Assembly (NCBI GenBank): GCA_018396995.1
Contig: JAGTQB010000005.1
Location: 15,198 to 79,197, forward strand
Source: Candidatus Bathyarchaeota archaeon
GTDB lineage: Archaea > Thermoproteota > Bathyarchaeia > Bathyarchaeales > DTEX01
Length of the DNA stretch: 64,000 nt
Direction: 5' to 3'
Positions 1 to 64,000 of this stretch are shown here, one piece after another. Made by a program: the position numbers and the translations under genes. Below the pieces are notes generated by a model. That model was given only the letters and a program-made list of their open reading frames with translations, was not told the DNA's origin and did no database searches. Numbering within the stretch: the stretch's first letter is position 1; every line of letters begins with the position of its first letter.

Positions 1-204
1 AAGGAGAATAATTATTTGCCCATCATCTCCCATAGGTCTGGTGAGACAACCTCCCTCCATATCGCGCATCTAGCTGTTGGGCTTGGATGCCCCATAATAA
101 AGGCGGGGGTTGTTGGAGGAGAGCGTTTGGCGAAGATAAATGAGCTAATATATATTGAGGAGATATTAGGTGATAGGGCGAGAATGGCTAAGCTAAGAAT
201 TTAG
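1..204 (+). CDS. eno: Enolase, C-terminal fragment (gene starts upstream of window)
   Basis: The frame is open from base 1. The peptide [22 protein letters not shown]...[16 protein letters not shown] carries the SHRSGET enolase signature near the C-terminus. Confidence 0.8.
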
Positions 205-219
205 TGGGGTGATTTATGT

Positions 220-873
220 ATGTCAAAGGAGAATCCTGAGGGAGAGGCGATAGCCGCCGAGGAGCTACTGCTCCCACAGGATATATTCCTATCATTCGGT
301 ATGCATATTGGAACGAAGATTAAGACCAGGGATATGGAGCCCTTCATATACAAGGTTAGGCCAGACGGCCTTTACGTCTTAGACATAAGGAAGATTGATG
401 AACGCATAAGGATTGCAGCTAAGTTCCTCAGTAGATTCGAACCCCCAAAGATTGTGGCAACAGCTGTTAGGCTTTATGCTAAGGAGCCTGTTACAAAGTT
501 CTGCGAGGTGACGAGGGCAACGCCGGTGATAGGACGCTTCCCACCAGGATTATTCTTAAACCCAATGTATCCTGGGAGGATTGAGCCCGGGGTTGTGCTC
601 GTCTCTGATCCCAGAGCTGACTCCCAGGCGATTAGGGAGGCTACTCAGATAGGTGTTCCAGTAGTTGCCCTATGCAGCACCGATAACGATTTCACAAACA
701 TAGACCTAATTATACCAACGAATAATAAGGGTAGGAAGGCGCTGGCAGCTGTATACTGGCTTCTGGCGAGGCAGATTCTAAGGGAGAGGGGTGAGATTAT
801 GCCAAACGCAGACCTCCCAATACCAGTTGAGGATTTTGAGGTTAAGCTAGCTGAAAAGGCCCAGCAGGAGTAG
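220..873 (+). CDS. rps2: 30S ribosomal protein uS2
   Basis: 217 aa with the archaeal S2 pattern (FGMHIGT..., VLVSDPRADSQAIREA, IPTNNKGRKALA). The eno-rps2 adjacency is typical of archaea. Confidence 0.9.
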   Translation: MSKENPEGEAIAAEELLLPQDIFLSFGMHIGTKIKTRDMEPFIYKVRPDGLYVLDIRKIDERIRIAAKFLSRFEPPKIVATAVRLYAKEPVTKFCEVTRATPVIGRFPPGLFLNPMYPGRIEPGVVLVSDPRADSQAIREATQIGVPVVALCSTDNDFTNIDLIIPTNNKGRKALAAVYWLLARQILRERGEIMPNADLPIPVEDFEVKLAEKAQQE

Positions 874-949
874 CGGGCGCCTAAGCCTTCATCCAAAGTA
901 TTAAGGTTAATGTTTTATTCTTGTATGGGATACTTTATCCTGTAATGCT

Positions 950-1816
950 GTGTGGGGTGCCCCTTTATTGAAGATTAGATATGCTAGATATGCTGGGAGC
1001 TTCTACGCTGGCACTAGGGAGTCTCTTAGGAGGCAGATTGAGGAGTGCTTTCTGCATAGGTTTGGTCCTGGAAGCCTCCCAGTCCTGAAGGAGACTGGTG
1101 AGAGGAGGATTATTGGCTTCGTCTGCCCACATGCCGGCTACATGTACTCTGGGCCTGTTGCCGCAAACGCGTATTATAGGCTATCTCAGGATGGGAGGGT
1201 GGACGTATTTGTTATATTGGGGCCGAACCATCAGGGGATTGGGAGCGGTGTTGCCCTTATGGATAGGGGTGTCTGGCGCACACCCCTTGGGGATGCTGAG
1301 GTAGATGAGGAGACTGCCAGGGAGATACTCCGCCACTCAACAATAATTGATGTTGATGACTCAGCGCACGCCTATGAACACTCGATAGAGGTTCAGATCC
1401 CCTTCCTACAGTATATTTACGGCGGCTCAATAAAGTTCATCCCAATATGCTTCCTAATGCAGGATCTGGAGACCGCTAGGGAGGTTGGTCAAGCCCTGGC
1501 TGAGGCCCTTAGGAATAAAAATGCCGTTATAATAGCGTCCTCGGATTGGACCCACTATGAGCCCCATAGGATCGCTTATGAGAAGGATAATGCGGCGATA
1601 AGCGCCGTCCTGAAGCTTGACGAACGGCTCTTTTACTCAATTTTAGAGTCTAGGCGTGTGACGGCATGTGGATTCGGCCCCGTTGCAGCCCTCATAACTG
1701 CGGCTAAGGATTTAGGTGCCAGTGGAGCTGAGCTGCTGAGCTATAAGACTAGTGGGGACATAACTGGCGATACATCAGCCGTTGTTGGCTATGCAGCCAT
1801 ATCAATATTTAGGTGA
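950..1816 (+). CDS. MEMO1-family protein (AmmeMemoRadiSam system protein B)
   Basis: 288 aa. RYARYAGSFY at the N-terminus, CPHAGYMYSG, HSIEVQIPFLQ and SSDWTHY match MEMO/extradiol-dioxygenase-like family motifs. The exact start is uncertain. Confidence 0.75.
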   Translation: MWGAPLLKIRYARYAGSFYAGTRESLRRQIEECFLHRFGPGSLPVLKETGERRIIGFVCPHAGYMYSGPVAANAYYRLSQDGRVDVFVILGPNHQGIGSGVALMDRGVWRTPLGDAEVDEETAREILRHSTIIDVDDSAHAYEHSIEVQIPFLQYIYGGSIKFIPICFLMQDLETAREVGQALAEALRNKNAVIIASSDWTHYEPHRIAYEKDNAAISAVLKLDERLFYSILESRRVTACGFGPVAALITAAKDLGASGAELLSYKTSGDITGDTSAVVGYAAISIFR

Positions 1817-1825
1817 AGGCTTGGG

Positions 1826-2809
1826 TTGAGGGGGCTTTCAAGGGCATCAGCTCCGGCTAAGGTAATCTTATTTGGGGAGCACTTCGTCGTCTACGATAAG
1901 CTAGCTGTAGTCATGGCTGTAGATTTAAGGGCGCATGTATCAGTTAAGCCTAGGATGGACAATAAGATAATTGTAGAGTCTATTGGGATGGGGCTCCAGG
2001 GGGAGTTCACTTTAGATGGCGTATATAAGCCGATTATTGGCGAATTCGGCGAGGATAAGCTTAGGCCAATATACGTGGCTGCTAAGAGGGTTTTAGACTT
2101 AGCTGGGGAGAGCATTGGCCTAAATATAACGGTTGACTCACGAATACCAGTGGCCTCAGGCCTAGGCTCCTCTGCAGCAGTACTCGTCGCTACGACAGCT
2201 GCTGTAGGCAGTCTCCTGGAAATGAATCTATGTAGGGACGACATCTTTAGGCTGGCCTTAGAGGCGGAGAAGATTATTCATGAGAAGCCCTCCGGCGTCG
2301 ACCCAGCTATATCCACTTACGGCGGACTAATAGCCTATAGTAGGAGCGGGGGTGTTATGATGCTGGAGGCGGCTGCCAATCTCCCACTGGTCATCGGAGA
2401 TACACGTATAAAACGTGATACCAGGGAGATGATACACCGTGTCAGCGAGCTTAGGAGGCTATACCCAGAGATTTTTAAGGGGCTTATGGACGCTGGGGAT
2501 AGGGTTGCTAGGCTCGCTGTTGAGGCCATTAGGGCTGGAGATTTAAGGGCCCTTGGACACCTAATGAACATTAATCACGCGCTGCTATACGCTATTGGCG
2601 TCTCAAACACAGCTATCGAGTCCCTCCTCTGGGCCGCTAGGAGGGCTGGTGCGTTGGGGGCGAAGATCACTGGAGCTGGCGGTGGGGGATGCATTGTGGC
2701 GCTATCGATGCCGGAGGATAGGCGGCGCATCGCGGAGGCCATTAGGGTTACCGGCGGAGAACCCCTCATCGCAGATATCGCCCATGAGGGTGTTAGGATT
2801 GAGGAGTGA
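1826..2809 (+). CDS. mvk: Mevalonate kinase
   Basis: GHMP-kinase motifs are present: APAKVILFGEHFVVY, PVASGLGSSAA and KITGAGGGGC. Confidence 0.9.
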   Translation: MRGLSRASAPAKVILFGEHFVVYDKLAVVMAVDLRAHVSVKPRMDNKIIVESIGMGLQGEFTLDGVYKPIIGEFGEDKLRPIYVAAKRVLDLAGESIGLNITVDSRIPVASGLGSSAAVLVATTAAVGSLLEMNLCRDDIFRLALEAEKIIHEKPSGVDPAISTYGGLIAYSRSGGVMMLEAAANLPLVIGDTRIKRDTREMIHRVSELRRLYPEIFKGLMDAGDRVARLAVEAIRAGDLRALGHLMNINHALLYAIGVSNTAIESLLWAARRAGALGAKITGAGGGGCIVALSMPEDRRRIAEAIRVTGGEPLIADIAHEGVRIEE

Positions 2810-3602
2810 GCTTACGGTCCTTAAGCTGGGCGGCTCAGTTATAACTTTTAAGGATAAGCCGTTAACGCCGAATATGCCCGCTATAAGGCGCCTAGCCCAT
2901 GAGATATCAGCATCACAATCACATCCACTCATAATTATTCATGGGGGCGGGAGCTTTGGGCATCCGCTGGCAGCCGAGTACAACATTGCCGGGGGCCTTA
3001 AGAGTCGGGGGCAGATGATAGGCTTCTCAAAGACACATAACTCGATGGTTAAGCTGAATATGCTTGTTACAGAGGCGCTATTAGATGAGGGGGTTCCAGC
3101 AATAGGGTTCGCCCCATCATCCTTCATCGCCACCAGGAGGGGTAAAATAATAGACCTGCATACAGGACTCTTAATCCACGCCATTAAGCTTGGTTTCACG
3201 CCAGTCCTCTACGGTGACACTGTCTTAGACTACGAGCAGGGCTTAGCGGTCCTCTCAGGAGACCAGATAGCGGCGAGACTCGCCGTGGAATTAAATGCTA
3301 GAAAAATTATTTTTGGGGTTGACGTTGATGGCTTATATACATGTGATCCAAAGGTTAACCCAAACGCAAAGCTCCTCAGGGATCTAACCCTCAACGAGCT
3401 TGAGGGGGCTATTGCTTTAGCTGGCGGGTCTAGGGCAGTCGATGTAACTGGGGGCATGCTCGGAAAGATAATGGAGTTAATAGAGCCGGTCTCCAGGGGG
3501 GTCGAGGCTCTAATCATAAATGCTTTAAGGGAAGATAGCGTTTATAGGGCATTAAGGGGAGAAGAGGTCATTGGGACAAGGATCGTTAAGGATAGAGGAT
3601 AG
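2784..3602 (+). CDS. ipk: Isopentenyl phosphate kinase
   Basis: Amino-acid-kinase fold signature LTVLKLGGSVITFK and IIIHGGGSFGH. I place the start at ATG 2784, because the long 2595 extension in the ORF track overlaps mvk and looks non-coding. Confidence 0.8.
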   Translation: MRVLGLRSELTVLKLGGSVITFKDKPLTPNMPAIRRLAHEISASQSHPLIIIHGGGSFGHPLAAEYNIAGGLKSRGQMIGFSKTHNSMVKLNMLVTEALLDEGVPAIGFAPSSFIATRRGKIIDLHTGLLIHAIKLGFTPVLYGDTVLDYEQGLAVLSGDQIAARLAVELNARKIIFGVDVDGLYTCDPKVNPNAKLLRDLTLNELEGAIALAGGSRAVDVTGGMLGKIMELIEPVSRGVEALIINALREDSVYRALRGEEVIGTRIVKDRG

Positions 3603-4704
3603 GAAGAATGATCATATAAGGATATGCGTTGAATGCGATGTTGGGGCTAAAAAGATTTCAACTGGCTTCGAGGATGTCTACCTCATCCATAAAGCCCTCC
3701 CTGAAATCAATTTAAGTGATGTTAGGACCGAGACTGTTTTCCTCAACCACAGGTTCTCTGCGCCAATAATTGTTGAGGCTATGACTGGCGGAACCGATAA
3801 GGCTCTTGAGATAAACGCTGCCATCGCTGAGGCAGTTGAGGAGCTGGGGCTTGGCATGGGAGTTGGGAGCCAGAGGGCTGCAATAGAGAGACCGAACCTA
3901 GAGCGGACATATAGAATCGCTAGGGAGAAGGCTCCAAACGCCTTCATAGTAGCTAATATTGGTGGAGCCCAGCTTGTAACCGGATACGACCTTAAAGAGA
4001 TTAAATTGATAACTGATATGATTGGGGCGGATGCCCTAGCAATTCATCTAAACCCCCTCCAAGAAGCTATTCAACCGGAGGGCGAGGCTATATACGCTGG
4101 GATAATACGTAGGATAGGTGAGATAGCCAGTAGAATCGACTTGCCGGTAATAGTTAAGGAGACTGGCTGCGGCTTCTCATGCGAGGTTGCCAAGATGCTT
4201 GAGCGGGCCGGTGTATCATGTATCGACGTCGCCGGGGCTGGTGGAACGAGCTGGGCTGCTGTAGAATATTATAGGGCGGTTGAGCATGGGGACCTGCGCG
4301 GACAGGATCTAGGTTCACTATTATGGGATTGGGGGATACCAACAGTGGTCAGTTTAGTCGAAGTTGTCCACTCGGTTAAGGTTCCCGTCATAGCTTCTGG
4401 CGGGGTTAGGTCTGGGCTTGACATAGCTAAGGCGATTGCATTGGGAGCATCGATGGCTGGGCTGGCACGCCCGGTTCTAATGGCGGCTATTAGAGGCAGT
4501 GAGGAGACGAGGCGTCTCCTAGACTCCCTGATCAATCAGCTTAGATGCATTATGTTCCTGGTCGGGTCTAAGTCCATTGAAACCTTAAAGAGGATTCCAC
4601 TAGTCATAGTTGGTAGGACTGCTGAGTGGCTTAGAGCTAGAGGCTTTAACCCGGATATGCTTTATGCTAGGAGGGGTGCTCCGGAATGGACATGCCTGAT
4701 ATAG
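3571..4704 (+). CDS. fni: Isopentenyl-diphosphate delta-isomerase, type 2 (FMN-dependent)
   Basis: RKNDHIRIC near the N-terminus, a TIM-barrel FMN motif (VIVKETGCG, ASGGVRSGLDIAKA), and a TTG start overlapping the ipk end. Confidence 0.9.
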   Translation: MGQGSLRIEDRKNDHIRICVECDVGAKKISTGFEDVYLIHKALPEINLSDVRTETVFLNHRFSAPIIVEAMTGGTDKALEINAAIAEAVEELGLGMGVGSQRAAIERPNLERTYRIAREKAPNAFIVANIGGAQLVTGYDLKEIKLITDMIGADALAIHLNPLQEAIQPEGEAIYAGIIRRIGEIASRIDLPVIVKETGCGFSCEVAKMLERAGVSCIDVAGAGGTSWAAVEYYRAVEHGDLRGQDLGSLLWDWGIPTVVSLVEVVHSVKVPVIASGGVRSGLDIAKAIALGASMAGLARPVLMAAIRGSEETRRLLDSLINQLRCIMFLVGSKSIETLKRIPLVIVGRTAEWLRARGFNPDMLYARRGAPEWTCLI

Positions 4705-5768
4705 AGGCTCTATTAGAGGAGACGGCTAGGAAGGTTGACGCCCGCATAGAAAAATATATTCCAAGAATATTCTCTGAGGGCTCCATCCTATTCAAGGTTC
4801 TCAAGCCAGATTACCGCATAGACCTAAATGCGCTTAACAGGGCCATCAGTGAACCTATGTGGGAGTTTCTTGATAGGGGTGGTAAGAGGTGGCGCCCGGC
4901 GCTGTTCCTGCTATTATATGAGGCTTTAGGCGGAAGATCCATGGATGATGCCCTAGACTTCGCCATAATCCCAGAGGTTATACACAATGGCACTCTGATA
5001 GCAGACGACATTGAGGATTCATCTGAGATGAGGAGGGGGAAGCCATGCACATACAGGATCTACGGCATGGACATAGCCATAAACCTATCTCAAGCAATGT
5101 ACTTCCTTCCAATGATCGTCTTAAGCGATAAGCGGGATAAGATCCCAGCAGAGGTTGCTAGGAAACTATATGAGGTTTATGTCCAAGAGATGACTAAGCT
5201 CAGCCTCGGCCAAGCAATTGACATAGCGTGGCACAGAGGCCTAGTCCCAGCATTCCTCCTGAGCGAGGAGCATTACCTACAGATGTGCGCTTATAAGACT
5301 GGGACCCTGGCTAGGATGTCGGCCAAAATGGCGGCTATTTTAGCTGGGCTGGATGGCGACGCAGTTGAAAGGTTTGGAAAGTTTGCAGAATCGATCGGGG
5401 TGGCCTTCCAGATACAGGATGACATACTTGACATAACTGGTGAAGAGTTTGCTAGGGGTAAGGGGGGTCTCGGCATGGATATAACTGAGGGTAAGATAAC
5501 CCTAATGGTGATATATACGCTTAGAAGGGCTAGTGAGGAGGATAGAGGGGAGCTTCTGAGGATACTTGGAATGCACACTAGGGACGAATCCCTTAAGATG
5601 AGGGCAATTGGGATAATGCGTAAATATGGCGCCGTGGAGTACGCTAAAAGCGTTGCCTCGAAGCTAATTGAGGAGGGTTGGCGGGGCATTGAGGGGATGA
5701 TACCGGAGGGTGAGGCCAAGAGAAAAGTTAAGATGTTTGCAGAGTATCTTATTCAAAGGAGAATATAG
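4686..5768 (+). CDS. Geranylgeranyl diphosphate synthase (trans-polyprenyl synthase)
   Basis: Both aspartate-rich motifs are present: LIADDIEDSSEMRRGK and FQIQDDILD. It overlaps the fni stop. Confidence 0.85.
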   Translation: MDMPDIEALLEETARKVDARIEKYIPRIFSEGSILFKVLKPDYRIDLNALNRAISEPMWEFLDRGGKRWRPALFLLLYEALGGRSMDDALDFAIIPEVIHNGTLIADDIEDSSEMRRGKPCTYRIYGMDIAINLSQAMYFLPMIVLSDKRDKIPAEVARKLYEVYVQEMTKLSLGQAIDIAWHRGLVPAFLLSEEHYLQMCAYKTGTLARMSAKMAAILAGLDGDAVERFGKFAESIGVAFQIQDDILDITGEEFARGKGGLGMDITEGKITLMVIYTLRRASEEDRGELLRILGMHTRDESLKMRAIGIMRKYGAVEYAKSVASKLIEEGWRGIEGMIPEGEAKRKVKMFAEYLIQRRI

Positions 5769-5787
5769 TGGCGTAGAGGCTCCTAAC

Positions 5788-7560
5788 TTGAGCTCTACCA
5801 CAATAGACCTGAACAGCATTAGGGAACTTGCTAGGAAGATAGCCCTCTTAAACGCGGTCTCGTATGGTGGGAGGGCTCAGAGCAAGCCAGTTCTAGGGAA
5901 GATCCTCGGCGAGAAGCCCGACCTAAAGCCCATAGCCAAGTCTGTTGCCGCCATTGTTGAGGAGATTGTTCAAGAAGTGAACAGCTTATCGCAGGGTGAG
6001 CAGATAAGTCTCTTAAAGTCTCTCTGGCCTGAAGCCCTGGCTGAGGTGGAGACTAAGGCTAGGGGGGAGAAGGCTAGGGGGAGGGAGCTGCCACCACTAC
6101 CGAATGTGGAGAGGTATGGGCGGGTTGTCACAAGGTTTGCTCCAAACCCAGACTGCGTCCTCCATATCGGCTCAGCTAGGGCAATAGTGCTCTGCTATGA
6201 ATATGCCAGAATGTATAAGGGTAAGTTTATCCTAAGGTTCGAGGACACAGACCCGAGGTTGAAGAGGTCCTCGATAGAGTTTATGGATCTCATCAGAAAG
6301 GATCTTGAGTGGCTCGGCTGCCCGCCAGACGAGGAGTATATTCAGAGCGATAGAATAGAAATCTACTATGAATATGCTGAGAAGCTCCTCTCGGAAGGCT
6401 ACGCCTACGTCTGCACATGTAAGCCAGACCAATTTCATGCGAGGGTGATGGCTGGTGAACCATGCCCATGCAGAGCTCTCCCACCGGAAGAGCATTTGCG
6501 TAGGTGGGAGGGGATGCTTGAGAAGGTTTATGGCGAGGGGGAGGCTGTTGTACGCATAAAGACGGACTTAAAGCATCCAAACCCCGCTGTTAGGGATTGG
6601 CCTGCCTTCAGAATAATAGACACGGAAAGGTACCCTCACCCAAGGGTTGGCTCAAAGTATAGGGTTTGGCCATTATACAACTTTGCATGCGGCGTAGATG
6701 ATCACCTAATGGGTATAACGCATATTATACGCGGGAAGGAGCACCTAACCAACCAGGAGAGGCAGATATATCTTTACCGATACATGGGCTGGGAGTATCC
6801 GGAGGCAATACATTATGGTAGGCTTAAGATTGTTGGGGCGTCGCTTAGCAAGTCTAAGATTGTGCGCGGTGTCCTTGAGGGTTTATATGCCGGCTGGGAC
6901 GACCCGCGCCTAGCAACATTCCTAGCCCTCAAGCGAAGGGGGATTAGGCCGGAAGCCATAAAGAGACTTATATTGGAGATTGGCCCCAGGCCGGCGGATA
7001 TAACGATAAGCTGGGAGAACTTATACGCCCACAATAGGAAGATAATAGATCCAATAGCCAACAGGTTCTTCTTGGTCTGGGATCCGGTGAGGTTCACAGT
7101 TGAGGGTCTCTCGAAGGAGTTCACGGTGAGGGTCCCATTACACCCAGATCACCCGGAGAGGGGTGGGAGAACCTTCCATATTAAGCCAATTAATGGCGCC
7201 GCCACATTCCTAATTTCAGGAAGGGATGCTGAGCAGCTAACCCCTGGAATGGTTGTGCGCCTAATGGAGCTATTTAATGTTGAGGTTAAGGCTATAAATA
7301 AAGGCCATGTACACACAGTCTTCCACAGCGAGCCGTATAGTGAGGCTAGGAGGCTTAATGCAACATTGATACATTGGCTCCCAGAGGATCGCTGCATTCC
7401 ATGTAGGGTTATAATGCCCAACAACACCGCAGTTAGCGGGTTTGTTGAGGAGTCGATAAGGATTGCTAAGGTTGACGATGTGGTGCAGTTTGAGCGCTTC
7501 GGCTTCGCCAGAATAGACAGCATAGGCGAGGAAATAATAGCCTACTACGCCCACAAATGA
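5788..7560 (+). CDS. gltX: Glutamyl-tRNA synthetase
   Basis: Class I signatures FAPNPDCVLHIGSAR (HIGH) and LSKSK (KMSKS-like). The likely start is TTG 5788, just after the GGPPS stop; the start is approximate. Confidence 0.9.
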   Translation: MSSTTIDLNSIRELARKIALLNAVSYGGRAQSKPVLGKILGEKPDLKPIAKSVAAIVEEIVQEVNSLSQGEQISLLKSLWPEALAEVETKARGEKARGRELPPLPNVERYGRVVTRFAPNPDCVLHIGSARAIVLCYEYARMYKGKFILRFEDTDPRLKRSSIEFMDLIRKDLEWLGCPPDEEYIQSDRIEIYYEYAEKLLSEGYAYVCTCKPDQFHARVMAGEPCPCRALPPEEHLRRWEGMLEKVYGEGEAVVRIKTDLKHPNPAVRDWPAFRIIDTERYPHPRVGSKYRVWPLYNFACGVDDHLMGITHIIRGKEHLTNQERQIYLYRYMGWEYPEAIHYGRLKIVGASLSKSKIVRGVLEGLYAGWDDPRLATFLALKRRGIRPEAIKRLILEIGPRPADITISWENLYAHNRKIIDPIANRFFLVWDPVRFTVEGLSKEFTVRVPLHPDHPERGGRTFHIKPINGAATFLISGRDAEQLTPGMVVRLMELFNVEVKAINKGHVHTVFHSEPYSEARRLNATLIHWLPEDRCIPCRVIMPNNTAVSGFVEESIRIAKVDDVVQFERFGFARIDSIGEEIIAYYAHK

Positions 7561-7569
7561 AAAACCTAA

Positions 7570-8240
7570 AAGTTTTCATTTTTCCATCGCTGTAACAGGT
7601 TCTGAATTAAGCAGGAATACATAGTGAATTGTTACTTTTATTCCTATTAACTCTTCCCTCTCGATTAGCTCATTGAGGGCTTTCGGGGTGAACCCAGATC
7701 CCTACATCTTGAGTATGTTTACACATGCCACAAAGTGTTTATCTGCTCTAAAGTCTTGGGTTTTCCTATAAGGAAGTGTTGCGACTTTGCGGTTTTACGC
7801 TTCATGTAATGCTTCCTTGTAGCATTGTAACTTAGATCTTTAAGATCCTCAAAGTTAGGGATCAACTTATCCTCTGCCAGCCCCCTAATAAGATTCGTAG
7901 TTATCTTATGAAGTATATCGTTCACCCTTCTCTTTTCACGTTTAGAGTATTTCTGCATAAGTTTCTCAAAAGTTTTGGGCTTATATTTTGCCAATTTTTG
8001 AATCACTCTCCTTTTCTTGAAGTAATGAACCCTTATATCGTAAAGCTTTCTGAGGTCTAGTTTCTGATGCTCCAAAGAGTTACCCTTAATCTTTAGATGC
8101 ATAACCCTCTGCCTTCTTCTCTTCAACTTCCTTCTTGAAAACCACTACGACCCTGTCCTCTAGAAGCGTTATCCCCCCAACTTTGAGCTCGTTATTTTTC
8201 CAAGCTTCAACGAATTTTTCTTTGATAAGAACCAACTACT
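7570..8240 (-). pseudogene. IS200/IS605-family TnpB (OrfB) relic
   Basis: The minus-strand translation gives LIKEKFVEAWKNNELKVGGITLLEDRVVVVFKKEV. After frame breaks comes the 135-aa ORF with ...KREKRRVNDILHKITTNLIR...IPNFEDLKDL (TnpB central region). There is no intact RuvC or zinc finger and no tnpA. Confidence 0.6.
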
Positions 8241-8505
8241 AACGGAATCTCTATCTAGCGATATGGCTTAGTTGTTATGACTATGTTTAGCCACATCTGG
8301 GTTTAACCAATTGCTCCATTAATCCCACATATCTAAATAAACATGTAAATTATTGTAACCTATCTACTCTAAAACTGCTAATAACGGCTAGCATATTTTT
8401 TACTGATGTTTTGCGGGGCTCGATTAAGGTAGCAATGTTTATGTGGAGTCATTAAGTTGAGGAAATATGCGGGAATGAAGTAAACATGTAATATGGGGGA
8501 TTTCT

Positions 8506-9252
8506 TTGATAAAATTTGAGTCTAAGTCTAATAAAATATTGGAAGTCGATGAGGACCACATCGTTGTTTTTGATGACTTTAGGAACGTTAGTCTAAAGGA
8601 GGAAGCGGACTTAATATTTGCTGATCCCCCCTTCGGGATAAATTTTAGGGGTAATCACCTTACATATCACAGAACTCCAGACGCATTATCCTATGTTGAA
8701 GTGCCCAGAGAAGAGTATCCTAGATTCATTAGGGAGCTTGTTGAATGGTGCTATAAGGCTTTAAAGCCAACTGGAAGCATGTGGCTTTTGTCAGGCTGGA
8801 ATAACCTAAGACACGTTTTAGATGCTGTTGAAGATGTTGGCTTCATACAATTGAACCATATTATTTGGAAATATCAGTTTGGAGTATTTACTAGGAGGAG
8901 GTTCGTCACATCGCATTATCACCTACTCCTTTTAGTCAAAGACAAGAAAAATTACACGTTTAACAAGCCTGAGCATTATCCGGAAGACGTCTGGATAATT
9001 AAGAGAACATACCATCATAATGAGGAGACGGCGGGGAATGAGTTACCGGACAACCTCGTTGAAAGGTGCATTATCACATCATCTAATCCAGGAGACCTGG
9101 TAGTAGATCCAGTTTTAGGCTCTGGAACCACCATGCGAGTCTGCTTAAGACTTAACAGGAGATGTTTAGGTATAGAGATAAACTCTCTTTTAGAAAAGAG
9201 GATAAGGGAGAAGCTTAGGGTTTGGCTTGAACAGAAGTGTATGATCGATTGA
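8506..9252 (+). CDS. DNA methyltransferase, beta-class (N6-adenine or N4-cytosine), no cognate nuclease seen
   Basis: The catalytic motif IV FADPPFG precedes the SAM motif I VVDPVLGSGTT, which is the beta-class permutation. TTG start. The region looks AT-richer than its flanks by eye. Confidence 0.8.
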   Translation: MIKFESKSNKILEVDEDHIVVFDDFRNVSLKEEADLIFADPPFGINFRGNHLTYHRTPDALSYVEVPREEYPRFIRELVEWCYKALKPTGSMWLLSGWNNLRHVLDAVEDVGFIQLNHIIWKYQFGVFTRRRFVTSHYHLLLLVKDKKNYTFNKPEHYPEDVWIIKRTYHHNEETAGNELPDNLVERCIITSSNPGDLVVDPVLGSGTTMRVCLRLNRRCLGIEINSLLEKRIREKLRVWLEQKCMID

Positions 9253-9420
9253 ATCTCAAAAGCCGTGGAGGCGGGTGGAGAATCTACTTATCATCTAAAA
9301 TAAGTATCAATATGCCCGCAGAATGCGTAGAGAATCTCAAAAGGTTGAGAATTAGATGTTATGCTGGGAACCGTAAGGTATATAGGGGGAAACTGATTCT
9401 TCTAAGGTTTAATGGTGAAA

Positions 9421-9451
9421 CTGATTTCCCTGAGAATGAGGTTGATGATGT
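9421..9451 (+). promoter_or_regulatory. Box D / box C-like (K-turn or K-loop) cluster in the L7Ae leader
   Basis: CUGA (9421-9424), CUGA (9430-9433), AUGAGG (9436-9441) and UGAUGA (9443-9448) lie immediately 5' of the L7Ae ATG at 9452. Confidence 0.3.
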
Positions 9452-9826
9452 ATGCCCAAACCATTTTATGTTAAGTTTGAGGTTCCGCCCGAGTTGGCTA
9501 ATGCGGCATATGAAGCAATATCAGTAGCTCATAGGACTGGGAAGGTTAAAAGGGGAACTAATGAGACAACGAAGGCTGTCGAGAGGGGGCTTGCTAAACT
9601 AGTGGTGATAGCCGAGGATGTTGACCCGCCTGAAGTCGTGGCCCATCTACCGCTACTATGCGATGAACGTAAGGTTCCATACGTCTACGTCCCCAGCAAG
9701 GCTAAGCTCGGCTCAGCAGCTGGCATAGAGGTTGCAGCGGCATCCGCATGCATAATTGATCCAGGCCAAGCGGCGGACCTAGTAAAGGAGATTATAGAGA
9801 AGGTTCAGAAGATTAGGGGTGGTTAA
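9452..9826 (+). CDS. rpl7ae: 50S ribosomal protein L7Ae (K-turn binding protein)
   Basis: 124 aa with [12 protein letters not shown]...[21 protein letters not shown], the canonical L7Ae pattern. Confidence 0.95.
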
Positions 9827-9831
9827 AGCCT

Positions 9832-10071
9832 TTGAGTAAGAAGGCTACACGTGAGGCTGAGAGGGAGGCTGAGGGTCCGCCAACCCCAGCGGAGGTAATT
9901 CAGATTATTGGACGAACAGGAGTGACTGGCGAGATAGAGCAGGTTAGGGTTAGAATACTTGAGGGTCCGGATAAAGGGAGAATACTTACGAGGAATGTTA
10001 AGGGCCCTGTTAGGCTCGGCGATATATTGATGCTCAGGGAGACTGAGAGGGAGGCGAGGAAAATAAAGTAG
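9832..10071 (+). CDS. rps28e: 30S ribosomal protein eS28
   Basis: [16 protein letters not shown]...[23 protein letters not shown]. It sits in the conserved L7Ae-S28e-L24e operon position. Confidence 0.9.
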
Positions 10072-10146
10072 TAGACTAAGCCATAAAAAAGGCTAAGTTT
10101 ATTAGTTTGTGGGTTAATTAATGTTCTCCTTAAAGGGTTGGGGCTG

Positions 10147-10365
10147 ATGCCGAAACCTAGAAAATGCACATTTTGCGGCAGGGAATTTAACCCTGGAACT
10201 GGAATGATGTACGTTAATAATGATGGCTCAATATACTGGTTCTGCTCAAGCAAGTGTAGGAAGAATCAGCTTAAGCTTGGCCGCGATCCACGTAAGCTTA
10301 AGTGGACCGCATATTATGGTATGAAGGAGAGGGCTAAGGCTAAGAGGGAATTAATTTCCCGCTGA
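10147..10365 (+). CDS. rpl24e: 50S ribosomal protein eL24
   Basis: [23 protein letters not shown]...WFCSSKC zinc-ribbon L24e pattern. The ATG at 10147 is preferred over the TTG at 10138. Confidence 0.9.
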
Positions 10366-10368
10366 TTG

Positions 10369-10788
10369 CTAGATATTCTCTATCCACCTCGCCCCCCTAT
10401 CCGTTATCTCTTTCTTCCATATGGGGGCTTCCCTTTTAAGTCTCTCTACGATCTCTATTGCCGCCTTAAACCCCTCCTCCCTATGTTTCGATGCTACAAG
10501 AACATATACGATATCCTCGCCAACATTAACTTGGCCGATCCTATGCTCAACCACTGCGTCAATTATACCATATTTATCCCTTAAATCCCCTATTATCTTC
10601 TCAAGCGTCTTGACAGCTACCTCTTCATAGGCGTCATATTCTAGTCTTAAAACTCTCCCCCCGTCATTACCAATGCCCCTCGCGGAGCCGACGAAGATTA
10701 TAACGGCGCCTACCTCCTCAGAGACCCCTTTAATCTCGCTTAATAGGGTTTTTATATCATCGAGCTTCTCTGAGACCTTAACCTTCAT
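10369..10788 (-). CDS. moaE: Molybdopterin synthase catalytic subunit MoaE
   Basis: GAVIIFVGSARG, VEHRIGQVNVGE, VASKHREEGF and APIWKKE match MoaE. Its ATG overlaps the moaD stop (ATGA). Confidence 0.85.
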   Translation of the reverse strand: MKVKVSEKLDDIKTLLSEIKGVSEEVGAVIIFVGSARGIGNDGGRVLRLEYDAYEEVAVKTLEKIIGDLRDKYGIIDAVVEHRIGQVNVGEDIVYVLVASKHREEGFKAAIEIVERLKREAPIWKKEITDRGARWIENI

Positions 10789-11093
10789 CCCCCGCCACCC
10801 CCAACTGGTGGTAGAATGGCGACCTCGTCTCCATCCTTAAGCCTATACGCCATGCTGCATGAAATTCCATTAACGTATATTTGATAGTTGCTTCTCACCA
10901 CGATCCCTTCACGGCCCCTGTCCTCAGCCTGAAACATCGTCCTCATCCACTTGCCAGCTATATTTCCATGCCTGCTAGGTATATGTTTCATGAGGAGATC
11001 CTCCAATGTGGAGTCCCCTACCTCATACTCCTCCTCCCTAACACCCATGAGCTCACGTATCCTTCCAAAATACTTAACTCTAACCCTAACCAT
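10785..11093 (-). CDS. moaD: MoaD/ThiS-family ubiquitin-like sulfur carrier
   Basis: 102 aa with beta-grasp-like VRVKYFGRIRE...DGDEVAILPPVGGGGG and a glycine C-terminus, translationally coupled to moaE. Confidence 0.7.
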   Translation of the reverse strand: MVRVRVKYFGRIRELMGVREEEYEVGDSTLEDLLMKHIPSRHGNIAGKWMRTMFQAEDRGREGIVVRSNYQIYVNGISCSMAYRLKDGDEVAILPPVGGGGG

Positions 11094-11187
11094 GATGCCT
11101 CAACAAGCCTTTATAACTCCAACCTAAAAATAATATTTGCTGTTTTTGAGAATTCTGCTGAACTTTTATAATGCCTTCAGGTTAGCA

Positions 11188-11817
11188 TTAACGGGCTTTT
11201 TTACGCTGCCTCTCAATATTTTTTAGGCGGGCTTGTAGTATAGCGATCTTAGTCTTAGATATCTTCTTCCCCCTCCATCTCCCAGCCCTAACCTTGAAGG
11301 CTAGGGCCTTAAACGATGGGCTCACACCCTCCAGTTCCCTCCCCTCTTTAAACCTCTCCACCCTGCTCTCCCTAACAAACTTCACCCTCTCACCAACGAG
11401 ATCCACCTCCCTCACAGCCCATCCCACCGTGAGCCATGCCTCTGACGGCATCCGTCCCCTAACATTGCTCCACCAGCTCCTCCTCACCCTAGCAGAATCC
11501 GGAAGCCTATCCCCAATAATCTCCTCTATCTCGTGGAAGGTGAGGGTTACTTCGTTTAGGGCCTTGGGTCTCCTCGCTAGATACTCGGCGAGCTTCATGT
11601 ACTTGCTCCTCCGGGCTCTTGGCGACACCATCTTGACGGCGCACCTTAAGCATATTGCCCTGTCATCATCAAGTAGAATGCAGTTTCCGCAGTAAGCTAG
11701 CCCGCAGAGACTGCATGTGTAGAGGATACTTCTCGGATATGTCCCTTGACAGAGTGCGCAGATATTTCCAACCTGAATAATCTTCCTCCCCACCATCCAA
11801 GCCTCCAAGCCGCTCAT
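11188..11817 (-). CDS. Cys-rich zinc-finger protein with a C-terminal WWxN...GW domain, function unknown
   Basis: Four CxxC pairs in the first 60 aa (CALC...CSLC...CGNC...CLRC), then LTFHEIEEIIGDRLPDSARVRRSWWSN...AWLTVGWAV, then a basic tail. Its start overlaps the hypB-like stop by 4 nt. Confidence 0.5.
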   Translation of the reverse strand: MSGLEAWMVGRKIIQVGNICALCQGTYPRSILYTCSLCGLAYCGNCILLDDDRAICLRCAVKMVSPRARRSKYMKLAEYLARRPKALNEVTLTFHEIEEIIGDRLPDSARVRRSWWSNVRGRMPSEAWLTVGWAVREVDLVGERVKFVRESRVERFKEGRELEGVSPSFKALAFKVRAGRWRGKKISKTKIAILQARLKNIERQRKKAR

Positions 11818-12485
11818 GTCTTCAAGTACACTATTTTTCTCAGTATGGCCCCAACCTCTGCTGCGAACCTAGTATTGAGGAGGTTATCCAGCCTTCCGAG
11901 ACTCTCCTCCAACCTCATATCGTAGCCTATCCCCCCAAGATATCTCTCCCCGAGGGTCTCGACCTCCCGCTTAATATGCTCCGTATCGCTGAACCTCATG
12001 TTCTCGATAACCCCTAAGACTGGTGCACCCAAATCTTTGAGGAGCATAATAAGTTTCCTAACAGTCTCAAAGGCCATCTTGGATGGGGTTGTCACTATTA
12101 GGTACTCGGCTCTCCTAACATACTTTAACATATCGAGCATGAGGTCGCTTATTCCCGGAGGCATGTCCACTATTAAGGCGTCCAGCTTACCCCAAATAGT
12201 GTACGCAAGCGTTTCGAGAAGGATATTTGTGAGCTCTTGACCCCTTAAGGGTAGCGCCCTGCCGCCAAGATAGAATGCTAGGGACATATACTTTAAGCCA
12301 TATACCTCAGGGGGTACTATCCCCTTCTCCTCGATTGGCTTGAGGCCGCCAGCATTTAGGACGACGTGGGTTGTTGGACTCGTGAAGTCTACGTCAAATA
12401 GCCCAACCCTAAATTTATCCCTTGCCAGTAGTAGGGCCATTGTTGTGGCTATTAAGCTCTTCCCAACACCGCCCTTACCACTCAC
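11814..12485 (-). CDS. Mrp/MinD-type P-loop ATPase (ATP-type HypB-like); the true N-terminus is probably upstream of 12485
   Basis: The deviant Walker A SGKGGVGKS sits at the very start of the called ORF (GTG 12485). Its position between hypA and hypE fits the Mrp/MinD-type HypB described in Thermococcales. Confidence 0.75.
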   Translation of the reverse strand: MSGKGGVGKSLIATTMALLLARDKFRVGLFDVDFTSPTTHVVLNAGGLKPIEEKGIVPPEVYGLKYMSLAFYLGGRALPLRGQELTNILLETLAYTIWGKLDALIVDMPPGISDLMLDMLKYVRRAEYLIVTTPSKMAFETVRKLIMLLKDLGAPVLGVIENMRFSDTEHIKREVETLGERYLGGIGYDMRLEESLGRLDNLLNTRFAAEVGAILRKIVYLKT

Positions 12486-12550
12486 AACAGCTATTATTCT
12501 ATCGACACCACTCAGCCTACTGTTTATGGCGTTTAGCCTTGGGTCTAACG

Positions 12551-12949
12551 TTACCCCTCACCCCTCACGCTCGCTATCCAGACCCCCCTACCCCCGGAGA
12601 GATCGAAGTCTGGGCTCCCGCAGGCGGGGCACCTGACATATGCGTGGGAGGTCTCTGGAATAAAATGTATGATCTCCCTAACTTCCTCCGGTAGATTAGT
12701 TCCTCTGAAAGGCCACTTGTATCCACATGCCCTGCAAGTGAACACAGCCCTCTCAGTTCTGATAATGAACTTTGCTCCAGCGAGCTTACCCTGCTTGAGC
12801 TGCTCTATGGCGAACCTAAGTATATTCCGGTCAACCTGCTGGAGTTCCCCAATAACAACCACTACGCTATTAACCTCTCTGAGTTTCTCCCTCTCAGCCA
12901 CATCTGAGACGGCTGAGATAATGGCCTCGGCCAGAGCCCACTCATGCAT
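12551..12949 (-). CDS. hypA: Hydrogenase nickel incorporation protein HypA
   Basis: MHEWALA N-terminal Ni-binding motif plus the zinc site CRAC...CPAC. Confidence 0.9.
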   Translation of the reverse strand: MHEWALAEAIISAVSDVAEREKLREVNSVVVVIGELQQVDRNILRFAIEQLKQGKLAGAKFIIRTERAVFTCRACGYKWPFRGTNLPEEVREIIHFIPETSHAYVRCPACGSPDFDLSGGRGVWIASVRGEG

Positions 12950-13015
12950 AAGAAAACTTGATTACCAATCAAATTAAATACTTTATGTGTCCACAAAACT
13001 CTGGGGGCGCATGGA

Positions 13016-14089
13016 TTGGCTGCCAGCGGAGAATATGTAACGATGCTTTATGGTGCAGGCGGCTCAGTAATGCATGACTTTATAAAGAAATATATCTTAA
13101 GGTTCTTCGGGGACCTAGAAGCTCCCGAGGCACATGTATCCCTAAGAGCCCTCGATGATGCAGCGGTTATAGGCGACATAGTACTTAAAAGTGACTCACA
13201 TGCAGTTAAGCCAATATTCTTCCCTGGCGGAGATATTGGCCGCCTAGCTATCTCGGGAACCGTTAATGATATTGCCGTTATGGGCGCACAGCCCGCGGCC
13301 CTCGCATGTGGGCTAATCCTGGAGGAGGGCTTATCATTAAGGGATCTTGAGCGGATACTGGCTAGCATGCGTGAGACATGCATTGAAGCTGGCGTTGCGA
13401 TAGTCACCGGTGACACAAAGGTTGTTGAAAGGGGTGGCCTTGGAGGCTGTGTGATAAACACGTCGGGGATAGGCTTTAGGACGGAGAACCTTGAGAAAAA
13501 CATCAATGTTGTTAGAAAGTATAGGTCGGATTTAAGGTGTAGGTGGATACTTGACTCAAACCTCAAGCCCGGAGACAAGATAATTGTCTCCGGAACTATA
13601 GGGGACCATGGAATAGCCATCCTATCGGCGCAGGAGGGATTAGACTTTGGAGGCGACATTAGGTCTGATATTAGGCCCCTGAACAAGATGATACAGCGCA
13701 TGCTTGGAGAGGTTGGTGGAGTGGTTTCGATGAAGGATCCTACTAGGGGTGGCTTAGCAGACGCACTGAACGAGTTTTCGGAGAAATCTGGCGTTGGAAT
13801 AATGATTTATGAGGATAAGATTCCAATACGTGAGCCAGTTAGGGCTGCATGCGAGATGCTTGGGTTAGATCCGCTTGAGATTGGCAATGAGGGTAAGGTC
13901 GTTATCGGCGCTGTTAAGGAGAAAGCTGAGGAGATTCTGGATTTTCTTAGGGGGACAAATGAGGGAAGGAATGCGGAGATAATTGGCGAGGTAACGGATG
14001 AGTTTAAGGTCGTCGTCATGGAGACGATCATTGGCGGTAAAAGGATTATACCCAGACCGATTGGCGACCCAATACCGAGGATATGCTAG
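13016..14089 (+). CDS. hypE: Hydrogenase maturation protein HypE
   Basis: PurM-like fold motifs (DDAAVI, GTVNDIAVMGA) and the diagnostic C-terminal PRIC. Confidence 0.9.
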   Translation: MAASGEYVTMLYGAGGSVMHDFIKKYILRFFGDLEAPEAHVSLRALDDAAVIGDIVLKSDSHAVKPIFFPGGDIGRLAISGTVNDIAVMGAQPAALACGLILEEGLSLRDLERILASMRETCIEAGVAIVTGDTKVVERGGLGGCVINTSGIGFRTENLEKNINVVRKYRSDLRCRWILDSNLKPGDKIIVSGTIGDHGIAILSAQEGLDFGGDIRSDIRPLNKMIQRMLGEVGGVVSMKDPTRGGLADALNEFSEKSGVGIMIYEDKIPIREPVRAACEMLGLDPLEIGNEGKVVIGAVKEKAEEILDFLRGTNEGRNAEIIGEVTDEFKVVVMETIIGGKRIIPRPIGDPIPRIC

Positions 14090-14164
14090 TTAATCCCCAT
14101 AATTAATGAGGATTAACTAAATGCGATAGGTCAGAGGCCAAAAAGCTCTCCATGTAGCTTGACC

Positions 14165-14567
14165 CCTTCTCATCAAGTTTGAGGGGGACAGACTCGGGAT
14201 ATTCGTTAAGCCTAGGAAGTTCCTATACATCCAGCTGAAGTTTGGTGATTATCAAGAGAAGTTCATTGAAGAATGGAGATCTGGAAAGTTGAGAGTGGGA
14301 GAGATATCCATAAATGAAAACAAGGTCTTAGTCCCATTTAGGAAAGATGTTGGTTTGTCGAATCCTGATGATTGGATAGCAATAGATATTAATGAGTCAA
14401 ACGTTACGGCAGTAAGCTCCAACCCGCACATCTTAAGAATTGAAAACAACCTTAGAACAATCCATACAACCTACTCTAACATTATCAGGAGAATCCAAAA
14501 ATTGAAGAAGTCTAAGCCCAAGACTGCTGAGAGGTTGCTTAAGAAACACTCTAGTAGAAGACGATGA
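14165..14567 (+). pseudogene. TnpB relic (central fragment including the RuvC-I region)
   Basis: The translation is DPLLIKFEGDRLGIFVKPRKFLYIQLKFGDYQEKFIEEWRSGKLRVGEISINENKVLVPF...WIAIDINESN. It is a paralog of the relic at 27368-27929 and is truncated at both ends. Confidence 0.6.
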
Positions 14568-14584
14568 ATTTAAAGAGGTGGAAC

Positions 14585-14610
14585 GGATAGTTATAAAAAG
14601 TTAACTATCC
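14585..14610. repeat. Perfect 9-bp stem hairpin (GGATAGTTA / TAACTATCC, 8-nt loop)
   Basis: Read directly from the sequence. It lies between the TnpB relic end and the next gene, and its loop and stem contain a TATA-like TTATAAAAAG. Confidence 0.5.
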
Positions 14611-14636
14611 GACAACGGTAGGCTTCCAGTGGTGGA

Positions 14637-16337
14637 ATGCGGCGTTTCAAGGTGTCCCTTATTTTAGACTTTTCACAAATTATCGTCTTGGTGGTGCCTG
14701 TGAGGTTAAGAGCCTTAAGCCTAACAATGGTTGTCCTAATAATAGTATTGGCTTCAGCAGCTGTTCAGGTGGCATTGGCCCTGCCAGCAGCCTCGGAGCT
14801 TAGGTTGGAGAATAAGGCGAGGGCCATGATAAATGTCGCTGCCAAGGCTGAGACTAGGGTTAAAGCTCTTGTGGAGATGATTGAGGGGAATGAAAGCATT
14901 ATGGAGGCTATTGAGGGTGCTGGGCTCTTTGAATCATATAATGAAATGAAGCTCCTCATAGATCGGGGCTCAGATCTCCTGAAGGAGGCTCACGATTCAT
15001 TTGGGGCTAGAGATTATGCTGGCGCAATTCAAAAGGCTGCTGACGCCATGAGACTATTCAGGGAGGCCTACACAGGAATCCACAGGATTCTCTGCGAGTC
15101 TGGTTTAACCCCGTTTTCAGAGGCACCGGAACTTAAAGCTCAGGGCCTATTGGTAGCCGCTAACAGATCGCTTGAGAGAATTATGCGCATCAGGTCTCTG
15201 CCAAATGCCTCTGAGGTTGAGGATCTTCTCGTGGAGGCGGAGGACCTATTAAATGGAATAGCATCCCTCCTAGATCAGGGGAACGTTTCAGCGGCGGCTC
15301 ATAATTTAGCTGAGGCAAATAAGCTTATAGCTGAAGCCTTTATCCGCCTAAGAAATAGGGCTGAGAGGACTATTCGTGTTAGGGCTGAGGGTTTCCTATT
15401 AAAATTCGAGCGGATCCGGGAAGAGTTCGCTAGGAGAATTAGGGAGGAAGTGGCTAGGAGGATTAGGGAAGAGGGCTTAAATGAGATGGAGATCCTTGAG
15501 GGGCTAAGTCTCGGAAACCTCAGCCAAACCATACAGAGCCTGCTTGAAATTGTTAGGGAGACGGAGCTCGAGAGAATAAAGGACGTTATTAGGGATATTG
15601 TTGAGGATCTAAGGGAGATAGGTAAGATAATTAGGAGTGTTAAAGAGATAGCTGCTGAGAAGTTTTTGAGGATGGTGAAGGTTGGAGATATACTTGCGAA
15701 TGCCTCAGCCCTTGAAGGGAAGATTGTGATCGTTAGGGGGATGTACTGTGGGCAGGATCCTCCTGAAGGTATTCCAGGGCCTTCAGGGGAGCCGCCTAAA
15801 AAGAATTGGTGGATAATTTCTGATGAAACTGGCTGGATTTACGTTGTTGGAGAGCCCCTTATAAGAGTTATGTATAGGCCGTTGGCTAATAGGGGTGTAG
15901 GGGTCACCGTTGTCGGTAGGGTTTTTCTTGAAGAAGATACGCCGTACATAAAGGCTATGATGGTTGCTCCATCCCCCACACCGCCGGCAACACCGAGTGA
16001 CGTGTTAAGGCTGACAATTAAAGTGGATGTGGATGGAAGAGACTGCTTGATTAAAGTTACAGTTGAGAATATTGGCGATGAGACGATAGTCTTCCCAAAC
16101 GCCGCCTATGGAGCTATTGTTGAGAGGAAGGTTGCGGGCTTCTGGATCGTCATTTACGAGCCGATATCCGCTCAGGCTCTAGTAGAGATGGAGCCCGGGG
16201 AGAGCAGAACCATCACACTTCAGCTTAAGCGTCCAATAATACAGCTGGCCCATGGAACATATAGAGTTACCGTGAGAGGCTGGCTTAAGGAGAGCAAAAT
16301 GCCAGTGGTGGCCTCAGCAGAGTTCACAATACCATAA
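14637..16337 (+). CDS. Secreted or membrane-anchored modular protein (helical region + beta domains), function unknown
   Basis: It has a hydrophobic N-terminus ending AVQVALALPAAS and about 300 aa that look helical, with the tandem EFARRIREE/VARRIREE. A PTPPATPS linker follows, then a C-terminal beta-sandwich-like domain (IKVTVENIGDETIVF). Confidence 0.5.
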   Translation: MRRFKVSLILDFSQIIVLVVPVRLRALSLTMVVLIIVLASAAVQVALALPAASELRLENKARAMINVAAKAETRVKALVEMIEGNESIMEAIEGAGLFESYNEMKLLIDRGSDLLKEAHDSFGARDYAGAIQKAADAMRLFREAYTGIHRILCESGLTPFSEAPELKAQGLLVAANRSLERIMRIRSLPNASEVEDLLVEAEDLLNGIASLLDQGNVSAAAHNLAEANKLIAEAFIRLRNRAERTIRVRAEGFLLKFERIREEFARRIREEVARRIREEGLNEMEILEGLSLGNLSQTIQSLLEIVRETELERIKDVIRDIVEDLREIGKIIRSVKEIAAEKFLRMVKVGDILANASALEGKIVIVRGMYCGQDPPEGIPGPSGEPPKKNWWIISDETGWIYVVGEPLIRVMYRPLANRGVGVTVVGRVFLEEDTPYIKAMMVAPSPTPPATPSDVLRLTIKVDVDGRDCLIKVTVENIGDETIVFPNAAYGAIVERKVAGFWIVIYEPISAQALVEMEPGESRTITLQLKRPIIQLAHGTYRVTVRGWLKESKMPVVASAEFTIP

Positions 16338-16432
16338 GTTAAAATGCTTTAAACAACCTATTTTTCCTCCAAATAACCTGTGTCCATTTTTTTGAAGACT
16401 ATGAATCCAGTATTAAGCCTACCAATAGTAGT

Positions 16433-16549
16433 GTTGAAGTTATTGGAAATATGCTTAGGGTTAACATAGACAATTGGCAACCGCTCAAGCTTAGCCTTTT
16501 AGTCCCATTTAAAGTCTCGGAGAGCAGCTTGAATCTTATAAGCCTATAA
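16433..16549 (+). pseudogene. Possible short TnpB-like remnant
   Basis: The translation VEVIGNMLRVNIDNWQPLKLSLLVPFKVS weakly resembles the ...LRISVKPRKF...VLIPFK segment of the other relics. This is weak evidence. Confidence 0.2.
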
Positions 16550-16551
16550 TT

Positions 16552-17019
16552 GCTGCTGTGGCCCGCTTATCCAGAAGCCGAGCCTGAGACCAGTAATACC
16601 ATGTTGATCTCTTAGGAATCCTCCGAGAATTGGCATGAATGCGTGTGGTAGGTGCTTGGCTATATCGACTATAAAGGATATTGTGAAGAACCGCGTGAGC
16701 TGCTCGTCTAAAAGGGCTGTGAGGAGGAGTTCTGGTGTGTTAGGGCTGAGGCATACATGATTTGGGCAGCTCCGAGGAAAATAGTTCCAGCGCCTATTGG
16801 AATAGTCCTGCCTAAGGTGTCGCCAAGGTATCCGCTTATAATCAGGGCTATATATAGGTAGAGCTCCGGAGGGATATGATGAGCCCAGGGGACAAGGCTT
16901 CTCCAGTTAAACTATAAATGTATTCGGGAAAGGTAGGGGTATGTTAGCCCGAAAGATAAGCTTAACAGGAAGCTCGTGAGCAACATAATCTTGGTGTTTA
17001 AGTGGAGTTTCCTCAGCAT
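16552..17019 (-). pseudogene. MFS transporter remnant (in-frame stop, frameshift, truncated)
   Basis: Read from ATG 17019 on the minus strand: MLRKLHLNTKIMLLTSFLLSLSFGLTYPYLSRIHL*FNW...LYIALIISGYLGDTLGRTIPIGAGTIFLGAAQIMYA. A frame change follows to ...FMPILGGFLRDQHGITGLRLGFWISG. No ORF of 60 aa or more survives in this ~1 kb. Confidence 0.55.
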
Positions 17020-17147
17020 ACCGCTTAGCCACTTACCTAAACAATCTTTAACCTAGCGAAAATTAAGCCTTAATATTTAACAGCACCATGTTGTGGACTC
17101 CAGTTCTGAATGATGAAAAACTAAAAGGCTTATTATTGCTTGTTTGA

Positions 17148-17214
17148 GGGATCAGGGATCAGCCAGCCTGTCATCCAATTAGGGCTGTCCACGCTTTCGA
17201 CCCTCATCATCCCC
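17148..17214 (-). ncRNA. Box C/D sRNA candidate
   Basis: Minus strand: GGGG-AUGAUGA(C)-GGGUCGAAAGCG(12 nt)-UGGA(D')-10 nt-UGGAUGA(C')-15 nt-CUGA(D)-UCCC. A 4-bp terminal stem is present. D' is degenerate and the second spacer is long. Confidence 0.45.
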
Positions 17215-17302
17215 AATAATATGCTTTCTCTCCAATAACTATAAACCCTTTATGGTTTAAGAATTCATTATGGAGATAGTGAATATTTTGTTTGTAGGGT
17301 TC

Positions 17303-19072
17303 TCAGCGCTGCATACGTGAGCCAGCACCCTCATACCACGCTCTCCTTATAGTCTTGGGTCTCAGATCCGTTATGTCGGCCAGAGCTTCTAAGAGTATCT
17401 CGGTTTTAGCAAGCTTTGGTTCAGGAAGCCTGTTCCCATAATTATCGTAGCCTACATAGACCACGCATGGCTTTATCTCATATAGCCAGTCTATGAGCTC
17501 CATATCAAAGTCCAATATGGGCTCTATTACAACCACCTTCCACCTCCAATTAAGCCTGCGCATAGCCTCATAGCGCTCCCTTGGCGGCGGAGCCCTGCTT
17601 AACCCATAATCTCTGTTGGTCTCAATGGTCGCTCCCAGGACAACATTGCCGCTGAACTCATCTATAAATTCAAGGTATCTAGCAGGGTTCTTCGTTAAGA
17701 ATAGGAAGCGGGCTCTTGGCTTAGAGCGGACAACCCTCAATACGCCCTCAATCCAATCCCTCGGAACCCAAGAATTACCGCACCAAACCGGCTTACCATT
17801 TCTTCTAACATAAATTATGTGAGTGGGCACCTCGAGGCAATAGACATAACCTCTATAATCTTCATAGCCGACATAGCATCTAGTTTTAATGCCCAGCTTA
17901 TTAGTAGCCCCTATATTGCGGGCTTGGCCGACTTCAGGCATCTTATTTCTCCTACTAATTGTGACCTCATAGTGGTCGCGCCCTCTTGCCACAATCTCTC
18001 CGCCAATATTTTTATCCCGTTTTCTACCTCTCTTTCTCACTATAGATGCATATCCGCATTTCAACGCCACTTCCTGAATATCGTCGGCGAGCCTCTTGCT
18101 GGTCGTATAGGCTCTTTTACAGTTTCCTGATGACCTATTACCGTCGCCATTAATATAGGCTTCAAGCATTATATTTAGTAATCTTTTCGACAGGTTTTTC
18201 AATTCAGGGGGAATATGCTTTTCGTCTCCATGACCCAGCTTTTGAAGATATTCTATGAGCTCCCGATCTCCATAAATTGTGATCCCATCTCCGTAAGCAC
18301 AAAAGTTTTTTCCTCTACTTTCAGCGACCGCTTTTATTGTCTCAAGGGCATCTTTATATTGGGGGCTTGTGTTCTTTTTGGCAACCTTTATTCGCATCTC
18401 ATTATTTATTATCAAGACTTCATCCTCGGCTAGATAATACCCGAGGAATTTCATAAAAATGTCTACTGGTACACCCGCAATCTCATCTACCTCATAACCC
18501 TCCCAGTTTGGAAAGTCACTTCGAAACTTTATTCTCTTCCCAAGGCAGCTCTCAGCTCTGACTAAACTAAAGTCTCCAAAATTTACACCCCGCCCCCCAC
18601 GCGATGTGGTTCTCACCGCAACATAGAGGTTGTGGTCTGGAGTAACTAATAAATCTACAAAATTCGACTTTACTCTAACCATCTTTCCCTCATACCAGTA
18701 TTTTACGATTCTTGTGGGCTTACAGTAAATAACTCTATTATTGTTTGGGTCTAAGCAAGCTACCAGGTCATCATAAGTGACTTCATTAAATTTCTTCCAT
18801 CCATTATAAGTCAATACTTCAGTCTCCTCATCATAACAACCCCACATATCACCCATATCCGAGACAAATATAAACCCTTTATCCGGGAGCCTTTGCCTAA
18901 GCCTCTCAGCCACAAATGTTGGGTTAAAGCCATGCGACCTATAGGGTTCAATGCCTCTCGAGGCTAATCTAGCAGCATATTTTCTAGACCAACAGTAGAC
19001 GCAGTTATGTAGGCAGCCAACTATTGGGTTCCACGAGTAAGTTATCTCTCCAGGCGGGCCCTCATGAACCAA
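17303..19072 (-). CDS. Gp37/Gp68-family (DUF5131, COG4422) radical-SAM-like protein, intein-containing precursor
   Basis: The N-extein has WNPIVGCLHNCVYCW (CX3CX2C) and ...FVSDMGDMWG. The C-extein resumes SWVPRDWIEGVL...FLFLTKNP. The joined exteins total 234 aa, a length I recall as normal for this family. Confidence 0.85.
   Translation of the reverse strand: MVHEGPPGEITYSWNPIVGCLHNCVYCWSRKYAARLASRGIEPYRSHGFNPTFVAERLRQRLPDKGFIFVSDMGDMWGCYDEETEVLTYNGWKKFNEVTYDDLVACLDPNNNRVIYCKPTRIVKYWYEGKMVRVKSNFVDLLVTPDHNLYVAVRTTSRGGRGVNFGDFSLVRAESCLGKRIKFRSDFPNWEGYEVDEIAGVPVDIFMKFLGYYLAEDEVLIINNEMRIKVAKKNTSPQYKDALETIKAVAESRGKNFCAYGDGITIYGDRELIEYLQKLGHGDEKHIPPELKNLSKRLLNIMLEAYINGDGNRSSGNCKRAYTTSKRLADDIQEVALKCGYASIVRKRGRKRDKNIGGEIVARGRDHYEVTISRRNKMPEVGQARNIGATNKLGIKTRCYVGYEDYRGYVYCLEVPTHIIYVRRNGKPVWCGNSWVPRDWIEGVLRVVRSKPRARFLFLTKNPARYLEFIDEFSGNVVLGATIETNRDYGLSRAPPPRERYEAMRRLNWRWKVVVIEPILDFDMELIDWLYEIKPCVVYVGYDNYGNRLPEPKLAKTEILLEALADITDLRPKTIRRAWYEGAGSRMQR
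17774..18838 (-). mobile_element. Intein (355 aa) with a LAGLIDADG homing-endonuclease domain
   Basis: Block A is CYDEETEVLT (Cys1 codon at 18838-18836) and block B is LLVTPDHNLYV. The LAGLIDADG motifs are FLGYYLAEDE and LEAYINGDGN. The C-terminal end is PVWCGN followed by the +1 Ser (codon at 17773-17771). Confidence 0.85.
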
Positions 19073-19154
19073 TTTTTCAGAAGCACCTATTTCTCATTAA
19101 AGCAACTAAAAATTTAATATTCTCTATGGAATATAATTGTACTGATTTTCCTTT

Positions 19155-19218
19155 GGCGATGAGGTTGCCTCCTCTCAACTGACGTGTTTTGAATGAGGAG
19201 CTCACGCAGCGCTGAGCC
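19155..19218 (+). ncRNA. Box C/D sRNA candidate (variant AUGAGGN boxes)
   Basis: GGCG-AUGAGGU(C)-13 nt-CUGA(D')-10 nt-AUGAGGA(C')-12 nt-CUGA(D)-GCC. The spacing is canonical, and the boxes differ from RUGAUGA at one position. Confidence 0.5.
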
Positions 19219-19241
19219 GTAAGCAATGTGAAGGAGGTTTT

Positions 19242-19314
19242 GGCTCATCGGGTTCGTGGGTTCCTCATCCCTTTCTGGTGGTCAGCGCCGGGAGTAAATA
19301 TTCCCTTCATCGCC
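19242..19314 (-). ncRNA. Possible box C/D sRNA, convergent with the 19155 sRNA
   Basis: Minus strand: GGCG-AUGAAGG-18 nt-CUGA-13 nt-AUGAGGA-13 nt-AUGA-GCC. It shares the GGCGAUGA 5' end and the AUGAGGA C' box with its neighbours, but box D is non-canonical and the first spacer is long. Confidence 0.3.
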
Positions 19315-19355
19315 TAAGAAAATTATTCACAAAACTATTGATAAATGTTAGTCTC

Positions 19356-19429
19356 ATAGACACCTTACTTCAGAAAAAGGAATTCTCATCATCACATCAG
19401 AGTCGCTCCATTTCATCACGCCAGTCTAT
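19356..19429 (-). ncRNA. Box C/D sRNA (canonical)
   Basis: Minus strand: AUAGAC-UGGC-GUGAUGA(C)-AAUGGAGCGACU(12)-CUGA(D')-UGUG-AUGAUGA(C')-GAAUUCCUUUUU(12)-CUGA(D)-AGUAAGGU-GUCUAU. All four boxes are canonical, both spacers are 12 nt, and there is a 6-bp outer stem. Confidence 0.75.
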
Positions 19430-19584
19430 TTTATGTTAAACCATGCTTATAAATTCTTGCCTGGGGTCCCAGTTTATAGTCGGGTTCTCCAACTAGGGTC
19501 AAAGAATAAATTTTTGAATGGAGAGATCTAACTAATGCTGAAGAAACGGTAGTCTCATATAAGACCATACGCTAATTTTATTAT

Positions 19585-19655
19585 GGTGGCGGGCGATGTG
19601 GAAGTGGTCCTCCACCGAGCTCATGAGGACTATCTAATCAACTGAGCCCGCCACC
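19585..19655 (+). ncRNA. Box C/D sRNA candidate with a 10-bp GC-rich terminal helix
   Basis: GGUGGCGGGC-G-AUGUGGA(C)-AGUGGUCCUCCA(12)-CCGA(D')-GCUC-AUGAGGA(C')-CUAUCUAAUCAA(12)-CUGA(D)-GCCCGCCACC. Both spacers are exactly 12 nt. The C and D' boxes are degenerate. Confidence 0.55.
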
Positions 19656-19723
19656 AAGTCTTCTAAAATTTTTATGTGAGCTTTTTATCTAGTATCCGCT
19701 TATAGTATGTTAGGTGACGGGTT

Positions 19724-20617
19724 TTGAGTGGTGTTCGCTTCGGTATAAATCCGACGCCGCACCCATGGCCTGACGTTAAAAGGTTTGCTGAGTGGTGTGT
19801 GAGGGTTGAGGATTTAGGTTATGACGGTATCTTCCTCCCAGACCACTATGACCTTCCAGCACCATCCTTCCCATCAAACGAGCTCCTGGATGCTTGGACG
19901 ACACTATCATACATCTCTGCAAAAACGAGCTCCGTTAGGGTTGGGTGCATGGTGAGCCCGATACCCAGATGGATTCCAAGCCAGCTGGCAAAGATTATAG
20001 CCACAGTGGACTTTCTCTCAGAGGGTAGGGTTATAGCTGGCTTCGGAGTAGGCTTCTATCCACCAGAATTCATTAATTATTCGCCAACAGCCTCCTTTGA
20101 CGATGACCGCACCAGAATCGAGAAGTTTGAGGAGGGAATACAGGTAATCCTCAAGCTATGGACTGAGGATAATGTGAACTTTAATGGAAAATATTATAGG
20201 CTGAGTAACGCCACCCTACTGCCGAAGCCGAAGCAGAAGCCTCACCCACCAATGTGGTCTGGCGGGATGGGACCGCGGTCCCTGAAGATTACGGCAAAAT
20301 ACTTTGATGGGTGGATAGCTCATAGAGCTCCTTCACCGCATAGAGTGGTGTCCCTTGAAGATTATGAGAGCCGCGTAAAGATGGTTCGGGACCTCTTGAG
20401 GGGGTATGGTAGAGACCCAACAAAGTTTACCTTCGTCTTCCTCCTCATGATTGGGTTGGATTTGAAGGATTTAGGGGAGAGCGTCAAGTTTATTGAGGAT
20501 CACGCGAGGGCTGGTTGCCAATACTTTATTGTTGAGTTCACGCCGCCCCCGCCGCCACAAAAATATATGGAGCTGAGCGAGAGGTTCGCGAGAGAAGTTA
20601 TTCCAAGCTTCACATAA
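19724..20617 (+). CDS. Luciferase-like (LLM class) flavin/F420-dependent oxidoreductase
   Basis: FGINPTP...LGYDGIFLPDHY, GRVIAGFGVG and KPHPPMWSGG match the LLM family pattern. It is a paralog of 60564-61430. Confidence 0.8.
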   Translation: MSGVRFGINPTPHPWPDVKRFAEWCVRVEDLGYDGIFLPDHYDLPAPSFPSNELLDAWTTLSYISAKTSSVRVGCMVSPIPRWIPSQLAKIIATVDFLSEGRVIAGFGVGFYPPEFINYSPTASFDDDRTRIEKFEEGIQVILKLWTEDNVNFNGKYYRLSNATLLPKPKQKPHPPMWSGGMGPRSLKITAKYFDGWIAHRAPSPHRVVSLEDYESRVKMVRDLLRGYGRDPTKFTFVFLLMIGLDLKDLGESVKFIEDHARAGCQYFIVEFTPPPPPQKYMELSERFAREVIPSFT

Positions 20618-20725
20618 CCCACTGAAAATGCGGCAAAATGTTTGGGGAACGAATGGATAGAACAAATAAAAAATAAAACATTTAATATTGTTACGCTCCA
20701 TACTTAATAATATAAATTTATTGTC

Positions 20726-21337
20726 GTGGGGTCTTTCGTCTTGTCTTTCCTCAAGAAGCTGGCCGAAAAGGTTACGCCTCCAAAAGTCGTCTTAAAATTG
20801 AATCTCAGTGAGAATGTCGTCTTTCTTGGCGATTATCTCAAGGGGGAACTACTTTTATCCTCGGATGAAGAATTTGACGCCGACGAGATTAGATGCGAGA
20901 TCCTTTGTGTTGAGTCAGCTAGGGTTCAGAAGCGCTTCTATGATCCGGCATTGAAGAGGGAAGTTGTTAGGGAGGTTTGGGAGTCAGCTACTTTATATTC
21001 GGCAAAGCCATGTCTCACCGGACCCATGCATATATCAAAGGGTTTCACAGCGAGCTTCCCATTCAGCATCCAAATCCCAATAACGATGAAGCCCACTTCA
21101 AAGGGGATAGATAGAAGGGTAACATGGACTATTAAGGGAGTCGTAGCAGTTGAGGGTAGGCCGGACGCGACCAGCCAAACAATTGAGTTTCATGTTGCCC
21201 AGCCGGCTGCGCCCCCAATTGTTAAGGAGAAGGAGGTTATCCGCGAGGTAGTGATGGTTCCATGTAAATATTGTGGAACACTCTTCCCGCAGACCGAGAC
21301 GGTTTGCCCCCACTGTGGTGCAAGGAGGACTATATAA
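20726..21337 (+). CDS. Spo0M/arrestin-like beta-sandwich protein with a C-terminal zinc ribbon
   Basis: The N-terminus SFLKKLAEKV..PKVVLKLNLSENVVFLGDYLKGELLLSS...DADEIRCEILCVE resembles, from memory, the opening of the SpoOM family (PF07070, arrestin-like). The C-terminus is CKYCG-x12-CPHCG. Confidence 0.6.
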   Translation: MGSFVLSFLKKLAEKVTPPKVVLKLNLSENVVFLGDYLKGELLLSSDEEFDADEIRCEILCVESARVQKRFYDPALKREVVREVWESATLYSAKPCLTGPMHISKGFTASFPFSIQIPITMKPTSKGIDRRVTWTIKGVVAVEGRPDATSQTIEFHVAQPAAPPIVKEKEVIREVVMVPCKYCGTLFPQTETVCPHCGARRTI

Positions 21338-21398
21338 ACACTGCCCACGTAGCCCTGCTATCAACTTTAGTGCAGCCGCATTTATCTCCCAGAGATTA

Positions 21399-22427
21399 TT
21401 AGGCTAGTCTCTCCCCACAATTTTGACAGAACTTTGCCCCTGGCTGAACCTCGCTCCCACATTTAGGGCACTTAATTAAGGATTGTAGTGGGGAGCCGCA
21501 ATTTATACAGAATTTTGCTCCAGGTGGATTAGTTGTTCCACACTTCGGACATTGTATACCCGCTGCCTGTAGGGGCGCTCCACAGTTCTGGCAGAACCTT
21601 GCTGTTGACGGGTTCTGGAAACCGCACTTCGGACACAATGTCAATTGTTGTGGTTGGGCCGCCGGCTGTTGGAACAGCGGTGGGATCACAGCTATGCCAG
21701 CTCCAACGGCAGCTCCTGGGCTCTTTGATAAGCTCTCAGCAGCTCTCTGAACAGTCTGCATCCTCAGAACTTCACTTGCTGAGACCCCTGTTCTCAAGAA
21801 GAATATTCTATCCCTCCATTCCGGGGTTGTATCAATACCCTCAAACTTCACGTCGATTAGCTCAAGCCCTATCCTCCTAAAAGCATCGTAGAGGGCATTC
21901 TTAACTAGGAAGCTGGTTTCATCAAGCTTTCCATAAACCTCGATTAATGAGTATTGGCTTAAGGTGTCAATTAACCTCTCATTAAAATATCCCCTAAGGA
22001 ACTCTTGGAGGCTTCCTGTTGTATACGCGCCCTGGCCGCCTACAACCTCGTTCACGAAGAGGTTTGGTTCCTCAATCCTAAACCAAAAGCTCCCATAAAA
22101 TTTTAGTGGGGCAAGCTCTTTAGTTTGGCCTTGGGAGCCAAACTTCCCCTGAAACTGCTTTAATGAAACAAATATTACTGTGGCCCTGAATGGAGCTTTA
22201 TCGTAGCCCGCTATGGCCGAGAGCACCTTTGTTAATAAGGGCAGGTTTGCTGTTGTTAGTACGTGTCTTCCAGCCCTAAAAACATCGTAGGCTTTTCCAT
22301 CCCTAAAGAAGACGGCCGCCTCATACTCGTGGACAACAAGAACATCTCCCCAGGCGATGTCTTCCCTCGGATACCTCCAAACTATATCCTCCTCCCTTGC
22401 ACCAACCCACTCAATAACCTTTGGCAT
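21399..22427 (-). CDS. SPFH-like protein of the YdjI/COG4260 type with three tandem C-terminal zinc ribbons
   Basis: The N-terminal ~250 aa (VIEWVG...IVWRYP...VLVVHEYEAAVFFRDGK...) fit the family annotated as virion core protein-like / stomatin-prohibitin with a Zn ribbon. A Q/P linker is followed by three copies of CPKCG-x10-12-FCxNCG. Confidence 0.7.
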   Translation of the reverse strand: MPKVIEWVGAREEDIVWRYPREDIAWGDVLVVHEYEAAVFFRDGKAYDVFRAGRHVLTTANLPLLTKVLSAIAGYDKAPFRATVIFVSLKQFQGKFGSQGQTKELAPLKFYGSFWFRIEEPNLFVNEVVGGQGAYTTGSLQEFLRGYFNERLIDTLSQYSLIEVYGKLDETSFLVKNALYDAFRRIGLELIDVKFEGIDTTPEWRDRIFFLRTGVSASEVLRMQTVQRAAESLSKSPGAAVGAGIAVIPPLFQQPAAQPQQLTLCPKCGFQNPSTARFCQNCGAPLQAAGIQCPKCGTTNPPGAKFCINCGSPLQSLIKCPKCGSEVQPGAKFCQNCGERLA

Positions 22428-22454
22428 CCCACATCACCTCAAAATAAACTTGCT

Positions 22455-22973
22455 TTAACCCGTCAGCCCCCTAAATATCTCCACCCTTTTATCTATCAAA
22501 TTATCTATCTCCTCTATCCTTGACAACAAGTTATCCATACACCTCCTCCACTCATCCCCGCCTGGCGCAGCCTTAACAAATTCTTCTGCACTAGCTTTTA
22601 GAGAATCCGCTCTCTCTATGAGACTTAGGTCGAGCTGGAGGGCTGCTTCAAGCTTGTCCTCCTTAACCTTGATTGCATCAAACATGCCGGCGTAGCCAGC
22701 TACAGCCCTATCTATTCGCTGTATTATCCTATCTAGACGAGACATTAAGCTATCGAGCATCCACATGTCTTCACTTGAAATCCTTTGGAGTGGGACTGGG
22801 CTCGCAAACCTTTTTCTCAGCAAATCTTTAGCAGCCTTAAGCCTGTTGACGACATCCATTCTAACTAGCCTATCGCTCTCTCTACGCAGTTCCTTCTCTT
22901 TATATCCCCGATATCCTGGAATGTAGCCAACTATCCTCTCCAGCAAGCTCCTCTCCTCATGAATCCTCTCCAT
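22455..22973 (-). CDS. All-helical (coiled-coil-like) 172-aa protein, function unknown
   Basis: The start is placed at ATG 22973 (MERIHEERSLLERIV...), preceded by GGAGAGGG. It has no TM segment and is rich in charged residues with heptad-like spacing. It overlaps the upstream 4-TM gene by 17 nt. Confidence 0.5.
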   Translation of the reverse strand: MERIHEERSLLERIVGYIPGYRGYKEKELRRESDRLVRMDVVNRLKAAKDLLRKRFASPVPLQRISSEDMWMLDSLMSRLDRIIQRIDRAVAGYAGMFDAIKVKEDKLEAALQLDLSLIERADSLKASAEEFVKAAPGGDEWRRCMDNLLSRIEEIDNLIDKRVEIFRGLTG

Positions 22974-23325
22974 CCCTCTCCTCCCCACTCCTCCAATATG
23001 CGAGTAAACCAGAGACTGCAAGAATAATAAGCAATAAACCAATTAACACTATTACATTCATGAGTTTATAGAGGGCGAAGGATAGACCGCTAATCAACAT
23101 TATTAGTCCCCAGCTCATGTAGTATAAATAGTCTTTCCGCGCCCGTAAAGCATAGGCAACAGTATAAGCTCCAAGGGGGATAATGATCCATGCAACTAAG
23201 TTTAGTAGGTTAAATGCGAGGAAGCCTCCACCATAAACTATTGCCGCCAAGCCAAGGGATATTGCAAAAACTATAAATGCGCCTACACCGTAATCCAATT
23301 CCCTGTATTTTACAAGTCTTCCCAT
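22957..23325 (-). CDS. Small membrane protein (about 4 TM)
   Basis: 122 aa with four hydrophobic stretches and an acidic tail, SGEERDGEDS. It is co-oriented and overlapping with the helical-protein gene. Confidence 0.5.
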   Translation of the reverse strand: MGRLVKYRELDYGVGAFIVFAISLGLAAIVYGGGFLAFNLLNLVAWIIIPLGAYTVAYALRARKDYLYYMSWGLIMLISGLSFALYKLMNVIVLIGLLLIILAVSGLLAYWRSGEERDGEDS

Positions 23326-23443
23326 TAAGCTGCCTTCAATAATTTGGCCTCACTAATATTTACACCTCTCTAAATATAAATCTTTTTTAAGGTTGAAGCC
23401 CTTGGATAAATCTTTAAGATGCTGGGGTGAAGGCGGAAACACC

Positions 23444-23776
23444 TTAAGCTTGCACTTTACTAATCTCTTTCTCCTCAGTAACCAGCTTAGCCCTCCATAT
23501 CTCTATGCCATAATAAGATATTTTAGAGGCTATGTAGCCGAGTAGAAACAGGAGTACTATTGGAATTATATAGGAGAGGAATTTTGAGAGGGTTATCCCA
23601 AACGCGTCGACAAGCTCCTCGCCGATAAGTGGCTGGGGCAGGGGTATTAAATTGACGTATTCTTTCAGTCTCTCTACATCAGTTAATATCAAATACCCTA
23701 GGAAATACGTGAATGCTAGGAGGGCTATGCCGAAGAGGAACACAACTATACCTGTTACCCGCCCAGCTCCCTGCAT
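23444..23776 (-). CDS. Small membrane protein (about 2 TM)
   Basis: 110 aa with two long hydrophobic segments, on the same strand as the cluster. Confidence 0.4.
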   Translation of the reverse strand: MQGAGRVTGIVVFLFGIALLAFTYFLGYLILTDVERLKEYVNLIPLPQPLIGEELVDAFGITLSKFLSYIIPIVLLFLLGYIASKISYYGIEIWRAKLVTEEKEISKVQA

Positions 23777-23927
23777 AATGACACCTAAAAGAATCTTGGG
23801 TTTAGAGCATTTAAGTCTTATTAGTCTCCTGCCAGGCTGTCGAAAAATTCGACTTTCTCTCGCAGTGCCCTATAACAATCAATAAATCGACAAACATGCC
23901 CTAAATTATGGAAGTCCATTGAGGTTT

Positions 23928-24590
23928 TTACTTATTTTTGCTAGCACGCTTAAATATAATTTTGTAGCCTCCCTCTAACAAAAGATTTTCCCAGTCGATT
24001 TTAAGTATCGCTATAACTATTGCTATTAGAAGGATGCCCGTCACAGCCATCAGAAGTAAATCCCCTTCCTCTCCGACAATAAACCATTCTATAACCTCTT
24101 TTAAGAATCTTCCGCCATAGGCTAGAATAAAGCACATACCAATCTTCCCGAGGGCGCATGGCAAAAAAACTTTTATGAGTGGCAGACGCATGATGCCGAG
24201 AGGTATTATAAGAAGGTCGTCAGGCAATGGTGTTAGTGCGAAGATAAAGACTGCTATCGCCCCGTACTTCATAAAGATCTTTACGATAGGCTCCATTTTC
24301 CTTCTTCTCTCCTCACTTATAAGAGAACCCCCATAATATCCAATTACATAGCCCAATATCTCGCCGAGAGCTGACCCCACTCCAGCGGATAGTGCCAAGA
24401 GGTTTGGTTCAAACCATCCACCCATCATAAATATCACCGCAGCATAAGGTATAGGGAGAATTATGGATAGAGATCCAAGGAAGCTGACGAGTAGTATCCC
24501 AAGGTAACCGTATTTTAAGGCTATATCTCTCAGCCAGGAAGCTATCTGAGAAAACGGAATACTTTCTAAGAGGGTTTCAATAGTTTCCAT
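23928..24590 (-). CDS. DedA / VTT (SNARE-associated) family membrane protein
   Basis: GYLGILLVSFLGSLSIILPIPY..., GSALGEILGYVIGYYGG and LTPLPDDLLIIPLGIM match the DedA pattern. Confidence 0.8.
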   Translation of the reverse strand: METIETLLESIPFSQIASWLRDIALKYGYLGILLVSFLGSLSIILPIPYAAVIFMMGGWFEPNLLALSAGVGSALGEILGYVIGYYGGSLISEERRRKMEPIVKIFMKYGAIAVFIFALTPLPDDLLIIPLGIMRLPLIKVFLPCALGKIGMCFILAYGGRFLKEVIEWFIVGEEGDLLLMAVTGILLIAIVIAILKIDWENLLLEGGYKIIFKRASKNK

Positions 24591-24649
24591 TTGTATCTCA
24601 AACCACGGCCAGCTATTAAATATTGCCCTCAGAAGTTTTAAATGCGCGG

Positions 24650-24667
24650 TTTTCTATAAATAATTTT
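24650..24667 (+). promoter_or_regulatory. TATA-box-like element upstream of polB
   Basis: TTTTCTATAAATAATTTT is centred about 22 nt upstream of ATG 24679, which is consistent with a leaderless or short-leader archaeal promoter. Confidence 0.3.
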
Positions 24668-24678
24668 TGTAGATTAAA

Positions 24679-27375
24679 ATGCGGCAGAAAACATTGGAAG
24701 AGTTCTGTGGGCTGATTAAGCCCCCTAAGAATAATGCTTTAAGGACAGGGGAGAGCGCTAGTGGTGATGAGGCTTCTGAGACGGGTGGGAGCGAGCTTCC
24801 TGCCGCTAAGCCTGATGAAGCAATAGATGTTGCGCCAAGTAATCTCCCACCGTCCTACATTGTATCCGTAGGATATAGCGGCTCTAAGGGTGTTGCCTAT
24901 GTGAAATTATATGAGCCAGTTTCACAGCGCATCTACCTATGGTATGATAACACCGGTCATAAACCATACCTCCTCACAAATGTCCCACCGGAGACTCTAG
25001 AGAAAATTGACAGAGTTGTTTATCATCCAGGCTTTGACCACATTGAGGTTGTTGAGAAATACGATGCCCTCCTCGATCAAACGATAAAAGTTACGAAGGT
25101 TGTTGCTAAGGACCCGCTGGCGATAGGTGGGCGGCCTAGGGGCTGTTTAAGAGATATTATTCCCGAAGAGCTCTCAGTGACGTTTGGGGATAGTGGGGTT
25201 AAGGTTTGGGAGTCAGCCATCAAATATCACCAGTGCTACATTTATGACAAGGGTTTGCAGCCAGGCATGCCATATATAATCAGGAATGGCGAGTTAATAT
25301 CGTATCTCGATGAAACAGCTAAAAGAAATGTTGCAAGGGTTCTCGAGTTCCTCTCAAAGGATACCCCTAAGGACTTCTTACCGTATCTTGAAATGTGGGC
25401 TAGGCTACTGGAGTATCCAGCTCCGAAGATGCGCCGAGTGGCCCTTGATATAGAAGTTTACTCCCCCATTGCAACTAGGGTTCCAGATCCTGAGGAAGCC
25501 TCTCAGCCAGTAATATGCGCCTCACTAGTCTCTTCTGATGGGGTTAAGCGTGTTCTATTGCTTAAGCGTGAGGGTGTTGAGGAGGGTGACTTAAATTTAC
25601 CGCCTGACGTAATAGTCGAGTTCTATAATTCTGATAGGGATCTGCTCCGCTCCATCTTTAGTGTTCTGGACGAGTATCCATTTGTCATAACGTTTAATGG
25701 AGATGACTTTGACTTAAACTATCTATATCATAGGGCTAAGAATCTGGGCTTCTCAAAAAAGGATGTTCCAATAGAAAGGAGAGAAAAGATATGTTCGCTG
25801 AGGTACGGTGTGCACATAGATCTTTACAGGTTCTTTCTCAACAGATCGATTCAGATTTACGCTTTTGGACAGAAGTATCGAAACGTAACTCTAGACGAAG
25901 TTGCTAAGGCCCTTCTAGGGAAGTCAAAGCTCGTCTTAACAAAGCCTGTGTCAGAGCTCTCTTATGGGGAGCTAGCCCGCTACTGCCTAAATGATGCCGA
26001 GATAACCCTGGAATTAACCTCCTATAATGATGACCTGGTAATGAAGCTCCTACTTATTCTGACTAGGATAAGTAGGATGCCAATGGAAGATGTTAGTAGG
26101 CAGGGTGTCTCAAAGTGGATTCGTAGCTTCATGTATTATGAGCACCGAAGAAGGAATATGTTAATACCCAATAGTGAGGACATAATCGCTGCTAGGGGGA
26201 CAACTGTAACAAAGGCGATAATTAAGGGCAAAAAGTACATGGGTGCCATAGTCGTTAAACCAGTTCCAGGAGTACACTTTAATGTAGCCGTAATGGACTT
26301 CCAAAGCCTATATCCATCTATAATCAAGGTTTATAATCTTGGCTATCAGACTGTTAGGTGCGTCCACGAGGAATGTAGGGATAATCTTGTCCCAGAGACG
26401 CCCCATTGGATCTGCAAGAAACATAAATCCCTTGAAAGCATGCTAATAGGCTCCCTTAGGGATCTTAGGGTCAAGTGGTATAAACCTAAGTCTAAGGATA
26501 AAACCCTTCCAGATGAGCAGAGAGAATGGTACAATGTCATACAGAGCGCACTTAAAGTAATATTAAATGCCTCTTACGGGGTCTTCGGTGCAGAAATATT
26601 TGACTTATATTGCCCACCAGCGGCTGAGGCTATAGCGGCAATAGGGAGAAATATAATAACGCTTACCATAAATAAGGCGCGTGAACTCGGCATTGAAGTG
26701 ATCTACGGCGACACGGATAGTCTCTTCCTAAAAAATCCATCCTCTGAAAAAATTAGGGAGCTTTCTGACTGGGCGGAGAAGACCCTGGGCATGGAGTTAG
26801 ACGTAGATAAATATTACCGTTATGTAGTCTTCAGCTACAGGAAGAAAAACTATCTTGGGGTCCTGGATGATGGGAGTGTAGACGTTAAGGGTCTCACTGG
26901 GAAGAAGAGGCACATACCTCCCTTCATAAAGAGGTACTTTGATGCAATTGAGGACATATTAAGCCGCGTTAAGACACCCAGCGAATTCGAGAGGGCGAAG
27001 AGGGATATTGAGCGCACAATACGTGAATGCTACATGAAGCTGAAGAATAGAGAGTGGGAGGATATGAACGACCTCGCCTTTGAAGTCGTCCTTGGAAAAC
27101 CTCCGGAAGCCTACATAAAGACAACACCACAACATGTTAAGGCAGCGCTCATGCTACAGGCTAGGGGAATAGAGTTGAAGGCCGGAGACACGATAAGGTT
27201 CGTGAAGACCATTAAAGAGCCATTCGTTAAACCAGTTCAGCTGGCAACGTCTAAGGAGATAGACGTCGATAAATACATTAACTACCTTAGATCAACCTTT
27301 GATCAGATACTTGATGCATTAAACCTAGAATTTGATGAAATAGTTGGGTTAACAAGGCTTGAGTACTTCATATAA
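24679..27375 (+). CDS. polB: Family B DNA polymerase
   Basis: Exo motifs VALDIEV, FNGDDFDLNYL and YCLNDAEIT. Pol motifs DFQSLYPSII, KVILNASYGVFG and YGDTDSLF. Confidence 0.95.
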   Translation: MRQKTLEEFCGLIKPPKNNALRTGESASGDEASETGGSELPAAKPDEAIDVAPSNLPPSYIVSVGYSGSKGVAYVKLYEPVSQRIYLWYDNTGHKPYLLTNVPPETLEKIDRVVYHPGFDHIEVVEKYDALLDQTIKVTKVVAKDPLAIGGRPRGCLRDIIPEELSVTFGDSGVKVWESAIKYHQCYIYDKGLQPGMPYIIRNGELISYLDETAKRNVARVLEFLSKDTPKDFLPYLEMWARLLEYPAPKMRRVALDIEVYSPIATRVPDPEEASQPVICASLVSSDGVKRVLLLKREGVEEGDLNLPPDVIVEFYNSDRDLLRSIFSVLDEYPFVITFNGDDFDLNYLYHRAKNLGFSKKDVPIERREKICSLRYGVHIDLYRFFLNRSIQIYAFGQKYRNVTLDEVAKALLGKSKLVLTKPVSELSYGELARYCLNDAEITLELTSYNDDLVMKLLLILTRISRMPMEDVSRQGVSKWIRSFMYYEHRRRNMLIPNSEDIIAARGTTVTKAIIKGKKYMGAIVVKPVPGVHFNVAVMDFQSLYPSIIKVYNLGYQTVRCVHEECRDNLVPETPHWICKKHKSLESMLIGSLRDLRVKWYKPKSKDKTLPDEQREWYNVIQSALKVILNASYGVFGAEIFDLYCPPAAEAIAAIGRNIITLTINKARELGIEVIYGDTDSLFLKNPSSEKIRELSDWAEKTLGMELDVDKYYRYVVFSYRKKNYLGVLDDGSVDVKGLTGKKRHIPPFIKRYFDAIEDILSRVKTPSEFERAKRDIERTIRECYMKLKNREWEDMNDLAFEVVLGKPPEAYIKTTPQHVKAALMLQARGIELKAGDTIRFVKTIKEPFVKPVQLATSKEIDVDKYINYLRSTFDQILDALNLEFDEIVGLTRLEYFI

Positions 27376-27929
27376 ATTGTCGTGGGCTTGCACTTAAAGT
27401 GCCTAACCTATTAGAGCCTAAGGGCTCTAATAGGTTGACGACTCGTTTAAAGGGTATGAGGACATTCTGCTCATTTATTATTATCTCTCCAATCTTCAGC
27501 TCTCCGCGCTTCCATGAGTCAACAAACTTCCTTTGATAGCTTCCATAGATGAACCTTAAATGAACAAATTTTCTGGGCTTAACTGAAATCCTTAAAGTTT
27601 CACCGTCAAACTTATAGGCTAAGGGAGAGACCTTCACGAATAGCCTTTTTAACCTCTGGAACTTCTCCGCCCCTCTTTCTCCAAGTCTCAACGACACCAA
27701 TTGCCACTCTGTAAGCCGTAACGTAAAAGCTGGTTTGGTATAGATACTTACTTTTAAGCTCCATACACATGGCGTTATGGATTGATTTAAGCGATGTAGT
27801 TCTTAATTCTATAAGAAGCTTCTTTATACAAGCGTTAACGATTTCTCGATAATCGGAGAGCAACTTATCTATCTCGGCGCTTCTCTCATATTTGAAGGGA
27901 ACTGACTGCACAACCTCTAAGGACATCAA
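27368..27929 (-). pseudogene. TnpB relic (N-terminal third, frameshifted, truncated against the polB 3' end)
   Basis: Two overlapping ORFs: MMSLEVVQSVPFKYERSAEIDKLLSDYREIVN..., then ...YKFDGETLRISVKPRKFVHLRFIYGSYQRKFVDSWKRGELKIGEIIINEQNVLIPFK. Confidence 0.6.
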
Positions 27930-27953
27930 AAACTTTATCTAAGATAAAGTTTT
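27929..27953. repeat. Perfect 12-bp palindrome (AAAACTTTATCT a AGATAAAGTTTT)
   Basis: Read directly from the sequence. It abuts the 5' end of the TnpB relic, where IS200/IS605 elements carry subterminal hairpins. Confidence 0.6.
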
Positions 27954-28180
27954 ATAAAGATTTCAAAAACTTCGACAAAAAGAACGACTTATATTTAAAG
28001 ATGTCGAATCTTTCAACAGCCTTTTCTGTAAAAAATTGGTGTCGATGGATGAAATAATACATAAAATCCAAAAAATATTCATTTGGCGTAACTATCTTCA
28101 GAACTTCTGGAAATACATGAGACTATTAACAAACATTATAATTGCCTTGCCATCTCACTTTTAAGAAGTGAGGGGCCACT

Positions 28181-28561
28181 GTGGAAGGTGTTGATTTGTC
28201 TGAGCCCATAGGAAGAAAAACTGTAAAAAAGACTTTGGAGAGCTTAAAGGCTTATGTGAACCTCAAGTCAAACTTATTTAAGGCAGAGGAGAAATCGTTT
28301 CTTAAAATGTTGGAGGAAATTAAGAGGGACATTGACGAAACTGATAAAAGTAAAAAGGACTTTGACTTCATAAGTGTTGTTTTAGATTACAGTAATAGTG
28401 CCAGCGACTTGATTAGGGCTCTCCAGCTATATGTTGAGGCTCTTGAAGCATATGTGTCAGAGCTGGATGAAACATTCGATAGTCTCCTCGAAGATGCAAA
28501 AAAGATGTCGGAGCAAGCTGTGCGAGAGATTCCCCGTGATAAACTGCCATTTTATGGATAG
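28181..28561 (+). CDS. Hypothetical acidic helical protein
   Basis: 126-aa ORF in a segment that looks AT-rich. I recognise no motif. Confidence 0.35.
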   Translation: MEGVDLSEPIGRKTVKKTLESLKAYVNLKSNLFKAEEKSFLKMLEEIKRDIDETDKSKKDFDFISVVLDYSNSASDLIRALQLYVEALEAYVSELDETFDSLLEDAKKMSEQAVREIPRDKLPFYG

Positions 28562-28647
28562 ATTTTGCCTTAAGTTTATTAAAGTTAATGTGGCATTATA
28601 AAATATCTTCTAATAAGTGAGTCCAAGAGAGATTCCGTCGGAGATAG

Positions 28648-29349
28648 ATGTTAATGCCTCCTGATGTTAAGCTACCAATAATATTGGTGAATTTTAAGGC
28701 CTATGCAGAAGCTACTGGAGAGAATGCGATTAAGCTGGCTGAGATGGCTGAGGGAGTTAGCTCTGAGACCGGAGTATGCGTCGGTGTTGCCCCACAATTC
28801 GTCGATATACCAATAATTGCGAGAAAATTCAATGTGCCAGTTTTTGCCCAACATATAGATCCAATAAGTTTCGGGAGCTACACCGGCTATGTGCTGCCAG
28901 AATCAATTAAACAGGCTGGTGCCGTCGGCTCTCTTCTCAATCACTCAGAGAGGAAGCTTAGCCTAAACGATATAAGCGTTGCAATTGGGAGGGCCCGTGA
29001 GGTAGATTTAATATCCGTTGTCTGCTCGGAGAGCGTGGCTGCAAGCGCGGTTCTTGCGGCATTTAAACCGAACATGATTGCCATTGAGCCGCCGGAGCTT
29101 ATAGGTACTGGCATGTCGGTGTCGAAAACAAAGCCTGAGATTATTACAAGCGCCATTAAGACTATTAAGAGAATTAACCCTGAGGTCTCCGTCCTCTGTG
29201 GGGCTGGAATAACTAGCGGCAGCGACGTTCTAGCAGCCATGAAGCTTGGGGTGGAAGGTATCCTTGTTTCAAGCGGTGTAGTTAAGGCTAAAGATCCGTA
29301 TAAGGTTATGCTGGAATTCGCTGAGGCGATGCTCAAAGTTAAGAGTTAA
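28648..29349 (+). CDS. tpiA: Triosephosphate isomerase (short archaeal type)
   Basis: ILVNFKAY, LLNHSERK, IAIEPPELIGTG and CGAGI match archaeal TIM. Confidence 0.9.
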   Translation: MLMPPDVKLPIILVNFKAYAEATGENAIKLAEMAEGVSSETGVCVGVAPQFVDIPIIARKFNVPVFAQHIDPISFGSYTGYVLPESIKQAGAVGSLLNHSERKLSLNDISVAIGRAREVDLISVVCSESVAASAVLAAFKPNMIAIEPPELIGTGMSVSKTKPEIITSAIKTIKRINPEVSVLCGAGITSGSDVLAAMKLGVEGILVSSGVVKAKDPYKVMLEFAEAMLKVKS

Positions 29350-29398
29350 GGATAACCTTTTTATTAGATTCTCTTTTTAGGATTAGAGGTGTTTGTGA

Positions 29399-30283
29399 TT
29401 GAAGGTAGGCCCCGAATGCGCCCCCTGTCTCCTCCAGAGGGGCTACTTAGAGATTCTTGAGGCAACGGAAAACATGGAGTTAAGATTTATGGCGATAAGC
29501 CATCTTCTCAAAATGCTCGCCGAAAACTTCCATCCAAATGCTGTGCCAGCGGTCCTTGGCACTATGCGGGAGAGGATTATTAAGAATATTACCGGTAATA
29601 ATGATCCAATGGCTGAGAAGAAAATGTTAAGTAATATAGAAGCTATGAAGATCCTCCCATTTGCTGAGAAACTACTCTCTGAGGAGAAGTCCATCTATCA
29701 AAAGTTTAGGAAGGCATGTTTATGCGCCATTGTGGGTAACGCAATTGAGTTTGGTATCCCAGGATATACCTTCAACTTTAACGACTTATATAGGCTAATT
29801 GTTGAAGCAGAGCGCGATCTGGCAATAGATGACGTCTACATGGCATTCAAATACATTAAGAAGGGTGAGACAATACTCTATTTAGCGGATAATGCGGGTG
29901 AGCTGGCTCTTGATAAATTGTTCGCTAAGGAGCTTAAGGATCTCGGCTGCAGAGTTATAGTTGCAGTCAAAGAGAAGCCGTCTTGTAACGACGCAACTCT
30001 TGAGGACGCCCTATTCACCAAAATTAGTGATGTTGTGGACGAAGTCATCACTACAGGGAATGATGCAATGGGCCTCATTATATCAGAGTGTAGCAAAGAG
30101 TTTCTGGAGGCTTATAAAATGGCTAGTTTCGTCATCGCCAAAGGAATGGCCAACGCTGAGACAATAACTGAAATGGAGATAAGGGTGCCACACTTCCTCC
30201 TATTAAAAGCTAAGTGTGAAAACGTTGCCAGAAACCTCGGGGTTCCCAGAAGTAAGAATGTAGCCAAACTATTATATCCTTAA
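29399..30283 (+). CDS. DUF89 (ARMT1-like damage-control phosphatase) family protein
   Basis: CAPCLLQRG at the N-terminus, LADNAGELALD and IAKGMANAE match the DUF89 pattern. Confidence 0.75.
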   Translation: MKVGPECAPCLLQRGYLEILEATENMELRFMAISHLLKMLAENFHPNAVPAVLGTMRERIIKNITGNNDPMAEKKMLSNIEAMKILPFAEKLLSEEKSIYQKFRKACLCAIVGNAIEFGIPGYTFNFNDLYRLIVEAERDLAIDDVYMAFKYIKKGETILYLADNAGELALDKLFAKELKDLGCRVIVAVKEKPSCNDATLEDALFTKISDVVDEVITTGNDAMGLIISECSKEFLEAYKMASFVIAKGMANAETITEMEIRVPHFLLLKAKCENVARNLGVPRSKNVAKLLYP

Positions 30284-30299
30284 AAGAGTAGTGTAAGGG

Positions 30300-30917
30300 A
30301 TGTTAACTAAGCTAAAACCTGAATTCCAAAAGTTAATTACCTATTTGGCTCAAGCGTTCCACAAAATTGGCGTTAAACCAAACACGATAAGTTTTCTGGG
30401 GTTCATCTCAGGCGTCTTTTCTGGGATATTCTATTGGGTGGCTGGAACCTTATATGTTGATTTAAGCGCTTATAGAGTCTATATGAGCCTAGCTCTTCTC
30501 CTCTTAATGTTCTCCGGCTTCTGTGATGCTTTAGATGGCGCCTTGGCCAGAATTCATGGGGAAGCAACGGCATTTGGCGGTTTTCTAGACTCTATGATTG
30601 ACAGATATGTCGACTCAATAGTCCTTCTTGGCTTAATACTTGGCGGGCTATGTGATTTAATATGGGGGATACTGGCGTTAATAGGTTCACTGCTGACCAG
30701 TTATGCCAGGGCTAGAGCTGAGTCGGCTGGGATTACGATGGAGTCAGTCGGCCTTGTTGAAAGGGCCGAGAGAATTATAGTTATATCGATTTCATCTCTG
30801 GTAGAGATCGCCTTCACACCCTTATATGCACTGAGAGTTGGCATTATAGTCTTGGCTATAGCGTCAAACCTCACCGTTGTCCAGAGAATTCTCTACTTTT
30901 ATAGGAGGCGTCCCTAA
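30300..30917 (+). CDS. CDP-alcohol phosphatidyltransferase (archaetidylinositol-phosphate/archaetidylserine synthase-like)
   Basis: The signature DALDGALAR-x8-G-x3-D-x3-D is present (DALDGALARIHGEATAFGGFLDSMIDRYVD), and the protein is multi-TM. Confidence 0.85.
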   Translation: MLTKLKPEFQKLITYLAQAFHKIGVKPNTISFLGFISGVFSGIFYWVAGTLYVDLSAYRVYMSLALLLLMFSGFCDALDGALARIHGEATAFGGFLDSMIDRYVDSIVLLGLILGGLCDLIWGILALIGSLLTSYARARAESAGITMESVGLVERAERIIVISISSLVEIAFTPLYALRVGIIVLAIASNLTVVQRILYFYRRRP

Positions 30918-30947
30918 GAGAGGGGGAAGAATTAGTGCCCATTTTCA

Positions 30948-31235
30948 TTATTTTAATGGAACCTTTACTCTTCTTTCATCTCTAGATCTGATTCTAACTA
31001 AACCTCTAAAAATAGCGCAAGAAACGCAGTAGTAGAAGGTTTCAACCCTGCTCGATATATATGCGCCTTTCTGCTTAAGCTCCTTGGCTAAAGCTGGATC
31101 TACTACTGAGACCCGGCGTGTAACTTTCTTAGCTTTATCGCGTGGAACAATTTCACCGCAGCCACTGCACTGGACAACATCACCCTTACCTTTCTGACCC
31201 TTTGAGCGGCCCCTATTCTTACGCTTATATGGCAT
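30948..31235 (-). CDS. rps26e: 30S ribosomal protein eS26
   Basis: MPYKRKNRGRSKG...VQCSGCGEIVPRDKA...YYCVSCAIFRGLVRIRS matches the S26e pattern (YCVSCAIH in eukaryotes). Confidence 0.85.
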   Translation of the reverse strand: MPYKRKNRGRSKGQKGKGDVVQCSGCGEIVPRDKAKKVTRRVSVVDPALAKELKQKGAYISSRVETFYYCVSCAIFRGLVRIRSRDERRVKVPLK

Positions 31236-31418
31236 AATCAAACTCCCTTAACTTATCCCTTATACCGCCAATTATCTAGGGTATGAGACAAATACTTATA
31301 CCTTACGCCAACTTAAGAAATGTCTCCCTTAACCCCATAGCGTTCTTGTTTTTTAAAAATAAAAACTTAAATATTCATAAAAATTTAACATTTATTTTTT
31401 GTGGAGGAATGAACTTTT

Positions 31419-32699
31419 ATGAGGAAGGAGGTACTTGTTGCTTTACTAATAGTATTGTTTCTTGTGGGCTTGGGAGTGGGCTATGTCATAAACCTGATGA
31501 GCTCTCCGGGGAGAATTGAAAGAGAGGTTCCTGTGGGGTTAACTGGAGAAGTCAGGATAGGAGTTCTCGTGGATCTTAGCGGAGCGCTGACACGATACGG
31601 CGAGGATATATGGGCGGCTTACGAAATAGCCCAGGAAGACGTAAACAATTTCTTAGCTAAGGCGGGGGCAAAATGGAGGATTAAACTGATATGCGAGAAC
31701 TCGGAGTCCTCTCCAGAAGTAGCTCTAGCGAAGTTTGAGTCTTTCGTCGGGCAGGGGATTCGCATAGTGCTTGGCCCAATGATGAGTCCACAGTGTGCCT
31801 CAATTAAGCCATCCGCAGAGGCAAACAAGGTTCTCTTCATAAGCCCGTCGGCGACAGCTGTAACATTGAGTATTCCAGGCGACAACCTATTTAGGTTCTG
31901 TGCGATTGATGACCTGCAGGGCCCAGCTGCCGCCATAGCTATGTATTCCATTGGCATAAGATATGTTGTCAGCGTCTACATTTCTAATGAGTGGGGTGTG
32001 GGGCTGGATAAGGCTATGACTGAGAAGTTCGCTTCACTGGGCGGAACGGTGCTAGAGCACATACCATGGTCTCCTGACACCCTAGAGTTTTCCCCGGTTG
32101 TGGAGAGGGTTAATGATGCTGTTCAGAAGGCAAAAGCAAAGGGCATTCCACTAGAAAAGATAGGAATATATGCAGTCGCTTATGCCCAGATCCTTCCAAT
32201 CTTCGTGGCAGCCTCAAAGTATCCGGATCTTATGGAGGTCAGATGGTTTGGAACTGATGGAACTGTTATGCTCCCAGAGCTCGTGGACATTAAGGAGCAT
32301 CCAGTTGAAGTCGATTTTGCGCTGAAGACAAAGTTTACGAGCACCATGTTTAAAATCCCTGAAACAAAAACGTATCATTATTTGAAAGAAAGGATTGTTA
32401 AAAAATTGGGAAGGGAGCCGACCATCTACGCTTATTCGGCATACGACTCAGTGTGGGTTGTTGCGCTAGCCTTAGCTGTTGTGAACGAGTATGATGCTAT
32501 GAAGGTTAAGAATATATTGCCTCAGGTTGCCGGCAGCTATTATGGTGCCATCGGCAACATAGTCTTAAACGAGAACGGAGACCTCGCAATGGCCGACTAT
32601 AGCTTATGGAGGCCCGTTAAGGTTAATGGTGAGGTCGTCTGGAAGGAGGTTGGCGTGCAGTATTCCATGCTTGGTACAGTCGAATGGAAAGAAGACTAA
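31419..32699 (+). CDS. Branched-chain amino acid ABC transporter substrate-binding protein
   Basis: N-terminal TM/signal anchor and a type-1 periplasmic-binding-fold pattern. It is the first gene of a liv-like operon and is preceded by GGAGG. Confidence 0.8.
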   Translation: MRKEVLVALLIVLFLVGLGVGYVINLMSSPGRIEREVPVGLTGEVRIGVLVDLSGALTRYGEDIWAAYEIAQEDVNNFLAKAGAKWRIKLICENSESSPEVALAKFESFVGQGIRIVLGPMMSPQCASIKPSAEANKVLFISPSATAVTLSIPGDNLFRFCAIDDLQGPAAAIAMYSIGIRYVVSVYISNEWGVGLDKAMTEKFASLGGTVLEHIPWSPDTLEFSPVVERVNDAVQKAKAKGIPLEKIGIYAVAYAQILPIFVAASKYPDLMEVRWFGTDGTVMLPELVDIKEHPVEVDFALKTKFTSTMFKIPETKTYHYLKERIVKKLGREPTIYAYSAYDSVWVVALALAVVNEYDAMKVKNILPQVAGSYYGAIGNIVLNENGDLAMADYSLWRPVKVNGEVVWKEVGVQYSMLGTVEWKED

Positions 32700-32768
32700 A
32701 AAAGACTTTACCCAACAATAACCTTCTATAATATTTTTGTGTCCAATTTAGGGGCGGAAAGCAATAAT

Positions 32769-33545
32769 ATGGACAGTAACATCATCTTGAGGGCGAGAAA
32801 CCTCACGAAAAAATTTGGGACTCTCATAGCGGTCAATGATGTGAGTATGGAGGTTAAGAAAGGAGCCTTTGCAATACTCTTCGGCCCAAATGGGGCTGGA
32901 AAAACAACGTTAATTAATCTTATCACAGGTTATCTTAAGAAGGATCGGGGGGAAGTTTGGTTCGATGGAAAGGATATAACAAAGCTCTCTGCGGCTGAAA
33001 CCTTTAGGCTTGGGCTGGCGAGAAGCTTCCAGATACCAAAAATTTTTCCGCGTTTAACTGTGTTAGAGAATATATTAATGGCGACAAAGAATTTAGGCGA
33101 GAGCTTCATTAAGGCCCCTATAAAGTTTTCATGGAAAAATGTGGAGAAGGAGCATGTTGAGAGGGCCTTTAAGGTGCTTGAGACAATCGGCTTAGATGAT
33201 CAATGGGATAAACTGGCTGGCGAGCTAAGCGGCGGAGATATAAAGCTTCTGGAGGTTGGAAGGGCTTTGATGAGTAACGCTAAGATGCTCCTAATGGATG
33301 AGCCTATAGCCGGGGTCAATCCAGCCTTCTCCCATGTGATACTTGAGCGCTTAAGAAAGATTAAGGAAGCTCGTGACCTCACAATCTTAATAGTTGAGCA
33401 CCGGCTGGATATAGCGCTAAAGTATGTCGATTACGCTTATGTGATGGTGGATGGAAGAATAATTTCTGAAGGCGGGCCAAATGAGGTTATAAAAGCTCCA
33501 GAAGTAGTTGAGAGTTATCTTGGAGAGAAATATTATTTAGGGTGA
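32769..33545 (+). CDS. livG: ABC transporter ATP-binding protein (LivG-like)
   Basis: Walker A GPNGAGKTT, signature LSGGDIKLLEV and Walker B LLLMDEP. Confidence 0.9.
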   Translation: MDSNIILRARNLTKKFGTLIAVNDVSMEVKKGAFAILFGPNGAGKTTLINLITGYLKKDRGEVWFDGKDITKLSAAETFRLGLARSFQIPKIFPRLTVLENILMATKNLGESFIKAPIKFSWKNVEKEHVERAFKVLETIGLDDQWDKLAGELSGGDIKLLEVGRALMSNAKMLLMDEPIAGVNPAFSHVILERLRKIKEARDLTILIVEHRLDIALKYVDYAYVMVDGRIISEGGPNEVIKAPEVVESYLGEKYYLG

Positions 33546-34267
33546 ATCTTATGCTTGAATTAAGGGGAGTTAACGCCGGGTATGGAAAGCATCAAGTTCT
33601 CTTTGACGTCACTATGAACCTAAAGAAATCTGGCATAACAGTCATAATTGGGCCGAACGGCGCGGGGAAAACAACGCTTTTTAGAACCATAATGGGTCTC
33701 ACAAATATATATTCTGGCTTAATTTTATTTAATGATTACAATATAGTGAACTTAAAGCCAAACAGAATAGTGAAGCTTGGAATCTCATATGTTCCTCAGC
33801 GAGGCAGCTTCTTCGAGAACCTCACTGTGAGGGAAAACCTCCTGTTAGGAGGTTATATTTTAAAGGAAGAGGAGCGTCACTCAATCATGAAGGAAGTCTT
33901 AGAGCTCTTTCCAGTTCTGGCGAGGAAAGATTATATTAATAGGAAGGCGAGTAGGCTAAGTGGAGGTGAAAGAAAGATGCTGGCGATAGCCATGGGCTTA
34001 ATGAAGAAGCCTAGGCTACTATTACTCGACGAGCCTACCGAGGGCTTAATGCCGAAACTTACGATAGAGGTGTACAAGAAGATTAGGGAGATACATGAAG
34101 AGATGGGCACACAAATAGTGATGACTGCGGAGAAGGCTCAGTTATCTCTGGAAATAGGTGATGAAGCCTTCCTACTTGTTAGTGGACAGATAAAGGATCA
34201 CAGAACAACACAGGAGATGTTGAATGACCCGAACCTGAGAGAAAAATATTTTGGCGTCTATGGATAG
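33542..34267 (+). CDS. livF: ABC transporter ATP-binding protein (LivF-like)
   Basis: GPNGAGKTT, LSGGERKMLAI and LLLLDEP. Its GTG start overlaps the livG stop. Confidence 0.9.
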   Translation: MNLMLELRGVNAGYGKHQVLFDVTMNLKKSGITVIIGPNGAGKTTLFRTIMGLTNIYSGLILFNDYNIVNLKPNRIVKLGISYVPQRGSFFENLTVRENLLLGGYILKEEERHSIMKEVLELFPVLARKDYINRKASRLSGGERKMLAIAMGLMKKPRLLLLDEPTEGLMPKLTIEVYKKIREIHEEMGTQIVMTAEKAQLSLEIGDEAFLLVSGQIKDHRTTQEMLNDPNLREKYFGVYG

Positions 34268-34291
34268 TGGATAAAGAGAGGTTAAAATGGC

Positions 34292-35251
34292 TTGATCCCC
34301 CTACTCTTGCAGAATGCAATAGTGTTCGCCAATATCCTTTCACTTATGGCTATTTCAGCTACCCTCGCATTATCAAAAACTAATGTACCAAATTTTGCTG
34401 TTGCAACCTTCGGCACAATAGGTGTATACATAACTTTTACCTGCGTCAAAATATTTAGGCTTCCTCTCTACTCCTCACTTCCATTTTGTCTCATTTTTGG
34501 CGGTCTCATAGGGGTGGCGATATATAGGTTAATGATAAAACCATTAAGGGAGAGAGGGGCTACACGTGAAGAAATAATGATAGCTACTTTAGGACTTGAT
34601 ATTTTCCTCATAGCAATACTTAACATTTATGCCGATTATCTCACGCGAGCCTTTAAAGTCATGGCTAGAGACTTCACCTTCTCAGCATATGACTTCAGTA
34701 TCGCTGGATTAAATGGCGTCTTCGTGGCGTCAACTATATTTTTCGTAGCAACCATGGTGTCTCTACACTTGATTTTCACTAAAACAAGTCTAGGTATAGC
34801 TCTTAAAGCGATGGGTGAAGACCAGTCTCTGGCCGAGTGCCAAGGAATTAACACGGACATTTTATGTTTAATTACATGGTTTATTGTTGGAGCATTACCA
34901 GCGGCAGCTGGAGTATTCTTCCCAGTTAACTGGATATCTAATCCAACAGTATCCTTATTCATTGTAGTATCAGTCTTCGCCTCCTGTGTTCTAGGAGGCT
35001 TCTCAACAATTTATGATGCAGCTGCTGGAAGCTATATTATTGCAATGGCACAAGTCCTGTTAATCCCATACCTTGCTAACATTGTTGGTGTATGGATCTT
35101 GCCATATGGCTTCTTAGTAGCGCTTCTAATAATGATCTTAACAATTGTGATATTTCCTAAGGGACTGTATGGATTGCCGTGGAACACTATTGGAGAATTT
35201 TTACTCAAGTTATTTAATTATGTGAAAGAGGCGCTGAGGGTTAAGGCATGA
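34292..35251 (+). CDS. livH: Branched-chain amino acid ABC permease (LivH-like)
   Basis: Polytopic membrane protein in the operon position of LivH. Confidence 0.8.
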   Translation: MIPLLLQNAIVFANILSLMAISATLALSKTNVPNFAVATFGTIGVYITFTCVKIFRLPLYSSLPFCLIFGGLIGVAIYRLMIKPLRERGATREEIMIATLGLDIFLIAILNIYADYLTRAFKVMARDFTFSAYDFSIAGLNGVFVASTIFFVATMVSLHLIFTKTSLGIALKAMGEDQSLAECQGINTDILCLITWFIVGALPAAAGVFFPVNWISNPTVSLFIVVSVFASCVLGGFSTIYDAAAGSYIIAMAQVLLIPYLANIVGVWILPYGFLVALLIMILTIVIFPKGLYGLPWNTIGEFLLKLFNYVKEALRVKA

Positions 35252-36339
35252 TTCCAGTACCAGGACTTGAATTCTACATAACCTTGATCGTTTACATACT
35301 GGTTTTCTTGATAATAACCCTAAGTTATAACATGGCTTATGGCTATACCGGCATTCCAGATTTCGGCCGGGCTATGGCTGCTGGAGCGGGAGGCTTCCTA
35401 TGCGGTCTCCTCCCAGGAAGACTGATGTTTTACTTGCTTGGTTTCCAGGGCGATTACCTTGAAAATATTCATCTGGTCATAGACAAAATAAATGCTGTGT
35501 TAAGTGAAAATCCATTACTTTCAATCATGTTATTGACCTTGACGGTCTTTCTTGGGGCTTGCGCTGGTGGCGCCTTGGGCCTCTTGGCTTCACTACCTAT
35601 CTTCCGCGGCATAAGGCTCTTTTATCTAGGCGTAACACTCCTCGCGATCCAAATAGGCTTTAATACAATTATGTATCATTGGCCAGTCCTCCTTAGAGGG
35701 GAGCTCGGGGTTCCCATCCCTGACCCCTTCAAATGGCTAATACGATATAGTTCTCCAGCCCTCCCACCCGGGGTATTACGTTTGATTGGCATAATAGTTA
35801 TTGCAGGGGTGGTTCTGTTGATCACAATTTTCTATCTTACTTCGGTTAGTAGATCGCCTCTCGGCAGGGTTCTTAAAGCAATTAGAGATGATGAGACCAG
35901 CGTGGCGGCTCTCGGGAGAGATGTGAGAGGGTTGTACGTTAAGGTAATGGTCGTCTCCTACGCCTTTACTGGAGCTGCCGGAGCAATTTTTGCCTTCTAT
36001 CAAGGCTACGTTGTCGGATTACATTTTGATAGGGTTGAGTGGACATTCTGGCCGATTGCAATGGTGATATTAGGGGGGTTAGCAAATTATAAGGGCACAG
36101 CGGCGGGGACGATCTTCTTCATAACACTTAAGAGGCTCATAATATTTTATAAAGCAAACTTGGAGCCCATCTTACCCTTCTCCCCAATTTGGTTAGAAAG
36201 CTTACTACTGGGCCTAATATTGATCCTAGTCTTAATCTATAGGCCACGGGGACTATTTCCGGAGAAACCTGAGATATCGCTGAGCAGAGAGGAAATTGAG
36301 AGAATAAGGGAGAAGATAAAGAGGAAGAGGTCAGAGTAG
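35248..36339 (+). CDS. livM: Branched-chain amino acid ABC permease (LivM-like)
   Basis: Polytopic membrane protein with LKAIRDDETSVAALG, the LivM signature region. It overlaps the livH stop. Confidence 0.85.
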   Translation: MIPVPGLEFYITLIVYILVFLIITLSYNMAYGYTGIPDFGRAMAAGAGGFLCGLLPGRLMFYLLGFQGDYLENIHLVIDKINAVLSENPLLSIMLLTLTVFLGACAGGALGLLASLPIFRGIRLFYLGVTLLAIQIGFNTIMYHWPVLLRGELGVPIPDPFKWLIRYSSPALPPGVLRLIGIIVIAGVVLLITIFYLTSVSRSPLGRVLKAIRDDETSVAALGRDVRGLYVKVMVVSYAFTGAAGAIFAFYQGYVVGLHFDRVEWTFWPIAMVILGGLANYKGTAAGTIFFITLKRLIIFYKANLEPILPFSPIWLESLLLGLILILVLIYRPRGLFPEKPEISLSREEIERIREKIKRKRSE

Positions 36340-36401
36340 CTTTGTTTTGAGGGTAGAGACGCAAAAGCCTTATTAGTTCTTTTTCTGCTCATACTTTCCT
36401 T

Positions 36402-37079
36402 GTGCAGGGAACAATAGTAAACGCTATTGCGGTGATTATTGGAAGTTCAGCCGGCTTAGCTTTACGCAGAGGCTTCCCTGAGAGGGTTAAAAACATCATT
36501 TTTCAGGGTGTGGGTCTCGTGACTTTATTCATCGGTTTCCAAACAGCCCTGAGAACAAACAATATAGTCATATTGTTTTTTAGCGTGTTTATAGGCGCCG
36601 CTGTAGGCGAGCTCCTTAATATTGAGGGGCGTATTGAGAGGTTTGGGAGCATCATTAAATCAAAGTTTAGTTCTAAAGAGAATCAGTTTGTTGAGGGCCT
36701 CATAACTGCCTTCTTAATATTCTGTATGGGTCCCATGACCATTGTTGGCTCAATAGCAGACGGCTTAAATGGGGATCCAAGCCTCCTATATGCTAAATCA
36801 ATACTGGACGGTTTTACTTCAATATCACTCGCCTCAGCTCTGGGTCTGGGGGTTCTCTTCTCAATTGTGCCATTGGCATTATATCAGGGGGGAATAACAG
36901 TGCTTGCCTCCCTCGCAAAAGTCTTTTTCACAAGTACTGTAATAAATGAGCTTAGTGCCGCAGGAGGCATAATATTGATTGGACTTGGAATAAGTATGCT
37001 GGAAATGAAAAGAATAAAAGTTGCGAACTTTCTTCCATCGCTAATCGTGTCAGCCATCCTAGCTTATCTTATCACCTAA
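36402..37079 (+). CDS. DUF554 family membrane protein
   Basis: MQGTIVNAIAVIIGSSAGL... and the overall YdfK/DUF554-like pattern. Confidence 0.65.
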   Translation: MQGTIVNAIAVIIGSSAGLALRRGFPERVKNIIFQGVGLVTLFIGFQTALRTNNIVILFFSVFIGAAVGELLNIEGRIERFGSIIKSKFSSKENQFVEGLITAFLIFCMGPMTIVGSIADGLNGDPSLLYAKSILDGFTSISLASALGLGVLFSIVPLALYQGGITVLASLAKVFFTSTVINELSAAGGIILIGLGISMLEMKRIKVANFLPSLIVSAILAYLIT

Positions 37080-37094
37080 GCCTGAGGGACAATC

Positions 37095-38015
37095 ATGTTT
37101 GACTTAGTTACAATAGGGCACTTTTCAATAGACTTTATTATCCTTCCAGGCGAGAGTAAACCAAGAAGGAGACTTGGTGGGCCGCCAACGTACACATCGA
37201 TACCAGCTAAAAGGCTTGGTGCATCTGTATCAGTTGTGTCCAGGGTTGGCGGGGATTTTCCAGAAAGATATCTGGAGTGGCTTGTGAGGAGGGGTGTGGA
37301 TTTAAGCCGCCTAAAAGTTGACGGAAAGTCCAAAACCACGATTTTCTTAATAAAGTATCGTGAGGACGGAGAGAGGGATATGATTCTTCGTAGTAGGGCT
37401 CCACCGATATCCGTGGAAGATATAGAGGGTTTGGAAGCCAGAGCTGTTCATATATCTCCAATAGCTAATGAGGTGCCTGTAACCCTTATAGAGAGGGCCG
37501 TTGAAACAATCCCCATAGTTTCATTAGACCCCCAAGGAATACTGAGACAATTTGATGCGGAGGGTAGGGTCTTCCTGCGCGGTGTAAGTGACCTAAATTT
37601 CCTTAAGTATATTGATATCTTTAAGGCGTCGGAGAGCGAGCTAAAGGCTTTAACGGGGCTAAGTGATATAATTAGGGCTTTAAAGAAGGTTAGGGATATC
37701 GGCGTTAATGTTGCTATAGCTACTATCGGCGCTGGTGGAGTTCTCATATCCCTCGACAATTCTGTCTACCATGTCCCCGCAGCCAAGCAAAACAGGACTA
37801 TTGACCCAACGGGTGCAGGGGACTCATTTATGGGGGGCTTCCTAGCCGAGTATATTAAGGGGGAGGACTTATTATGGTGCGCCTCCGTTGGCTCCTCAGT
37901 ATCATCCTACGTTATTGAGGAAGTTGGACCTGGGGGGTTTAGGGGAAAAAGGAAGGTTTATGAGAGGGCTAGGTGGGTCTATGAAAGGATTGTTAGAGTT
38001 ACTGTCAATATGTAA
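37095..38015 (+). CDS. PfkB-family carbohydrate/nucleoside kinase
   Basis: DPTGAGDSFMGGF, the second PfkB signature, in a ribokinase-like layout. Confidence 0.8.
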   Translation: MFDLVTIGHFSIDFIILPGESKPRRRLGGPPTYTSIPAKRLGASVSVVSRVGGDFPERYLEWLVRRGVDLSRLKVDGKSKTTIFLIKYREDGERDMILRSRAPPISVEDIEGLEARAVHISPIANEVPVTLIERAVETIPIVSLDPQGILRQFDAEGRVFLRGVSDLNFLKYIDIFKASESELKALTGLSDIIRALKKVRDIGVNVAIATIGAGGVLISLDNSVYHVPAAKQNRTIDPTGAGDSFMGGFLAEYIKGEDLLWCASVGSSVSSYVIEEVGPGGFRGKRKVYERARWVYERIVRVTVNM

Positions 38016-38035
38016 GGTTGATGTGGGGTGTTTAT

Positions 38036-38245
38036 ATGGGTAGGGTCTCAAAGGGTGTTAAATGTAGTGTTGAGGGATGCAGCAAAGAGGCTGTTAAATC
38101 TTTAAGCGCCGAGAAAGTTAGAGCCTATGGCTTAAAGATTAATGAGGGCAGGAGGGCATATTTATGTAAAGATCACTATAAAGAGTATAAGAGGGCATCT
38201 AGGAAGGATAAGATTGTTGAGAGGTGGCGTAAAGTTGTACCATAA
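38036..38245 (+). CDS. Small basic Cys/His protein, function unknown
   Basis: MGRVSKGVKCSVEGCSKEA...YLCKDHYKEY, a putative zinc-binding C-x4-C...C-x2-H. The start is uncertain. Confidence 0.35.
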   Translation: MGRVSKGVKCSVEGCSKEAVKSLSAEKVRAYGLKINEGRRAYLCKDHYKEYKRASRKDKIVERWRKVVP

Positions 38246-38319
38246 TAATTACAGTTCTGCCAAAAAGATATTATTTTTCAAACATATCTCCCTCTAATAG
38301 TTATTTGAGTGGATGATCC

Positions 38320-40194
38320 TTGAAGATACTGCAGCTCCACTTAAACTTTATCGAGTATCGTCCGGTGGAGAAAGAGATATCCTTGGCTGAGGATATCGAG
38401 CCTAAAACATATAGGTTAGATGAGCTTGTCGCCCTCTTCACATGCGTTGAGAAGGGCGATACGACTGAAACCGCCCGTAGGGCTATAGATGAGGTTAGAG
38501 CCTTCCTCAATAAAGTGAAAGTAAACCGCGTGTTGATTTACCCATATGCTCATTTAAGTTCGGATCTAGCGAGTCCATCTGAAGCAATCACTATTTTAAG
38601 GGAGATGGAGTCATACGCGAAGCTCCTTGGAATAGAGGTCTATAGGGCGCCATTTGGATGGTGTAAGGAGTTCTCGATGTCTGTTAAGGGTCACCCCCTT
38701 GCGGAGCAGTTTAAATCGATATCAGCTGAGGGGGAAGCAGTTAAAGAAGAGGTGGTATCTAAGGCACTGGAGGCTGAGGAGAAAATAAAGTCCTATTGGT
38801 TTATACTCAAGCCAGACGGAGAGATGGTTCCAGTTGAAAAATTTGACTTTGCTGGGTATGAAAATTTGAGGAAGTTTGCAGCTTACGAGATGGCGAAGTC
38901 TAGAGCTGTCCACCAACAGCCGCCACACACGCTCCTAATGAAGAAGCTCGAGCTAGCTGATTATGAGGAGGCAAGCGACCCAGGCAACTTCAGGTGGTAT
39001 CCAAAGGGCGAACTCATAAAATCGCTTATAGAAGAGTTTGTGACGGAGAAGGTTATCGAGTACGGCGCGCTTAAGGTTGAGACGCCAGTAATGTATGACA
39101 TCAACCACCCAGCTCTGGCGAGCTACTTCCATAGATTCCCAGCCCGCCAATACATTGTTAAATCAGAGGATAAAGAGCTGTTCCTCCGCTTCAGCGCATG
39201 CTTCGGGCAGTTCCTTATGCTAAGTGATGCGCAGATATCCTATAGACACTTGCCACTAAAAATCTACGAACTAACACACTATAGTTTTAGGAGGGAGAAG
39301 AGTGGCGAGCTCGCTGGGCTGAGGAGACTTAGAGCTTTCACCATGCCAGATTGCCATGCATTGTGTGCCGACATGGAGCAGGCTAAGGAGGAGGCGATAA
39401 AGAGACTTAAGCTGAGCATAGAGGTTCTTGAGGGTATTGGGCTGACACGTGACGATTATGAGATGGCTATAAGGTTCACAAAGGATTTCTATGAATCTAA
39501 CAGGGACTTTATTATGTCACTTGTTAAAATTTTTGGTAAACCAGCGCTCATTGAGATGTGGGAAGAGCGCTTCTTCTACTTCGTCTTAAAGTGGGAGTTC
39601 AATTTTGTCGATAACCTGGATAAGGCTTCAGCCCTATCAACAGACCAGATCGATGTTGAGAATGCTGAGAGATACGGAATATATTATGTGGATGAGAGGG
39701 GTGAGAAAAGGACGCCACTAATCTTACACTGCTCACCTAGTGGTGCGATTGAGAGGGATATATACGCCCTCCTAGAAAAAGCATATAAGGTTTATAAGAG
39801 TGGTGGGGTGCCAATGCTCCCCCTATGGCTTTCTCCAACACAGGTTAGGGTTATACCAGTAAGCGGAAGCTTTTATAAGGAGGCTGAGAGCCTCGTTAGA
39901 GAGATAGCGGAGCATAGGATTAGGGTCGACTGGGATGATAGACCGCTAACCATGCAGAGGAAGATTAGAGAGGCTGAAATGGAATGGATACCCTATATAG
40001 TTGTTATTGGCGGGGAGGAAATCTCCTCCCAGCTGCTGACCGTCAGGGATAGACGTTTAAAGGGGGGTCAAAAGTTGAGGAAGATGCGTCTAGAGGAGCT
40101 TATAGATGAGATAAAGAGGGAGACTTCTGGAAAACCATTTAAGCCGCTGACCCTGCCAGCGGCGCTTTCAAAAAGACCGCGCTTCCGCGGATGA
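38320..40194 (+). CDS. thrS: Threonyl-tRNA synthetase, full length with the archaeal N-terminal editing domain
   Basis: The N-terminal ~140 aa resemble, from memory, the Pyrococcus-type DTD-like editing domain (FIEY..., VEKGD, YPYAHLSS, KGHPLAE). A class II core and anticodon-binding domain follow. Confidence 0.9.
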   Translation: MKILQLHLNFIEYRPVEKEISLAEDIEPKTYRLDELVALFTCVEKGDTTETARRAIDEVRAFLNKVKVNRVLIYPYAHLSSDLASPSEAITILREMESYAKLLGIEVYRAPFGWCKEFSMSVKGHPLAEQFKSISAEGEAVKEEVVSKALEAEEKIKSYWFILKPDGEMVPVEKFDFAGYENLRKFAAYEMAKSRAVHQQPPHTLLMKKLELADYEEASDPGNFRWYPKGELIKSLIEEFVTEKVIEYGALKVETPVMYDINHPALASYFHRFPARQYIVKSEDKELFLRFSACFGQFLMLSDAQISYRHLPLKIYELTHYSFRREKSGELAGLRRLRAFTMPDCHALCADMEQAKEEAIKRLKLSIEVLEGIGLTRDDYEMAIRFTKDFYESNRDFIMSLVKIFGKPALIEMWEERFFYFVLKWEFNFVDNLDKASALSTDQIDVENAERYGIYYVDERGEKRTPLILHCSPSGAIERDIYALLEKAYKVYKSGGVPMLPLWLSPTQVRVIPVSGSFYKEAESLVREIAEHRIRVDWDDRPLTMQRKIREAEMEWIPYIVVIGGEEISSQLLTVRDRRLKGGQKLRKMRLEELIDEIKRETSGKPFKPLTLPAALSKRPRFRG

Positions 40195-40270
40195 AAAACA
40201 GTTATCCCGCTTCTGCTAGAGTTTTTAAGACACTTATATAGTTCTATTCTTATATCTTAGTAACCGATTT

Positions 40271-41185
40271 ATGGGTCATGGGGATGGCCGGATGGCTTCA
40301 GGTGATCTCCTAATATATATTGATGGCAAATATTATTCGAGAGATGAGGCGAAAATATCGGTCTTTGACCACGGCTTCCTATATGGGGATGGCGTCTTCG
40401 AGGGAATACGCGCCTACAATGGCTTTGTCTTTAAGCTCAGGGAGCATATTGATAGGCTATATGAGTCAGCCCACGCAATAATGCTTAACATACCCTTAAC
40501 GAAGGAGGAAATGATGAAGGCTGTTCTAGAAACTTTAAGGAAAAATAATCTACGCGACGCCTATATTCGACTAATTGTAACCAGGGGTATCGGGGATCTA
40601 GGTTTAGACCCGAGGAGGTGCTCTAAGCCATCGACTATAATAATTGCGGTGCCAATACTAAAGCTATATGACGAAGAGAAGCGTATGGAAGGCGTAACCG
40701 CAATAATATCTTGGGTTAGGAGAGACCCTGTTGATGCGACGTCCCACGAAATAAAATCACTAAATTATCTTAACAGCGTGTTAGCTAAGATTGAGGCTAA
40801 TAATGCTGGGGCTGATGAGGCAATTTTATTGGACAAAAATGGTTTTGTCTGCGAGGCCACTGGTGAGAACATATTTATTGTCAAGGATGGAAAAATTTAC
40901 ACCCCGCCGAGGTCGAGCGGCGCCCTGCCCGGGATAACAGCAAGCGTCGTTAAGAGGATAGCTGCTGAGCTCGGATATGAAGTTATTGAGAAAAATATTA
41001 CTGTAGCCGAGCTGTTTAATGCCGATGAAGTTTTCTTAACTGGAACTGGCGCGGAGATCATGCCGGTGAGGGAGATTAATAAGCGGAAGATAGGTGCGGG
41101 GAGGATAGGCCCAATAACCAAAAGAATACTGGAGAAATTTATGGAGATTGTTCAGAATCCAAGTGAAGGTGTACCAATATACTAG
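40271..41185 (+). CDS. ilvE: Branched-chain amino acid aminotransferase (class IV)
   Basis: [30 protein letters not shown] and GITASVV. The start could be ATG 40292. Confidence 0.9.
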
Positions 41186-41201
41186 TGGAGTTGCAATCCC
41201 G

Positions 41202-41423
41202 TTAAACTAGAACTACCCCTTTTATTTGTGGCACTTTGTGTCTCAAATATCTTTCCACACTATATTTTATTGTCATTGTTGAGAATGGGCAGCCTGCACA
41301 CGCGCCCTTAAGTCTCACCTTAACTACACCATCCTTTGTAACTTCAATCAGCTCTATATCACCGCCATCAGCTCTCAATATTGGCTTTATCTCCTCTATC
41401 GCCTTCTCAACTTCAGCCCTCAA
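41202..41423 (-). CDS. NifU C-terminal domain (Nfu-like) Fe-S scaffold protein
   Basis: ILRADGGDIELIEV...KGACAGCPFS motif. Confidence 0.8.
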   Translation of the reverse strand: MRAEVEKAIEEIKPILRADGGDIELIEVTKDGVVKVRLKGACAGCPFSTMTIKYSVERYLRHKVPQIKGVVLV

Positions 41424-41530
41424 TATCCCACCACTTATATAACCATGTTATCTCCCTCATATTTAAGCCTTCCCACAGAAAAATTATTAAGGTGAATGGC
41501 TGAACTGATATTCGGCTCCGGTGAACCATC

Positions 41531-42388
41531 ATGGTGAGATTACCTTTTTGGAAGATGCATGGCTTAGGGAACGACTATATAGTTATCGATAACAGGAATG
41601 GGATACTGGAAAACGGGGCCCTCCCATCGATTGCGAAGAGGCTCTGTAGGAGGAGGTTCTCTATAGGCGCGGACGGCCTTCTCCTCCTCTATAACTCTAG
41701 TACTGCAGACGTTAAAATGAGGATATTTAACGCTGATGGAAGCGAGGCTGAGATGTGTGGAAATGGTATAAGATGCCTAGCAAAATACTGTTATGAAAAT
41801 GGTATTGTATGCAAGAGCGTCATGGATATAGAGACTTTGGCCGGCGTTAGGAGGGTTTGGCTCCATATAAATGACGGAAAAGTTGCGTCTGTGACCGTTG
41901 ATATGGGCTCCCCAATTTTTGATAGAAAGGGGATACCCGCTCTCGGCGAGGGAAAATTTATAGACGAGAGTATAAATGTTAATGGGGAGACTTTTAAGGC
42001 TACATGCCTATCAATTGGCAACCCCCATTGTGTGATATTCGTTGATGATGTTGCATCTTTCCCAGTAGAATACTATGGGCCTAGAATAGAGAAGCATGCG
42101 CTTTTCCCAAAGAGAATTAACGTTGAGTTTGTTCAGATTATTAGGCCTGACTTGGTTAAGGTTAGGGTTTGGGAGAGGGGTGTGGGGGAGACGTTTGCGT
42201 GTGGCACAGGTGCATGCGCGAGCGTTGTGGCTGGTAGGGTTCTTGGCATGCTGAGCGATGAGTGTTTAGTTGAACTTTTAGGCGGGAATTTAAGGGTGAG
42301 GTATGACGAGGCAAGCAACAGAATACTTTTAACAGGGTTGGCTGAAAAAGTCTATGAGGGTGTGGTTGAGCTGGAGGTTCTGCCTTGA
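41531..42388 (+). CDS. dapF: Diaminopimelate epimerase
   Basis: KMHGLGNDYIVID and both catalytic Cys contexts, MCGNGIRC and ACGTGACA. Confidence 0.9.
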   Translation: MVRLPFWKMHGLGNDYIVIDNRNGILENGALPSIAKRLCRRRFSIGADGLLLLYNSSTADVKMRIFNADGSEAEMCGNGIRCLAKYCYENGIVCKSVMDIETLAGVRRVWLHINDGKVASVTVDMGSPIFDRKGIPALGEGKFIDESINVNGETFKATCLSIGNPHCVIFVDDVASFPVEYYGPRIEKHALFPKRINVEFVQIIRPDLVKVRVWERGVGETFACGTGACASVVAGRVLGMLSDECLVELLGGNLRVRYDEASNRILLTGLAEKVYEGVVELEVLP

Positions 42389-43554
42389 GGTTCCAGCTGG
42401 CAGACAGGGTTAAGAGACTTCCGCAATACCTCTTCGCTGAGCTCGAGAAGATAATTCTAGAAAAGAGGAGAATGGGCGTTGACATAATATCGCTGAGTAT
42501 AGGTGATCCAGATCTCCCACCGCCACCCTTCATCCTAGAGGCGCTAAGAGAAGAGAGTTCTAACCCTAAGAACCACAATTACTCGTTTAGCCAAGGTGAG
42601 CCATTCTTCCGCGAAGCCGTTGCAGAATGGTATAAGAGGCGTTTCGGCGTTACTTTAGATCCGCAGAGGGAGATTATAGCGCTTATAGGCTCTAAAGAGG
42701 GTTTAGCGAACTTTGCTAGGGCCTTCATTAATCCTGGCGATAAGGTTCTCGTGCCCGATCCCGCTTACCCGGTCTACGCCAACGGCGCCACATTATTAAG
42801 TGATGGGATCCCCATTACAATGCCCCTGCTTGAGGATAATGACTTTAAGCCCGACCTGGAGTCTCTCAATCTCGATGGTGTAAAGATGATGTTTCTGAAT
42901 TACCCAAATAATCCAACTGGAAGCGTTGTAACAAAGGATTACCTTAAGGCTATAGTTGACCTGGCTAGGGAGAAGAATGTGATAATATGTTATGATAATG
43001 CTTACTCTGAGATAACTTTTGATGGTTATAGGGCGCCTAGCATACTCGAAGTCGAGGGTGCAATGGAGGTTGCGATAGAGTTCCACTCCTGCTCAAAGAC
43101 CTTTAACATGACTGGTGATAGGATAGGCTTCGCGGTGGGGAACCGCGAGCTGATAGAGGGTCTTATGAAGGTTAAGTCCCAAATAGATTCTGGGCCGCCA
43201 GTATATATACAGAAGGTTGCTGCGAAAGCTTTACAGAGCTATATTGATGGTGAGCCGCCAGAATACATAAAGTGGATGAATAGAATCTATATGGAGAGAA
43301 GGGACGTGTTAATTAAGGGTCTGAGAGAGGTTGGGCTTGAAGCCAAAAAGCCTCTGGCAACATTCTACGTGTGGGTGAAGTGTGGCGGGAGCTCCATGAA
43401 GTTTGCCTCAAGGCTCCTTGAGGCTGGAGTTGTTGTATCCCCAGGTATAGGCTTCGGAAAGTATGGTGAAGGCTACGTTAGGTTCTCCATAACACAGCCG
43501 AAGGAACGTATAGAGGAAGCCTGCGACAGAATTAAGAAGGTATTAGCACAATAG
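42385..43554 (+). CDS. dapL: LL-diaminopimelate aminotransferase-type class I aminotransferase
   Basis: The N-terminus RVKRLPQYLFAELEK...GVDIISLSIGDPDLPPP matches the DapL (DapC_direct-like) pattern. PLP lysine context SCSKTFNMTGDR. Its TTG start overlaps the dapF stop. Confidence 0.75.
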   Translation: MRFQLADRVKRLPQYLFAELEKIILEKRRMGVDIISLSIGDPDLPPPPFILEALREESSNPKNHNYSFSQGEPFFREAVAEWYKRRFGVTLDPQREIIALIGSKEGLANFARAFINPGDKVLVPDPAYPVYANGATLLSDGIPITMPLLEDNDFKPDLESLNLDGVKMMFLNYPNNPTGSVVTKDYLKAIVDLAREKNVIICYDNAYSEITFDGYRAPSILEVEGAMEVAIEFHSCSKTFNMTGDRIGFAVGNRELIEGLMKVKSQIDSGPPVYIQKVAAKALQSYIDGEPPEYIKWMNRIYMERRDVLIKGLREVGLEAKKPLATFYVWVKCGGSSMKFASRLLEAGVVVSPGIGFGKYGEGYVRFSITQPKERIEEACDRIKKVLAQ

Positions 43555-43652
43555 CTTTAGGAATTTAGAGTTGACCGCAGTCAACCGATTGGAGATTTTT
43601 CCAAAAAGTATTTTCTAACCCAATATTCTAGTTTCCTTTTGGATGATGGACT

Positions 43653-45053
43653 TTGCAGCAATATGATGTAATAATTGTTGGCGCTGGACCCGCGGGGATA
43701 TTCTCAGCCCTAGAACTTGCAAGTAACACTAACCTCAATATTCTTATGCTTGACAAGGGACCGGACTTAGATAAACGTAGGTGTCCGGCGAATAGGGGTC
43801 TTGGTTGCATAAGATGTGAGCCATGCTCATTGCTCTTCGGATGGGGTGGCGCCGGAGCGTTCAGCGATGGGAAACTCACGCTATCCACGTCCGTCGGTGG
43901 CTGGCTCAACGAGTATATTGGCGAGGAGAGACTTGCAAAGCTAATTAACTATGTTGATAATGTATATGTTAAATATGGCGGGCCGCAGAAGGTTTATGGC
44001 GAGGACATCGATGCCATTGAGAAGATTGAGCGTAAAGCCGCTTTAGCAGGGTTAATTTTAGTTAAGCAGAAGATTAGGCATCTAGGGACGGAGAAGTGTG
44101 CCCAAGTCCTTCAGAGGATCCGCAAGGACTTGAATAATAGGGTTGAAATAAGGACTAAAACTGAGGTTAAGAGCTTACTTGTGAAGAATGGTGTTGCTCA
44201 GGGCGTCGAGACAGCTGACGGTGAGAGGATTTATGGAAAATATGTTATTGTTGCCCCTGGCAGGAGTGGTGCCGAGTGGCTTAAGAGCGAGGCTCAGTCG
44301 CTTGGGCTGAGGACACTAAATAATCCAGTTGATGTGGGCATTAGGGTTGAAGTTCTAGCTGTAACAATGGAGGAGCTGACAAGCATTCTCTATGAGCCGA
44401 AGTTCATATATTATTCAAAGGCTTTCGACGACCAGGTTAGAACATTCTGCGTTAACCCCTATGGTGAGGTGATTACAGAAGCTTATGAAGATGTAATAAG
44501 CGTTAATGGGCAGAGCTACGCTGAGAGGAAGACTGAGAACACGAACTTCGCGGTGCTGGTCAGCACATCATTCACCTACCCGTTCCGTGAGCCGATAGCC
44601 TATGGAAAATATATTGCTAGGCTAGCAAACCTCTTAAGTGGAGGAGTGATTATTCAGCGTTTAGGAGACCTTGATGTGGGCAGGAGGTCTACTGAGGAGA
44701 GGATAAGCCGGAGCGTGGTTAAACCGACACTCAAGATTGCGACGCCAGGAGACCTGAGCTTCGTCCTACCATATAGATATCTCACTGACATAAAAGAGAT
44801 GCTTATGGCGCTTGATAAGGTAGCCCCTGGAATATACTCGAAGGATACGCTGCTTTATGGTGTTGAAGTCAAATTTTATTCATCAAGGCTTGAATTAAGT
44901 GAGTGTTTAGAGACTAGAGTGAGGAATCTATTTACGATAGGTGACGGTGCTGGAATAACCCGCGGTCTTGTTCAGGCAAGTGCCAGCGGTGTTATTGTGG
45001 CTGAGGAGATAATGCATAGGGAGAAAGAGCATGTTAAACATGGAGGCGATTAG
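43653..45053 (+). CDS. FAD-dependent protein (COG2509-like)
   Basis: YDVIIVGAGPAGIFSA Rossmann motif. The size and C-terminal GDGAGITRG fit the uncharacterised FAD-dependent dehydrogenase family. Confidence 0.65.
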   Translation: MQQYDVIIVGAGPAGIFSALELASNTNLNILMLDKGPDLDKRRCPANRGLGCIRCEPCSLLFGWGGAGAFSDGKLTLSTSVGGWLNEYIGEERLAKLINYVDNVYVKYGGPQKVYGEDIDAIEKIERKAALAGLILVKQKIRHLGTEKCAQVLQRIRKDLNNRVEIRTKTEVKSLLVKNGVAQGVETADGERIYGKYVIVAPGRSGAEWLKSEAQSLGLRTLNNPVDVGIRVEVLAVTMEELTSILYEPKFIYYSKAFDDQVRTFCVNPYGEVITEAYEDVISVNGQSYAERKTENTNFAVLVSTSFTYPFREPIAYGKYIARLANLLSGGVIIQRLGDLDVGRRSTEERISRSVVKPTLKIATPGDLSFVLPYRYLTDIKEMLMALDKVAPGIYSKDTLLYGVEVKFYSSRLELSECLETRVRNLFTIGDGAGITRGLVQASASGVIVAEEIMHREKEHVKHGGD

Positions 45054-45055
45054 CC

Positions 45056-46339
45056 TTACGGCTTGCGGAACATTAATGGTAGAATAGAGTAGACTTTAGC
45101 CGCGGCTAATAATCCATCTAAAGTAACATACTCGTTTGGGGCATGTGCAAGCTCCTCTATACCAGCGCCGAATCCCAAGCAGGGTATCCCAAGAGCCCTC
45201 TTCACTGGTAGGGCATCCGTTGCGCCAAGAAGTATCTTCAGTCTCGGCTCTATGCCAGTCGCCACCCTAATAGCATCCCTTAAACTCATCACAAACTCTG
45301 AATTATACCCTTCATAGTATCCTTCTTCCAAGCCAATAATGTCGACGCTCACCCCGCTTATTCCACTATCATCGATCAGTCTCTTAATATGCTCAGCGAG
45401 TTCCCCCGGGCTTGAGCCGGGCGAGACCCTTATGTCAAAGGATGCTTCAGCATAATCTGGTACAACATTAATCTTCACTCCGCCACTCATCATTGTTAGG
45501 CTGATTGTTGGGTAGTGGTATACCCTCCTTATGGCTTTCTCTTGTCCCCCATCTAAACCCTCCTTGGAGAGGAGATACTCTATACTTGACTCAATGGCCC
45601 CCTCAATATCCTCAGGGATCCTAAGTTTATAGTCCCCAGCCCTCCTAACCACCTCAACCGCGGAGATTAATTTGTCTATTGCGTTATCGCCATAGAATGG
45701 CATGCTTGCATGGGCTGTCCTACCAGTAGCTCTTAAACGTAGGCGCAAGTACCCCCTGCAACCAACGTCTATATACGGACTTTTAGCAGGATCCCTGCTG
45801 AGCGAGTCACCTATTAAGCAGGCGTCTCCACGCAGAAGCCGATTCTCAAGGAGCCATTTAGTCCCATTCAGTGAGCCCACCTCCTCATCACATGTGAACC
45901 AGAAGTCTACTGTAGCCCTGTCCTTACTATCTACCTCATTCAGAACCCTAGCCGCCACTATCGCAGCTGCGCATGAACCCTTCATGTCGCTCGCCCCCCT
46001 ACCATAAATTCTGTCGCCGGCGACCACTCCGCCAAATGGATCGTGAATCCACTCCTCACGCCTACCCTCCGGGACAACATCTATGTGGCCAAGCCAGATA
46101 ATCGTTCCCTCGCCTCCTTGAACCCTAACGTGGATATTGGCCTTCTCCTTCTCCCTAGAATATATCTTCGCACTCAACCCACTCTCCTCAAGGTGCGACC
46201 TAATGAACTCAGCGCACTCAAGCGTATTACTCGGCGGGGAGACTGTCTTAAACTTGATTAACTCAGAGGTTAAGGAGATGAGATCAAGCTTCAGCTCCTC
46301 AACTCTTTTAAGGGTGCTGTGAATTTTCTTCTCCATCAT
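45056..46339 (-). CDS. M20-family metallohydrolase (ArgE/DapE/LysK-like deacylase)
   Basis: GHIDVVP, GRGASDMKG and CDEEVGS motifs. Confidence 0.8.
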   Translation of the reverse strand: MMEKKIHSTLKRVEELKLDLISLTSELIKFKTVSPPSNTLECAEFIRSHLEESGLSAKIYSREKEKANIHVRVQGGEGTIIWLGHIDVVPEGRREEWIHDPFGGVVAGDRIYGRGASDMKGSCAAAIVAARVLNEVDSKDRATVDFWFTCDEEVGSLNGTKWLLENRLLRGDACLIGDSLSRDPAKSPYIDVGCRGYLRLRLRATGRTAHASMPFYGDNAIDKLISAVEVVRRAGDYKLRIPEDIEGAIESSIEYLLSKEGLDGGQEKAIRRVYHYPTISLTMMSGGVKINVVPDYAEASFDIRVSPGSSPGELAEHIKRLIDDSGISGVSVDIIGLEEGYYEGYNSEFVMSLRDAIRVATGIEPRLKILLGATDALPVKRALGIPCLGFGAGIEELAHAPNEYVTLDGLLAAAKVYSILPLMFRKP

Positions 46340-46358
46340 AAGGCTCTACCGAGCTAAG

Positions 46359-47531
46359 CTAAGTTACAATTTCATGTAACCTTCCATTTTCAGCGGCAAA
46401 TTTTATCTCCAGCATCGGCAGATCCATTGGGCTCTCAATTCTATCAACACCATATCTTCTGAGGAGACTTTGATACTTTAGAGTTAGCCTGCGCATCTCT
46501 GGGGAGGTTGGTCCAACGCATGGTGCTCCTGGAACCCTTGGGCTAACATCGAATACATAGAAAGCTAAACGCTTCTGCTCTGGGTCGTCTGGGTCATATG
46601 CCACAGCGCCTTGAAGTGCAAATAAGCCTATCATGCCCGGCGGATACTCCTCCTCACACACCCTCCTAAACCTCTCGGCAGCCTCATAGACTAATGGCTT
46701 CTGAGACTCCCTCATCGTCAACCCATAATGCCCTATCTCTTCATTTCTAATTGGAACATTTATTGATAGCTGATCCCTAGCTGGCAAGCTTAGTACTCCA
46801 TGGAGGTTTGTCTGCTTCCTATCGTCGAAGCCCAAGAATTCGAAGTCCCCTAAACAGTCTTTAAGCGCCCATCCCTGAAAGTTGGCGTTAAATTTTTGGC
46901 CGAGCACGTACTCCTCTATTCTGGCCCTCCTTAAGCCATCCTCATCTATTATGTCAGCCTTTATTAGCTCCTCAGCCCTCCTATAGTATTCCTCTGGCGA
47001 TGACGCATAGAAGAAGGCCCTTTCAAGAGGCTTCCTCTTCTGCTGAACCTTAACTATGACGAGCCTATCGATCTCCTCAGGCCTATTAAATTTCTTTGGG
47101 GTCTTTATCCCAGCCTTCTCGAGAAGCCAATACTGGTTTCTAGGGGCATTTCTCTCCTCAGCCCTTAAGAGAAACCTATTTCCATAAATTGGAACCATAA
47201 ACTTATTCTCAATATTATCGTATCCAACGTAAACTGAGAATGAGCGGTTTGGAATAAAGATCGTATTGATCTCTAGCAGTTTTTTCTGAACATCCTCTCT
47301 TATTATGTCCGAGAATTTATCCAGGATGATTACATGATCGAATAAGTGCCTATTATATCTGGCGTATAGTTCCTCTCTACCCCTCTGACATATTACAACG
47401 GTTGGGAAGCCAAAGGCCTTCGCAGAGACCCCCACCTCTTCAGCTGAATGTGATCCCAGAACGCCGATAGTTATCTTATCCGGATCATATTCCGAGACAA
47501 TTTTCTGGATCTCGGATCTATTAATAGCCAA
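46359..47531 (-). CDS. purP: PurP-family FAICAR synthetase paralog (ATP-grasp)
   Basis: ITIGVLGSHSAEEV... and an ATP-grasp layout. It is a paralog of the adjacent gene. Confidence 0.75.
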   Translation of the reverse strand: MAINRSEIQKIVSEYDPDKITIGVLGSHSAEEVGVSAKAFGFPTVVICQRGREELYARYNRHLFDHVIILDKFSDIIREDVQKKLLEINTIFIPNRSFSVYVGYDNIENKFMVPIYGNRFLLRAEERNAPRNQYWLLEKAGIKTPKKFNRPEEIDRLVIVKVQQKRKPLERAFFYASSPEEYYRRAEELIKADIIDEDGLRRARIEEYVLGQKFNANFQGWALKDCLGDFEFLGFDDRKQTNLHGVLSLPARDQLSINVPIRNEEIGHYGLTMRESQKPLVYEAAERFRRVCEEEYPPGMIGLFALQGAVAYDPDDPEQKRLAFYVFDVSPRVPGAPCVGPTSPEMRRLTLKYQSLLRRYGVDRIESPMDLPMLEIKFAAENGRLHEIVT

Positions 47532-47558
47532 GCATCCTTCACCAATAAGTAGTATAAG

Positions 47559-48569
47559 TCACCCTAATATTTCCTTTAACCTACCCTGCTCAATGGCTTC
47601 TCTTATCTCTAGAGCTATCCTGCGACCCGTACTCATTGGCTTGCCATGCTTTATAAGGGCGTATGGAGAGGTCTCCATGAAAACATTTGTTCCAGCAACT
47701 ATTCTTGCGGAGATTTCAAAGACATAGAATTTTAGGTCTGGTGTAACAACGGTCTCTAAACAGAATGGGCCCCAGATACCGGGGCTACATATCTCCCTTG
47801 AAACCCTGACAACTCTCTCACCCATCCTGAAGACTTCTGGCAATAGGGACTCTCTGAGCATTAATGGAAAATTTCCAACAATAGTATATGTTACATCTAT
47901 CCTACCCTGATCCTCAGCCGGGATCCTTCCTATTCCATCAGCGTTCGACTCATATCGCCTATCAAACCCCATGATCTCAAGCTCTCCACGTATAACCGAG
48001 TAAAAGTAGTGTATGTAAACTGGTATCCCAACAATATACTCCTGAATTGTATATTCTCTCAGCTCCCCAACTCTCTCAATCTTCTGCCAGAATTCCTGCT
48101 CATTCTTTACGAGGAAGTACCCCTGCCCACCTCTAGCTCCATAGAATTTGACTATTGCGAAGCAATCGATCTCTGAGGGGCTCCTAAACACCCTTGGCAG
48201 GTTAAGCCCAGCCCTCTCAAGCCAAATCCTCTGCCTCTCCCTATCCGCCTCCCAGAACAGTATTCTCCTATTGCCATAATGTAGGACCCTTAAATCCTCT
48301 ATAACCTTTGGTGGGACGTATGCTATCAGCGAGGCATGGGGGATTAAAATGGCATTACGCCTTATAAGATCGTCCTCAACCTTGTGGAATTCATCATACG
48401 ACTTTATCTCAATTATCTCATCCGCCACGCCGAAATGCCTGTAAATAAAGGCGTGGTCACTTCTGCACACGGCGATTGTTTTAAAGCCTTCATCCTTAGC
48501 TCCCCTTAATATCTGAAGTGCAGAATGACTTCCAAGGGTTGCTATAGAGTAATCTGCAACCCCAGCCAA
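47559..48569 (-). CDS. purP: 5-formaminoimidazole-4-carboxamide ribonucleotide (FAICAR) synthetase PurP
   Basis: YSIATLGSHSALQILRGAKDEGFKTIAVC closely follows the PurP N-terminal signature as I recall it. Confidence 0.85.
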   Translation of the reverse strand: MAGVADYSIATLGSHSALQILRGAKDEGFKTIAVCRSDHAFIYRHFGVADEIIEIKSYDEFHKVEDDLIRRNAILIPHASLIAYVPPKVIEDLRVLHYGNRRILFWEADRERQRIWLERAGLNLPRVFRSPSEIDCFAIVKFYGARGGQGYFLVKNEQEFWQKIERVGELREYTIQEYIVGIPVYIHYFYSVIRGELEIMGFDRRYESNADGIGRIPAEDQGRIDVTYTIVGNFPLMLRESLLPEVFRMGERVVRVSREICSPGIWGPFCLETVVTPDLKFYVFEISARIVAGTNVFMETSPYALIKHGKPMSTGRRIALEIREAIEQGRLKEILG

Positions 48570-48581
48570 GTTAAGTTCCTC

Positions 48582-49064
48582 CTAAACCATCTTGGGCACC
48601 CAGTATATTATCATGAAGTTTACAGCTATCGCAAACATTATTGAGAAGATCCACATTGCAACTCTCTTCATATAAATCTTCTTTGAGCCTAGGCTTTCAG
48701 GCATCACATATAGGGTTCCACTAAGTGATAGTATTGCTGAGAGGGTTATTGATGCGAGGAGGTAGCTGCTTATGCTTGGGTCAAAGGCAAGCCTAGATCC
48801 TAGAAGGGTTAAAGCTATGTAAGCTATGAATGAGCCGATTAATGCATATAAGAGTCCCTCGATTCCCTCCCTGCTGAGAACTGACATTATTACGAAAAAT
48901 AGCACTATTGATATGCATAATGCTGCGGAGATAATCCCCTCCTCCTCCGGAATAAGGTGGCTGAATGAACAAACTACGATAGTTATAAGTAGGAGGAGGA
49001 GCGAGATTAACCCCTGAATCATGAATATTTTTTCCTCACCCAGTCTCTTCATTAAATCCTTCAT
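48582..49064 (-). CDS. Membrane protein (about 5 TM), function unknown
   Basis: 160 aa and highly hydrophobic, with no motif I recognise. Confidence 0.45.
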   Translation of the reverse strand: MKDLMKRLGEEKIFMIQGLISLLLLLITIVVCSFSHLIPEEEGIISAALCISIVLFFVIMSVLSREGIEGLLYALIGSFIAYIALTLLGSRLAFDPSISSYLLASITLSAILSLSGTLYVMPESLGSKKIYMKRVAMWIFSIMFAIAVNFMIIYWVPKMV

Positions 49065-49290
49065 ACTCTCATTTTCATAGTGGGCCTAAACATTTATACC
49101 TTTTCATTATCACGTGTAACCAGCTGAAATATGGTGGAAACCTTACCTCCTTAGATCTATGGTAAAGAGACTTACTTCTGACCTGAATGTAAGGGTTCTC
49201 TTAATCCCTCTTGCAAAGCCTTTATTGCATAAGGCTTAAATGTTTTTGACGCATCTATGTCTTATAGATAAAGAAAATATGGTGAATTAG

Positions 49291-49515
49291 ATGCCAAAGT
49301 CTATTGTTAAGGTCTCCCAGAAGATTGGAGAGGGGAGAGGGGAAGAGGGCGCTAAATATATTAGTGTTAAAATACCGAAGGAGCTCATGGATGAGGTTGA
49401 TAGAATAGTCTCAGCTGGGGTTCTTGGGTATAAAAGTAGAATGGAGTTCATAAAGGATGCCGTGAGAGATAAAGTTTTGAGGCTTAAGGCTGAGATAAGC
49501 GATGAGAAGAGGTGA
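49291..49515 (+). CDS. Ribbon-helix-helix (CopG/Arc/MetJ-type) protein
   Basis: YISVKIPKELMDEVDRIV...YKSRMEFIKDAVRDKV follows the beta-alpha-alpha RHH pattern. Confidence 0.6.
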   Translation: MPKSIVKVSQKIGEGRGEEGAKYISVKIPKELMDEVDRIVSAGVLGYKSRMEFIKDAVRDKVLRLKAEISDEKR

Positions 49516-49736
49516 TAAGCCTAGAAGCTTTTAAGGATAGTCTTTTTGAGTTTATTGAGTTTAAGTGTGAGCCGTTTGATGTAGACTTCATTTATAGGCA
49601 GTGCATTCAACTAGTAGATAAACATCAAATCTACGAGGTACTTCACTAACTTGAGCTAGAAGGTAAAATAATAAGGTTCTCAGACGGACGCTATATTACG
49701 ACTAAGATTGCCGTAAAAAGGTGGCTGAGTCGTCAC
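49512..49736 (+). pseudogene. Winged-helix-like small ORF interrupted by an in-frame TAA
   Basis: GTG 49512 overlaps the RHH stop. The translation is ...QIYEVLH*LELEGKIIRFSDGRYITTK, with the stop at 49647-49649 inside the recognition-helix/wing pattern. Confidence 0.35.
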
Positions 49737-49933
49737 TTGGTTGACGTCGAAATACCTAGAGAGAGATCGCCGCCGAGATTGAGAAAGCAATGCATCTCCT
49801 ACCAAGAGCGTGGAGGACGATAGACTCATTCATTTCGGAAGCAATAAAAGAGTATATTAAAAAGGTTCTCAATATATGGAATGAAGAGCTTCATGGGAAA
49901 ATGGAGCTAGAGGGCTGGGATAAGGCGCCATAA
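49737..49933 (+). pseudogene. Second RHH gene, frameshifted in an (AG)n tract
   Basis: TTG 49737 gives MVDVEIPRE. The frame then changes within AGAGAGAGA (49758-49766), after which it reads IAAEIEKAMHLLPRAWRTIDSFISEAIKEYIKK.... Confidence 0.4.
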
Positions 49934-50020
49934 GCCATAAAACAAGCAACTTTTCCACGTAATGCCCTTGGGATAAAGGTTAAGGGTGCCATACCCCACA
50001 TTTTAAGTGGTTGATGGGCA

Positions 50021-51034
50021 ATGAGGGCCATGGTTATCAGGAGGATAGCACCCATTGAAGAGAACCCCCTAAGCTATGAGGAAGTCCAAACCCCGGAGCC
50101 GAGGGGGAAAGAAGTTCTAATTAGGGTTCACACATGCGGGATATGTAGGACAGAGCTTGATGAAGTAGAGGGGAGACTCCAACCTAAGATGCCAGTTATA
50201 CCAGGCCACCAGGTTGTGGGTAGAGTCATTGAGACAGGGCCTAATGTTGAGAGACTTGTGGTTGGGGACCGCATCGGTGTCGCCTGGATCTATTATTCAT
50301 GTGGTGTATGCCGCTTCTGTAAGAGGGGTTTAGAGAACCTATGTGAAAAGTTTATGGGAACCGGTTGTGATGCCGATGGGGGATACGCTGAGTACATGGT
50401 TGTCGATGAGGATTACGCCTACAGGATTCCAGAGGTTTTCTCCGATGTTGAGGCCGCGCCCCTCCTCTGTGCCGGGGCAATTGGATATAGAGCGCTTAAG
50501 CTCACTGGCATGGAGGACGGGGACACAATAGGGCTCTACGGCTTCGGCTCCTCAGCCCACATAGTATTCCAGCTCATAAGGCACCTTTACCCAAACAGTA
50601 AAATTTATGTCTTTACTAGGAGGCGTGGGGATGCTCCAGGGGAGCTTGCATCTAAGATGGGTGCTGACTGGGTTGGGGAGACGGGTGATACCCCACCATC
50701 AAAATTAAACTGCGCCATAGATACTACCCCCACAGGAATGCCTGTTAAGGAGGCTTTGAGGAATCTTGAGAGGGGAGGTAGGCTTGTAATGAACCTCATA
50801 AGGAAGGAGACGCCGATAACAGATTTAGATTACATGCAGCACCTATGGTGGGAGAGGGAGATAAAATCCGTCGCAAATATAACTAGAAGGGATGTAGCCG
50901 AGTTCCTTGATATAGCGGCAAGGGTCCCAATAAAGCCTGAAATAGTAGAGTTTAGGCTTAGAGAGGCAAATGAAGCTTTAAGGATGCTTAAGTATGGGAG
51001 ATACCGGGGCAGTGGGGTTCTAATAATAAAGTGA
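50021..51034 (+). CDS. Zinc-dependent alcohol dehydrogenase (MDR family)
   Basis: CGICRTELDE, GHQVVGRV and the structural-zinc cluster CGVCRFCKRGLENLC. Confidence 0.85.
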   Translation: MRAMVIRRIAPIEENPLSYEEVQTPEPRGKEVLIRVHTCGICRTELDEVEGRLQPKMPVIPGHQVVGRVIETGPNVERLVVGDRIGVAWIYYSCGVCRFCKRGLENLCEKFMGTGCDADGGYAEYMVVDEDYAYRIPEVFSDVEAAPLLCAGAIGYRALKLTGMEDGDTIGLYGFGSSAHIVFQLIRHLYPNSKIYVFTRRRGDAPGELASKMGADWVGETGDTPPSKLNCAIDTTPTGMPVKEALRNLERGGRLVMNLIRKETPITDLDYMQHLWWEREIKSVANITRRDVAEFLDIAARVPIKPEIVEFRLREANEALRMLKYGRYRGSGVLIIK

Positions 51035-51114
51035 GTTAAGACAAATAACTCGATAATTAATCTATATAAATGCTGGTAAGCTCGTGATGTAACAAAATTT
51101 GTGATGCGTCTTCA

Positions 51115-51402
51115 TCAGCTTCCTTCAGCCAGCTTCTTCTTAATCTCCCTATATGTCTCCACAGAAGATATTAACCTCAACATGTCATCAACACTTATAA
51201 GCTCTTTCTCTAAAGCCAGCTTCAGGGTCTCTATGGCCATATCTATCTTATCCTCAATCCTCTTCTTAACAATGCTTACTGTTGGCTGAGCCTTACCAAG
51301 CTTCTCAGCAGCCTCAGTAACATTCCTACACCTAAGCAATACATCTAAGACCCTAACCTCCTCCTCGGTCAGAAGCGTCCGCCCAAACTTCTTCTTCCTC
51401 AT
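51115..51402 (-). CDS. Tfx-like helix-turn-helix DNA-binding protein
   Basis: LLTEEEVRVLDVLLRCRNVTEAAEKLGKAQPTVSIVKKRIEDKI resembles the Tfx/LuxR-type HTH (LTExQ..VL.LR..G.tq.EIA..LG..R.NVS..E.R). It is divergent from the archaellin gene. Confidence 0.6.
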   Translation of the reverse strand: MRKKKFGRTLLTEEEVRVLDVLLRCRNVTEAAEKLGKAQPTVSIVKKRIEDKIDMAIETLKLALEKELISVDDMLRLISSVETYREIKKKLAEGS

Positions 51403-51545
51403 AGCATCGATCTCGGTCTTTTATTTATTAAATTGTAAATTATGAAAATAGTATTTATGCTTTTTGTATCAAATGTATCTCAAAGAAATTGCTTAAGATG
51501 TTTTTAAAATCTAGAAAGAATGCTCTATATTATTTGAACGAAAGG

Positions 51546-51598
51546 TTTATTTATATTATATTTACAATTTTGTAAATGAAATAAATGGAGGTGATTAG
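51546..51598 (+). promoter_or_regulatory. AT-rich promoter region and Shine-Dalgarno site of the archaellin gene
   Basis: TTTATTTATATTATATTT is TATA-like. GGAGGTGAT at 51587-51595 is complementary to the 16S 3' end motif and lies 3 nt before GTG 51599. Confidence 0.4.
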
Positions 51599-52300
51599 GT
51601 GGGAAGACGTTTTCTGAGGTGTAGAAGAGGAATTATAGGCATTGAAGCAGCTATAATACTGATAGCCTTCGTTATAATAGCTGCGGCATTTGCCTTCATG
51701 GCCATCAACATGGGGCTATTTGCAACCCAGAGGAGTAAGGACACAATATCTCAAGGCTTAAGGGAAGCCAGCAGCCCACTCCAAGTCGACGGAAACGTGT
51801 TTATCAGAGTTGTTAATGATGATCTAAAAATAAACGCTACAATAATCCCGCTAAGAGCCATGGGAGTAAAATATGTGCCAGTAGGCCAAAATGAAACTGT
51901 CGTCTCATTAAGCATAGTGAGTAGCAATGGAAACAGCAAAGCATACGCAAATATATATTATGGAGTAAACGCATCATATAACCCTACAGGACAAAGCTTC
52001 GATAATCTTGCTTTATGCGCATATGAATATGCGAAAGGTGCTCAGGAAAAAATGGGAATTATAAAATCAGGTGAGGACCCCAAGCTACCAGCTGCTGTCT
52101 TAATCGTTGAGAATAGTGATGGAGATGAAGCGCTTGACGCGTTTGAAAAGGGCTTCTTGGTAATTTTACTTGACGCGGTAGTCGAGCCGCGCGCAATTGT
52201 CACTGTTGAGATTAGGGTTGAGAGGAGTGCACCTTTAACTATTGAGTTTATGGTGCCTGAGTCTCTAACTAAGGCTTCATGGATGATGGTGTCGGGCTAG
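51599..52300 (+). CDS. arlB: Archaellin
   Basis: Class III signal peptide RCRRG/IIGIEAAIILIAFVIIAAAFAF, followed by a beta-rich domain. It is the first gene of the arl operon. Confidence 0.8.
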   Translation: MGRRFLRCRRGIIGIEAAIILIAFVIIAAAFAFMAINMGLFATQRSKDTISQGLREASSPLQVDGNVFIRVVNDDLKINATIIPLRAMGVKYVPVGQNETVVSLSIVSSNGNSKAYANIYYGVNASYNPTGQSFDNLALCAYEYAKGAQEKMGIIKSGEDPKLPAAVLIVENSDGDEALDAFEKGFLVILLDAVVEPRAIVTVEIRVERSAPLTIEFMVPESLTKASWMMVSG

Positions 52301-52359
52301 CGCGGCAGCCATTATGAACCTTATCCTAACCCTCTTTTTTCTTTTGGAGGTGATGAATT

Positions 52360-53022
52360 ATGAGTAGTGAAAAGTCTGGGATTAGGGGCGATTTAGATCT
52401 GCGGGATGAGGTGGAGAAGCTTAAGTCTGGTGTGGATAAGGCGATTAGTGAGCTTAAGTGTGAGATTGAGGATTTGAAGAATGCGCTCGTAGAGCTTAAG
52501 TCTTCCTTGAATGAGATAGAAAATCCATTTAATCTACTGTCCTCCCTCGTGAGCGACGAGGATTTTAAGAAGATTACGGCGCAGGCTGGTGCAGCTGAAA
52601 AGGAGAAGGTTGGTCCCGAGAAAGCTGAGGAGAAGAGGGAAGAGGAGAGGGTTAAGGAGCCTCATCTGCTGGGCGCGGTCCTTTCAGAGGCAGACTATAA
52701 TACTTGCATTTCACTCATCAAATGGGTTTGGACTCTACTAGACCTTGGCTTTGACATAGATGATATAGAGAAAATATCGAGGTACTGTGAATTCTTCAGC
52801 TTGCTTCAAAAGGGCTCATCACACTACATAAGCCTAATCGCCCCAGCCGTGGAGAAGGCTAGGGCTTTAAACCTAAGCGATGATGTAGTAGCCTTAAGCA
52901 TTTATGGGGCCGCCAAGGCATCCGGCGCCAAAGTAAAAATTGAAGATGTAACAGACCTAGCCTTTAATGCCCTCAGGAAACTCATATCCAGGCCCCCTGA
53001 GAGCATAGGTCTGAAAAGGTAG
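52360..53022 (+). CDS. Archaellum accessory coiled-coil protein (ArlX position, ArlC/D/E-like sequence)
   Basis: An N-terminal coiled coil (EVEKLKSGVDKAISELKCEIEDLKNALVELK...IENPF) and a C-terminal LIKWVWTLLDLGFDIDDIEKISRYCEFF. From memory, the latter resembles the FlaD/E WxxFL...G...YY motif. No TM segment. Confidence 0.5.
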   Translation: MSSEKSGIRGDLDLRDEVEKLKSGVDKAISELKCEIEDLKNALVELKSSLNEIENPFNLLSSLVSDEDFKKITAQAGAAEKEKVGPEKAEEKREEERVKEPHLLGAVLSEADYNTCISLIKWVWTLLDLGFDIDDIEKISRYCEFFSLLQKGSSHYISLIAPAVEKARALNLSDDVVALSIYGAAKASGAKVKIEDVTDLAFNALRKLISRPPESIGLKR

Positions 53023-53031
53023 ATCCGGGAG

Positions 53032-53529
53032 ATGGGCTCAGTAACTATAAGCGAGATGATAATATTGATGGCGGCTACACTCATGGCGGGCAGCTTCGCA
53101 GCCTACGCCATATTCTACGGCAACCTCATCCAGAGCAACGTCGCCTCATCAATGGACGCTGTAAGACAACAGGTGAACATTAGGATTAAGATAATATATG
53201 CTACAGTGAACGAAAGCGAGGGCTGCTTCGTTATATATGTGAAGAATATCGGACACCTTCCAATCCTAAACTCATCATTCCCCTACATGGACTTATATGT
53301 CGGTCCATATAAGAGAGCGGCATTATACAAATATGATCCCGGATCCCCCCGCGCGGGCTTCTTCCTGATATTGGATGCTGACGGAGATTGCGTATGGGAG
53401 GCTGGTGAAACAGCTATATTCAAAGCCTTCTATGATAGAGCCCCTGAGGGGGGTGAGCTCCTCTACGAGGTGAGGATATGCTTACGTAATGGTTTAGGGG
53501 ATAGCTACCTCTTCACTCTTCCAGTATAG
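53032..53529 (+). CDS. arlG: Archaellum protein ArlG-like (FlaG)
   Basis: N-terminal TM (ISEMIILMAATLMAGSFAAYAI) plus a beta-sandwich with VIYVKNIGHLPI. Assigned by operon order. Confidence 0.6.
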   Translation: MGSVTISEMIILMAATLMAGSFAAYAIFYGNLIQSNVASSMDAVRQQVNIRIKIIYATVNESEGCFVIYVKNIGHLPILNSSFPYMDLYVGPYKRAALYKYDPGSPRAGFFLILDADGDCVWEAGETAIFKAFYDRAPEGGELLYEVRICLRNGLGDSYLFTLPV

Positions 53530-53532
53530 GAG

Positions 53533-54063
53533 GTGCAGAGATTGGGTGTGAGCGCCCCAATAGTTACAATGATCGTTTTCATTGGGGCAATAGCCTTCAC
53601 CGCCTCAACAGCTAACATTATAGTGAACGCAATGCAGTTGCTGATTGAGTTAACCTCAAGCATCAACATAGAGTATGATGGGGCTTACACGAGGATCGAG
53701 ATCTCTAACGCCACAGTGGTGAATGGCGTGATCACACTATTAATTAAGAATTTCGGCCCAGAAACGGTGCTTCTCGTTGACCAAGGATACAAGTGGTGTA
53801 GCCTGGCTATAACATATAATTCGGTGAGGGGCTGGATTACATTCCTTCTAGATGAATACGAGGTGGCCAGCATCATCATGCTAAATTCGAATGTATCACG
53901 CAGTTACTCAGGGCGCATCTCCATTAATCCCGGTGAGGGGGCTTATATCACTGCTAGGTTGCCGGATGAGGCGCCCAAAATGATCGCTGGTTCTCCCATC
54001 ATAATTGTTTTCTCAACAAGGTTTGGGGATACGTCCAAGTATGTGGTGGTCGAGGATGATTAG
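53533..54063 (+). CDS. arlF: Archaellum protein ArlF-like (FlaF)
   Basis: N-terminal TM plus a beta-sandwich with ITLLIKNFGPETV. Assigned by operon order. Confidence 0.6.
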   Translation: MQRLGVSAPIVTMIVFIGAIAFTASTANIIVNAMQLLIELTSSINIEYDGAYTRIEISNATVVNGVITLLIKNFGPETVLLVDQGYKWCSLAITYNSVRGWITFLLDEYEVASIIMLNSNVSRSYSGRISINPGEGAYITARLPDEAPKMIAGSPIIIVFSTRFGDTSKYVVVEDD

Positions 54064-54763
54064 GTTAAAGATTATTCCGTTGGGTGTTAAGGGTATTGAT
54101 GAGGTCTTAGGGGGTGGTTTCCCGCATCCAACCCTAATATCTATTGAAGGTGATCACGGAACCGGGAAGTCGGCTATAACCCAGCAGATGATTTATGCGG
54201 CCCTCAGGGAGGGCTTAAGAGCCTACGTTATAACCACTGAGACTAGAACAAAAGAATATCTCTCAATGATGGACTCAATAAGACTTAACCCATACGGATA
54301 CTTCATGAGTGGTAAGTTGAGGATATATCCGCTTCACGTGAAGGCGGGCGAATGGTCTGAGAGCGCCCTCCTTCTATTCATGAATCTCATCAGGAAATTT
54401 TTAGAGAGTAAGGTGAATGAATATGATATCGCAGCCATAGATAACCTCAGCATCCTGGCGTCTAAGGCAGATTACAGCGACTTTTTATCGTTTGTAACCA
54501 AGATCAAAAGCCTCGTCTCGGAGGGTAAGACTGTGATCCTAACCTTTCACTACAACTTCATCTCAGAGAACCTCATTAGGGAACTTAGGGCCTCCTCCGA
54601 CGTATATATAGTTTTAAGAAATACTAACGTAGCTGGGATGAGTGTAAAGTCTCTTGAGGTTGTGAAAATCTGGGGTACTGGAAGCAAAAAGAAATCCGTT
54701 CTCTTTGAGGTTGATCCCAAGATGGGCTTAAGGGTTGTGCCAATAGCGGGTGTTAAAATATGA
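54056..54763 (+). CDS. arlH: Archaellum protein ArlH (RecA/KaiC-like ATP-binding)
   Basis: GIDEVLGGGFPHPTLISIEGDHGTGKS Walker A. The ATG at 54056 overlaps the arlF stop. Confidence 0.85.
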   Translation: MIRLKIIPLGVKGIDEVLGGGFPHPTLISIEGDHGTGKSAITQQMIYAALREGLRAYVITTETRTKEYLSMMDSIRLNPYGYFMSGKLRIYPLHVKAGEWSESALLLFMNLIRKFLESKVNEYDIAAIDNLSILASKADYSDFLSFVTKIKSLVSEGKTVILTFHYNFISENLIRELRASSDVYIVLRNTNVAGMSVKSLEVVKIWGTGSKKKSVLFEVDPKMGLRVVPIAGVKI

Positions 54764-56400
54764 TGCTATCTCTTAAGAAGCGCTTAGGCGTTAAGGGCGC
54801 TGTGGGAGCACGTTTAATCCTAATGGATGATATACCCAAAACTATTGAGGAAGCCGTAAACAAGTATCCATACTTAGCAGAGTATCTCAATAGTTTGTCG
54901 AATAAGCCGCGTTATATGGTCAATCTAAGTTTAGAGCTAAAGGTGGGCGAGGAGACCAGTGTCCTTTATCCCTTAGGTAAGGGCATATTTATTCACGTAT
55001 TTAAAAAGGGGACTGAAGGCAAATATGTTATTATTGAGCCGCCAAAACCCCCGGCTGAGATTTTAAGGGCTGTTGAGACCGCGGTGGGCAGGCTTGTTGA
55101 TGAGAAGATTGTTGGTGAATCACCCTTTGAAGAGCTGATTAACCTCTATAATATGGCTAAGAGGAAGAAGATATTCAAGGCTAAGAACTTAAATGAAGAG
55201 TATTTACTATATCACTTCTTAAGGGAGAAGGTTGGATACGGCTTCCTCGAGGGGCTCTTAGCGGACCCCTACTTAGAAGATATAAGTGTCCCCGGAGCTG
55301 GGAACATATTTGTATATCACAGGATTTTCGGGAGTCTAGAAACAAACGTTAATATTCCGGGAGAGGAGATAGATAGGGTTTTAAGGAGTATTGCGGAGAG
55401 ATTTGGTAAAATATTAAGCTACTCTAACCCAATAATAGATATTCATCTGCCCGACGGTAGCAGGTTCAATATAGTTTTTGGCGAAGACATAAGCCTTAAA
55501 GGAAGCAACTTCACTATACGTAAGTTTGCTAAGGAGCCGGTCTCGATAGCCCACCTAATTAGGTGGCGCACCATATCCGCAGAGGCGGCAGCATATCTAT
55601 GGATGCTATTTGATGTGGGTATCTCAGCCCTAATATGCGGTGAAACAGCTTCTGGTAAGACAACAACCCTAAACGCTTTAACAGCCTTCATTAAACATGA
55701 TGCAAAAATAGTGAGTATCGAAGAAACCCCTGAAGTAAATCTATTCCACAAGAATTGGGTTAGAGAGATTACGAGACTCCATACTGGTAGCCCCGTCACA
55801 ATGTTCGATTTGTTGAAGGCTGCGTTAAGGCAGAGACCAGACTATATAATTGTCGGCGAGATTAGGGGCGAGGAAGGTAAAATAGCTTTTCAGGCAATTG
55901 AGACTGGTCATCCAGTCATATCAACAATGCACGCCGGGAGCATGGAGCAGCTGCTACAGAGATTAACCTCGCATCCAATTGATGTGCCGAAAACCCACAT
56001 AAGCTCCCTAAACTTAGCTGTCTTCCAAGCTAGGATTGAGAGGGATGGGAGGCTCATTAGGAGAATCCTTTCAATTAACGAGATTTTAGGCTACGATCCA
56101 AACGAGGATAGAATAGTGTTTTTACCATCAGTTATCTATGACCCTGACGCGGACTCCCATGACTTCATGAAGATGAGTTATCTGCTTGAGAATACTGTTC
56201 TGCGTTTTAGGGGGTGGGGACGGGATAGGATACAAGATCTTTACGAGGAGCTTGAGATGCGAAAAGAGATATTGAAATATCTATCTGAGAAGAGACCCAG
56301 CTACGTAGATGTCTTTAAGACAGTTATTGAGGTGAATAATAAGGGTGTTAAATCTGTTTATGAGGCTATTAAGGAAGGTAAGACCCCTTGGCTAGATTAG
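54760..56400 (+). CDS. arlI: Archaellum motor ATPase ArlI (FlaI)
   Basis: Secretion-ATPase motifs GETASGKTT, RQRPDYIIVGEIRG and TGHPVISTMHA. Confidence 0.95.
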   Translation: MMLSLKKRLGVKGAVGARLILMDDIPKTIEEAVNKYPYLAEYLNSLSNKPRYMVNLSLELKVGEETSVLYPLGKGIFIHVFKKGTEGKYVIIEPPKPPAEILRAVETAVGRLVDEKIVGESPFEELINLYNMAKRKKIFKAKNLNEEYLLYHFLREKVGYGFLEGLLADPYLEDISVPGAGNIFVYHRIFGSLETNVNIPGEEIDRVLRSIAERFGKILSYSNPIIDIHLPDGSRFNIVFGEDISLKGSNFTIRKFAKEPVSIAHLIRWRTISAEAAAYLWMLFDVGISALICGETASGKTTTLNALTAFIKHDAKIVSIEETPEVNLFHKNWVREITRLHTGSPVTMFDLLKAALRQRPDYIIVGEIRGEEGKIAFQAIETGHPVISTMHAGSMEQLLQRLTSHPIDVPKTHISSLNLAVFQARIERDGRLIRRILSINEILGYDPNEDRIVFLPSVIYDPDADSHDFMKMSYLLENTVLRFRGWGRDRIQDLYEELEMRKEILKYLSEKRPSYVDVFKTVIEVNNKGVKSVYEAIKEGKTPWLD

Positions 56401-57962
56401 GGCGAACAGCGGCCCCAATAATAGCTATGCTAATATTGGGTTTAGTCTCAGCGTACTCGCTCTTAAACCAAGACTTCATGGTTGCAGTTATATGTATTGT
56501 CATAGCCCTAACAATAGCCTTCTTCCACATGTCGCTCCTAAGACCCCCTGGGAGGATTAAATTTAACATAACATATGTTTCGGCGATATTACATATGTAT
56601 GGAATTGCCACGGGCGAAGCTGGACCGAAAGAGCTTGTTGGGGTGATCTCTGAGACTGAGGAGTATGGTGCTTTAAGATCAATATTTAGAAGGATAAAGG
56701 TGTTAGCGGAGAAGTTTGGATATGGCTTCACGCGCGCCACATCTATCGTCGCGCAGGCCACTAAACCACCACTAAAGGACTTTTTAATGAGGTGTACTGA
56801 AATTTTCTCAAGCAGGAGACCTAGGGATTACTTGGAGATAGAGGTAAACACCGTTATAGAAGAGTACGCTGGCATGTATACTAGGGCACTGGATAACCTT
56901 AGATTAATGGGCGGCATCTTCATAACGTTTCAGAGCACAGTTATATTCATAGTCATAACAATCTCGATCTTCACAATTTTCCTTGCTGAGTCAAGCCTTA
57001 TCTATCTATCCTACGCCATCTCCCTCTTATCCTTGATCCTCCTCTTCCTTGGATTTAGAAATGTGCCCCCTAAAGATCCCCTCTTCTATAAGGGTGAAGA
57101 GACACCTAGATCACATAAATTATTTGCCCACATGCTGGCTATAACCCCCATATTTATAGTTCCATCAGTAATTCTCTGTCTCCTCAACGAGATTCCAGTA
57201 GCATTTGCTATTTTAGGAGTAGGTGTGCTTATACCCGGTTTATTTGCCTATAGTTTAGAGCGCTTCATAAATAATGTTGAATCTTACTACCCCGTTTTCA
57301 TTAAGGCCGTCAGCGAGCACTTAATATCGATATCCGATTTAAAGTCCGTTTTTTCCTACGTTCTCTATATGGAGCTTGGTCCCCTAAAGAGGTTGGTTAA
57401 TAAGGCTTTAAATAGGTTAAGGCTTGGCATAAGTGCTGAAGAAACAATAAATCTCTTTTCCTCGGAGACCGGGTCACACTCGATTCACATAGCTGACAGA
57501 ATATTCTTGGACGCCTTTAGGCGTGGAGGGGATATTGTAGAGGTTGGTAAGAAGCTAAGTAACTTTGTGGTTAAGGTTCTTGAGCTGAGAAAGAGGAGGC
57601 TCTCTGTGGCGAGGAGCTTCGAGATAATGGTTATGATAATGCAACCCCTAATTGTTATCCTAATGGTTCTATTGACTGGCGTACTAGACTTCTTCTCATC
57701 ACTGCTCATAAACATCCCCTTCTTCACCTTTGGGAAGATCCCACTAGGCTTCATTAGGACTACAAATGCTGCAATAACGCTGCTTTTAGCCTTCTTAAAT
57801 TCCCTGGCAGTAAATGATGCAAGAGGAGGATACTGGGGTTCATCACTATTATATGCTGGAATCCTACTACTCGTGAGCTCCCTCTCATGGCTCCTTACTG
57901 AACAATTTATAGTGGCATACTTCACTGGTATATCAAGCGACTTATGGAGGACCGTAATTTAA
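56388..57962 (+). CDS. arlJ: Archaellum membrane platform protein ArlJ (FlaJ)
   Basis: 524-aa polytopic protein with two cytoplasmic helical domains (TadC/GspF-like), overlapping the arlI stop. Confidence 0.85.
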   Translation: MARLGRTAAPIIAMLILGLVSAYSLLNQDFMVAVICIVIALTIAFFHMSLLRPPGRIKFNITYVSAILHMYGIATGEAGPKELVGVISETEEYGALRSIFRRIKVLAEKFGYGFTRATSIVAQATKPPLKDFLMRCTEIFSSRRPRDYLEIEVNTVIEEYAGMYTRALDNLRLMGGIFITFQSTVIFIVITISIFTIFLAESSLIYLSYAISLLSLILLFLGFRNVPPKDPLFYKGEETPRSHKLFAHMLAITPIFIVPSVILCLLNEIPVAFAILGVGVLIPGLFAYSLERFINNVESYYPVFIKAVSEHLISISDLKSVFSYVLYMELGPLKRLVNKALNRLRLGISAEETINLFSSETGSHSIHIADRIFLDAFRRGGDIVEVGKKLSNFVVKVLELRKRRLSVARSFEIMVMIMQPLIVILMVLLTGVLDFFSSLLINIPFFTFGKIPLGFIRTTNAAITLLLAFLNSLAVNDARGGYWGSSLLYAGILLLVSSLSWLLTEQFIVAYFTGISSDLWRTVI

Positions 57963-57978
57963 ATTTGGGGTGTAGTGA

Positions 57979-58377
57979 ATGAGCCCTTTAAAGGGGGTTA
58001 AAATGGTATATATAGTGGCATTAGCCTCAATGCTTTTAGGAGTCTTAGTAGGCCTCCTAATAATACAGGATTATGCTGGTAGGGGGATAGGTCTCTGCGG
58101 GAACCATCAGGAAGAGTTTCAGCTAAAAGCGGAGTTTAGAAATGGGAGGCTTGTGGTCTCCATAACCAACCTAGGTAGTAGTGAAGTTGAGGTTCAAATG
58201 GTCTTCCTGGAAGGTAGAGATTATATAGACTTTGAGGCACCCATTAATGTGCCAGTTAAGCCAGGAGATACTGTTGAAATAAGGACTGAGATTATGCAGC
58301 CTGATGGCGGAACATGCACTGTGAGGGTGAAGTTATCGAATGGGCGGACACTTGACTGTAAGATCGCCGCCAGATGA
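57979..58377 (+). CDS. Small membrane-anchored beta-sandwich protein (third ArlF/ArlG-like paralog?)
   Basis: An N-terminal TM (VYIVALASMLLGVLVGLLII), then LVVSITNLGSSEVEV, the same x-I/V-x-N-x-G motif as arlF/arlG. It lies directly after arlJ. Confidence 0.4.
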   Translation: MSPLKGVKMVYIVALASMLLGVLVGLLIIQDYAGRGIGLCGNHQEEFQLKAEFRNGRLVVSITNLGSSEVEVQMVFLEGRDYIDFEAPINVPVKPGDTVEIRTEIMQPDGGTCTVRVKLSNGRTLDCKIAAR

Positions 58378-58482
58378 ACAGACCATATTTCCCTATAGCG
58401 AGGAAGAATACTTATTCTCCGATACTTATCGAAGAATAATAATTATTATATAATTGGGATGGGATAACTGCTACTCAGTAGT

Positions 58483-58881
58483 GTGATGGGAATGAGTTTT
58501 ACTGAGGCAAGGGGCTCTGAAAATAAGAGTTTTGCTAGGCAGTCCCATGTTTTCTCACGTACTTCCACAGCCTCAATAGTACTCTCTGAAAGAAGGTCTT
58601 ACGAGAAGGCTTCTGAGTCCAAGATATTAATAAAATCTTTTACGAAAGAAGAGATAATGAGAGTCTTAAGGGAGAACATAGGTTCAAGAAATATGCTGAG
58701 ATTACTCACAATGATTGAATTTTTAGAGAGTAGAAGAGGGAGGAGTGCAAGTGAAGAATTCATCAAGAACATCATTTTACTCTCTCTTCTATATGGATCT
58801 GGACGGAATAAGAAGGAGCTGGCTTTTGTAGACATAGTTTTTCAGGCATTATATGAAACCCTGACAAAGAGCAGTAAATAA
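58483..58881 (+). CDS. Hypothetical protein
   Basis: 132-aa ORF in a segment that looks AT-rich. I recognise no motif, and its coding status is uncertain. Confidence 0.25.
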   Translation: MMGMSFTEARGSENKSFARQSHVFSRTSTASIVLSERRSYEKASESKILIKSFTKEEIMRVLRENIGSRNMLRLLTMIEFLESRRGRSASEEFIKNIILLSLLYGSGRNKKELAFVDIVFQALYETLTKSSK

Positions 58882-59075
58882 TAATTTCTATTTCCCTGAG
58901 GGAGATAAAACATCTATTGTTGAAATTGGTCAAGAGAACCTTCCTCAACAAACATATTCTATCATACAGTTTTCCATAGAAACCATCTAGCGGACTGCTT
59001 TGAACCAAGTAAGCTTTAATATTTCCTGCTAGACACTTATTAATCTAATAACGCCACAGTTATCAAGTTCGTCTA

Positions 59076-60533
59076 GTGATGAGCTTTATGGCTGAGGAAG
59101 CCGAGCCTTTATTGGGGACACGTGAAGTAGATAAGTATAGGGATAAAATTATCAATGGCCCGATCATAAAAACTTTCCTTTGGCTTGGCACTCCACCATT
59201 ACTAAACCAGCTTGTCCTCATATCCTATAACGTTGCTAACACATACTGGCTCAGTTGTTACAGCGAGCTATGCATCTCCGTCCCCAGGCAGGTTTTCCCA
59301 GTAATTATGCTTTTTCAAGCACTTGTAATGGCTTTTAACGCCGCCTGTCTAAGTATACTCTCACAGAGTGTTGGGGCGGGGGCCTATGCTGTTGCGAGTA
59401 CTGAGGCCTCAAGATTCTTTACTGTGGCCTGCATTACTGGAGCAACCTTAAACGTAACTCTCCTAACCTTAAGAGATAAAATTTTCTCTTGGCTAGTTTA
59501 CACGCCACGCGAAATATTTGATGAAGTTATGGCTTTCACATCTATTGCCGCCTTTGACGTCCTCTTCATGGCCGTAGCCTTCACCCTTACAACACTACTC
59601 CAAAGCTTAGGGGATACTAAGCGACCCGCTATAATCAATATTATAAGTGTTATAGTTAACGTGATGCTTGACCCCCTCTTTATTTTAGGTGTGGGGCCAT
59701 TTCCACGTTTAGGGGTTGTCGGAGCGGCTATAACGGATGTAATGGGAAAAATTATTTCGATTGCCGGACAAGCCTATCTGCTCAAAAGAAATTATCCAAT
59801 ATTAAAGCTTAGCTTCACAAGAAACTTTAGCTTTAATTGGGCTAAAATCGTGCTGAGGATAGGTTTTCCAGTCCTATCTTTCGGCATATTGAATGGTTTT
59901 GCCTTTATATTGCAGCAGAGACTCATCAATATGCTAGGTATAGTTGCTGCGACAGCTCTCTCCGTTGGCTTTGTGGTGGTGCAGATTGTTGATGGCGCCT
60001 TATTTGGACTATGTCAAGCTACTGCCATAATGGTTGGACAAAGCCTTGGGGCAGCCAACCCTAGAAGGGCGAGGGAGGTTGCATTTAAAACAACCATGAT
60101 AGTGTTTATTTTCGTTATGGTTGGCGTGATCGCAGTTTATCCATTTAGGCGGCTGATAATAAACCTCTTTGTAACCAGCCCAGAGATAGTTGAGGAGACG
60201 GAGCTTTTCCTAAACATGATGCTTCCATCTCTCCCCTTCTTTGGAATATGTATAAATGCAATGGCTGTTGGGAGAGGTGCTGGACACACAATAACCCCCA
60301 CGGCGGTCGAGATAGTGAGGATATGGAGTATAAGGGTAGCGTTGGGATATTTCCTAACATTTGTGGCCAACATGAATACAATAGGTATGTGGATACCGCT
60401 TTCACTAAGCAATTTTATAGGGGGAGTTGCCTTAGCCACTTGGGTGAAATGTGGGAAATGGGATAAAACTGTAATAGAGATAAATTGGGTTACCGGTAAG
60501 GGTAGACTATCACCCTATGGCCGCTTCACATAA
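59076..60533 (+). CDS. MATE-family efflux transporter
   Basis: About 12 TM segments with the two-lobe MATE layout (PLLNQLV..., GAGHTITP...). Confidence 0.8.
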   Translation: MMSFMAEEAEPLLGTREVDKYRDKIINGPIIKTFLWLGTPPLLNQLVLISYNVANTYWLSCYSELCISVPRQVFPVIMLFQALVMAFNAACLSILSQSVGAGAYAVASTEASRFFTVACITGATLNVTLLTLRDKIFSWLVYTPREIFDEVMAFTSIAAFDVLFMAVAFTLTTLLQSLGDTKRPAIINIISVIVNVMLDPLFILGVGPFPRLGVVGAAITDVMGKIISIAGQAYLLKRNYPILKLSFTRNFSFNWAKIVLRIGFPVLSFGILNGFAFILQQRLINMLGIVAATALSVGFVVVQIVDGALFGLCQATAIMVGQSLGAANPRRAREVAFKTTMIVFIFVMVGVIAVYPFRRLIINLFVTSPEIVEETELFLNMMLPSLPFFGICINAMAVGRGAGHTITPTAVEIVRIWSIRVALGYFLTFVANMNTIGMWIPLSLSNFIGGVALATWVKCGKWDKTVIEINWVTGKGRLSPYGRFT

Positions 60534-60563
60534 ATTGAGGAAAAAGAGGAATATTTATTCTAG

Positions 60564-61430
60564 TTAGATGAAGGATGGCATTATCTCCTTAGCAAATTTC
60601 CTTGTAACCTCAAGATACTCTCCTGAGGAGTATGGATTTGATAGCCCGGGGCCCTTAAAGAGCTCCACTATATAGTAGTTGCACCCGGCATGCATGTACT
60701 CCTCAATAATTTTTGCATCATCATTAATGCTTCCGAGAACAGCAAATGTAAAGTTTCTCATGTCTCTTCCATACTTCTTCGCGTACTCTCTTATAGCCCT
60801 AGCGCGCTTTTCAAACTCTTGGATTGGTAGATAGGCTCTTGGAACCGATCTTGGAAATATCCAGCCATTAAAGTACTTGGCTGTTATCTTTAACATCCTA
60901 TCTCCGAGGCAGCCAGACCATATTGGTGGGTGAGGCTTCTGGAGAGGCTTCGGGTAGAGTACGGCATCCTTAAGCCTATAATATTTCCCATCATAGGTTA
61001 CCTTATCTTCAGTCCACAGCTTCAACATTATCTCAACCCCCTCGCGGAATTTGTCAACTCTAACCGATGGTGAGTCAAAACCCAATGAATAGTTTATGAA
61101 TTCTTCTGGAACAGCTCCGGCGCCTAAGCCAACTATTGTCCTACCGTTTGAGAGGTAATCGACTGTTGAAATCATCTTAGCTAAGTAGCTTGGCGTATAC
61201 CTTGGGAGTGGGGAGACGTTTGTTCCAAGCCTAATGCGCTCCGTTATGGCGGATATGTATGATAGGGTGACCCAGGCATCAACAAGCTCATTTGTCACGA
61301 TTGGCAGCATACAATGGTCTGGCAAAAAAATCGCGTCAAAGCCTAAATCCTCGGCCAATTGCACCCAATCATGAAGTTGCTTCTTATTCTCCCACCATGG
61401 GCGTGGTGTTGGACATATGGCGAAGCGCAT
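60564..61430 (-). CDS. Luciferase-like (LLM class) flavin/F420-dependent oxidoreductase
   Basis: MRFAICPTP...LGFDAIFLPDH, GRTIVGLGAG and KPHPPIWSG. It is a paralog of 19724-20617. Confidence 0.8.
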   Translation of the reverse strand: MRFAICPTPRPWWENKKQLHDWVQLAEDLGFDAIFLPDHCMLPIVTNELVDAWVTLSYISAITERIRLGTNVSPLPRYTPSYLAKMISTVDYLSNGRTIVGLGAGAVPEEFINYSLGFDSPSVRVDKFREGVEIMLKLWTEDKVTYDGKYYRLKDAVLYPKPLQKPHPPIWSGCLGDRMLKITAKYFNGWIFPRSVPRAYLPIQEFEKRARAIREYAKKYGRDMRNFTFAVLGSINDDAKIIEEYMHAGCNYYIVELFKGPGLSNPYSSGEYLEVTRKFAKEIMPSFI

Positions 61431-61563
61431 GAATCTACTTTACAACATGATGTACATAAAAAGTTTGCCCAACGCTAAATTCTTAAATTCTCCTTATATG
61501 ATTGTTTAGAAATGTTTATTAGAGAGGTTACACCACTTATGTCCTCTCTTAAAGGAGGAAGAA

Positions 61564-63078
61564 GTGAGGAACGTGTATCTTCCGGACGAAATGGCTGTAG
61601 AAAGCGGGTTACTTAGTAGGCTTATGCTAGAGGGGAGAATAAATGGTAGAGTTCTCATCCATAGTTCAATTATCAAGTATATTGAGATGAAGGCTTCAAA
61701 GGGGGACTTTAGAGGTGTTAGAGAGCTTGAAAGGGCGCGTAAGATAGCGGAGGAAAGAAGTATTCAATTTGAGCTTCTGGACGGTGACTCTTTCTTAAGC
61801 CTAAAGGAGGCTTTAAGGGAGCTAGCCCTAAAGACGGGCTCAACAATAGTCACAGCAGATTATGTTTCAGCAATGGTTTGCAGGGCTTTAGGCATTAACG
61901 TTCTATACGATAGGGTTCAGGTTGAGGTAAGGCTTGAAGAGCTCTTTAATGGCGGAGACGTAATGTCCATCCACTTGAAGGAGAACCTTCCCCCAAGGGT
62001 TAAGAGGGGGGCTCCTGGCAAATGGGTTTTTGAAACTATTGGCGATAAGGCTTTAAGTAGGGAGGAGATTGAAGGTTTAGTCCATGAAATTCTTGATAGA
62101 GCTAGGGCTGGGGAGGGCTTTATAGAGGCGAGCACTGATGGATCCATAATAGTTCAGCTTGGCGCATATAGGATAGTGATAACTAAGCCACCCTTCAGTG
62201 ATGGCCTAGAAATCACTGCTGTGAAGCCTATAGCCCATATGTCACTTGAAGATTACAATCTACCACCAAAGCTCCTTAAAAGGCTTGAGAAGCAGGCTGA
62301 GGGTATATTAATAGCCGGGGCTCCGGGGATGGGTAAGTCGACGTTCGCCCAAGCTCTGGCAGAATTTTATCTAAGGAGAGGTAAAATAATTAAGACGATT
62401 GAGGCCCCAAGAGACCTCCAGCTCCCCGAGGAGGTCACCCAATACTCTAAGGTTAGTGGGAGTTCTCAAGAGATTCACGACGTCTTGTTGCTTAGTAGGC
62501 CAGACTACACGATATTTGATGAGATGAGAGATACTGAGGACTTTAAGTTATATACTGATTTGAGACTCGCAGGCGTAGGTATGGTTGGAGTTGTTCATGC
62601 GACAACAGCTATAGATGCCATCCAGCGCTTTATAGGAAGGGTTGAGCTGGGCGTTATACCCTCAGTAATAGACACGGTTATATTTATAAGGGATGGTGGT
62701 GTTGAGAAGGTTTACAGCATCGAGAACGTTGTTAAGATTCCATACGGTCTTAGGGACGCAGACTTAGCCAGACCAGTAGTTGTTATAAGGGACTTCTTAA
62801 CCGATGAACCTGAGTACGAAATATACGTTTTCGGAGAGAAGACCTTTGTCGTTCCAATTAAACGCAAAAAACATGATGAGGAAGAGACTATATATAATGA
62901 TGTAGGAACCCTACTTGAGAAGTATACTCGCAATTATAGGATTGAGGTTGACGGCGACGCACTAATAGTGCATGTTCCCAGGGAGACCTACCCTATAATC
63001 TTAAGGAAGTGCCTAAGGAAACTTGAGAGAATAGGGAAGAAATCAGGTCTCACAAGTGTATCCATAGAAATAATATAA
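61564..63078 (+). CDS. PIN-domain/PilT-like ATPase with a C-terminal KH-like domain (COG1855 type)
   Basis: An N-terminal PIN-like region, Walker A GAPGMGKST, and DEMRD. The overall size and layout fit the conserved archaeal PINc-ATPase. Confidence 0.75.
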   Translation: MRNVYLPDEMAVESGLLSRLMLEGRINGRVLIHSSIIKYIEMKASKGDFRGVRELERARKIAEERSIQFELLDGDSFLSLKEALRELALKTGSTIVTADYVSAMVCRALGINVLYDRVQVEVRLEELFNGGDVMSIHLKENLPPRVKRGAPGKWVFETIGDKALSREEIEGLVHEILDRARAGEGFIEASTDGSIIVQLGAYRIVITKPPFSDGLEITAVKPIAHMSLEDYNLPPKLLKRLEKQAEGILIAGAPGMGKSTFAQALAEFYLRRGKIIKTIEAPRDLQLPEEVTQYSKVSGSSQEIHDVLLLSRPDYTIFDEMRDTEDFKLYTDLRLAGVGMVGVVHATTAIDAIQRFIGRVELGVIPSVIDTVIFIRDGGVEKVYSIENVVKIPYGLRDADLARPVVVIRDFLTDEPEYEIYVFGEKTFVVPIKRKKHDEEETIYNDVGTLLEKYTRNYRIEVDGDALIVHVPRETYPIILRKCLRKLERIGKKSGLTSVSIEII

Positions 63079-63397
63079 CGGAAAAATCGCTTTTAAGGGT
63101 AAAAGACTCCTAAAAACTTAATAAAGTTCTTCAAATTCACCTGCAACCCAAATTTAAAGGTGATTTAGGCAACTCTCTTACAAGAGTCAGAATACAAAAA
63201 TAGTGGGCGGGAGGAATTTGAACTCACTCACAACTGGAAATCTCTCCTGCAAATCCCTCTTTCTCTATTTTTGACAATAATATTGCTTTCATTTTTGTCT
63301 GCAACTGATAAAGAAACTTTCAGTCAGGTAAGGAATTTATCTAATGGAGCTGTAGGTTCTTTAGTGGATTCTTTCTCAAACTTTTAGATGGCTTTAG

Positions 63398-63690
63398 GCT
63401 AGATCAGATCTTATTGCTGTCATGGATGCAGATTTACAGCACCCTCCTGAATTGCTTCCAAAAATGTACATGAAGATGATGGAGGGATATGACTTAGCCG
63501 TGGCATCTAGATACGTTAAAGGAGGAAGAATCGAGGGCTGGAAGCCTCGCTAGGAGACTTATCTCATGGGGCGCAACAAAGCTGGCGCACATATTCTTGC
63601 CGAGTACGAGAGGGGGAAACATCAACCAGGTGTTTCTTTATTGCTTCACGCCTTTACAGTTCCATTATTACTTATGAAGTAATCTTTCTT
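63398..63690 (+). pseudogene. GT2 (dolichyl-phosphate mannose synthase-like) glycosyltransferase fragment
   Basis: The fragment starts mid-gene after a TAG: DLIAVMDADLQHPPELLPKMYMKMMEGYDLAVASRYVKGGRIEGW, with a stop at 63551. It continues in another frame as RRLISWGATKLAHIFLP. Confidence 0.55.
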
Positions 63691-63727
63691 TTTATCTTCA
63701 TAAAGTTTCGATTAAGTGTTGTCTCAT

Positions 63728-64000
63728 TTACCTTAAGCTGATCTCCGTGAGGAATGTTATTGGTAGCTTCCTTAGTTCCTCTATTTTGTTAAGCATCTCC
63801 TTCTCTGGTTTTAGGAAGAGCGCTTTTGCCTTAAGATTTATTGCAGCAGCTATTACATAGCAGTCTGACAAAGATATTCCAAGCTTTTTCTTGATCTCCC
63901 CGGCTTTAACAGTCATGTCTGGCGTTATCTCCGTTATCTTAACTCTTACGGTAAGCCATTCGATGAGGTTTAACGCCTCCTCATTGGGCTTCTCGACACC
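63728..64000 (-). CDS. PIN-domain (VapC-like) protein, partial (continues past the window end)
   Basis: The frame is open to base 64000: ...EEALNLIEWLTVRVKITEITPDMTVKAGEIKKKLGISLSDCYVIAAAINLKAKALF, which is PIN C-terminal half context. Confidence 0.5.
   Translation of the reverse strand, partial: GVEKPNEEALNLIEWLTVRVKITEITPDMTVKAGEIKKKLGISLSDCYVIAAAINLKAKALFLKPEKEMLNKIEELRKLPITFLTEISLR

Follow-up and report, generated by a model that had tools for sequence, protein, structure and literature searches.

A Gly-Asn-type LAGLIDADG intein interrupts a DUF5131 radical-SAM gene in a Bathyarchaeota archaeon and is predicted to splice

Introduction

In the 64,000-nucleotide stretch of Candidatus Bathyarchaeota DNA analysed here (the window), one open reading frame of 589 codons has ends that resemble the DUF5131 (Gp37/Gp68) family, separated by 355 residues of other sequence. 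The locus therefore raises the question of what the insert is and whether the gene can still yield its enzyme. An initial annotation, made from the letters alone, had called the insert a LAGLIDADG intein lodged in a conserved motif and ending in Gly-Asn. This call is borne out by exteins that align contiguously, syntenic orthologs that are free of the intein, a fold that combines HINT and LAGLIDADG domains, and conservation of the residues for splicing. We estimate at roughly 0.85 the probability that a class-1-type intein with a two-motif LAGLIDADG homing endonuclease (HEN) interrupts this DUF5131 radical-SAM enzyme and splices by the pathway proposed below. In the literature searched, we found no earlier description of an intein in DUF5131 or in a Bathyarchaeota radical-SAM gene. 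The family is added to the intein catalogue with the site MWG/SW (the slash marks the splice point).

Results

Layout of the interrupted gene

Every element of the initial description was recovered: the 589-aa frame, the 355-aa insert, blocks A and B, both LAGLIDADG motifs, the end before Ser+1 and the 234-aa product. The insert starts with CYDEETEVLT, contains VTPDH, LGYYLAEDE and LEAYINGDG, and ends with VWCGN, followed by Ser at +1. Such a set of features goes far beyond what chance would yield. The features are as follows, in window coordinates; conservation refers to 67 aligned relatives.

17303..19072, minus strand: precursor gene, DUF5131 radical-SAM protein plus intein; 589 aa, ~68 kDa, TTG start, stop codon at 17303-17305
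18839..19072, minus strand: N-extein, aa 1-78; cluster motif CLHNCVYC at 18992-19015; FVSDMGDMWG at 18839-18868 abuts the splice site
17774..18838, minus strand: intein, aa 79-433, 355 aa, ~41 kDa; HINT splicing domain with a nested LAGLIDADG homing-endonuclease domain
18797..18838, minus strand: block A, CYDEETEVLTYNGW; Cys1 is the predicted nucleophile for the N-S acyl shift; C1, T6, L9 and G13 invariant
18623..18661, minus strand: block B, FVDLLVTPDHNLY; Thr66 is B:7 and His69 is B:10; H69 invariant, T66 at least 90% conserved
18419..18457, minus strand: LAGLIDADG motif 1, FMKFLGYYLAEDE; catalytic Glu138 retained; Gly139 (at least 90% of relatives) replaced by Asp
18140..18178, minus strand: LAGLIDADG motif 2, LNIMLEAYINGDG; catalytic Asp232 and Gly233 intact
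17801..17851, minus strand: block F, GYVYCLEVPTHIIYVRR; Cys334 is F:4 (usually Asp), His340 is approximately F:13, Arg346 invariant
17771..17794, minus strand: block G with residue +1, KPVWCGN/S; Gly354 penultimate, Asn355 predicted to cyclise, Ser434 (+1) the predicted C-extein nucleophile
17306..17773, minus strand: C-extein, aa 434-589; remainder of the radical-SAM partial TIM barrel

In-silico splicing gave a host protein of 234 aa and 27 kDa with the predicted ligated junction peptide DMGDMWGSWVPR, the native sequence around the junction being ...DMGDMWG-SWVP.... In public records, this gene and its relatives carry no label beyond 'DUF5131 family protein', and the true enzyme would be the 234-aa spliced product. 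The identical 589-aa protein (P0121) was found on four contigs and is present in JGI metagenomes. Loci from two separate metagenome samples matched the window at 99.98-100% DNA identity, which excludes an assembly artefact.

The insert has an intein fold and belongs to a large Gly-Asn lineage

Among profile models, the insert matched LAGLIDADG_3 (PF14528) at 26.5 bits, above the Pfam cut-off of 22.5, and the generic intein models below theirs (Intein_splicing, PF14890, 21.0 bits against 35.8; intein_Nterm, TIGR01445, 21.9 against 24.5), with significant E-values in both cases. No solved intein was matched in a single-sequence search of the PDB; the link came from profile and fold searches. The profile search of the intein matched PI-PkoII, TliVMA and other solved inteins with E-values down to 1e-18. 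An AlphaFold model of the intein had a pLDDT of 92.4, and its top Foldseek matches were all HEN-containing inteins (TliVMA, PhoVMA, PI-SceI, PI-PfuI and PI-TkoII; E 1e-19 to 1e-12). The HEN part of the model matched I-DmoI with a TM-score of 0.65 normalised to the target, and contained helices at residues 125-138, ending at E138, and 218-232. The solved archaeal and yeast inteins (TliVMA 7QSS/7QSU, PhoVMA 7QST, PI-SceI 1VDE, PI-PfuI 1DQ3 and PI-TkoII/PkoII 2CW7) share the two-domain architecture and fold (TM 0.55-0.67), whereas sequence identity is only 11-17% and PI-PkoII has Asp at F:4 (VYDLSV).

Over its full length (residues 1-355), the insert aligned with hundreds of others carried by unrelated host proteins, among them ThyX, MCM and DNA methylases, with E-values of 1e-35 to 1e-54 and always with the pattern C...N/[STC]. 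The lineage numbers about 6,000 cluster representatives at E<=1e-10, known phage inteins included, and is recognised by CYDxxTEVLT ... VYC(F:4)xxVP ... VRRNGKPVW[CS]GN. Gly was the penultimate residue in 118 of 120 close relatives and in 216 of 239 copies of a wider sample. The penultimate Gly, regarded as unusual in the initial annotation, is therefore unusual against the general intein consensus but is the rule within its own lineage. Judged from these sequences, the Gly-Asn ending is a lineage signature and not a defect. Within this very large and already known lineage the intein is nothing out of the ordinary, and it is the host family and the insertion site that are new; the finding leaves current understanding standing.

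Known phage inteins were compared by tblastn, which gave 80 matches, the best 30 of the 80 being listed. In the same lineage is the ThyX intein of Corynebacterium phage P1201, aligned over residues 1-355 with 31% identity (E 3e-40); it starts with CYSSDTEVLT, ends with ...RNGKPVWSGN/S and likewise has a LAGLIDADG HEN and a penultimate Gly, but it resides in ThyX of an actinobacterial phage and has Ser rather than Cys at G:5. A more distant member is the intein in the gp3 nucleotidyltransferase of cluster C1 mycobacteriophages (e.g. ET08 gp3), catalogued in PMC5050341. It is similar over the full length (26% identity, E 1e-10), with Cys1, a VTPNH block B, IVCFTVP with Cys at F:4, the end TRRNGKVAMHGN/T and a penultimate Gly, and differs in its phage host protein and in His at G:5. 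The best functional precedent for a GN/S junction is the intein in gp51 (RDF/metallophosphoesterase) of mycobacteriophage Bethlehem, a class 1 intein with Cys1, Cys at F:4 (EVWCLRVP), a penultimate Gly and Ser+1, although it is only distantly similar overall and comes from a bacterial phage of a mesophile. This intein splices completely in experiment, and the G316H substitution slows it (PMC5050341). A search of the PDB by sequence revealed no apparent solved structure of any Gly-Asn lineage member; these thermophile-derived and little-studied inteins might serve as splicing tools.

Conserved residues support a class-1-type splicing pathway

The residues expected to act in splicing were conserved among the 67 aligned relatives: C1, H69 and N355 were invariant, and T66, C334, W352 and G354 were at least 90% conserved. 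Cys1 was found in 248 of 250 copies of a wider sample, and all of 120 relatives had S, T or C at +1. Block B has the canonical TxxH (T66-P-D-H69), and the register that places Cys334 at F:4 is backed by the HMM alignment to VYDLSV of PI-PkoII. The penultimate His (G:6), a common but non-essential feature of inteins, is absent, and Gly354 stands in its place. Splicing without this His is documented, a mycobacteriophage intein with a penultimate Gly being spliced efficiently (PMC5050341).

From this conservation we infer that the intein splices, as follows. Cys79 of the precursor (Cys1 of the intein) would undergo an N-S acyl shift at Gly78, assisted by the Thr and His of block B, and the resulting thioester would be attacked by Ser434 (+1), giving a branched ester. 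Asn433 (Asn355 of the intein) would then cyclise without a penultimate His, as is normal in the lineage, probably helped by residues of block F, for example His340 or Arg346, the latter being invariant. Finally, an O-N shift would give the mature 27-kDa enzyme and the free 41-kDa intein. Since the intein lacks a penultimate His and has Cys rather than Asp at F:4, details of the first three steps may deviate from textbook class 1. The residues proposed to take over from this His are predictions from sequence, as is the state of activity of the endonuclease.

Such a deviation could go further, to a non-standard or conditional route specific to the lineage, in which Cys334 takes the relay-nucleophile role known from class 3 inteins, or a redox-sensitive disulfide among the active-site cysteines Cys1, Cys334 and Cys353 keeps the oxygen-sensitive radical-SAM enzyme in an inactive precursor form until the surroundings become reducing. 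The F:4 Cys, at least 90% conserved here, is the obligate nucleophile of class 3 inteins (PMC2807308), Cys or Ser is common at G:5 in the lineage, and the slowing of the related phage intein by Gly-to-His suggests a tuned C-terminal step (PMC5050341). Class 3 inteins such as MP-Be DnaB and AceL NrdHF also share a preference for Ser or Thr at +1, and the N-terminal region of our intein had a profile match to the AceL NrdHF intein. Class 3 is, however, defined by the lack of an N-terminal nucleophile and by a WCT triplet of Trp at B:12, Cys at F:4 and Thr at G:5 (PMC2807308), and three of these four features fail: Cys1 is present, B:12 is Leu71 and G:5 is Cys353. Class 3 membership, to which the F:4 Cys had pointed, was thereby ruled out. 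In addition, block B is canonical, and among inteins as a whole only one residue is found more often at F:4 than Cys (PMC4031507). Across the lineage, G:5 can be C, S, T, Q or I, so that a conserved disulfide partner is unlikely to exist. We consider such a route unlikely. It is likewise doubtful, though conceivable, that the Gly-Asn lineage forms a mechanistically distinct subclass of class 1, in which Asn cyclises without the G:6 His, for example via Arg346 or His340, and the F:4 Cys acts as a relay nucleophile or redox gate; if so, maturation of an oxygen-sensitive radical-SAM enzyme would be redox-conditional in this anaerobic hot-spring archaeon.

Sister alleles keep the splicing residues while the endonuclease decays

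Seven DUF5131 intein alleles were compared, with intein identities of 60-79%, and blocks A, B, F and G were almost unchanged among them. Ser+1 was present in all seven, whereas Glu or Asp fills this position in most intein-free alleles; the nearest intein-free alleles retain Ser+1. The dN/dS ratio was lowest in the exteins (0.07-0.10), intermediate in HINT (0.11-0.15) and highest in HEN (0.25-0.27). Of the six sister alleles, five lack at least one catalytic acid of the endonuclease; the P0123 intein has both LAGLIDADG motifs intact. The loss of these acids indicates an endonuclease in decay next to splicing blocks that are still intact. The allele studied here keeps both catalytic acids, E138 and D232. 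Its first motif, AEDE, had been singled out as odd, and it does depart from the usual form in having lost a near-invariant Gly; the G139D change is private to this allele and may have inactivated its endonuclease, but the catalytic Glu is kept. Taken together, the seven diverged alleles provide a snapshot of the homing cycle, with the splicing residues frozen, HEN catalytic residues lost in most alleles and Ser+1 left as a marker in the closest alleles that lack the intein.

The same alleles bear on whether the intein is dead, that is, whether a degenerate element no longer splices and the DUF5131 gene has either lost its function or works with a 355-aa domain in its active-site loop. The missing penultimate His, the lack of Asp at F:4, the scores below the generic intein cut-offs and the visible decay of the endonuclease in sister alleles would all fit this reading. 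We nevertheless judge it very unlikely. All nucleophiles and the block B Thr and His are intact and invariant across the lineage, thousands of inteins have inherited the Gly-Asn ending from their ancestor and one phage intein splices with it in experiments (PMC5050341), and Ser+1 is kept in every intein allele. The exteins of intein-bearing alleles and HINT, moreover, show the low dN/dS values given above, indicating strong purifying selection.

For a splicing-competent intein, we propose that the element arrived by endonuclease-driven homing into an intein-free allele with Ser at +1 and that its endonuclease has since begun to decay within this archaeal sub-lineage. What mainly preserves the element would be that the host enzyme works only if the intein is spliced out precisely. 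Incongruence of dS suggests some horizontal movement.

Intein-free orthologs reveal a clean insertion site

The spliced exteins aligned to PF07505 in one stretch (residues 12-175 to profile positions 9-178) with 66.5 bits against a cut-off of 28.9, whereas the unspliced precursor scored 46.5 bits and was broken into two stretches. Intein-free alleles in related genomes were sought and found: orthologs without the intein (P0001 and others) were up to 87% identical to the host protein, and 58 close orthologs lack the insert exactly at G/S. One intein-free ortholog, with 87% identity, occupies the same gene order (PolB, VTT, ..., DUF5131, a ~545-aa protein, AIRS, HypA, NUBPL/ParA and DUF7662), and its DNA is 78% alike on either side of a clean 1065-bp gap. 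The empty site of the intein-free allele L001 is GACATGGGCGACATGTGGGGT/AGCTGGGTTCCGGGCGAGTGG. In the search with the spliced protein, intein-bearing alleles were absent from the best 120 matches despite near-identical exteins, which is a limitation of how candidates were collected and not biology. That the 355 residues are a regular accessory domain of the DUF5131 family or an assembly chimera, as nothing but the uninterrupted reading frame would suggest, can practically be dismissed in view of these 58 orthologs, the same type of insert in dozens of unrelated host proteins, the identical sequence in independent metagenomes and a GC content of 41% in the intein against 48-50% in the exteins.

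The host is a conserved chromosomal radical-SAM enzyme

DUF5131 is a listed radical-SAM subgroup (PMC9477430). The cluster motif C20-x3-C24-x2-C27 (CX3CX2C, [4Fe-4S]) of the host protein was invariant in 51 orthologs. Its AlphaFold model (pLDDT 95.7) shows a partial barrel of the radical-SAM type whose nearest structural neighbours are spore photoproduct lyase and lipoyl synthase (LipA), and a single-sequence PDB search with the host protein gave no meaningful match. Given the likeness to spore photoproduct lyase, damaged or modified DNA is a candidate substrate. The host gene has a dN/dS of ~0.08, indicating strong purifying selection. The earlier suggestion that the protein matters to this archaeon is upheld by this value, but not by the presence of an intein, on which it had been based.

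A phage or defence-island setting, from which the initial annotation had described the family as mostly known, does not apply here: the gene belongs to a chromosomal block that keeps its gene order across Bathyarchaeia MAGs, and such an island was ruled out by the housekeeping-type neighbours. The host protein matched component B of two candidate defence systems in PADLOC (PDC-M41B and PDC-M30B) at ~66 bits, and no PDC-M41 or PDC-M30 component was matched among the four neighbouring proteins scanned. No RNA genes were detected in the whole window by Rfam and tRNA scans, and no flanking repeats that would mark a DNA-level mobile element were found around the gene, as expected for an intein. Downstream, the 965-bp ORF-free gap (16338-17302) was considered as a decayed aldehyde-dehydrogenase gene and rejected, having no similarity to the gene at that position in L009.

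Catalogued inteins already include some in radical-SAM enzymes, such as the Tes intein (NCBIfam NF045703, which was matched), but the site and the element differ here. The insertion site is predicted to lie in the loop just after strand beta2 (FIFV-SDMGDMWG/SWVP), adjoining the predicted SAM/cluster site. Relatives revealed a second DUF5131 insertion site eight residues upstream, FIFV/[SC]DM, which holds canonical His-Asn mini-inteins (P0015, P0016) as well as a large intein of the Gly-Asn lineage (P0128). As a rule, inteins lodge in active-site motifs, and the two sites, MWG/SW and FIFV/[SC]DM, fit this rule in that they flank the loop after strand beta2 of the radical-SAM barrel.

A LAGLIDADG intein interrupts a DUF5131 radical-SAM gene

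The open reading frame is real and has exactly the boundaries proposed in the initial annotation. It encodes a precursor with the following parts.

17303..19072, minus strand: precursor ORF, 589 aa, TTG start
18839-19072, minus strand: N-extein (host part before the intein), aa 1-78, ending FVSDMGDMWG; holds the canonical radical-SAM CX3CX2C motif as CLHNCVYC
17774-18838, minus strand: intein, aa 79-433 (355 aa), from CYDEETEVLT to VWCGN
17306-17773, minus strand: C-extein, from Ser434

By calculation, the 68.1-kDa precursor would give a 27.4-kDa spliced product and a 40.7-kDa intein. An assembly artefact is excluded, since 13.8 kb of JGI metagenome contig Ga0209394_1000130 is identical to the window and a contig from a second sample (JzSedJan11, read from its record name as hot-spring sediment) is 99.98% identical. 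The insert contains the motifs VTPDH, LGYYLAEDE and LEAYINGDG, and its GC content is 41% (GC3 40%) against 48-50% (GC3 47-54%) in the exteins. It scored above the Pfam cut-off for LAGLIDADG_3, whereas its matches to Intein_splicing and TIGR01445 were significant but under their cut-offs. The intein portions of the intein-containing PolII and Tes models were also matched. The insert by itself, used as query, retrieved 425 proteins. The best 120 aligned across all 355 aa at about 30-39% identity, lie in unrelated hosts (ThyX, MCM, DNA methylases, peptidases and others), and always run from Cys to Asn, with Ser, Thr or Cys as the next residue. Across 67 aligned sequences, C1, T6, L9, G13, H69 (the block B His), S247, R346 and N355 were invariant, and T66, G139, D232, G233, C334, W352 and G354 were conserved in at least 90%. 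The AlphaFold model built from this alignment (pLDDT 92.4, pTM 0.91) had as its top Foldseek matches in the PDB exclusively endonuclease-containing inteins (TliVMA, PhoVMA, PI-SceI, PI-PfuI and PI-TkoII; E 1e-19 to 1e-12), with I-DmoI matching the endonuclease part. In a PDB profile search PI-PkoII was found at 1e-18, and the alignment of the clade's dYeGkVYCvtVp with dYdGyVYDLsV of PI-PkoII fixed Cys334 as block F position 4 (F:4). Relatives, splicing residues and fold together support the proposed LAGLIDADG intein and its architecture. The element is of a known kind; the host family and the insertion site are new, and public records do not annotate it.

Intein-free alleles support insertion at a defined site

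After in-silico splicing, the 234-aa product aligned to PF07505 as one unbroken match of 66.5 bits (residues 12-175 against profile positions 9-178), as predicted for the exteins, whereas the unspliced precursor scored 46.5 bits split over two pieces. More than 1000 homologs of the spliced protein were found, nearly all of 215-250 aa and mostly from Bathyarchaeia, Thermoproteota and Nitrososphaerota. The top homolog, P0001 (224 aa, 87% identity), reads FVSDMGDMWG-SWVPGE, with Gly joined directly to Ser and no insert. Its contig L001, a Bathyarchaeia MAG, shares the gene order of the window (PolB, VTT-domain protein, small ORFs, DUF5131, ~545-aa protein, AIR-synthase-related protein, HypA, NUBPL/ParA ATPase and DUF7662), and the two genes are 78% identical in DNA on either side of a clean 1065-bp gap. 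This syntenic empty site supports the boundaries and supplies an intein-free allele from a related genome.

The same-site intein was found in seven diverged alleles, namely that of the window, to which P0121 is identical, and its sisters P0122-P0127, with 60-79% identity among inteins and 62-94% among exteins. In a neighbour-joining extein tree, intein-bearing and intein-free alleles were interspersed within one Bathyarchaeia sub-clade. All seven intein alleles have Ser at +1; of 58 intein-free alleles, 28 have Glu there, 24 Asp, four Ser, one Ala and one Asn. Those with Ser+1 (P0001, P0003, P0005 and P0006) are the nearest relatives of the intein-bearing ones, a pattern consistent with precise loss as well as with permissive targets.

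P0121-P0127 were missing from the best 120 matches of the spliced-extein search despite exteins 74-100% identical to the query. The cause is probably a limitation in how the word-index step collects candidates, which is worth knowing for anyone hunting intein-containing alleles. A second DUF5131 intein site, after FIFV and before [SC]DMGDMWG, lies eight residues upstream (window ~18862/18863, the Val70/Ser71 junction); there, the Bathyarchaeia proteins P0015 and P0016 carry canonical HN mini-inteins followed by C, and P0128, a distant DUF5131 homolog, carries a large intein of the Gly-Asn lineage described below.

The penultimate glycine is a signature of a very large lineage

The Gly-Asn (GN) ending occurs in 118 of the 120 closest relatives. 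An exhaustive search for this lineage in 1.84 billion cluster representatives (50%-identity clusters) gave 10,165 proteins at E≤1e-3, of which 6,041 reach E≤1e-10 and 1,080 reach E≤1e-30. Many of the proteins contain multiple copies, with up to 12 matched stretches in proteins of 1,000-3,700 aa, and in the best 143 proteins 216 of 239 copies end in GN and only four in HN. These counts indicate that the penultimate Gly is a selected signature of the lineage, whose consensus is CYDxxTEVLT / VTPxH / VYCxxVPxHxxYVRRNGKPVW[CS]GN. Its members include catalogued phage inteins: the ThyX intein of Corynebacterium phage P1201, 31% identical to the window intein over its full length, and the gp3 nucleotidyltransferase intein of mycobacteriophage cluster C1, which ends MHGN before T.

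In class 1 inteins of mycobacteriophages the penultimate His is often replaced by Gly, Lys or Ser, and a block-F His is able to assume its role; the Bethlehem gp51 intein, with penultimate Gly, splices completely and is slowed by G316H (Kelley et al. 2016, PMC5050341). The sequence of that intein has Cys1, EVWCLRVP with Cys at F:4, and HLTGN before S. Asp is the commonest F:4 residue in inteins, followed by Cys and Trp (Mills et al. 2014, PMC4031507). Both the penultimate Gly and the F:4 Cys are therefore known variants, typical of this lineage and with published precedent; the Gly noted in the initial annotation is present, but within its lineage it is not unusual. A residual and unlikely possibility is that the GN/F:4-Cys lineage, for which no solved structure of any member was detectable by sequence, is mechanistically or regulatorily distinct.

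The endonuclease is under weaker constraint than the splicing domain

The first endonuclease motif had been read correctly as AEDE, but the clade norm is FLGYYLAEG rather than xDG, so that the change is Gly139 to Asp. The two modelled LAGLIDADG helices terminate at E138 and D232, respectively, where the catalytic acids sit. The window allele retains E138, D232 and G233 and has Asp (GAT) at 139, a position held by Gly in at least 90% of relatives; Asp139 is private to it among the seven alleles. Among the six sisters, five no longer have one or both of the catalytic acids (ARGK/SGSG, AGGN, ARGN/NCNG, AGGN/GGGY and NSGG). Of all seven alleles, P0123 alone is fully canonical in the two motifs, whereas blocks A, B, F and G hardly vary. 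Nei-Gojobori dN/dS was 0.07-0.10 for exteins, 0.11-0.15 for the splicing (HINT) domain and 0.25-0.27 for the endonuclease; by these ratios, splicing is strongly constrained and the endonuclease more weakly. Compared with P0122, the window allele has a dS of 0.28 in exteins and 0.42-0.60 in the intein, and compared with P0123 the values are 1.77 and 0.71-1.06, a mismatch that, at small site counts, hints at some horizontal movement.

We infer that the precursor would splice by the standard class 1 route. Cys79 would carry out the initial N-S shift, Ser434 the transesterification, and Asn433 would cyclise without a G:6 His, other residues presumably standing in for it; an O-N shift would then yield the 27-kDa enzyme with its native DMGDMWG-SWVP loop. 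The element may have spread by LAGLIDADG-mediated homing into Ser+1 alleles and would now be largely immobile in the lineage.

Host protein and neighbourhood

RadicalSAM.org (PMC9477430) lists DUF5131 among the radical-SAM subgroups, beside spore photoproduct lyase. The intein-free ortholog is modelled (pLDDT 95.7) as a partial TIM barrel, and among solved structures it comes closest to spore photoproduct lyase and lipoyl synthase. The loop that holds the intein follows strand beta2 (E62-65 in P0001) and precedes helix 78-89; near-invariant residues flank the intein, D67, M68, G69, D70 and G73 on one side and W75, V76 and P77 on the other. In radical-SAM enzymes the loop after beta2 contributes to SAM binding, and by analogy the intein-bearing loop may do the same.

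The host protein matched the PADLOC candidate-defence components PDC-M41B and PDC-M30B and a PHROG of unknown function, indicating that the family does occur in the defence and phage contexts first suggested. The window locus, however, is a conserved chromosomal block, and a scan of four neighbouring proteins gave no match to a PDC-M41 or PDC-M30 partner component.

About 965 bp (16338-17302) separate the DUF5131 gene from a convergent 566-aa gene and contain no ORF of at least 60 aa, Rfam match or tRNA; the corresponding spacer in L001 is about 230 bp. In the related locus L009 an aldehyde dehydrogenase gene occupies this position, and tblastn with its protein found no match in the gap. The whole 64-kb window has a GC content of 45% and contains no tRNA genes or Rfam families at gathering threshold. 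The 566-aa protein (14637-16337, plus strand) has no Pfam match. Its N-terminal part includes a hydrophobic segment, its long helical repeats are rich in Glu and Arg (RIREE...), and its C-terminus is beta-rich; its counterparts of 542-546 aa are conserved beside DUF5131 in related MAGs, with a weak Big_14 match in L009. An arrestin-N-like protein (203 aa; 20726-21337, plus strand) adjoins an SPFH/Band-7 protein (342 aa; 21399-22427, minus strand) with a C-terminal zinc-ribbon array; the pair is missing from the otherwise syntenic L001 and is shared by the window and the related loci L004/L005.

Follow-up and report, generated by a model that had tools for sequence, protein, structure and literature searches.

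The window analysed here is a stretch of 64,000 nucleotides from a Candidatus Bathyarchaeota archaeon, an uncultured inhabitant of hot springs, in which two open reading frames, at 17303-19072 on the minus strand and 19724-20617 on the plus strand, flank an intergenic region of 651 bp (19073-19723). Within it lie four units with the layout of box C/D small RNA (sRNA) genes, denoted c1 to c4: c1 and c4 on the plus strand (19155-19218 and 19585-19655), c2 and c3 on the minus strand (19242-19314 and 19366-19425). Box C/D RNAs direct the methylation of ribosomal and transfer RNA. A fifth unit, c5, absent from the preliminary description of this DNA, occupies 17148-17214 on the minus strand, directly downstream of a gene for a DUF5131 protein. 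The same window also encodes L7Ae, the K-turn-binding core protein of C/D ribonucleoproteins (RNPs), at 9452-9826 on the plus strand, with Pfam PF01248 recorded on orthologous genes. The 10 kb beyond the window start hold ribosomal-protein operons, and no tRNA or rRNA genes were found in that extension. Related Bathyarchaeia loci, designated L010, L015/L016, L017 and L018, were used for comparison, W being the window itself.

Anatomy of the five units

The plus-strand unit c1 reads GGCG AUGAGGU-13 nt-CUGA-10 nt-AUGAGGA-12 nt-CUGA GCC. Its terminal stem GGC/GCC (19155-19157 and 19216-19218) encloses, in order, the C box AUGAGGU (19159-19165), the D' guide (19166-19178), the D' box CUGA (19179-19182), the C' box AUGAGGA (19193-19199), the D guide (19200-19211) and the D box CUGA (19212-19215), and the predicted K-turn consists of this stem, the bulge GAU and the successive pairs G.A, A.G, G.U and G-C. 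On the minus strand, c2 reads GGCG AUGAAGG-18 nt-CUGA-13 nt-AUGAGGA-13 nt-AUGA GCC, with GGCG at 19314-19311, the C box AUGAAGG at 19310-19304, a variable extra spacer at 19303-19298, the D' guide UUACUCCCGGCG at 19297-19286, the D' box CUGA at 19285-19282, the C' box AUGAGGA at 19268-19262, the D guide at 19261-19249, the D box AUGA at 19248-19245 and the closing GCC at 19244-19242. Its K-turn core is that of c1, but the D box is AUGA (AAGA in relatives), and its C-D' spacer of 18-19 nt falls outside the rule of about 12 nt, the 12 nt adjoining D' being invariant and the 6-7 extra nt variable. The preliminary description gave the sequences correctly. The D'/D spacers are 13/12 in c1, 18/13 in c2 (where the C-D' value is thus 18 rather than 12-13 nt), 12/12 in c3 and 12/12 in c4.

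The one unit with consensus boxes throughout is c3, which lacks a terminal stem and has the sequence first described for it, GUGAUGA-12-CUGA-UGUG-AUGAUGA-12-CUGA (boxes spanning 19419-19370): C box GUGAUGA at 19419-19413, D' guide at 19412-19401, D' box CUGA at 19400-19397, C' box AUGAUGA at 19392-19386, D guide at 19385-19374 and D box CUGA at 19373-19370. The box C/D-like unit c4 is closed by a 10-bp terminal stem, GGUGGCGGGC/GCCCGCCACC (19585-19594 and 19646-19655), followed by G and then AUGUGGA-12-CCGA-GCUC-AUGAGGA-12-CUGA, with the C box at 19596-19602, the D' guide at 19603-19614, the D' box at 19615-19618, the C' box at 19623-19629, the D guide at 19630-19641 and the D box at 19642-19645. 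Two amendments to its earlier description are needed, namely that the C box AUGUGGA has U at box position 4, where a K-turn needs A, and that the D' box is CCGA. Three of the ten stem pairs show compensatory changes on both sides across the five orthologues found, 94% of alignment cells are paired, and the predicted fold is stable (MFE -36 kcal/mol, z = -4.5). Lastly, c5 reads GGGG AUGAUGA GGGUCGAAAGCG UGGA 13 nt AUGACAG GCUGGCUGAUCC CUGA UCCC.

A TATA-like element lies 19-34 nt upstream of each unit: ATATAA at 19131-19136 for c1 (19-24 nt upstream; invariant in all four orthologues), TTTATCA at 19339-19345 for c2 (25-31 nt; TTTATGA, TTTATCA or TTATTAA at the same distance in relatives), TTTATAA at 19447-19453 for c3 (28-34 nt upstream of the C box), ATATAA at 19557-19562 for c4 (23-28 nt upstream of the stem) and TTTATAG 26 nt upstream of c5. 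Boxes able to make a K-loop are present in all four intergenic units as NYGA (CAGA in c2 of L017), 3-14 nt and AUGA(G/U/A)G(A/G). By analogy with the box C/D family, C and D at the two ends would fold into a K-turn and D' and C' in the interior into a K-loop; L7Ae would bind both, with two Nop5-fibrillarin units assembling on them. The guides of about 12 nt that precede D' and D would then pair with target RNA, and fibrillarin would 2'-O-methylate the nucleotide opposite the fifth guide position.

Motif scans indicate how rarely such arrangements arise by chance. In a shuffled 64-kb window, 0.12 matches to a relaxed four-box descriptor would be expected; a looser K-turn-core descriptor, run over all the non-coding DNA of the window (10.5 kb), matches only c1, c3, c5 (as 17152-17210) and one doubtful site; and a descriptor with a terminal-stem requirement, run over about 125 kb on both strands, matched only c1, c2, c4 and a c4 orthologue. 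A further ATGAGGA-N12-CTGA, at 10924-10946 on the minus strand, falls within the reading frame of a ThiS/MoaD protein and was set aside as a chance match. Covariance models, suggested earlier as a check, yield no Rfam family at gathering scores anywhere in the window, not even for the canonical c3; when ranked by E-value instead, each of the four units has weak matches to archaeal C/D families (14-21 bits against thresholds of 36-54), the best being c3 with snoPyro_CD (20.9 bits, E 0.077). Since Rfam families are guide-specific, however, sub-threshold scores say nothing on membership of the class, and the check is uninformative in that respect.

Conservation, paralogy and gene gain

Upstream of the DUF5131 gene, c1, c2 and c4 recur with unchanged order and strands in L015/L016, L017 and L018, and c4 also in L010, so that four to five related metagenome-assembled genomes of Bathyarchaeia show the conservation; c1 orthologues are those of L015, L017 and L018, where c5 too forms a conserved block. 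The neighbouring DUF5131 protein is 82-87% identical across the lineages that bear the cluster, which is absent beside more distant DUF5131 relatives (73-79% identity). A synteny search through the luciferase-like gene recovered the c4 orthologue only, and one through DUF5131 the whole triad. In alignments made for each family separately (a joint MAFFT alignment of all four units misplaced boxes), identity in c1, c2 and c4 is 83-100% for boxes and 79-100% for guides, against 28-46% for loops, 27-38% for 3' flanks and 46-74% for 5' flanks; loops and flanks together stay at 27-52%, excepting the A/T-rich 5' flank of c2 (74%).

The idea of a locally duplicated family of three, with GGCGAUG at the 5' end, an AUGAGGA C' box and UGAGCC at the 3' end, is borne out: judged by their shared sequence features, c1, c2 and c4 are paralogues from old local duplications, with a common C-stem GGC/GCC, bulge GAU and G at box position 5. 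As paralogy would predict, c1 and c2 have in common the C' box and the opening 7-8 nt of the guide behind it (in L015, AUGAGGA-GCCCACG). In L017 the 3' half of c2, including its D guide, has been lost with c1 intact, and the D' spacer of c1 has shrunk to 9 nt, so the family can do without some of its parts.

The history of c3 is different. No orthologue was found at the corresponding locus in the relatives examined, and the unit is carried by a lineage-specific insertion of about 200 bp bounded by a direct repeat of 10-16 nt, with a left copy, AAATGTTAGTCTCATA, at 19343-19358 and a right copy, AAACGGTAGTCTCATA, at 19544-19559, which overlaps the TATA-like element of c4. The copies agree at 88% over 16 nt (family D2), TAGTCTCATA being identical in both, and relatives carry one copy, likewise overlapping the c4 TATA element. 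The comparison of loci points to c3 as a gene acquired recently in this lineage. A MITE-like or palindromic nature of the insertion was considered and rejected: its halves align no better than shuffles, and neither terminal inverted repeats nor a second copy occur in the loci examined.

Predicted guide targets

Complementarities were sought in proxies, namely environmental archaeal rRNAs, the tRNA of a relative and E. coli, rather than in the organism's own rRNA and tRNA; archaeal 16S sequences were not present in the viral contigs scanned. The clearest matches are those of c2. Its D' guide (complement CGCCGGGAGUAA) is complementary at 12 of 12 positions to archaeal 23S rRNA at the H68/H69 junction, the base of helix 69, and with a query composed of this complement and its helix-69 context, which matched at least 120 metagenomic LSU contigs, the full 12-mer was found in 116 of 120; all 12 contigs tested with Rfam were archaeal LSU rRNA. 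The predicted target is the G at E. coli position 1906. Its D guide (complement GGGUUCGUGGGU) matches at 12 of 12 positions an intron-containing tRNA-Leu(CAA) gene in L017 (9182-9193), the only perfect non-self 12-mer match of any guide outside the rRNA panel in the 654 kb searched, and the predicted target is the first U 3' of the variable arm; position 13 of the guide alternates between A and G among lineages, opposite U54 and thus wobble-compatible. A near-match of this guide in 23S rRNA (CGGGUUGGUGGGC) was dropped in favour of the perfect one.

The D' guide of c1 (complement UGAGAGGAGG) forms 10 Watson-Crick and two G.U contiguous pairs with an archaeal 16S rRNA (L135), so placed that the predicted target (about E. 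coli 1042) lies just 5' of the helix 34 segment GGUGCAUGGCC, and two C-to-U changes in L015 retain G.U pairs with this site. For its D guide (complement CGCUGCGUGAGC) there was no target among the proxy rRNA and tRNA sequences. A 23S site proposed for it upstream of the A loop, GCGUGAGCUGGGUU, proved wrong, archaeal 23S rRNA having GGGAACGUGAGC there and a scan of genome contigs for GCGUGAGCUGGGUU matching only two bacterial 23S genes; the single perfect match, in L022, belongs to a variable part of a divergent LSU and is most readily put down to chance. Both c3 guides have 9-bp Watson-Crick runs with archaeal 16S rRNA, with predicted targets at E. coli 1408 of helix 44 (D') and in the helix 27 region, at about E. 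coli 909 (D). The D guide of c4, whose core UAUCUAAUCA is conserved except for one wobble-compatible C-to-U in L010, shows a 9-bp Watson-Crick run with 16S GGAUUAGAUA, which would place its target in the 790 loop (U788, E. coli numbering). The 13-nt D' guide region of c4 is invariant across orthologues (complement UGGAGGACCACUU), and its match to the 23S site UGGAGGACC is partial; the target probably lies in a variable hairpin of 23S rRNA, close to E. coli position 724. For the c5 guides no target turned up among the proxy RNAs.

Taken singly, 9-bp matches are not significant (p>0.3 for 9-nt matches in 17 kb of rRNA by a per-guide shuffle with G.U pairs), and that shuffle, being too permissive, was replaced by a collective, Watson-Crick-only test. 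In it, 4 of the 10 guides pair with one archaeal 16S at 9 or more positions, the fifth among them, where 0.30 guides would be expected to do so (P=0.0005). Where guides differ from lineage to lineage, the changes still permit wobble pairing with the proposed targets (C-to-U twice in the c1 D' guide and once in the c4 D guide), and predicted sites fall within regions that the literature describes as methylation hotspots, namely H68-71, h27 and the 1408 site of h44 (PMC4644070, PMC7994747). The complementarity to rRNA or tRNA that had been asked of the candidates is thus seen, on proxy RNAs, for several guides; the c1 D and c5 guides are without a target and c4 D' is matched in part.

Competing readings and relation to known RNAs

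Taken with the anatomy, the conservation pattern, the covariation of the c4 stem and these complementarities, the locus is very probably a set of four independently transcribed archaeal box C/D sRNA genes with a fifth 1.9 kb away, and from the same observations we infer transcription, RNP assembly and methylation. The claim of four candidates packed into a gap of about 650 bp thereby gains orthologues, rRNA and tRNA complements, c1/c2 paralogy and separate TATA-like elements in its favour.

A highly improbable reading, raised in the preliminary description, is that c1 and c2 are two arms of one hairpin-like element of about 160 nt. The 10-nt inverted repeat reported between their 5' ends does exist, as GGCGATGAGG/CTTCATCGCC, albeit complementary at 9 of 10 positions, and a second pair, ATGAGGAGCTCACG/CGTGGGTTCCTCAT, is 86% complementary. 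Such complementarity is, however, the expected product of oppositely oriented paralogues, and the arms change independently, with no covariation (GCUCACG, GCCCACG and GCUCGCG in c1 against ACCCACG, GCCCACG and GCCCACG in c2); the intervening spacer is conserved in neither length nor sequence, conservation ends precisely at the GCC 3' end of each unit, a separate conserved TATA-like element precedes each of them, and L017 lacks the 3' half of c2 with c1 unaffected by that loss. It is scarcely credible, moreover, that c3 should be the sole functional unit and the variants pseudogenes in decay or chance motifs. Non-canonical boxes, sub-threshold Rfam scores and the partial loss of guides in L017 would suit that account, yet it is the variants rather than c3 that are conserved across lineages with 82-87% identical DUF5131, their guides are 79-100% identical where loops and most flanks reach 27-52%, and both c2 guides have a perfect 12-mer complement, one in 23S rRNA and the other in a tRNA.

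More room for doubt surrounds c4, which might be another kind of K-turn/K-loop RNA (an L7Ae-binding leader, a regulatory element or a chaperone-type antisense RNA) conserved on account of its long stem and an internal helix, a reading we consider unlikely. The K-turn core G.A of c4 is kept, and position 2b, the sheared A of the C box, is U in W, G in L010, L015 and L017 and A in L018; its terminal K-turn is therefore non-standard in four of five lineages. This missing adenine speaks for the alternative, as do the unusually long, GC-rich and covarying 10-bp stem, a predicted internal 8-bp helix of the D' guide with the C' box and D guide (in a fold of z = -4.5), a same-strand gene 50-200 nt downstream in W, L010, L015 and L018, and the partial match to the proposed 23S target. 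Against it stand a layout identical to that of archaeal C/D sRNAs, with two guides of 12 nt and a K-loop in which 4 nt separate D' from C', the lack of compensatory change in the internal helix, the standard C box AUGAGGA of L018, and a D guide that varies, in a guide-like manner, only at positions 1 and 12, its one core change, C-to-U, being wobble-compatible with 16S rRNA. The downstream gene, furthermore, differs in every lineage and is on the opposite strand in L017, so that a conserved role of c4 is not bound to one mRNA. An H/ACA reading of c4 was also discarded, there being no ACA after the stem (GCCCGCCACCAAG) and a pocket-to-3'-end distance of about 25 nt against the 14-15 nt needed.

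Read as box C/D guides, the units resemble known archaeal sets (110 Pyrobaculum families, Sulfolobus sR1-sR60, Pyrococcus snoPyro_CD) in their length of 55-75 nt, C-D'-C'-D order and guides of about 12 nt, and likewise in the K-turn plus K-loop, in predicted dual, orphan and tRNA-targeting guides, in duplication and transposition, and in predicted targets at the H68-71/h27/h44 hotspots (PMC6009581, PMC7994747, PMC4644070). They differ in their host, a member of the Bathyarchaeia, in lying outside every Rfam family, in having G at position 5 of C and/or C', in the 18-19-nt C-D' spacer and AWGA D box of c2, and in the 10-bp stem and variable 2b of c4. Non-canonical K motifs make up 3-11% of known sRNAs, and Pyrobaculum sRNAs show duplication, guide replacement and transposed genes (PMC6009581); correspondingly, c1 and c2 resemble an inverted duplication with diverged guides, and c3 sits in an insertion with a direct repeat which, unlike MITE-like Pyrobaculum sRNAs, has no terminal inverted repeats or second copy found.

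In the AUGAGGA box the G occupies K-turn position 3b, pairing G.U or G-C with D-box position 2. Overall, box position 5 and position 2 of D or D' give G.U, G-C, U.U (c1 C' in L017), A-U (c2 C' in L018) and U-A (c2 C' in L017), the sole unpairable case being A.A in the C/D motif of c2 in two lineages. The K-turn of the U4 snRNA 5' stem-loop, the 15.5K/Snu13 site, is of the same type, with a 3-nt bulge ending in AU, then G.A, A.G and G-C at 3b,3n. Its sequence is AAUGAGG/CCGA. U4 is spliceosomal and has no guide function, so the likeness is limited to the protein-binding motif. K-turns of the U4-type class are unfolded in Mg2+ alone and fold with an L7Ae-family protein, and all 16 variants at 3b,3n, where U4 has G-C, fold upon L7Ae binding (PMC5061560). 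Simple K-turns like Kt-23 break the tandem G.A/A.G rule at 2b,2n and are still bound by L7Ae (PMC2790904, PMC3985660), but their substituted nucleotide is 2n and that of c4 is 2b (U, G or A), for which no described case was found. It is conceivable, if rather doubtful, that the units form a Bathyarchaeia-specific guide sub-family with U4-type K-turns (G at 3b), in which c4, with its invariant 13-nt guide, has long been retained despite lack of the 2b adenine, apparently compensated by its 10-bp clamp stem. Were this so and c4 active, the L7Ae/Nop5 machinery of the clade would accept a K-turn of an as yet undescribed variant. In another version of this reading, c4 would be less a methylation guide than an antisense chaperone of rRNA folding, one that connects the 790 loop of 16S rRNA with a hairpin in domain II of 23S rRNA.

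The locus is real but ordinary in kind, offering fresh examples of a known RNA class and leaving the understanding of the box C/D system unchanged. Its interest is that guides of this class are poorly annotated in uncultured archaea and missed by generic models (Rfam finds 0 of 5 in the window), and the five units are a small Bathyarchaeia set with clade-typical boxes (G5; GGC/GCC C-stem) that could seed a covariance model, for which 17 sequences have been recovered. They also offer concrete predicted modification sites, at the base of 23S helix 69, in 16S h44, h27, h34 and the 790 loop, and in tRNA-Leu. Finally, sRNA gene birth, in the c3 insertion, and decay, in the guide losses of L017, are both seen here over a short evolutionary scale.

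Anatomy, surroundings and conservation of the units

The source is an uncultured archaeon of hot springs, its encoded proteins carrying the NCBI name Candidatus Bathyarchaeia archaeon, and identical proteins occur in the MAG contigs JAWBXO010000006.1 and JAWCJB010000006.1 and in JGI sample 3300025089. The 651-bp intergenic gap at 19073-19723 lies between a DUF5131 gene with a LAGLIDADG intein (17303-19072, minus strand) and a luciferase-like oxidoreductase gene (19724-20617, plus strand). On sequence check, all four units of the preliminary description, here c1 to c4, lay where it had placed them: c1 (19155-19218, plus strand; GGCG AUGAGGU-13-CUGA-10-AUGAGGA-12-CUGA GCC), c2 (19314-19242, minus; GGCG AUGAAGG-18-CUGA-13-AUGAGGA-13-AUGA GCC), c3 (19419-19370, minus; canonical throughout), and c4 (19585-19655, plus; a 10-bp stem around G AUGUGGA-12-CCGA-4-AUGAGGA-12-CUGA). 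A further box C/D sRNA gene, c5 (17148-17214, minus), directly follows the DUF5131 stop codon; its C and D boxes are canonical and its C′ (AUGACAG) and D′ (UGGA) boxes are not, a TATA-like TTTATAG lies 26 nt upstream, and the gene is kept in the related Bathyarchaeia loci L015, L017 and L018. DUF5131 itself is phage Gp37/Gp68-like; its intein (~355 aa, CYDEET...VWCGN|S) is missing from its nearest relatives (222-252 aa), and in another relative, P0134 (376 aa), a mini-intein seems to occupy the same position in the gene.

Judged on sequence, all four units are very probably C/D sRNA genes, the main reservation being the function of c4 and the targets being drawn from proxy RNAs (rRNA and tRNA of other organisms). 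The preliminary description had read them primarily as box C/D guide RNA genes, rightly, as anatomy, conservation and target complements agree. There is precedent in other archaea for clustered sRNAs, paralogues arisen by duplication, orphan guides, guides aimed at tRNAs and K motifs of non-canonical form (PMC6009581; PMC7994747); of modest interest are the clade-typical, U4-like boxes with G at position 5, the non-standard 2b (box position 4) of c4 together with its long clamp stem, and the gain of c3 and the guide losses in L017, both observed.

Relatives were found via the flanking proteins, other assemblies of the same species being 99.8-100% identical and hence uninformative. In L015/L016, L017 and L018, whose DUF5131 homologues (82-87% identity) lack the intein, c1, c2 and c4 stand directly upstream of DUF5131 in unchanged order and orientation; in L010, found through its luciferase homologue (81% identity), synteny is lost on this side and a c4 orthologue is kept upstream of a different gene. 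The cluster is absent from more distant DUF5131 relatives (73-79% identity). Pairwise identity is 83-100% in boxes, 100% in the C-stem (c1, c2) and 79-100% in guides (c4 D′ guide, 100% across five lineages; c2 D′ guide, 96%), against 28-46% in internal loops, which vary in length, 27-38% in 3′ flanks, and 46-74% in 5′ flanks, the high value being the A/T-rich flank of c2. Conservation stops on the 3′ side at the exact end of GCC or of the terminal stem, and on the 5′ side the stretch from the TATA-like element to GGCG is weakly conserved. Three pairs of the c4 terminal stem carry compensatory changes (U-A to C-G, C-G to U-A, G-C to U-A), with 94% pairing overall.

TATA-like elements precede c1 (ATATAA, -19 to -24), c2 (TTTATCA, TTTATGA or TTATTAA, -25 to -31) and c4 (CATATAAG or CATATATG, -23 to -30), all conserved, as well as c3 (TTTATAA, -28 to -34), which points to a separate promoter for each unit.

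A relaxed four-box descriptor is expected to match 0.12 times per shuffled window; with a terminal stem required it matched, in ~125 kb on both strands, only c1, c2, c4 and one orthologue, and a looser K-turn-core descriptor found, in all 10.5 kb of non-coding window sequence, only c1, c3, the fifth sRNA (17152-17210) and one doubtful site. The covariance-model check proposed beforehand was run with Rfam and gave no match at gathering thresholds and only weak generic archaeal C/D matches below them, but canonical c3 fared equally poorly, so that Rfam has no power to discriminate here. The ~1 kb without genes at 49035-50050 contains a single doubtful C/D-like match (49588-49646, minus).

An insertion, a probable duplication and a synteny breakpoint

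The convergent c1 and c2 have the C′ box and the initial 7-8 nucleotides of the guide in common, which fits an old inverted duplication whose guides would have diverged since. Such convergent paralogues account for the inverted repeats noted previously, which are indeed present and had suggested, as an alternative, that c1 and c2 form one ~160-nt hairpin. That alternative fails, since the arms lack co-variation, the spacer between them is unconserved, and in L017 the D guide and D box of c2 are lost with c1 unchanged.

Unit c3 is absent from L015/L016, L017 and L018, and lies within a lineage-specific insertion of ~200 bp. A direct repeat, AAAyGkTAGTCTCATA (19343-19358 and 19544-19559; 10 nt perfect, 16 nt imperfect), bounds the segment, in which neither an inverted-repeat nor a multi-copy signature was found. 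The right copy overlaps the TATA element of c4, and part of the c4 promoter region was duplicated by the insertion (19343-19559). The DNA past c4 differs in each lineage (the luciferase block in the window, amidohydrolase-luciferase in L010, small ORFs in L015, tRNA-Leu in L017, an HK97/Mu-like prophage in L018), which places the cluster at a synteny breakpoint, possibly an integration hotspot. In L018, HK97-capsid/Mu-portal type prophage or virus-like genes (1-9376) adjoin the c4 orthologue.

The variant box as part of a predicted K-turn

The ends common to the units, 5′ GGC-GAU-GAGG and 3′ CUGA-GCC, read as a K-turn with C-stem GGC/GCC, bulge G-A-U, G.A, A.G and the 3b,3n pair (box position 5 opposite D/D′ position 2), so that AUGAGGA differs at 3b alone (U to G). 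The commonest 3b,3n combinations in orthologues are G.U and G-C; others are U.U in L017 c1 C′ (AUGAUGG), A-U in L018 c2 C′ and U-A in L017 c2 C′ (opposite D′ CAGA), and c5 adds another (C′ AUGACAG with D′ UGGA). By this comparison 3b and 3n both change yet remain pairable, as a K-turn or K-loop predicts. L7Ae binding folds all 16 3b,3n variants, and the U4 snRNA K-turn naturally has G-C there (PMC5061560); the variant is thus structurally precedented. Three features are truly odd. In c4, 2b is U, G or A by lineage, making the predicted terminal K-turn non-standard in four of five lineages; c2 has a C-D′ spacer of 18-19 nt and a D box AUGA or AAGA.

The D′ guides of c1 and c4 contain CCUCC, complementary to GAGGA of the variant C′ box, giving predicted intramolecular helices of 6-8 bp (19166-19199, 19603-19629); L017 c1, with C′ box AUGAUGG, has lost the CCUCC part. 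The complementarity may have arisen by chance, or it may tie the G5 variant to guide masking. The leader (9380-9455, plus) of the L7Ae gene (9452-9826) is conserved, with AUGGUGA-AA-CUGA and AAUGAGGU directly before the start codon (AUGAUGA-AA-CUGA in L015, AUGAUGA-AA-CCGA in L018), the G in the window and L017 falling at the box position that varies in c4; the motif may be an autoregulatory K-turn of the kind described for archaeal L7Ae mRNAs.

Candidate rRNA and tRNA targets

The window contains no rRNA of its own, and target matches therefore refer to proxies. A metagenome search for 11 of 12 nt of the c2 D′ guide complement in helix-69 context matched at least 120 contigs; all 12 tested with Rfam carried archaeal LSU rRNA, and 116 of 120 among the matches listed had the full 12-mer CGCCGGGAGUAA at the H68/H69 junction. 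The N+5 nucleotide (paired to the fifth guide position) is a G, the counterpart of E. coli G1906, and H68-71 is a hotspot of guide-directed methylation in archaea (PMC4644070; PMC7994747).

The c2 D guide is complementary at 12 of 12 positions to L017 9182-9193, inside a class II tRNA-Leu(CAA) gene (9077-9214, plus), the sole perfect non-self match of any guide outside the rRNA panel in 654 kb searched. Two introns seem to interrupt this tRNA gene, one after position 32 and one after position 38: it escaped default ARAGORN as well as the Rfam tRNA model, ARAGORN detected it only in intron mode, and a hand-spliced version was called tRNA-Leu(CAA). L017's own c2 lacks the D guide, though its tRNA-Leu holds the perfect complement.

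Against the 16S gene of panel contig L135, the c1 D′ guide forms 10 Watson-Crick and 2 G.U contiguous pairs directly 5′ of GGUGCAUGGCC; c3 D′ forms 9 bp centred on E. coli position 1408, already a predicted target in S. acidocaldarius and N. equitans (PMC4644070); c3 D forms 9 bp (AAAGGAAUU, h27 region) and c4 D 9 bp (GAUUAGAUA, 790 loop). These matches are weak one by one; jointly, 4 of 10 guides have at least 9 Watson-Crick pairs including position 5 (0.30 expected, P=0.0005). Guide substitutions between lineages are wobble-compatible with the proposed targets. A first-guess target for the c1 D guide proved wrong, and c1 D, c4 D′ (whose site in proxies is UGGAGG, then a variable hairpin) and both c5 guides found no clear target among proxy RNAs; as c5 is equally conserved and canonically boxed at C and D, the lack of targets reflects on the proxies more than on the RNAs. 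In the panel (L019-L138, e.g., L050, L072, L080, L082), most of the long contigs with an archaeal 23S gene lack a 16S gene within 4-10 kb, which makes their rRNA genes unlinked; a linked 16S-23S pair was recovered on L135 alone, whose 16S, at 1911 nt, carries an insertion.

Follow-up and report, generated by a model that had tools for sequence, protein, structure and literature searches.

The locus centres on an operon of three genes, which encode a membrane protein with four transmembrane segments (4-TM), a helical protein and an SPFH protein with zinc ribbons (SPFH-ZnR) and which most likely specify one membrane-associated complex. The operon lies in a window of 64 kb from a Bathyarchaeia genome, the whole stretch of DNA that was analysed. 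A sequence-only reading had combined six genes of this window into one membrane module, and all six were found in the ORF list of the window where that reading had placed them. The core of 4-TM, helical and SPFH-ZnR genes stood as a module and the arrestin-like gene as a facultative addition, whereas the DedA and 2-TM genes had to be removed from it.

22957..23325, (-) strand: 4-TM protein, first gene of the operon, 122 aa
22455..22973, (-) strand: helical protein, second gene of the operon, 172 aa
21399..22427, (-) strand: SPFH-ZnR protein, third gene of the operon, 342 aa
21819-22382, (-) strand: SPFH domain, aa 16-203, followed by a low-complexity linker
21405-21635, (-) strand: three C-terminal zinc ribbons of the SPFH protein, aa 265-341
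20726..21337, (+) strand: arrestin-like protein, convergent facultative partner; N-terminal amphipathic helix aa 2-16, arrestin N-lobe beta-sandwich aa 21-158, zinc ribbon aa 177-200
23444..23776, (-) strand: 2-TM protein, neighbour outside the conserved module
23928..24590, (-) strand: DedA/VTT-domain membrane protein, neighbour outside the conserved module
23373..23380, (-) strand: TATA-box-like TTTATATT, about 50 nt upstream of the 4-TM start codon, read from the sequence
22433-22440: Shine-Dalgarno-like GAGGTGAT, just before the SPFH ATG in the 27-nt gap, found by sequence inspection

The overlap of 17 nt between the 4-TM and helical genes and the gap of 27 nt between the helical and SPFH genes, both noticed earlier, follow from the coordinates. 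The arrestin-like gene indeed converges on the SPFH gene, with 61 nt between the two stop codons. The mechanical ORF of the helical protein reaches further, to a TTG at 23042; we placed the start at the ATG at 22973 because it agrees with the homologues. Hydropathy analysis indicated four hydrophobic segments in the 4-TM protein, two in the 2-TM protein, four in DedA and none in the arrestin-like, SPFH and helical proteins. Inspection of the sequence revealed a TATA-like box in front of the 4-TM gene only within the triad, and this element (TTTATATT) is a candidate for the archaeal promoter that drives the three genes. A GGAGG motif is located immediately upstream of the ATG of the helical gene.

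Conserved adjacency of the three genes

The comparison covered 85 archaeal loci from Bathyarchaeia, Nezhaarchaeota, Aigarchaeota and 'Nitrososphaeria' MAGs. The neighbourhood of SPFH-ZnR, helical and 4-TM genes was kept in this set: the helical gene was found in 85/85 loci, the SPFH-ZnR gene in 82/85, with all three misses on truncated contigs, and a 4-TM homologue immediately in front of the helical gene in 80/85 as well as in a Methanomethylicia locus (L170). Three of the five loci without the 4-TM gene were inspected (L007, L049 and L079). The spacings at the triad junctions range from -34 to +44 nt and from 0 to 94 nt, and the genes around the triad are varied housekeeping genes. Median identities are 78% for the SPFH protein across 81 genomes (84% to an Aigarchaeota MAG), 62% for the helical protein and 46% for the 4-TM homologues relative to the protein of the window. 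The values for the SPFH and helical proteins point to very strong purifying selection.

The pair of helical and Band_7_1 genes extends beyond these archaea. In 82/85 archaeal loci and in 72 of the 78 evaluable distant loci, the latter from a distant bacterial clade, the next gene downstream of the helical one is of the Band_7_1 type; in six distant loci the helical gene has no adjacent SPFH gene. The dyad was kept at 27-40% identity. On a Chloroflexia contig (L087) the order of genes is helical, PspA_IM30 and Band_7_1-ZnR, and in a bacterial MAG (L088) a helical-DUF4178 fusion precedes PspA and Band_7_1-ZnR; DUF4178 is a PSP-operon domain (PMC11237479). The relation to pspA-ydjGHI suggested earlier was thus recovered in operons of distant members of the helical family, and the link of the module to the PspA-YdjGHI network is real.

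Proteins of the operon and their neighbours

The assignment of the third gene product as a COG4260/YdjI-like SPFH protein with three C-terminal zinc ribbons was borne out by Pfam, which returned Band_7_1 (PF13421) with 95.6 bits (E=4e-27, cut-off 24), DZR and three Zn_Ribbon_1 stretches. The protein has no TM segment according to hydropathy and does not possess the long coiled-coil of cage-forming SPFH proteins. Judged by its sequence, it is of the soluble, anchorless Band_7_1 (YdjI/SamI) type. The 4-TM protein is an integral membrane protein nearly devoid of soluble loops; it matched no Pfam, NCBIfam or PADLOC entry and belongs to no known family.

The helical protein is soluble. Its AF2 model (pLDDT 89.8, pTM 0.85) is all-helical and consists of an N-terminal helix and a four-helix bundle. 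Members of the family, about 170 aa long, share the motifs IPG[YF]xGYKEKExRRExDxLxR (residues 18-38) and AxxGYxGxFDxxKVxExxLDxxYxxD (residues 90-115) with the invariant residues Y24, D34 and R38. No Pfam family was matched in 120 members, and 934 clusters at 50% identity reached E<=1e-3; these sequence criteria assign the protein to a large and so far undescribed family in archaea and bacteria. The NCBIfam model NF047596 ('LIMLP_15305 family protein') aligned over its full length (helical residues 2-167 to model positions 9-173 of 175) with E=6e-13, which places both proteins in one superfamily. The model stands for a narrow group of Leptospira proteins whose function is unknown, and the score of 49 bits is well under its equivalog cut-off of 210. 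The best fold match in the PDB was the IncA soluble domain (TM 0.6, E=0.14; Foldseek). Since the model resembles only generic four-helix bundles, the fold offers no functional clue.

The earlier suggestion that the helical protein is an unrecognised PspA/ESCRT-III-like subunit, a cryptic membrane-remodelling protein recruited by the SPFH protein, started from its all-helical nature, a size roughly similar to PspA and a gene position next to a YdjI-type SPFH gene, as for PspA in B. subtilis. We consider it largely refuted and very improbable. Neither the window protein nor the 120 family members matched PspA_IM30 or Snf7 in Pfam, and hhalign of the family profile with a PspA gave a probability of 0.2%. 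A Foldseek search of the PDB with the pLDDT-90 model yielded no match at E<=1e-3 and no PspA, Vipp1 or CHMP among the top 50; a phage PspA in BFVD reached a TM of only 0.31. The model is a compact bundle and not a long hairpin, and in L087 and L088 the helical gene stands beside a genuine PspA gene, with which it co-occurs rather than substituting for it. A relationship to PspA, Vipp1, ESCRT-III or Snf7 was therefore rejected. The alternative offered by the same reading, an adaptor subunit, fits the data.

For the arrestin-like protein the earlier Spo0M/arrestin call held in part. Arrestin_N was matched with 29.4 bits (cut-off 24.9), and the AF2 model (pLDDT 91.4) matched the N-lobe of ARRDC3 (4r7x, E=3.5e-10), the crystal structure of B. 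subtilis Spo0M (5cl2, E=3.9e-8), TXNIP-N and Vps26 in Foldseek, but the Spo0M HMM (PF07070) gave only 13.3 bits against a cut-off of 23. Similarly, the proposed C-terminal ribbon shows the same C-x2-C-G-x9-C-x2-C-G pattern as the SPFH ribbons, although its score of 18 bits did not reach the Pfam cut-off of 27. HMM and structure agree on the N-lobe beta-sandwich of the arrestin clan (the alpha-arrestins ARRDC3 and TXNIP, Vps26 and Spo0M). In contrast to that clan, the protein has only one of the two lobes and additionally carries the amphipathic N-terminal helix (muH 0.50) and the zinc ribbon. As its homologues are 198 aa long, the true start is probably about five codons downstream of 20726. 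In 18/85 loci the gene lies next to the triad, in one of three orientations, and in Methanomethylicia L170 it is co-directional and forms a 4-gene operon, which makes four arrangements in total. The arrestin-ZnR protein is a genuine but facultative fourth member.

The DedA family call was correct (VTT_dom PF09335, 54.5 bits, cut-off 33.9). However, a DedA gene accompanied the triad in only 3/85 loci (the two closest relatives, plus a weak match at a distance of 5 kb), and 2-TM homologues did so in 2/85, the closest relatives L006 and L007; being restricted in this way, their synteny is explained by descent. A single membrane-stress island of all six genes is contradicted by this synteny and appears quite improbable, despite the common strand and close spacing of triad, 2-TM and DedA genes, a weak PspC-TM-like Pfam match of the 2-TM protein (only 15 bits, cut-off 27) and the position of the 2-TM homologue in L007, which lies immediately before the helical gene in the absence of the 4-TM gene. 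The intergenic gaps of 118 nt (2-TM to 4-TM gene) and 151 nt (DedA to 2-TM gene) also contain TATA-like elements of their own.

A predicted SPFH scaffold complex and alternative readings

The closest known system is the B. subtilis pspA-ydjGHI (samGHI) operon, in which YdjI/SamI depends on the membrane proteins YdjG/H and itself recruits PspA (PMC8581546; bioRxiv 10.64898/2026.02.06.704340). Both systems centre on a Band-7/SPFH protein that is cytosolic, has no anchor of its own and carries, after a low-complexity linker, a zinc finger or ribbon at its C-terminus, a likeness to YdjI drawn at the level of the family. In both, the SPFH protein appears reliant on separately encoded membrane proteins, and zinc-ribbon accessory proteins belong to the operon; many sister archaeal loci contain ZnR proteins matching the published architecture of YdjG (ZnR, beta-rich domain, with or without TM). 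Distant relatives of the archaeal dyad even carry PspA between the helical and SPFH genes, as in L087 and L088. The differences are clear as well. The archaeal operon lacks PspA, its membrane partner is a minimal 4-TM protein in place of YdjG and YdjH (TPM domain), its SPFH protein has three ribbons and not one, and an arrestin-fold partner and an archaeal host are found here. The near-obligatory four-helix-bundle subunit is an addition; to our knowledge, such a subunit has not been described for the Bacillus operon.

The ESCRT-associated 'Meth_adaptin' loci of methanogens also contain an SPFH-coiled-coil-zinc-ribbon protein in a conserved neighbourhood that was interpreted as membrane trafficking or remodelling (Makarova et al. 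2024, PMC10936438). Their defining components are Vps4, ESCRT-III and adaptin-appendage proteins, none of which occurs in the present locus, and the SPFH protein of the window has no coiled coil. The arrestin and helical families are not mentioned in that paper.

Gene content, folds, family membership and conserved adjacency were observed; from these we infer a physical complex, its contact topology and a physiological role. By analogy with YdjGHI/SamGHI, we consider it somewhat probable that the module forms an SPFH scaffold complex which is anchored in the membrane and includes a new adaptor subunit. The 4-TM protein would act as membrane anchor or receptor and hold the anchorless SPFH protein at the cytoplasmic face, and the four-helix-bundle protein would be a dedicated SPFH partner or adaptor. 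Its conserved loops IPGYRGY and GYAGxFD, which by topology lie at the same bundle tip, may form the contact surface. The zinc ribbons could serve as protein-protein docking modules, and the arrestin-N-lobe protein, which has a ribbon of this type as well as its amphipathic helix, as an extra adaptor in this locus type, replaced in other lineages by ZnR proteins of YdjG-like architecture. Such a complex might organise or monitor membrane regions under stress, as suggested by SamGHI/PspA. No PspA or ESCRT-III gene was found within the 64-kb window, so the effector is missing here; if there is one (PspA, CdvB/ESCRT-III or other), it would be encoded elsewhere.

Other SPFH subfamilies typically have a dedicated operon partner and regulate proteases. 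The pair could accordingly belong to quality control of the HflK/C-FtsH or stomatin-NfeD kind, with the SPFH protein corralling or regulating a membrane protease or other client and the helical protein as regulator or substrate-recognition subunit. A chaperone-like role of band-7 has been discussed (PMC11237479), and a Peptidase_M48 gene lies about 2 kb upstream in Bathyarchaeia L005. We regard this as unlikely, because no protease or NfeD gene is conserved among the approximately 170 loci examined and the SPFH protein has neither a TM anchor nor the coiled coil that forms cages. When SamI is lost in B. subtilis, transcription changes globally and independently of PspA (bioRxiv 10.64898/2026.02.06.704340), which would agree with a module for signalling or transcription control, in which the ribbons would contact nucleic acid or a regulator and the membrane part would be the sensor. 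The bacterial loci L086-L088 encode an upstream 174-aa protein with a Zn ribbon and a PCI/wHTH-like match, but this match is marginal (21.5 bits, cut-off 22), the archaeal operon has no DNA-binding domain, and the short DZR/Zn_Ribbon_1 type to which the ribbons belong is common in protein-interaction or membrane-proximal modules; we judge the idea improbable. Anti-virus defence or mobile-element cargo is hardly credible. Some conflict systems do contain Band-7 and ZnR domains, and L001 has an integrase and a Prim-Pol gene at a distance of a few kb, yet there was no PADLOC match, a search of 72,556 plasmids found no homologue of the helical protein, its model had no viral structural match, and the module shows housekeeping-level conservation among varied core-gene neighbours.

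The dyad also occurs in L086, Pyrobaculum ferrireducens (L173), Thermoplasmata (L174) and L089. In L089 it is the helical protein that bears the Zn ribbon, and SHOCT takes its place in the SPFH protein. The Pyrobaculum SPFH protein carries two C-terminal TM helices and no ribbon, and no 4-TM gene lies upstream. These two cases suggest that domains move between neighbouring genes of the module.

Gene layout and the SPFH protein

The six ORFs from which the sequence-only reading had assembled a membrane-stress module were all found in the window:

20726-21337 (+), arrestin-like protein with a C-terminal zinc ribbon (arrestin-ZnR)
21399-22427 (-), SPFH protein of 342 aa with zinc ribbons (SPFH-ZnR)
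22455-22973 (-), helical protein of 172 aa
22957-23325 (-), 4-TM protein (4TM)
23444-23776 (-), 2-TM protein (2TM)
23928-24590 (-), DedA protein

The spacing that had been described was also reproduced. The 4-TM and helical genes overlap by 17 nt, the SPFH gene begins 27 nt after the helical gene, and the arrestin-like gene faces the SPFH gene with the two stop codons 61 nt apart. Hydropathy analysis revealed four hydrophobic segments in the 4-TM protein, two in the 2-TM protein and four in DedA, and none in the arrestin-like, SPFH and helical proteins. A TTTATATT element can be read from the window sequence about 50 nt upstream of the ATG of the 4-TM gene, and SD-like sequences precede the start codons of the helical and SPFH genes. 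These signals are consistent with a separate three-gene transcription unit consisting of 4TM, helical and SPFH.

The SPFH protein matches the Pfam family PF13421 (Band_7_1) over profile positions 1-198 of 211 with 95.6 bits (cut-off 24). A P/Q/A-rich low-complexity linker at aa ~245-262 leads to three C-terminal Zn_Ribbon_1/DZR units at aa 265-341 (Pfam), and the initial call of an SPFH protein with three zinc ribbons was therefore confirmed in both parts. No hydrophobic 19-mer above the threshold, and thus no transmembrane anchor, was detected. In this respect the protein differs from flotillins, stomatins and HflK/C, which are TM-anchored, whereas YdjI is reported to be soluble (PMC8581546). 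Judged by the profile match, the missing anchor and the linker followed by ribbons, the protein can be assigned to the YdjI/SamI type of Band_7_1 proteins.

Conservation of the neighbourhood

For comparison, 85 related archaeal loci were collected by context look-ups and by a scan of species-representative genomes with a 25-sequence alignment as seed. The set spans Bathyarchaeia, Nezhaarchaeota, Aigarchaeota/Terraquivivens and 'Nitrososphaeria' MAGs and was searched with the window proteins.

Table. Homologues of the window proteins in the 85 related archaeal loci
Helical: 85/85
SPFH-ZnR: 82/85
4TM: 80/85
Arrestin: 18/85
DedA: 3/85
2TM: 2/85

The shared neighbourhood that had been assumed for the whole gene run was found for the helical, 4TM and SPFH-ZnR genes, but not for DedA and the 2-TM gene. 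All three loci without SPFH-ZnR are truncated by the end of a contig. The junction between 4TM and helical ranges from -34 to +44 nt, most often as a 4-nt overlap, and the helical and SPFH genes are separated by 0-94 nt or by a single inserted gene. Compared with the window proteins, homologues of SPFH have a median identity of 78% (84% in the case of an Aigarchaeota MAG), those of helical 62%, of 4TM 46% and of arrestin 74%; the sequence conservation of the module is very high and at the level of housekeeping genes. No Pfam family could be assigned to the 4-TM protein.

Only the two closest relatives share DedA and the 2-TM gene with the window, and their spacing differs from it. Synteny rules both out as members of the module; they are neighbours by descent. 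The family assignment of DedA itself was correct (PF09335, VTT domain, 54.5 bits). The 2-TM protein gave a sub-threshold match to the PspC-type TM hairpin PF22571 (15 bits, cut-off 27). A close relative whose helical protein shows 76% identity has no 4TM gene at this locus (L007:5422-6516); there, a homologue of the 2-TM gene precedes the helical gene at a distance of about 260 nt. Either the two small TM proteins could replace one another, or the 4TM gene could simply have been lost.

The pair of helical and Band_7_1 genes, the dyad, extends far beyond these archaea. At locus L086 a helical member with 27% identity is followed by a Band_7_1-ZnR gene. The cultured crenarchaeon Pyrobaculum ferrireducens also has a Band_7_1 gene after its helical gene, which encodes WP_014288072.1 (L173, CP003098.1, 682046-692633, genes at 5001-5588 and 5677-7014 of the locus); this Band_7_1 protein carries two C-terminal TM helices in place of the ribbons, and the helical gene lacks an upstream 4TM gene. 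A Thermoplasmata MAG (L174) has Band_7_1-ZnR and three ZnR proteins downstream of the helical gene. A further variant, L089:7001-8667, encodes an N-terminal ribbon fused to the helical protein, and its SPFH partner ends in SHOCT, so that in effect the ribbon has moved from one gene of the dyad to its neighbour. Such a lineage-dependent switch of anchors and ribbons between adjacent genes is the pattern that would be expected for subunits of a single complex. A metagenome scan of a distant clade, seeded with a distinct helical subfamily (about 30% identical to the window protein), yielded 80 loci, which together with four look-ups gave 84. After exclusion of those truncated by a contig end, 78 loci remain, and in 72 of these Band_7_1 is located directly downstream of the helical gene; apart from Band_7_1 no neighbour is conserved in this clade.

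A role in defence or in a mobile element was also considered and discarded, as there was no PADLOC match, no homologue of the helical protein was found on plasmids, and the conservation is of the housekeeping kind.

The helical family and its relation to PspA

The 172-aa helical protein has no Pfam family. A protein of a Candidatus Bathyarchaeia MAG is 100% identical to it, in line with the source of the window. The helical protein belongs to a large family with 934 clusters (50% identity) at E<=1e-3. These proteins of about 170 aa share two strongly conserved motifs, IPG[YF]xGYKEKExRRExDxLxR and AxxGYxGxFDxxKVxExxLDxxYxxD, with Y24, D34 and R38 being invariant. The AF2 model (pLDDT 89.8, pTM 0.85) consists of an N-terminal helix and a four-helix bundle, and judging from its topology both motifs should be located in loops that share one end of the bundle. 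An end-to-end alignment with NCBIfam LIMLP_15305 (E=6e-13) reached 49 bits at an equivalog cut-off of 210, which makes the window protein a relative and not an equivalog. For the neighbours of LIMLP_15305, the Leptospira paper lists locus tags but gives no annotation.

The sequence-only reading had proposed that this protein might be a cryptic PspA- or ESCRT-III-like subunit, and this idea had to be given up. None of 120 family members matches PF04012 (PspA_IM30) or Snf7 at E<=0.01 (Pfam), and an hhalign comparison between the family profile and a PspA returned a probability of 0.2%. The long alpha1-alpha2 hairpin with further helices of the PspA/ESCRT-III fold was not detected in the helical protein by structure search. 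A Foldseek search of the model against the PDB gave no match at E<=1e-3 and no PspA, Vipp1 or ESCRT-III entry; the best geometric match was the soluble domain of Chlamydia IncA, a generic bundle (TM 0.6), and a search against BFVD found nothing. Given these negative Pfam, hhalign and Foldseek results, the PspA/ESCRT-III reading is unsupported. Against PDB sequences, phmmer gave nothing informative for the arrestin-like, SPFH and helical proteins; the matches were confined to L32 ribbons and one generic protein with a double ribbon.

A different connection to PspA was found in bacteria. On a Chloroflexia contig (L087) the gene order is helical, PspA_IM30 (E=6e-42) and Band_7_1-ZnR, and in a bacterial MAG (L088) a fusion of helical and DUF4178 is followed by PspA and Band_7_1-ZnR. 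The helical protein is an additional partner that coexists with PspA and not its substitute. PSP-polyamine operons have been reported to contain DUF4178, and in Firmicutes a band-7-ZnR protein is coupled with PspA through the pspA-ydjGHI operon (PMC11237479). At three bacterial loci (L086, L087 and L088) the helical gene is preceded by a gene for a 174-aa protein (e.g. L088:6440-6964) with a C-terminal zinc ribbon and a marginal PCI/wHTH-like match (21.5 bits, cut-off 22); this protein may be a regulator.

In the PspA-YdjGHI/SamGHI system, partner proteins recruit the SPFH protein to the membrane, and the SPFH protein stabilises PspA foci. The analogy of the window locus to pspA-ydjGHI, which had been drawn from the sequence, is well founded, since the archaeal SPFH protein shares the architecture of B. 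subtilis YdjI/SamI, and it also agrees with the presence of PspA beside the dyad in the two bacterial loci. The analogy does not extend to the remaining components. PspA (PF04012) is encoded in the same operon in B. subtilis, whereas a PspA homologue is missing from the window and from all 85 related loci. YdjG (ZnR, NTF2/YpeB-like domain, TM) and YdjH (TPM domain) are also absent from the window, which encodes an unrelated 4-TM protein instead.

Arrestin-like and zinc-ribbon partners

The convergent gene product had been described as Spo0M/arrestin-like. It matches Arrestin_N with 29.4 bits (Pfam cut-off 24.9), and most of its homologues have a precomputed PF00339 match, but the score against the Spo0M family PF07070 (13.3 bits) is below the cut-off of 23. 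In the AF2 model (pLDDT 91.4) a helix at the N-terminus is followed by a single beta-sandwich and, at the end, the ribbon. Foldseek aligned the model with the N-lobe of ARRDC3 (4r7x, E=3.5e-10) and the crystal structure of B. subtilis Spo0M (5cl2, E=3.9e-8), so that the resemblance to Spo0M stands at the level of the fold, and further with Vps26, TXNIP-N and beta-arrestins (194 matches at E<=1e-3). The two-lobe architecture of arrestins was not found; a single sandwich of ~140 aa (aa 21-158) is followed by a linker and the zinc ribbon. Taken together, family match, model and structural matches identify a single-lobe member of the arrestin clan. Its N-terminal helix is moderately amphipathic (muH 0.50). 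The window ORF is 203 aa long, whereas nearly all homologues have 196-198 aa and span 97% of it, and the true start is therefore probably about five codons downstream of the GTG at 20726 (window 20726-20740).

In the 18 loci with an arrestin homologue, the gene adjoins the triad of 4TM, helical and SPFH-ZnR in a convergent downstream position as in the window (13), upstream on the opposite strand (4) or downstream in the same direction (1). In Methanomethylicia a co-directional four-gene operon with the order arrestin-ZnR, 4TM, helical and SPFH-ZnR is present. More distant homologues may stand alone (L171, L172).

Other Bathyarchaeia carry different ribbon proteins. In 40 loci the arrestin gene is replaced by the gene for a 250-aa ZnR protein, which lies upstream of 4TM, and a 415-aa paralogue is inserted between the helical and SPFH genes in 21 loci, 17 of which also have the 250-aa protein. 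One or both occur in 44 of the 85 loci (e.g. L005:4845-5597 and L005:6537-7784), and both end in a motif like 'WFIxYxxxGxxYxxxxDGxxGxxxxG'. A tblastn search of the window with the ZnR accessory protein gave no match. Neither protein was ever seen together with the arrestin gene (0/85 for the 250-aa protein). Profile searches with the 415-aa protein against Pfam, NCBIfam and PDB gave weak ribbon matches only. Both proteins are homologous to ZnR-domain-TM proteins encoded downstream of SPFH in the Thermoplasmata MAG (hhalign 94%, BLASTP 6e-13). The likeness of all these proteins to B. subtilis YdjG concerns the published description of its architecture only; a homology search with the Thermoplasmata protein aimed at YdjG retrieved Thermoplasmata proteins only.

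From these data we infer that the 4-TM protein would anchor a cytoplasmic complex of the helical protein as adaptor and SPFH-ZnR as scaffold. The ribbons of the scaffold could dock accessory ZnR proteins, here the arrestin-lobe protein with its amphipathic helix. Such an assembly might, like SamGHI, organise membrane regions or survey them, and any remodelling effector would be encoded elsewhere. The locus would then be of a known kind, a YdjI/SamI-type SPFH module, with two undescribed components and a presumed function. A much wider claim, which we consider rather unlikely, is that the helical family is an unrecognised, near-obligate subunit of all Band_7_1 SPFH complexes in Archaea and Bacteria, to which Thermoproteota-related archaea added the single-lobe arrestin-ZnR as a membrane-cargo adaptor. 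If this were true, it would be a prokaryotic arrestin-SPFH device for membrane sorting or surveillance that works without PspA and foreshadows eukaryotic adaptors of the arrestin/Vps26 type.

To our knowledge, SPFH proteins are universal but little is understood of their mechanisms, studies of the anchorless YdjI/SamI subtype are limited to B. subtilis, and the function of prokaryotic arrestin-clan proteins is essentially unknown. The literature searched, which included work on archaeal SPFH with arrestin and zinc ribbon, PF13421, COG4260 and SamGHI, yielded no account of the helical family, its pairing with Band_7_1 or an archaeal SPFH-arrestin locus, and none of the combination. The helical gene accompanies this SPFH subtype across Bathyarchaeia, Pyrobaculum, Thermoplasmata and Chloroflexi, sometimes with PspA in between, and this pairing points to a missing subunit of the PSP-related membrane-stress machinery. 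The family is a concrete target for structural and interaction studies, for which P. ferrireducens may offer an experimental handle. The arrestin-fold partner supplies a genomic context for the prokaryotic arrestin clan and is relevant to how eukaryotic trafficking adaptors arose. For annotation, DedA and the 2-TM gene should be pruned from the module.

Some other genes of the window deserve mention. A 566-aa ORF (14637-16337, +) matches no Pfam family at E<=1e-3. A 589-aa ORF (17303-19072, -) contains the halves of DUF5131 (PF07505) with a weak radical-SAM N-terminus; an intein that carries a LAGLIDADG homing-endonuclease domain interrupts this ORF (Pfam). A family B DNA polymerase (24679-27375, +) diverges from DedA over an 88-nt spacer, and about 170 aa N-terminal to its exonuclease domain match no Pfam model. 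At 27368-27929 (-), an ORF of 110 aa overlaps one of 105 aa in another frame; neither has a Pfam match, and the pair looks like a frameshifted or degraded gene.
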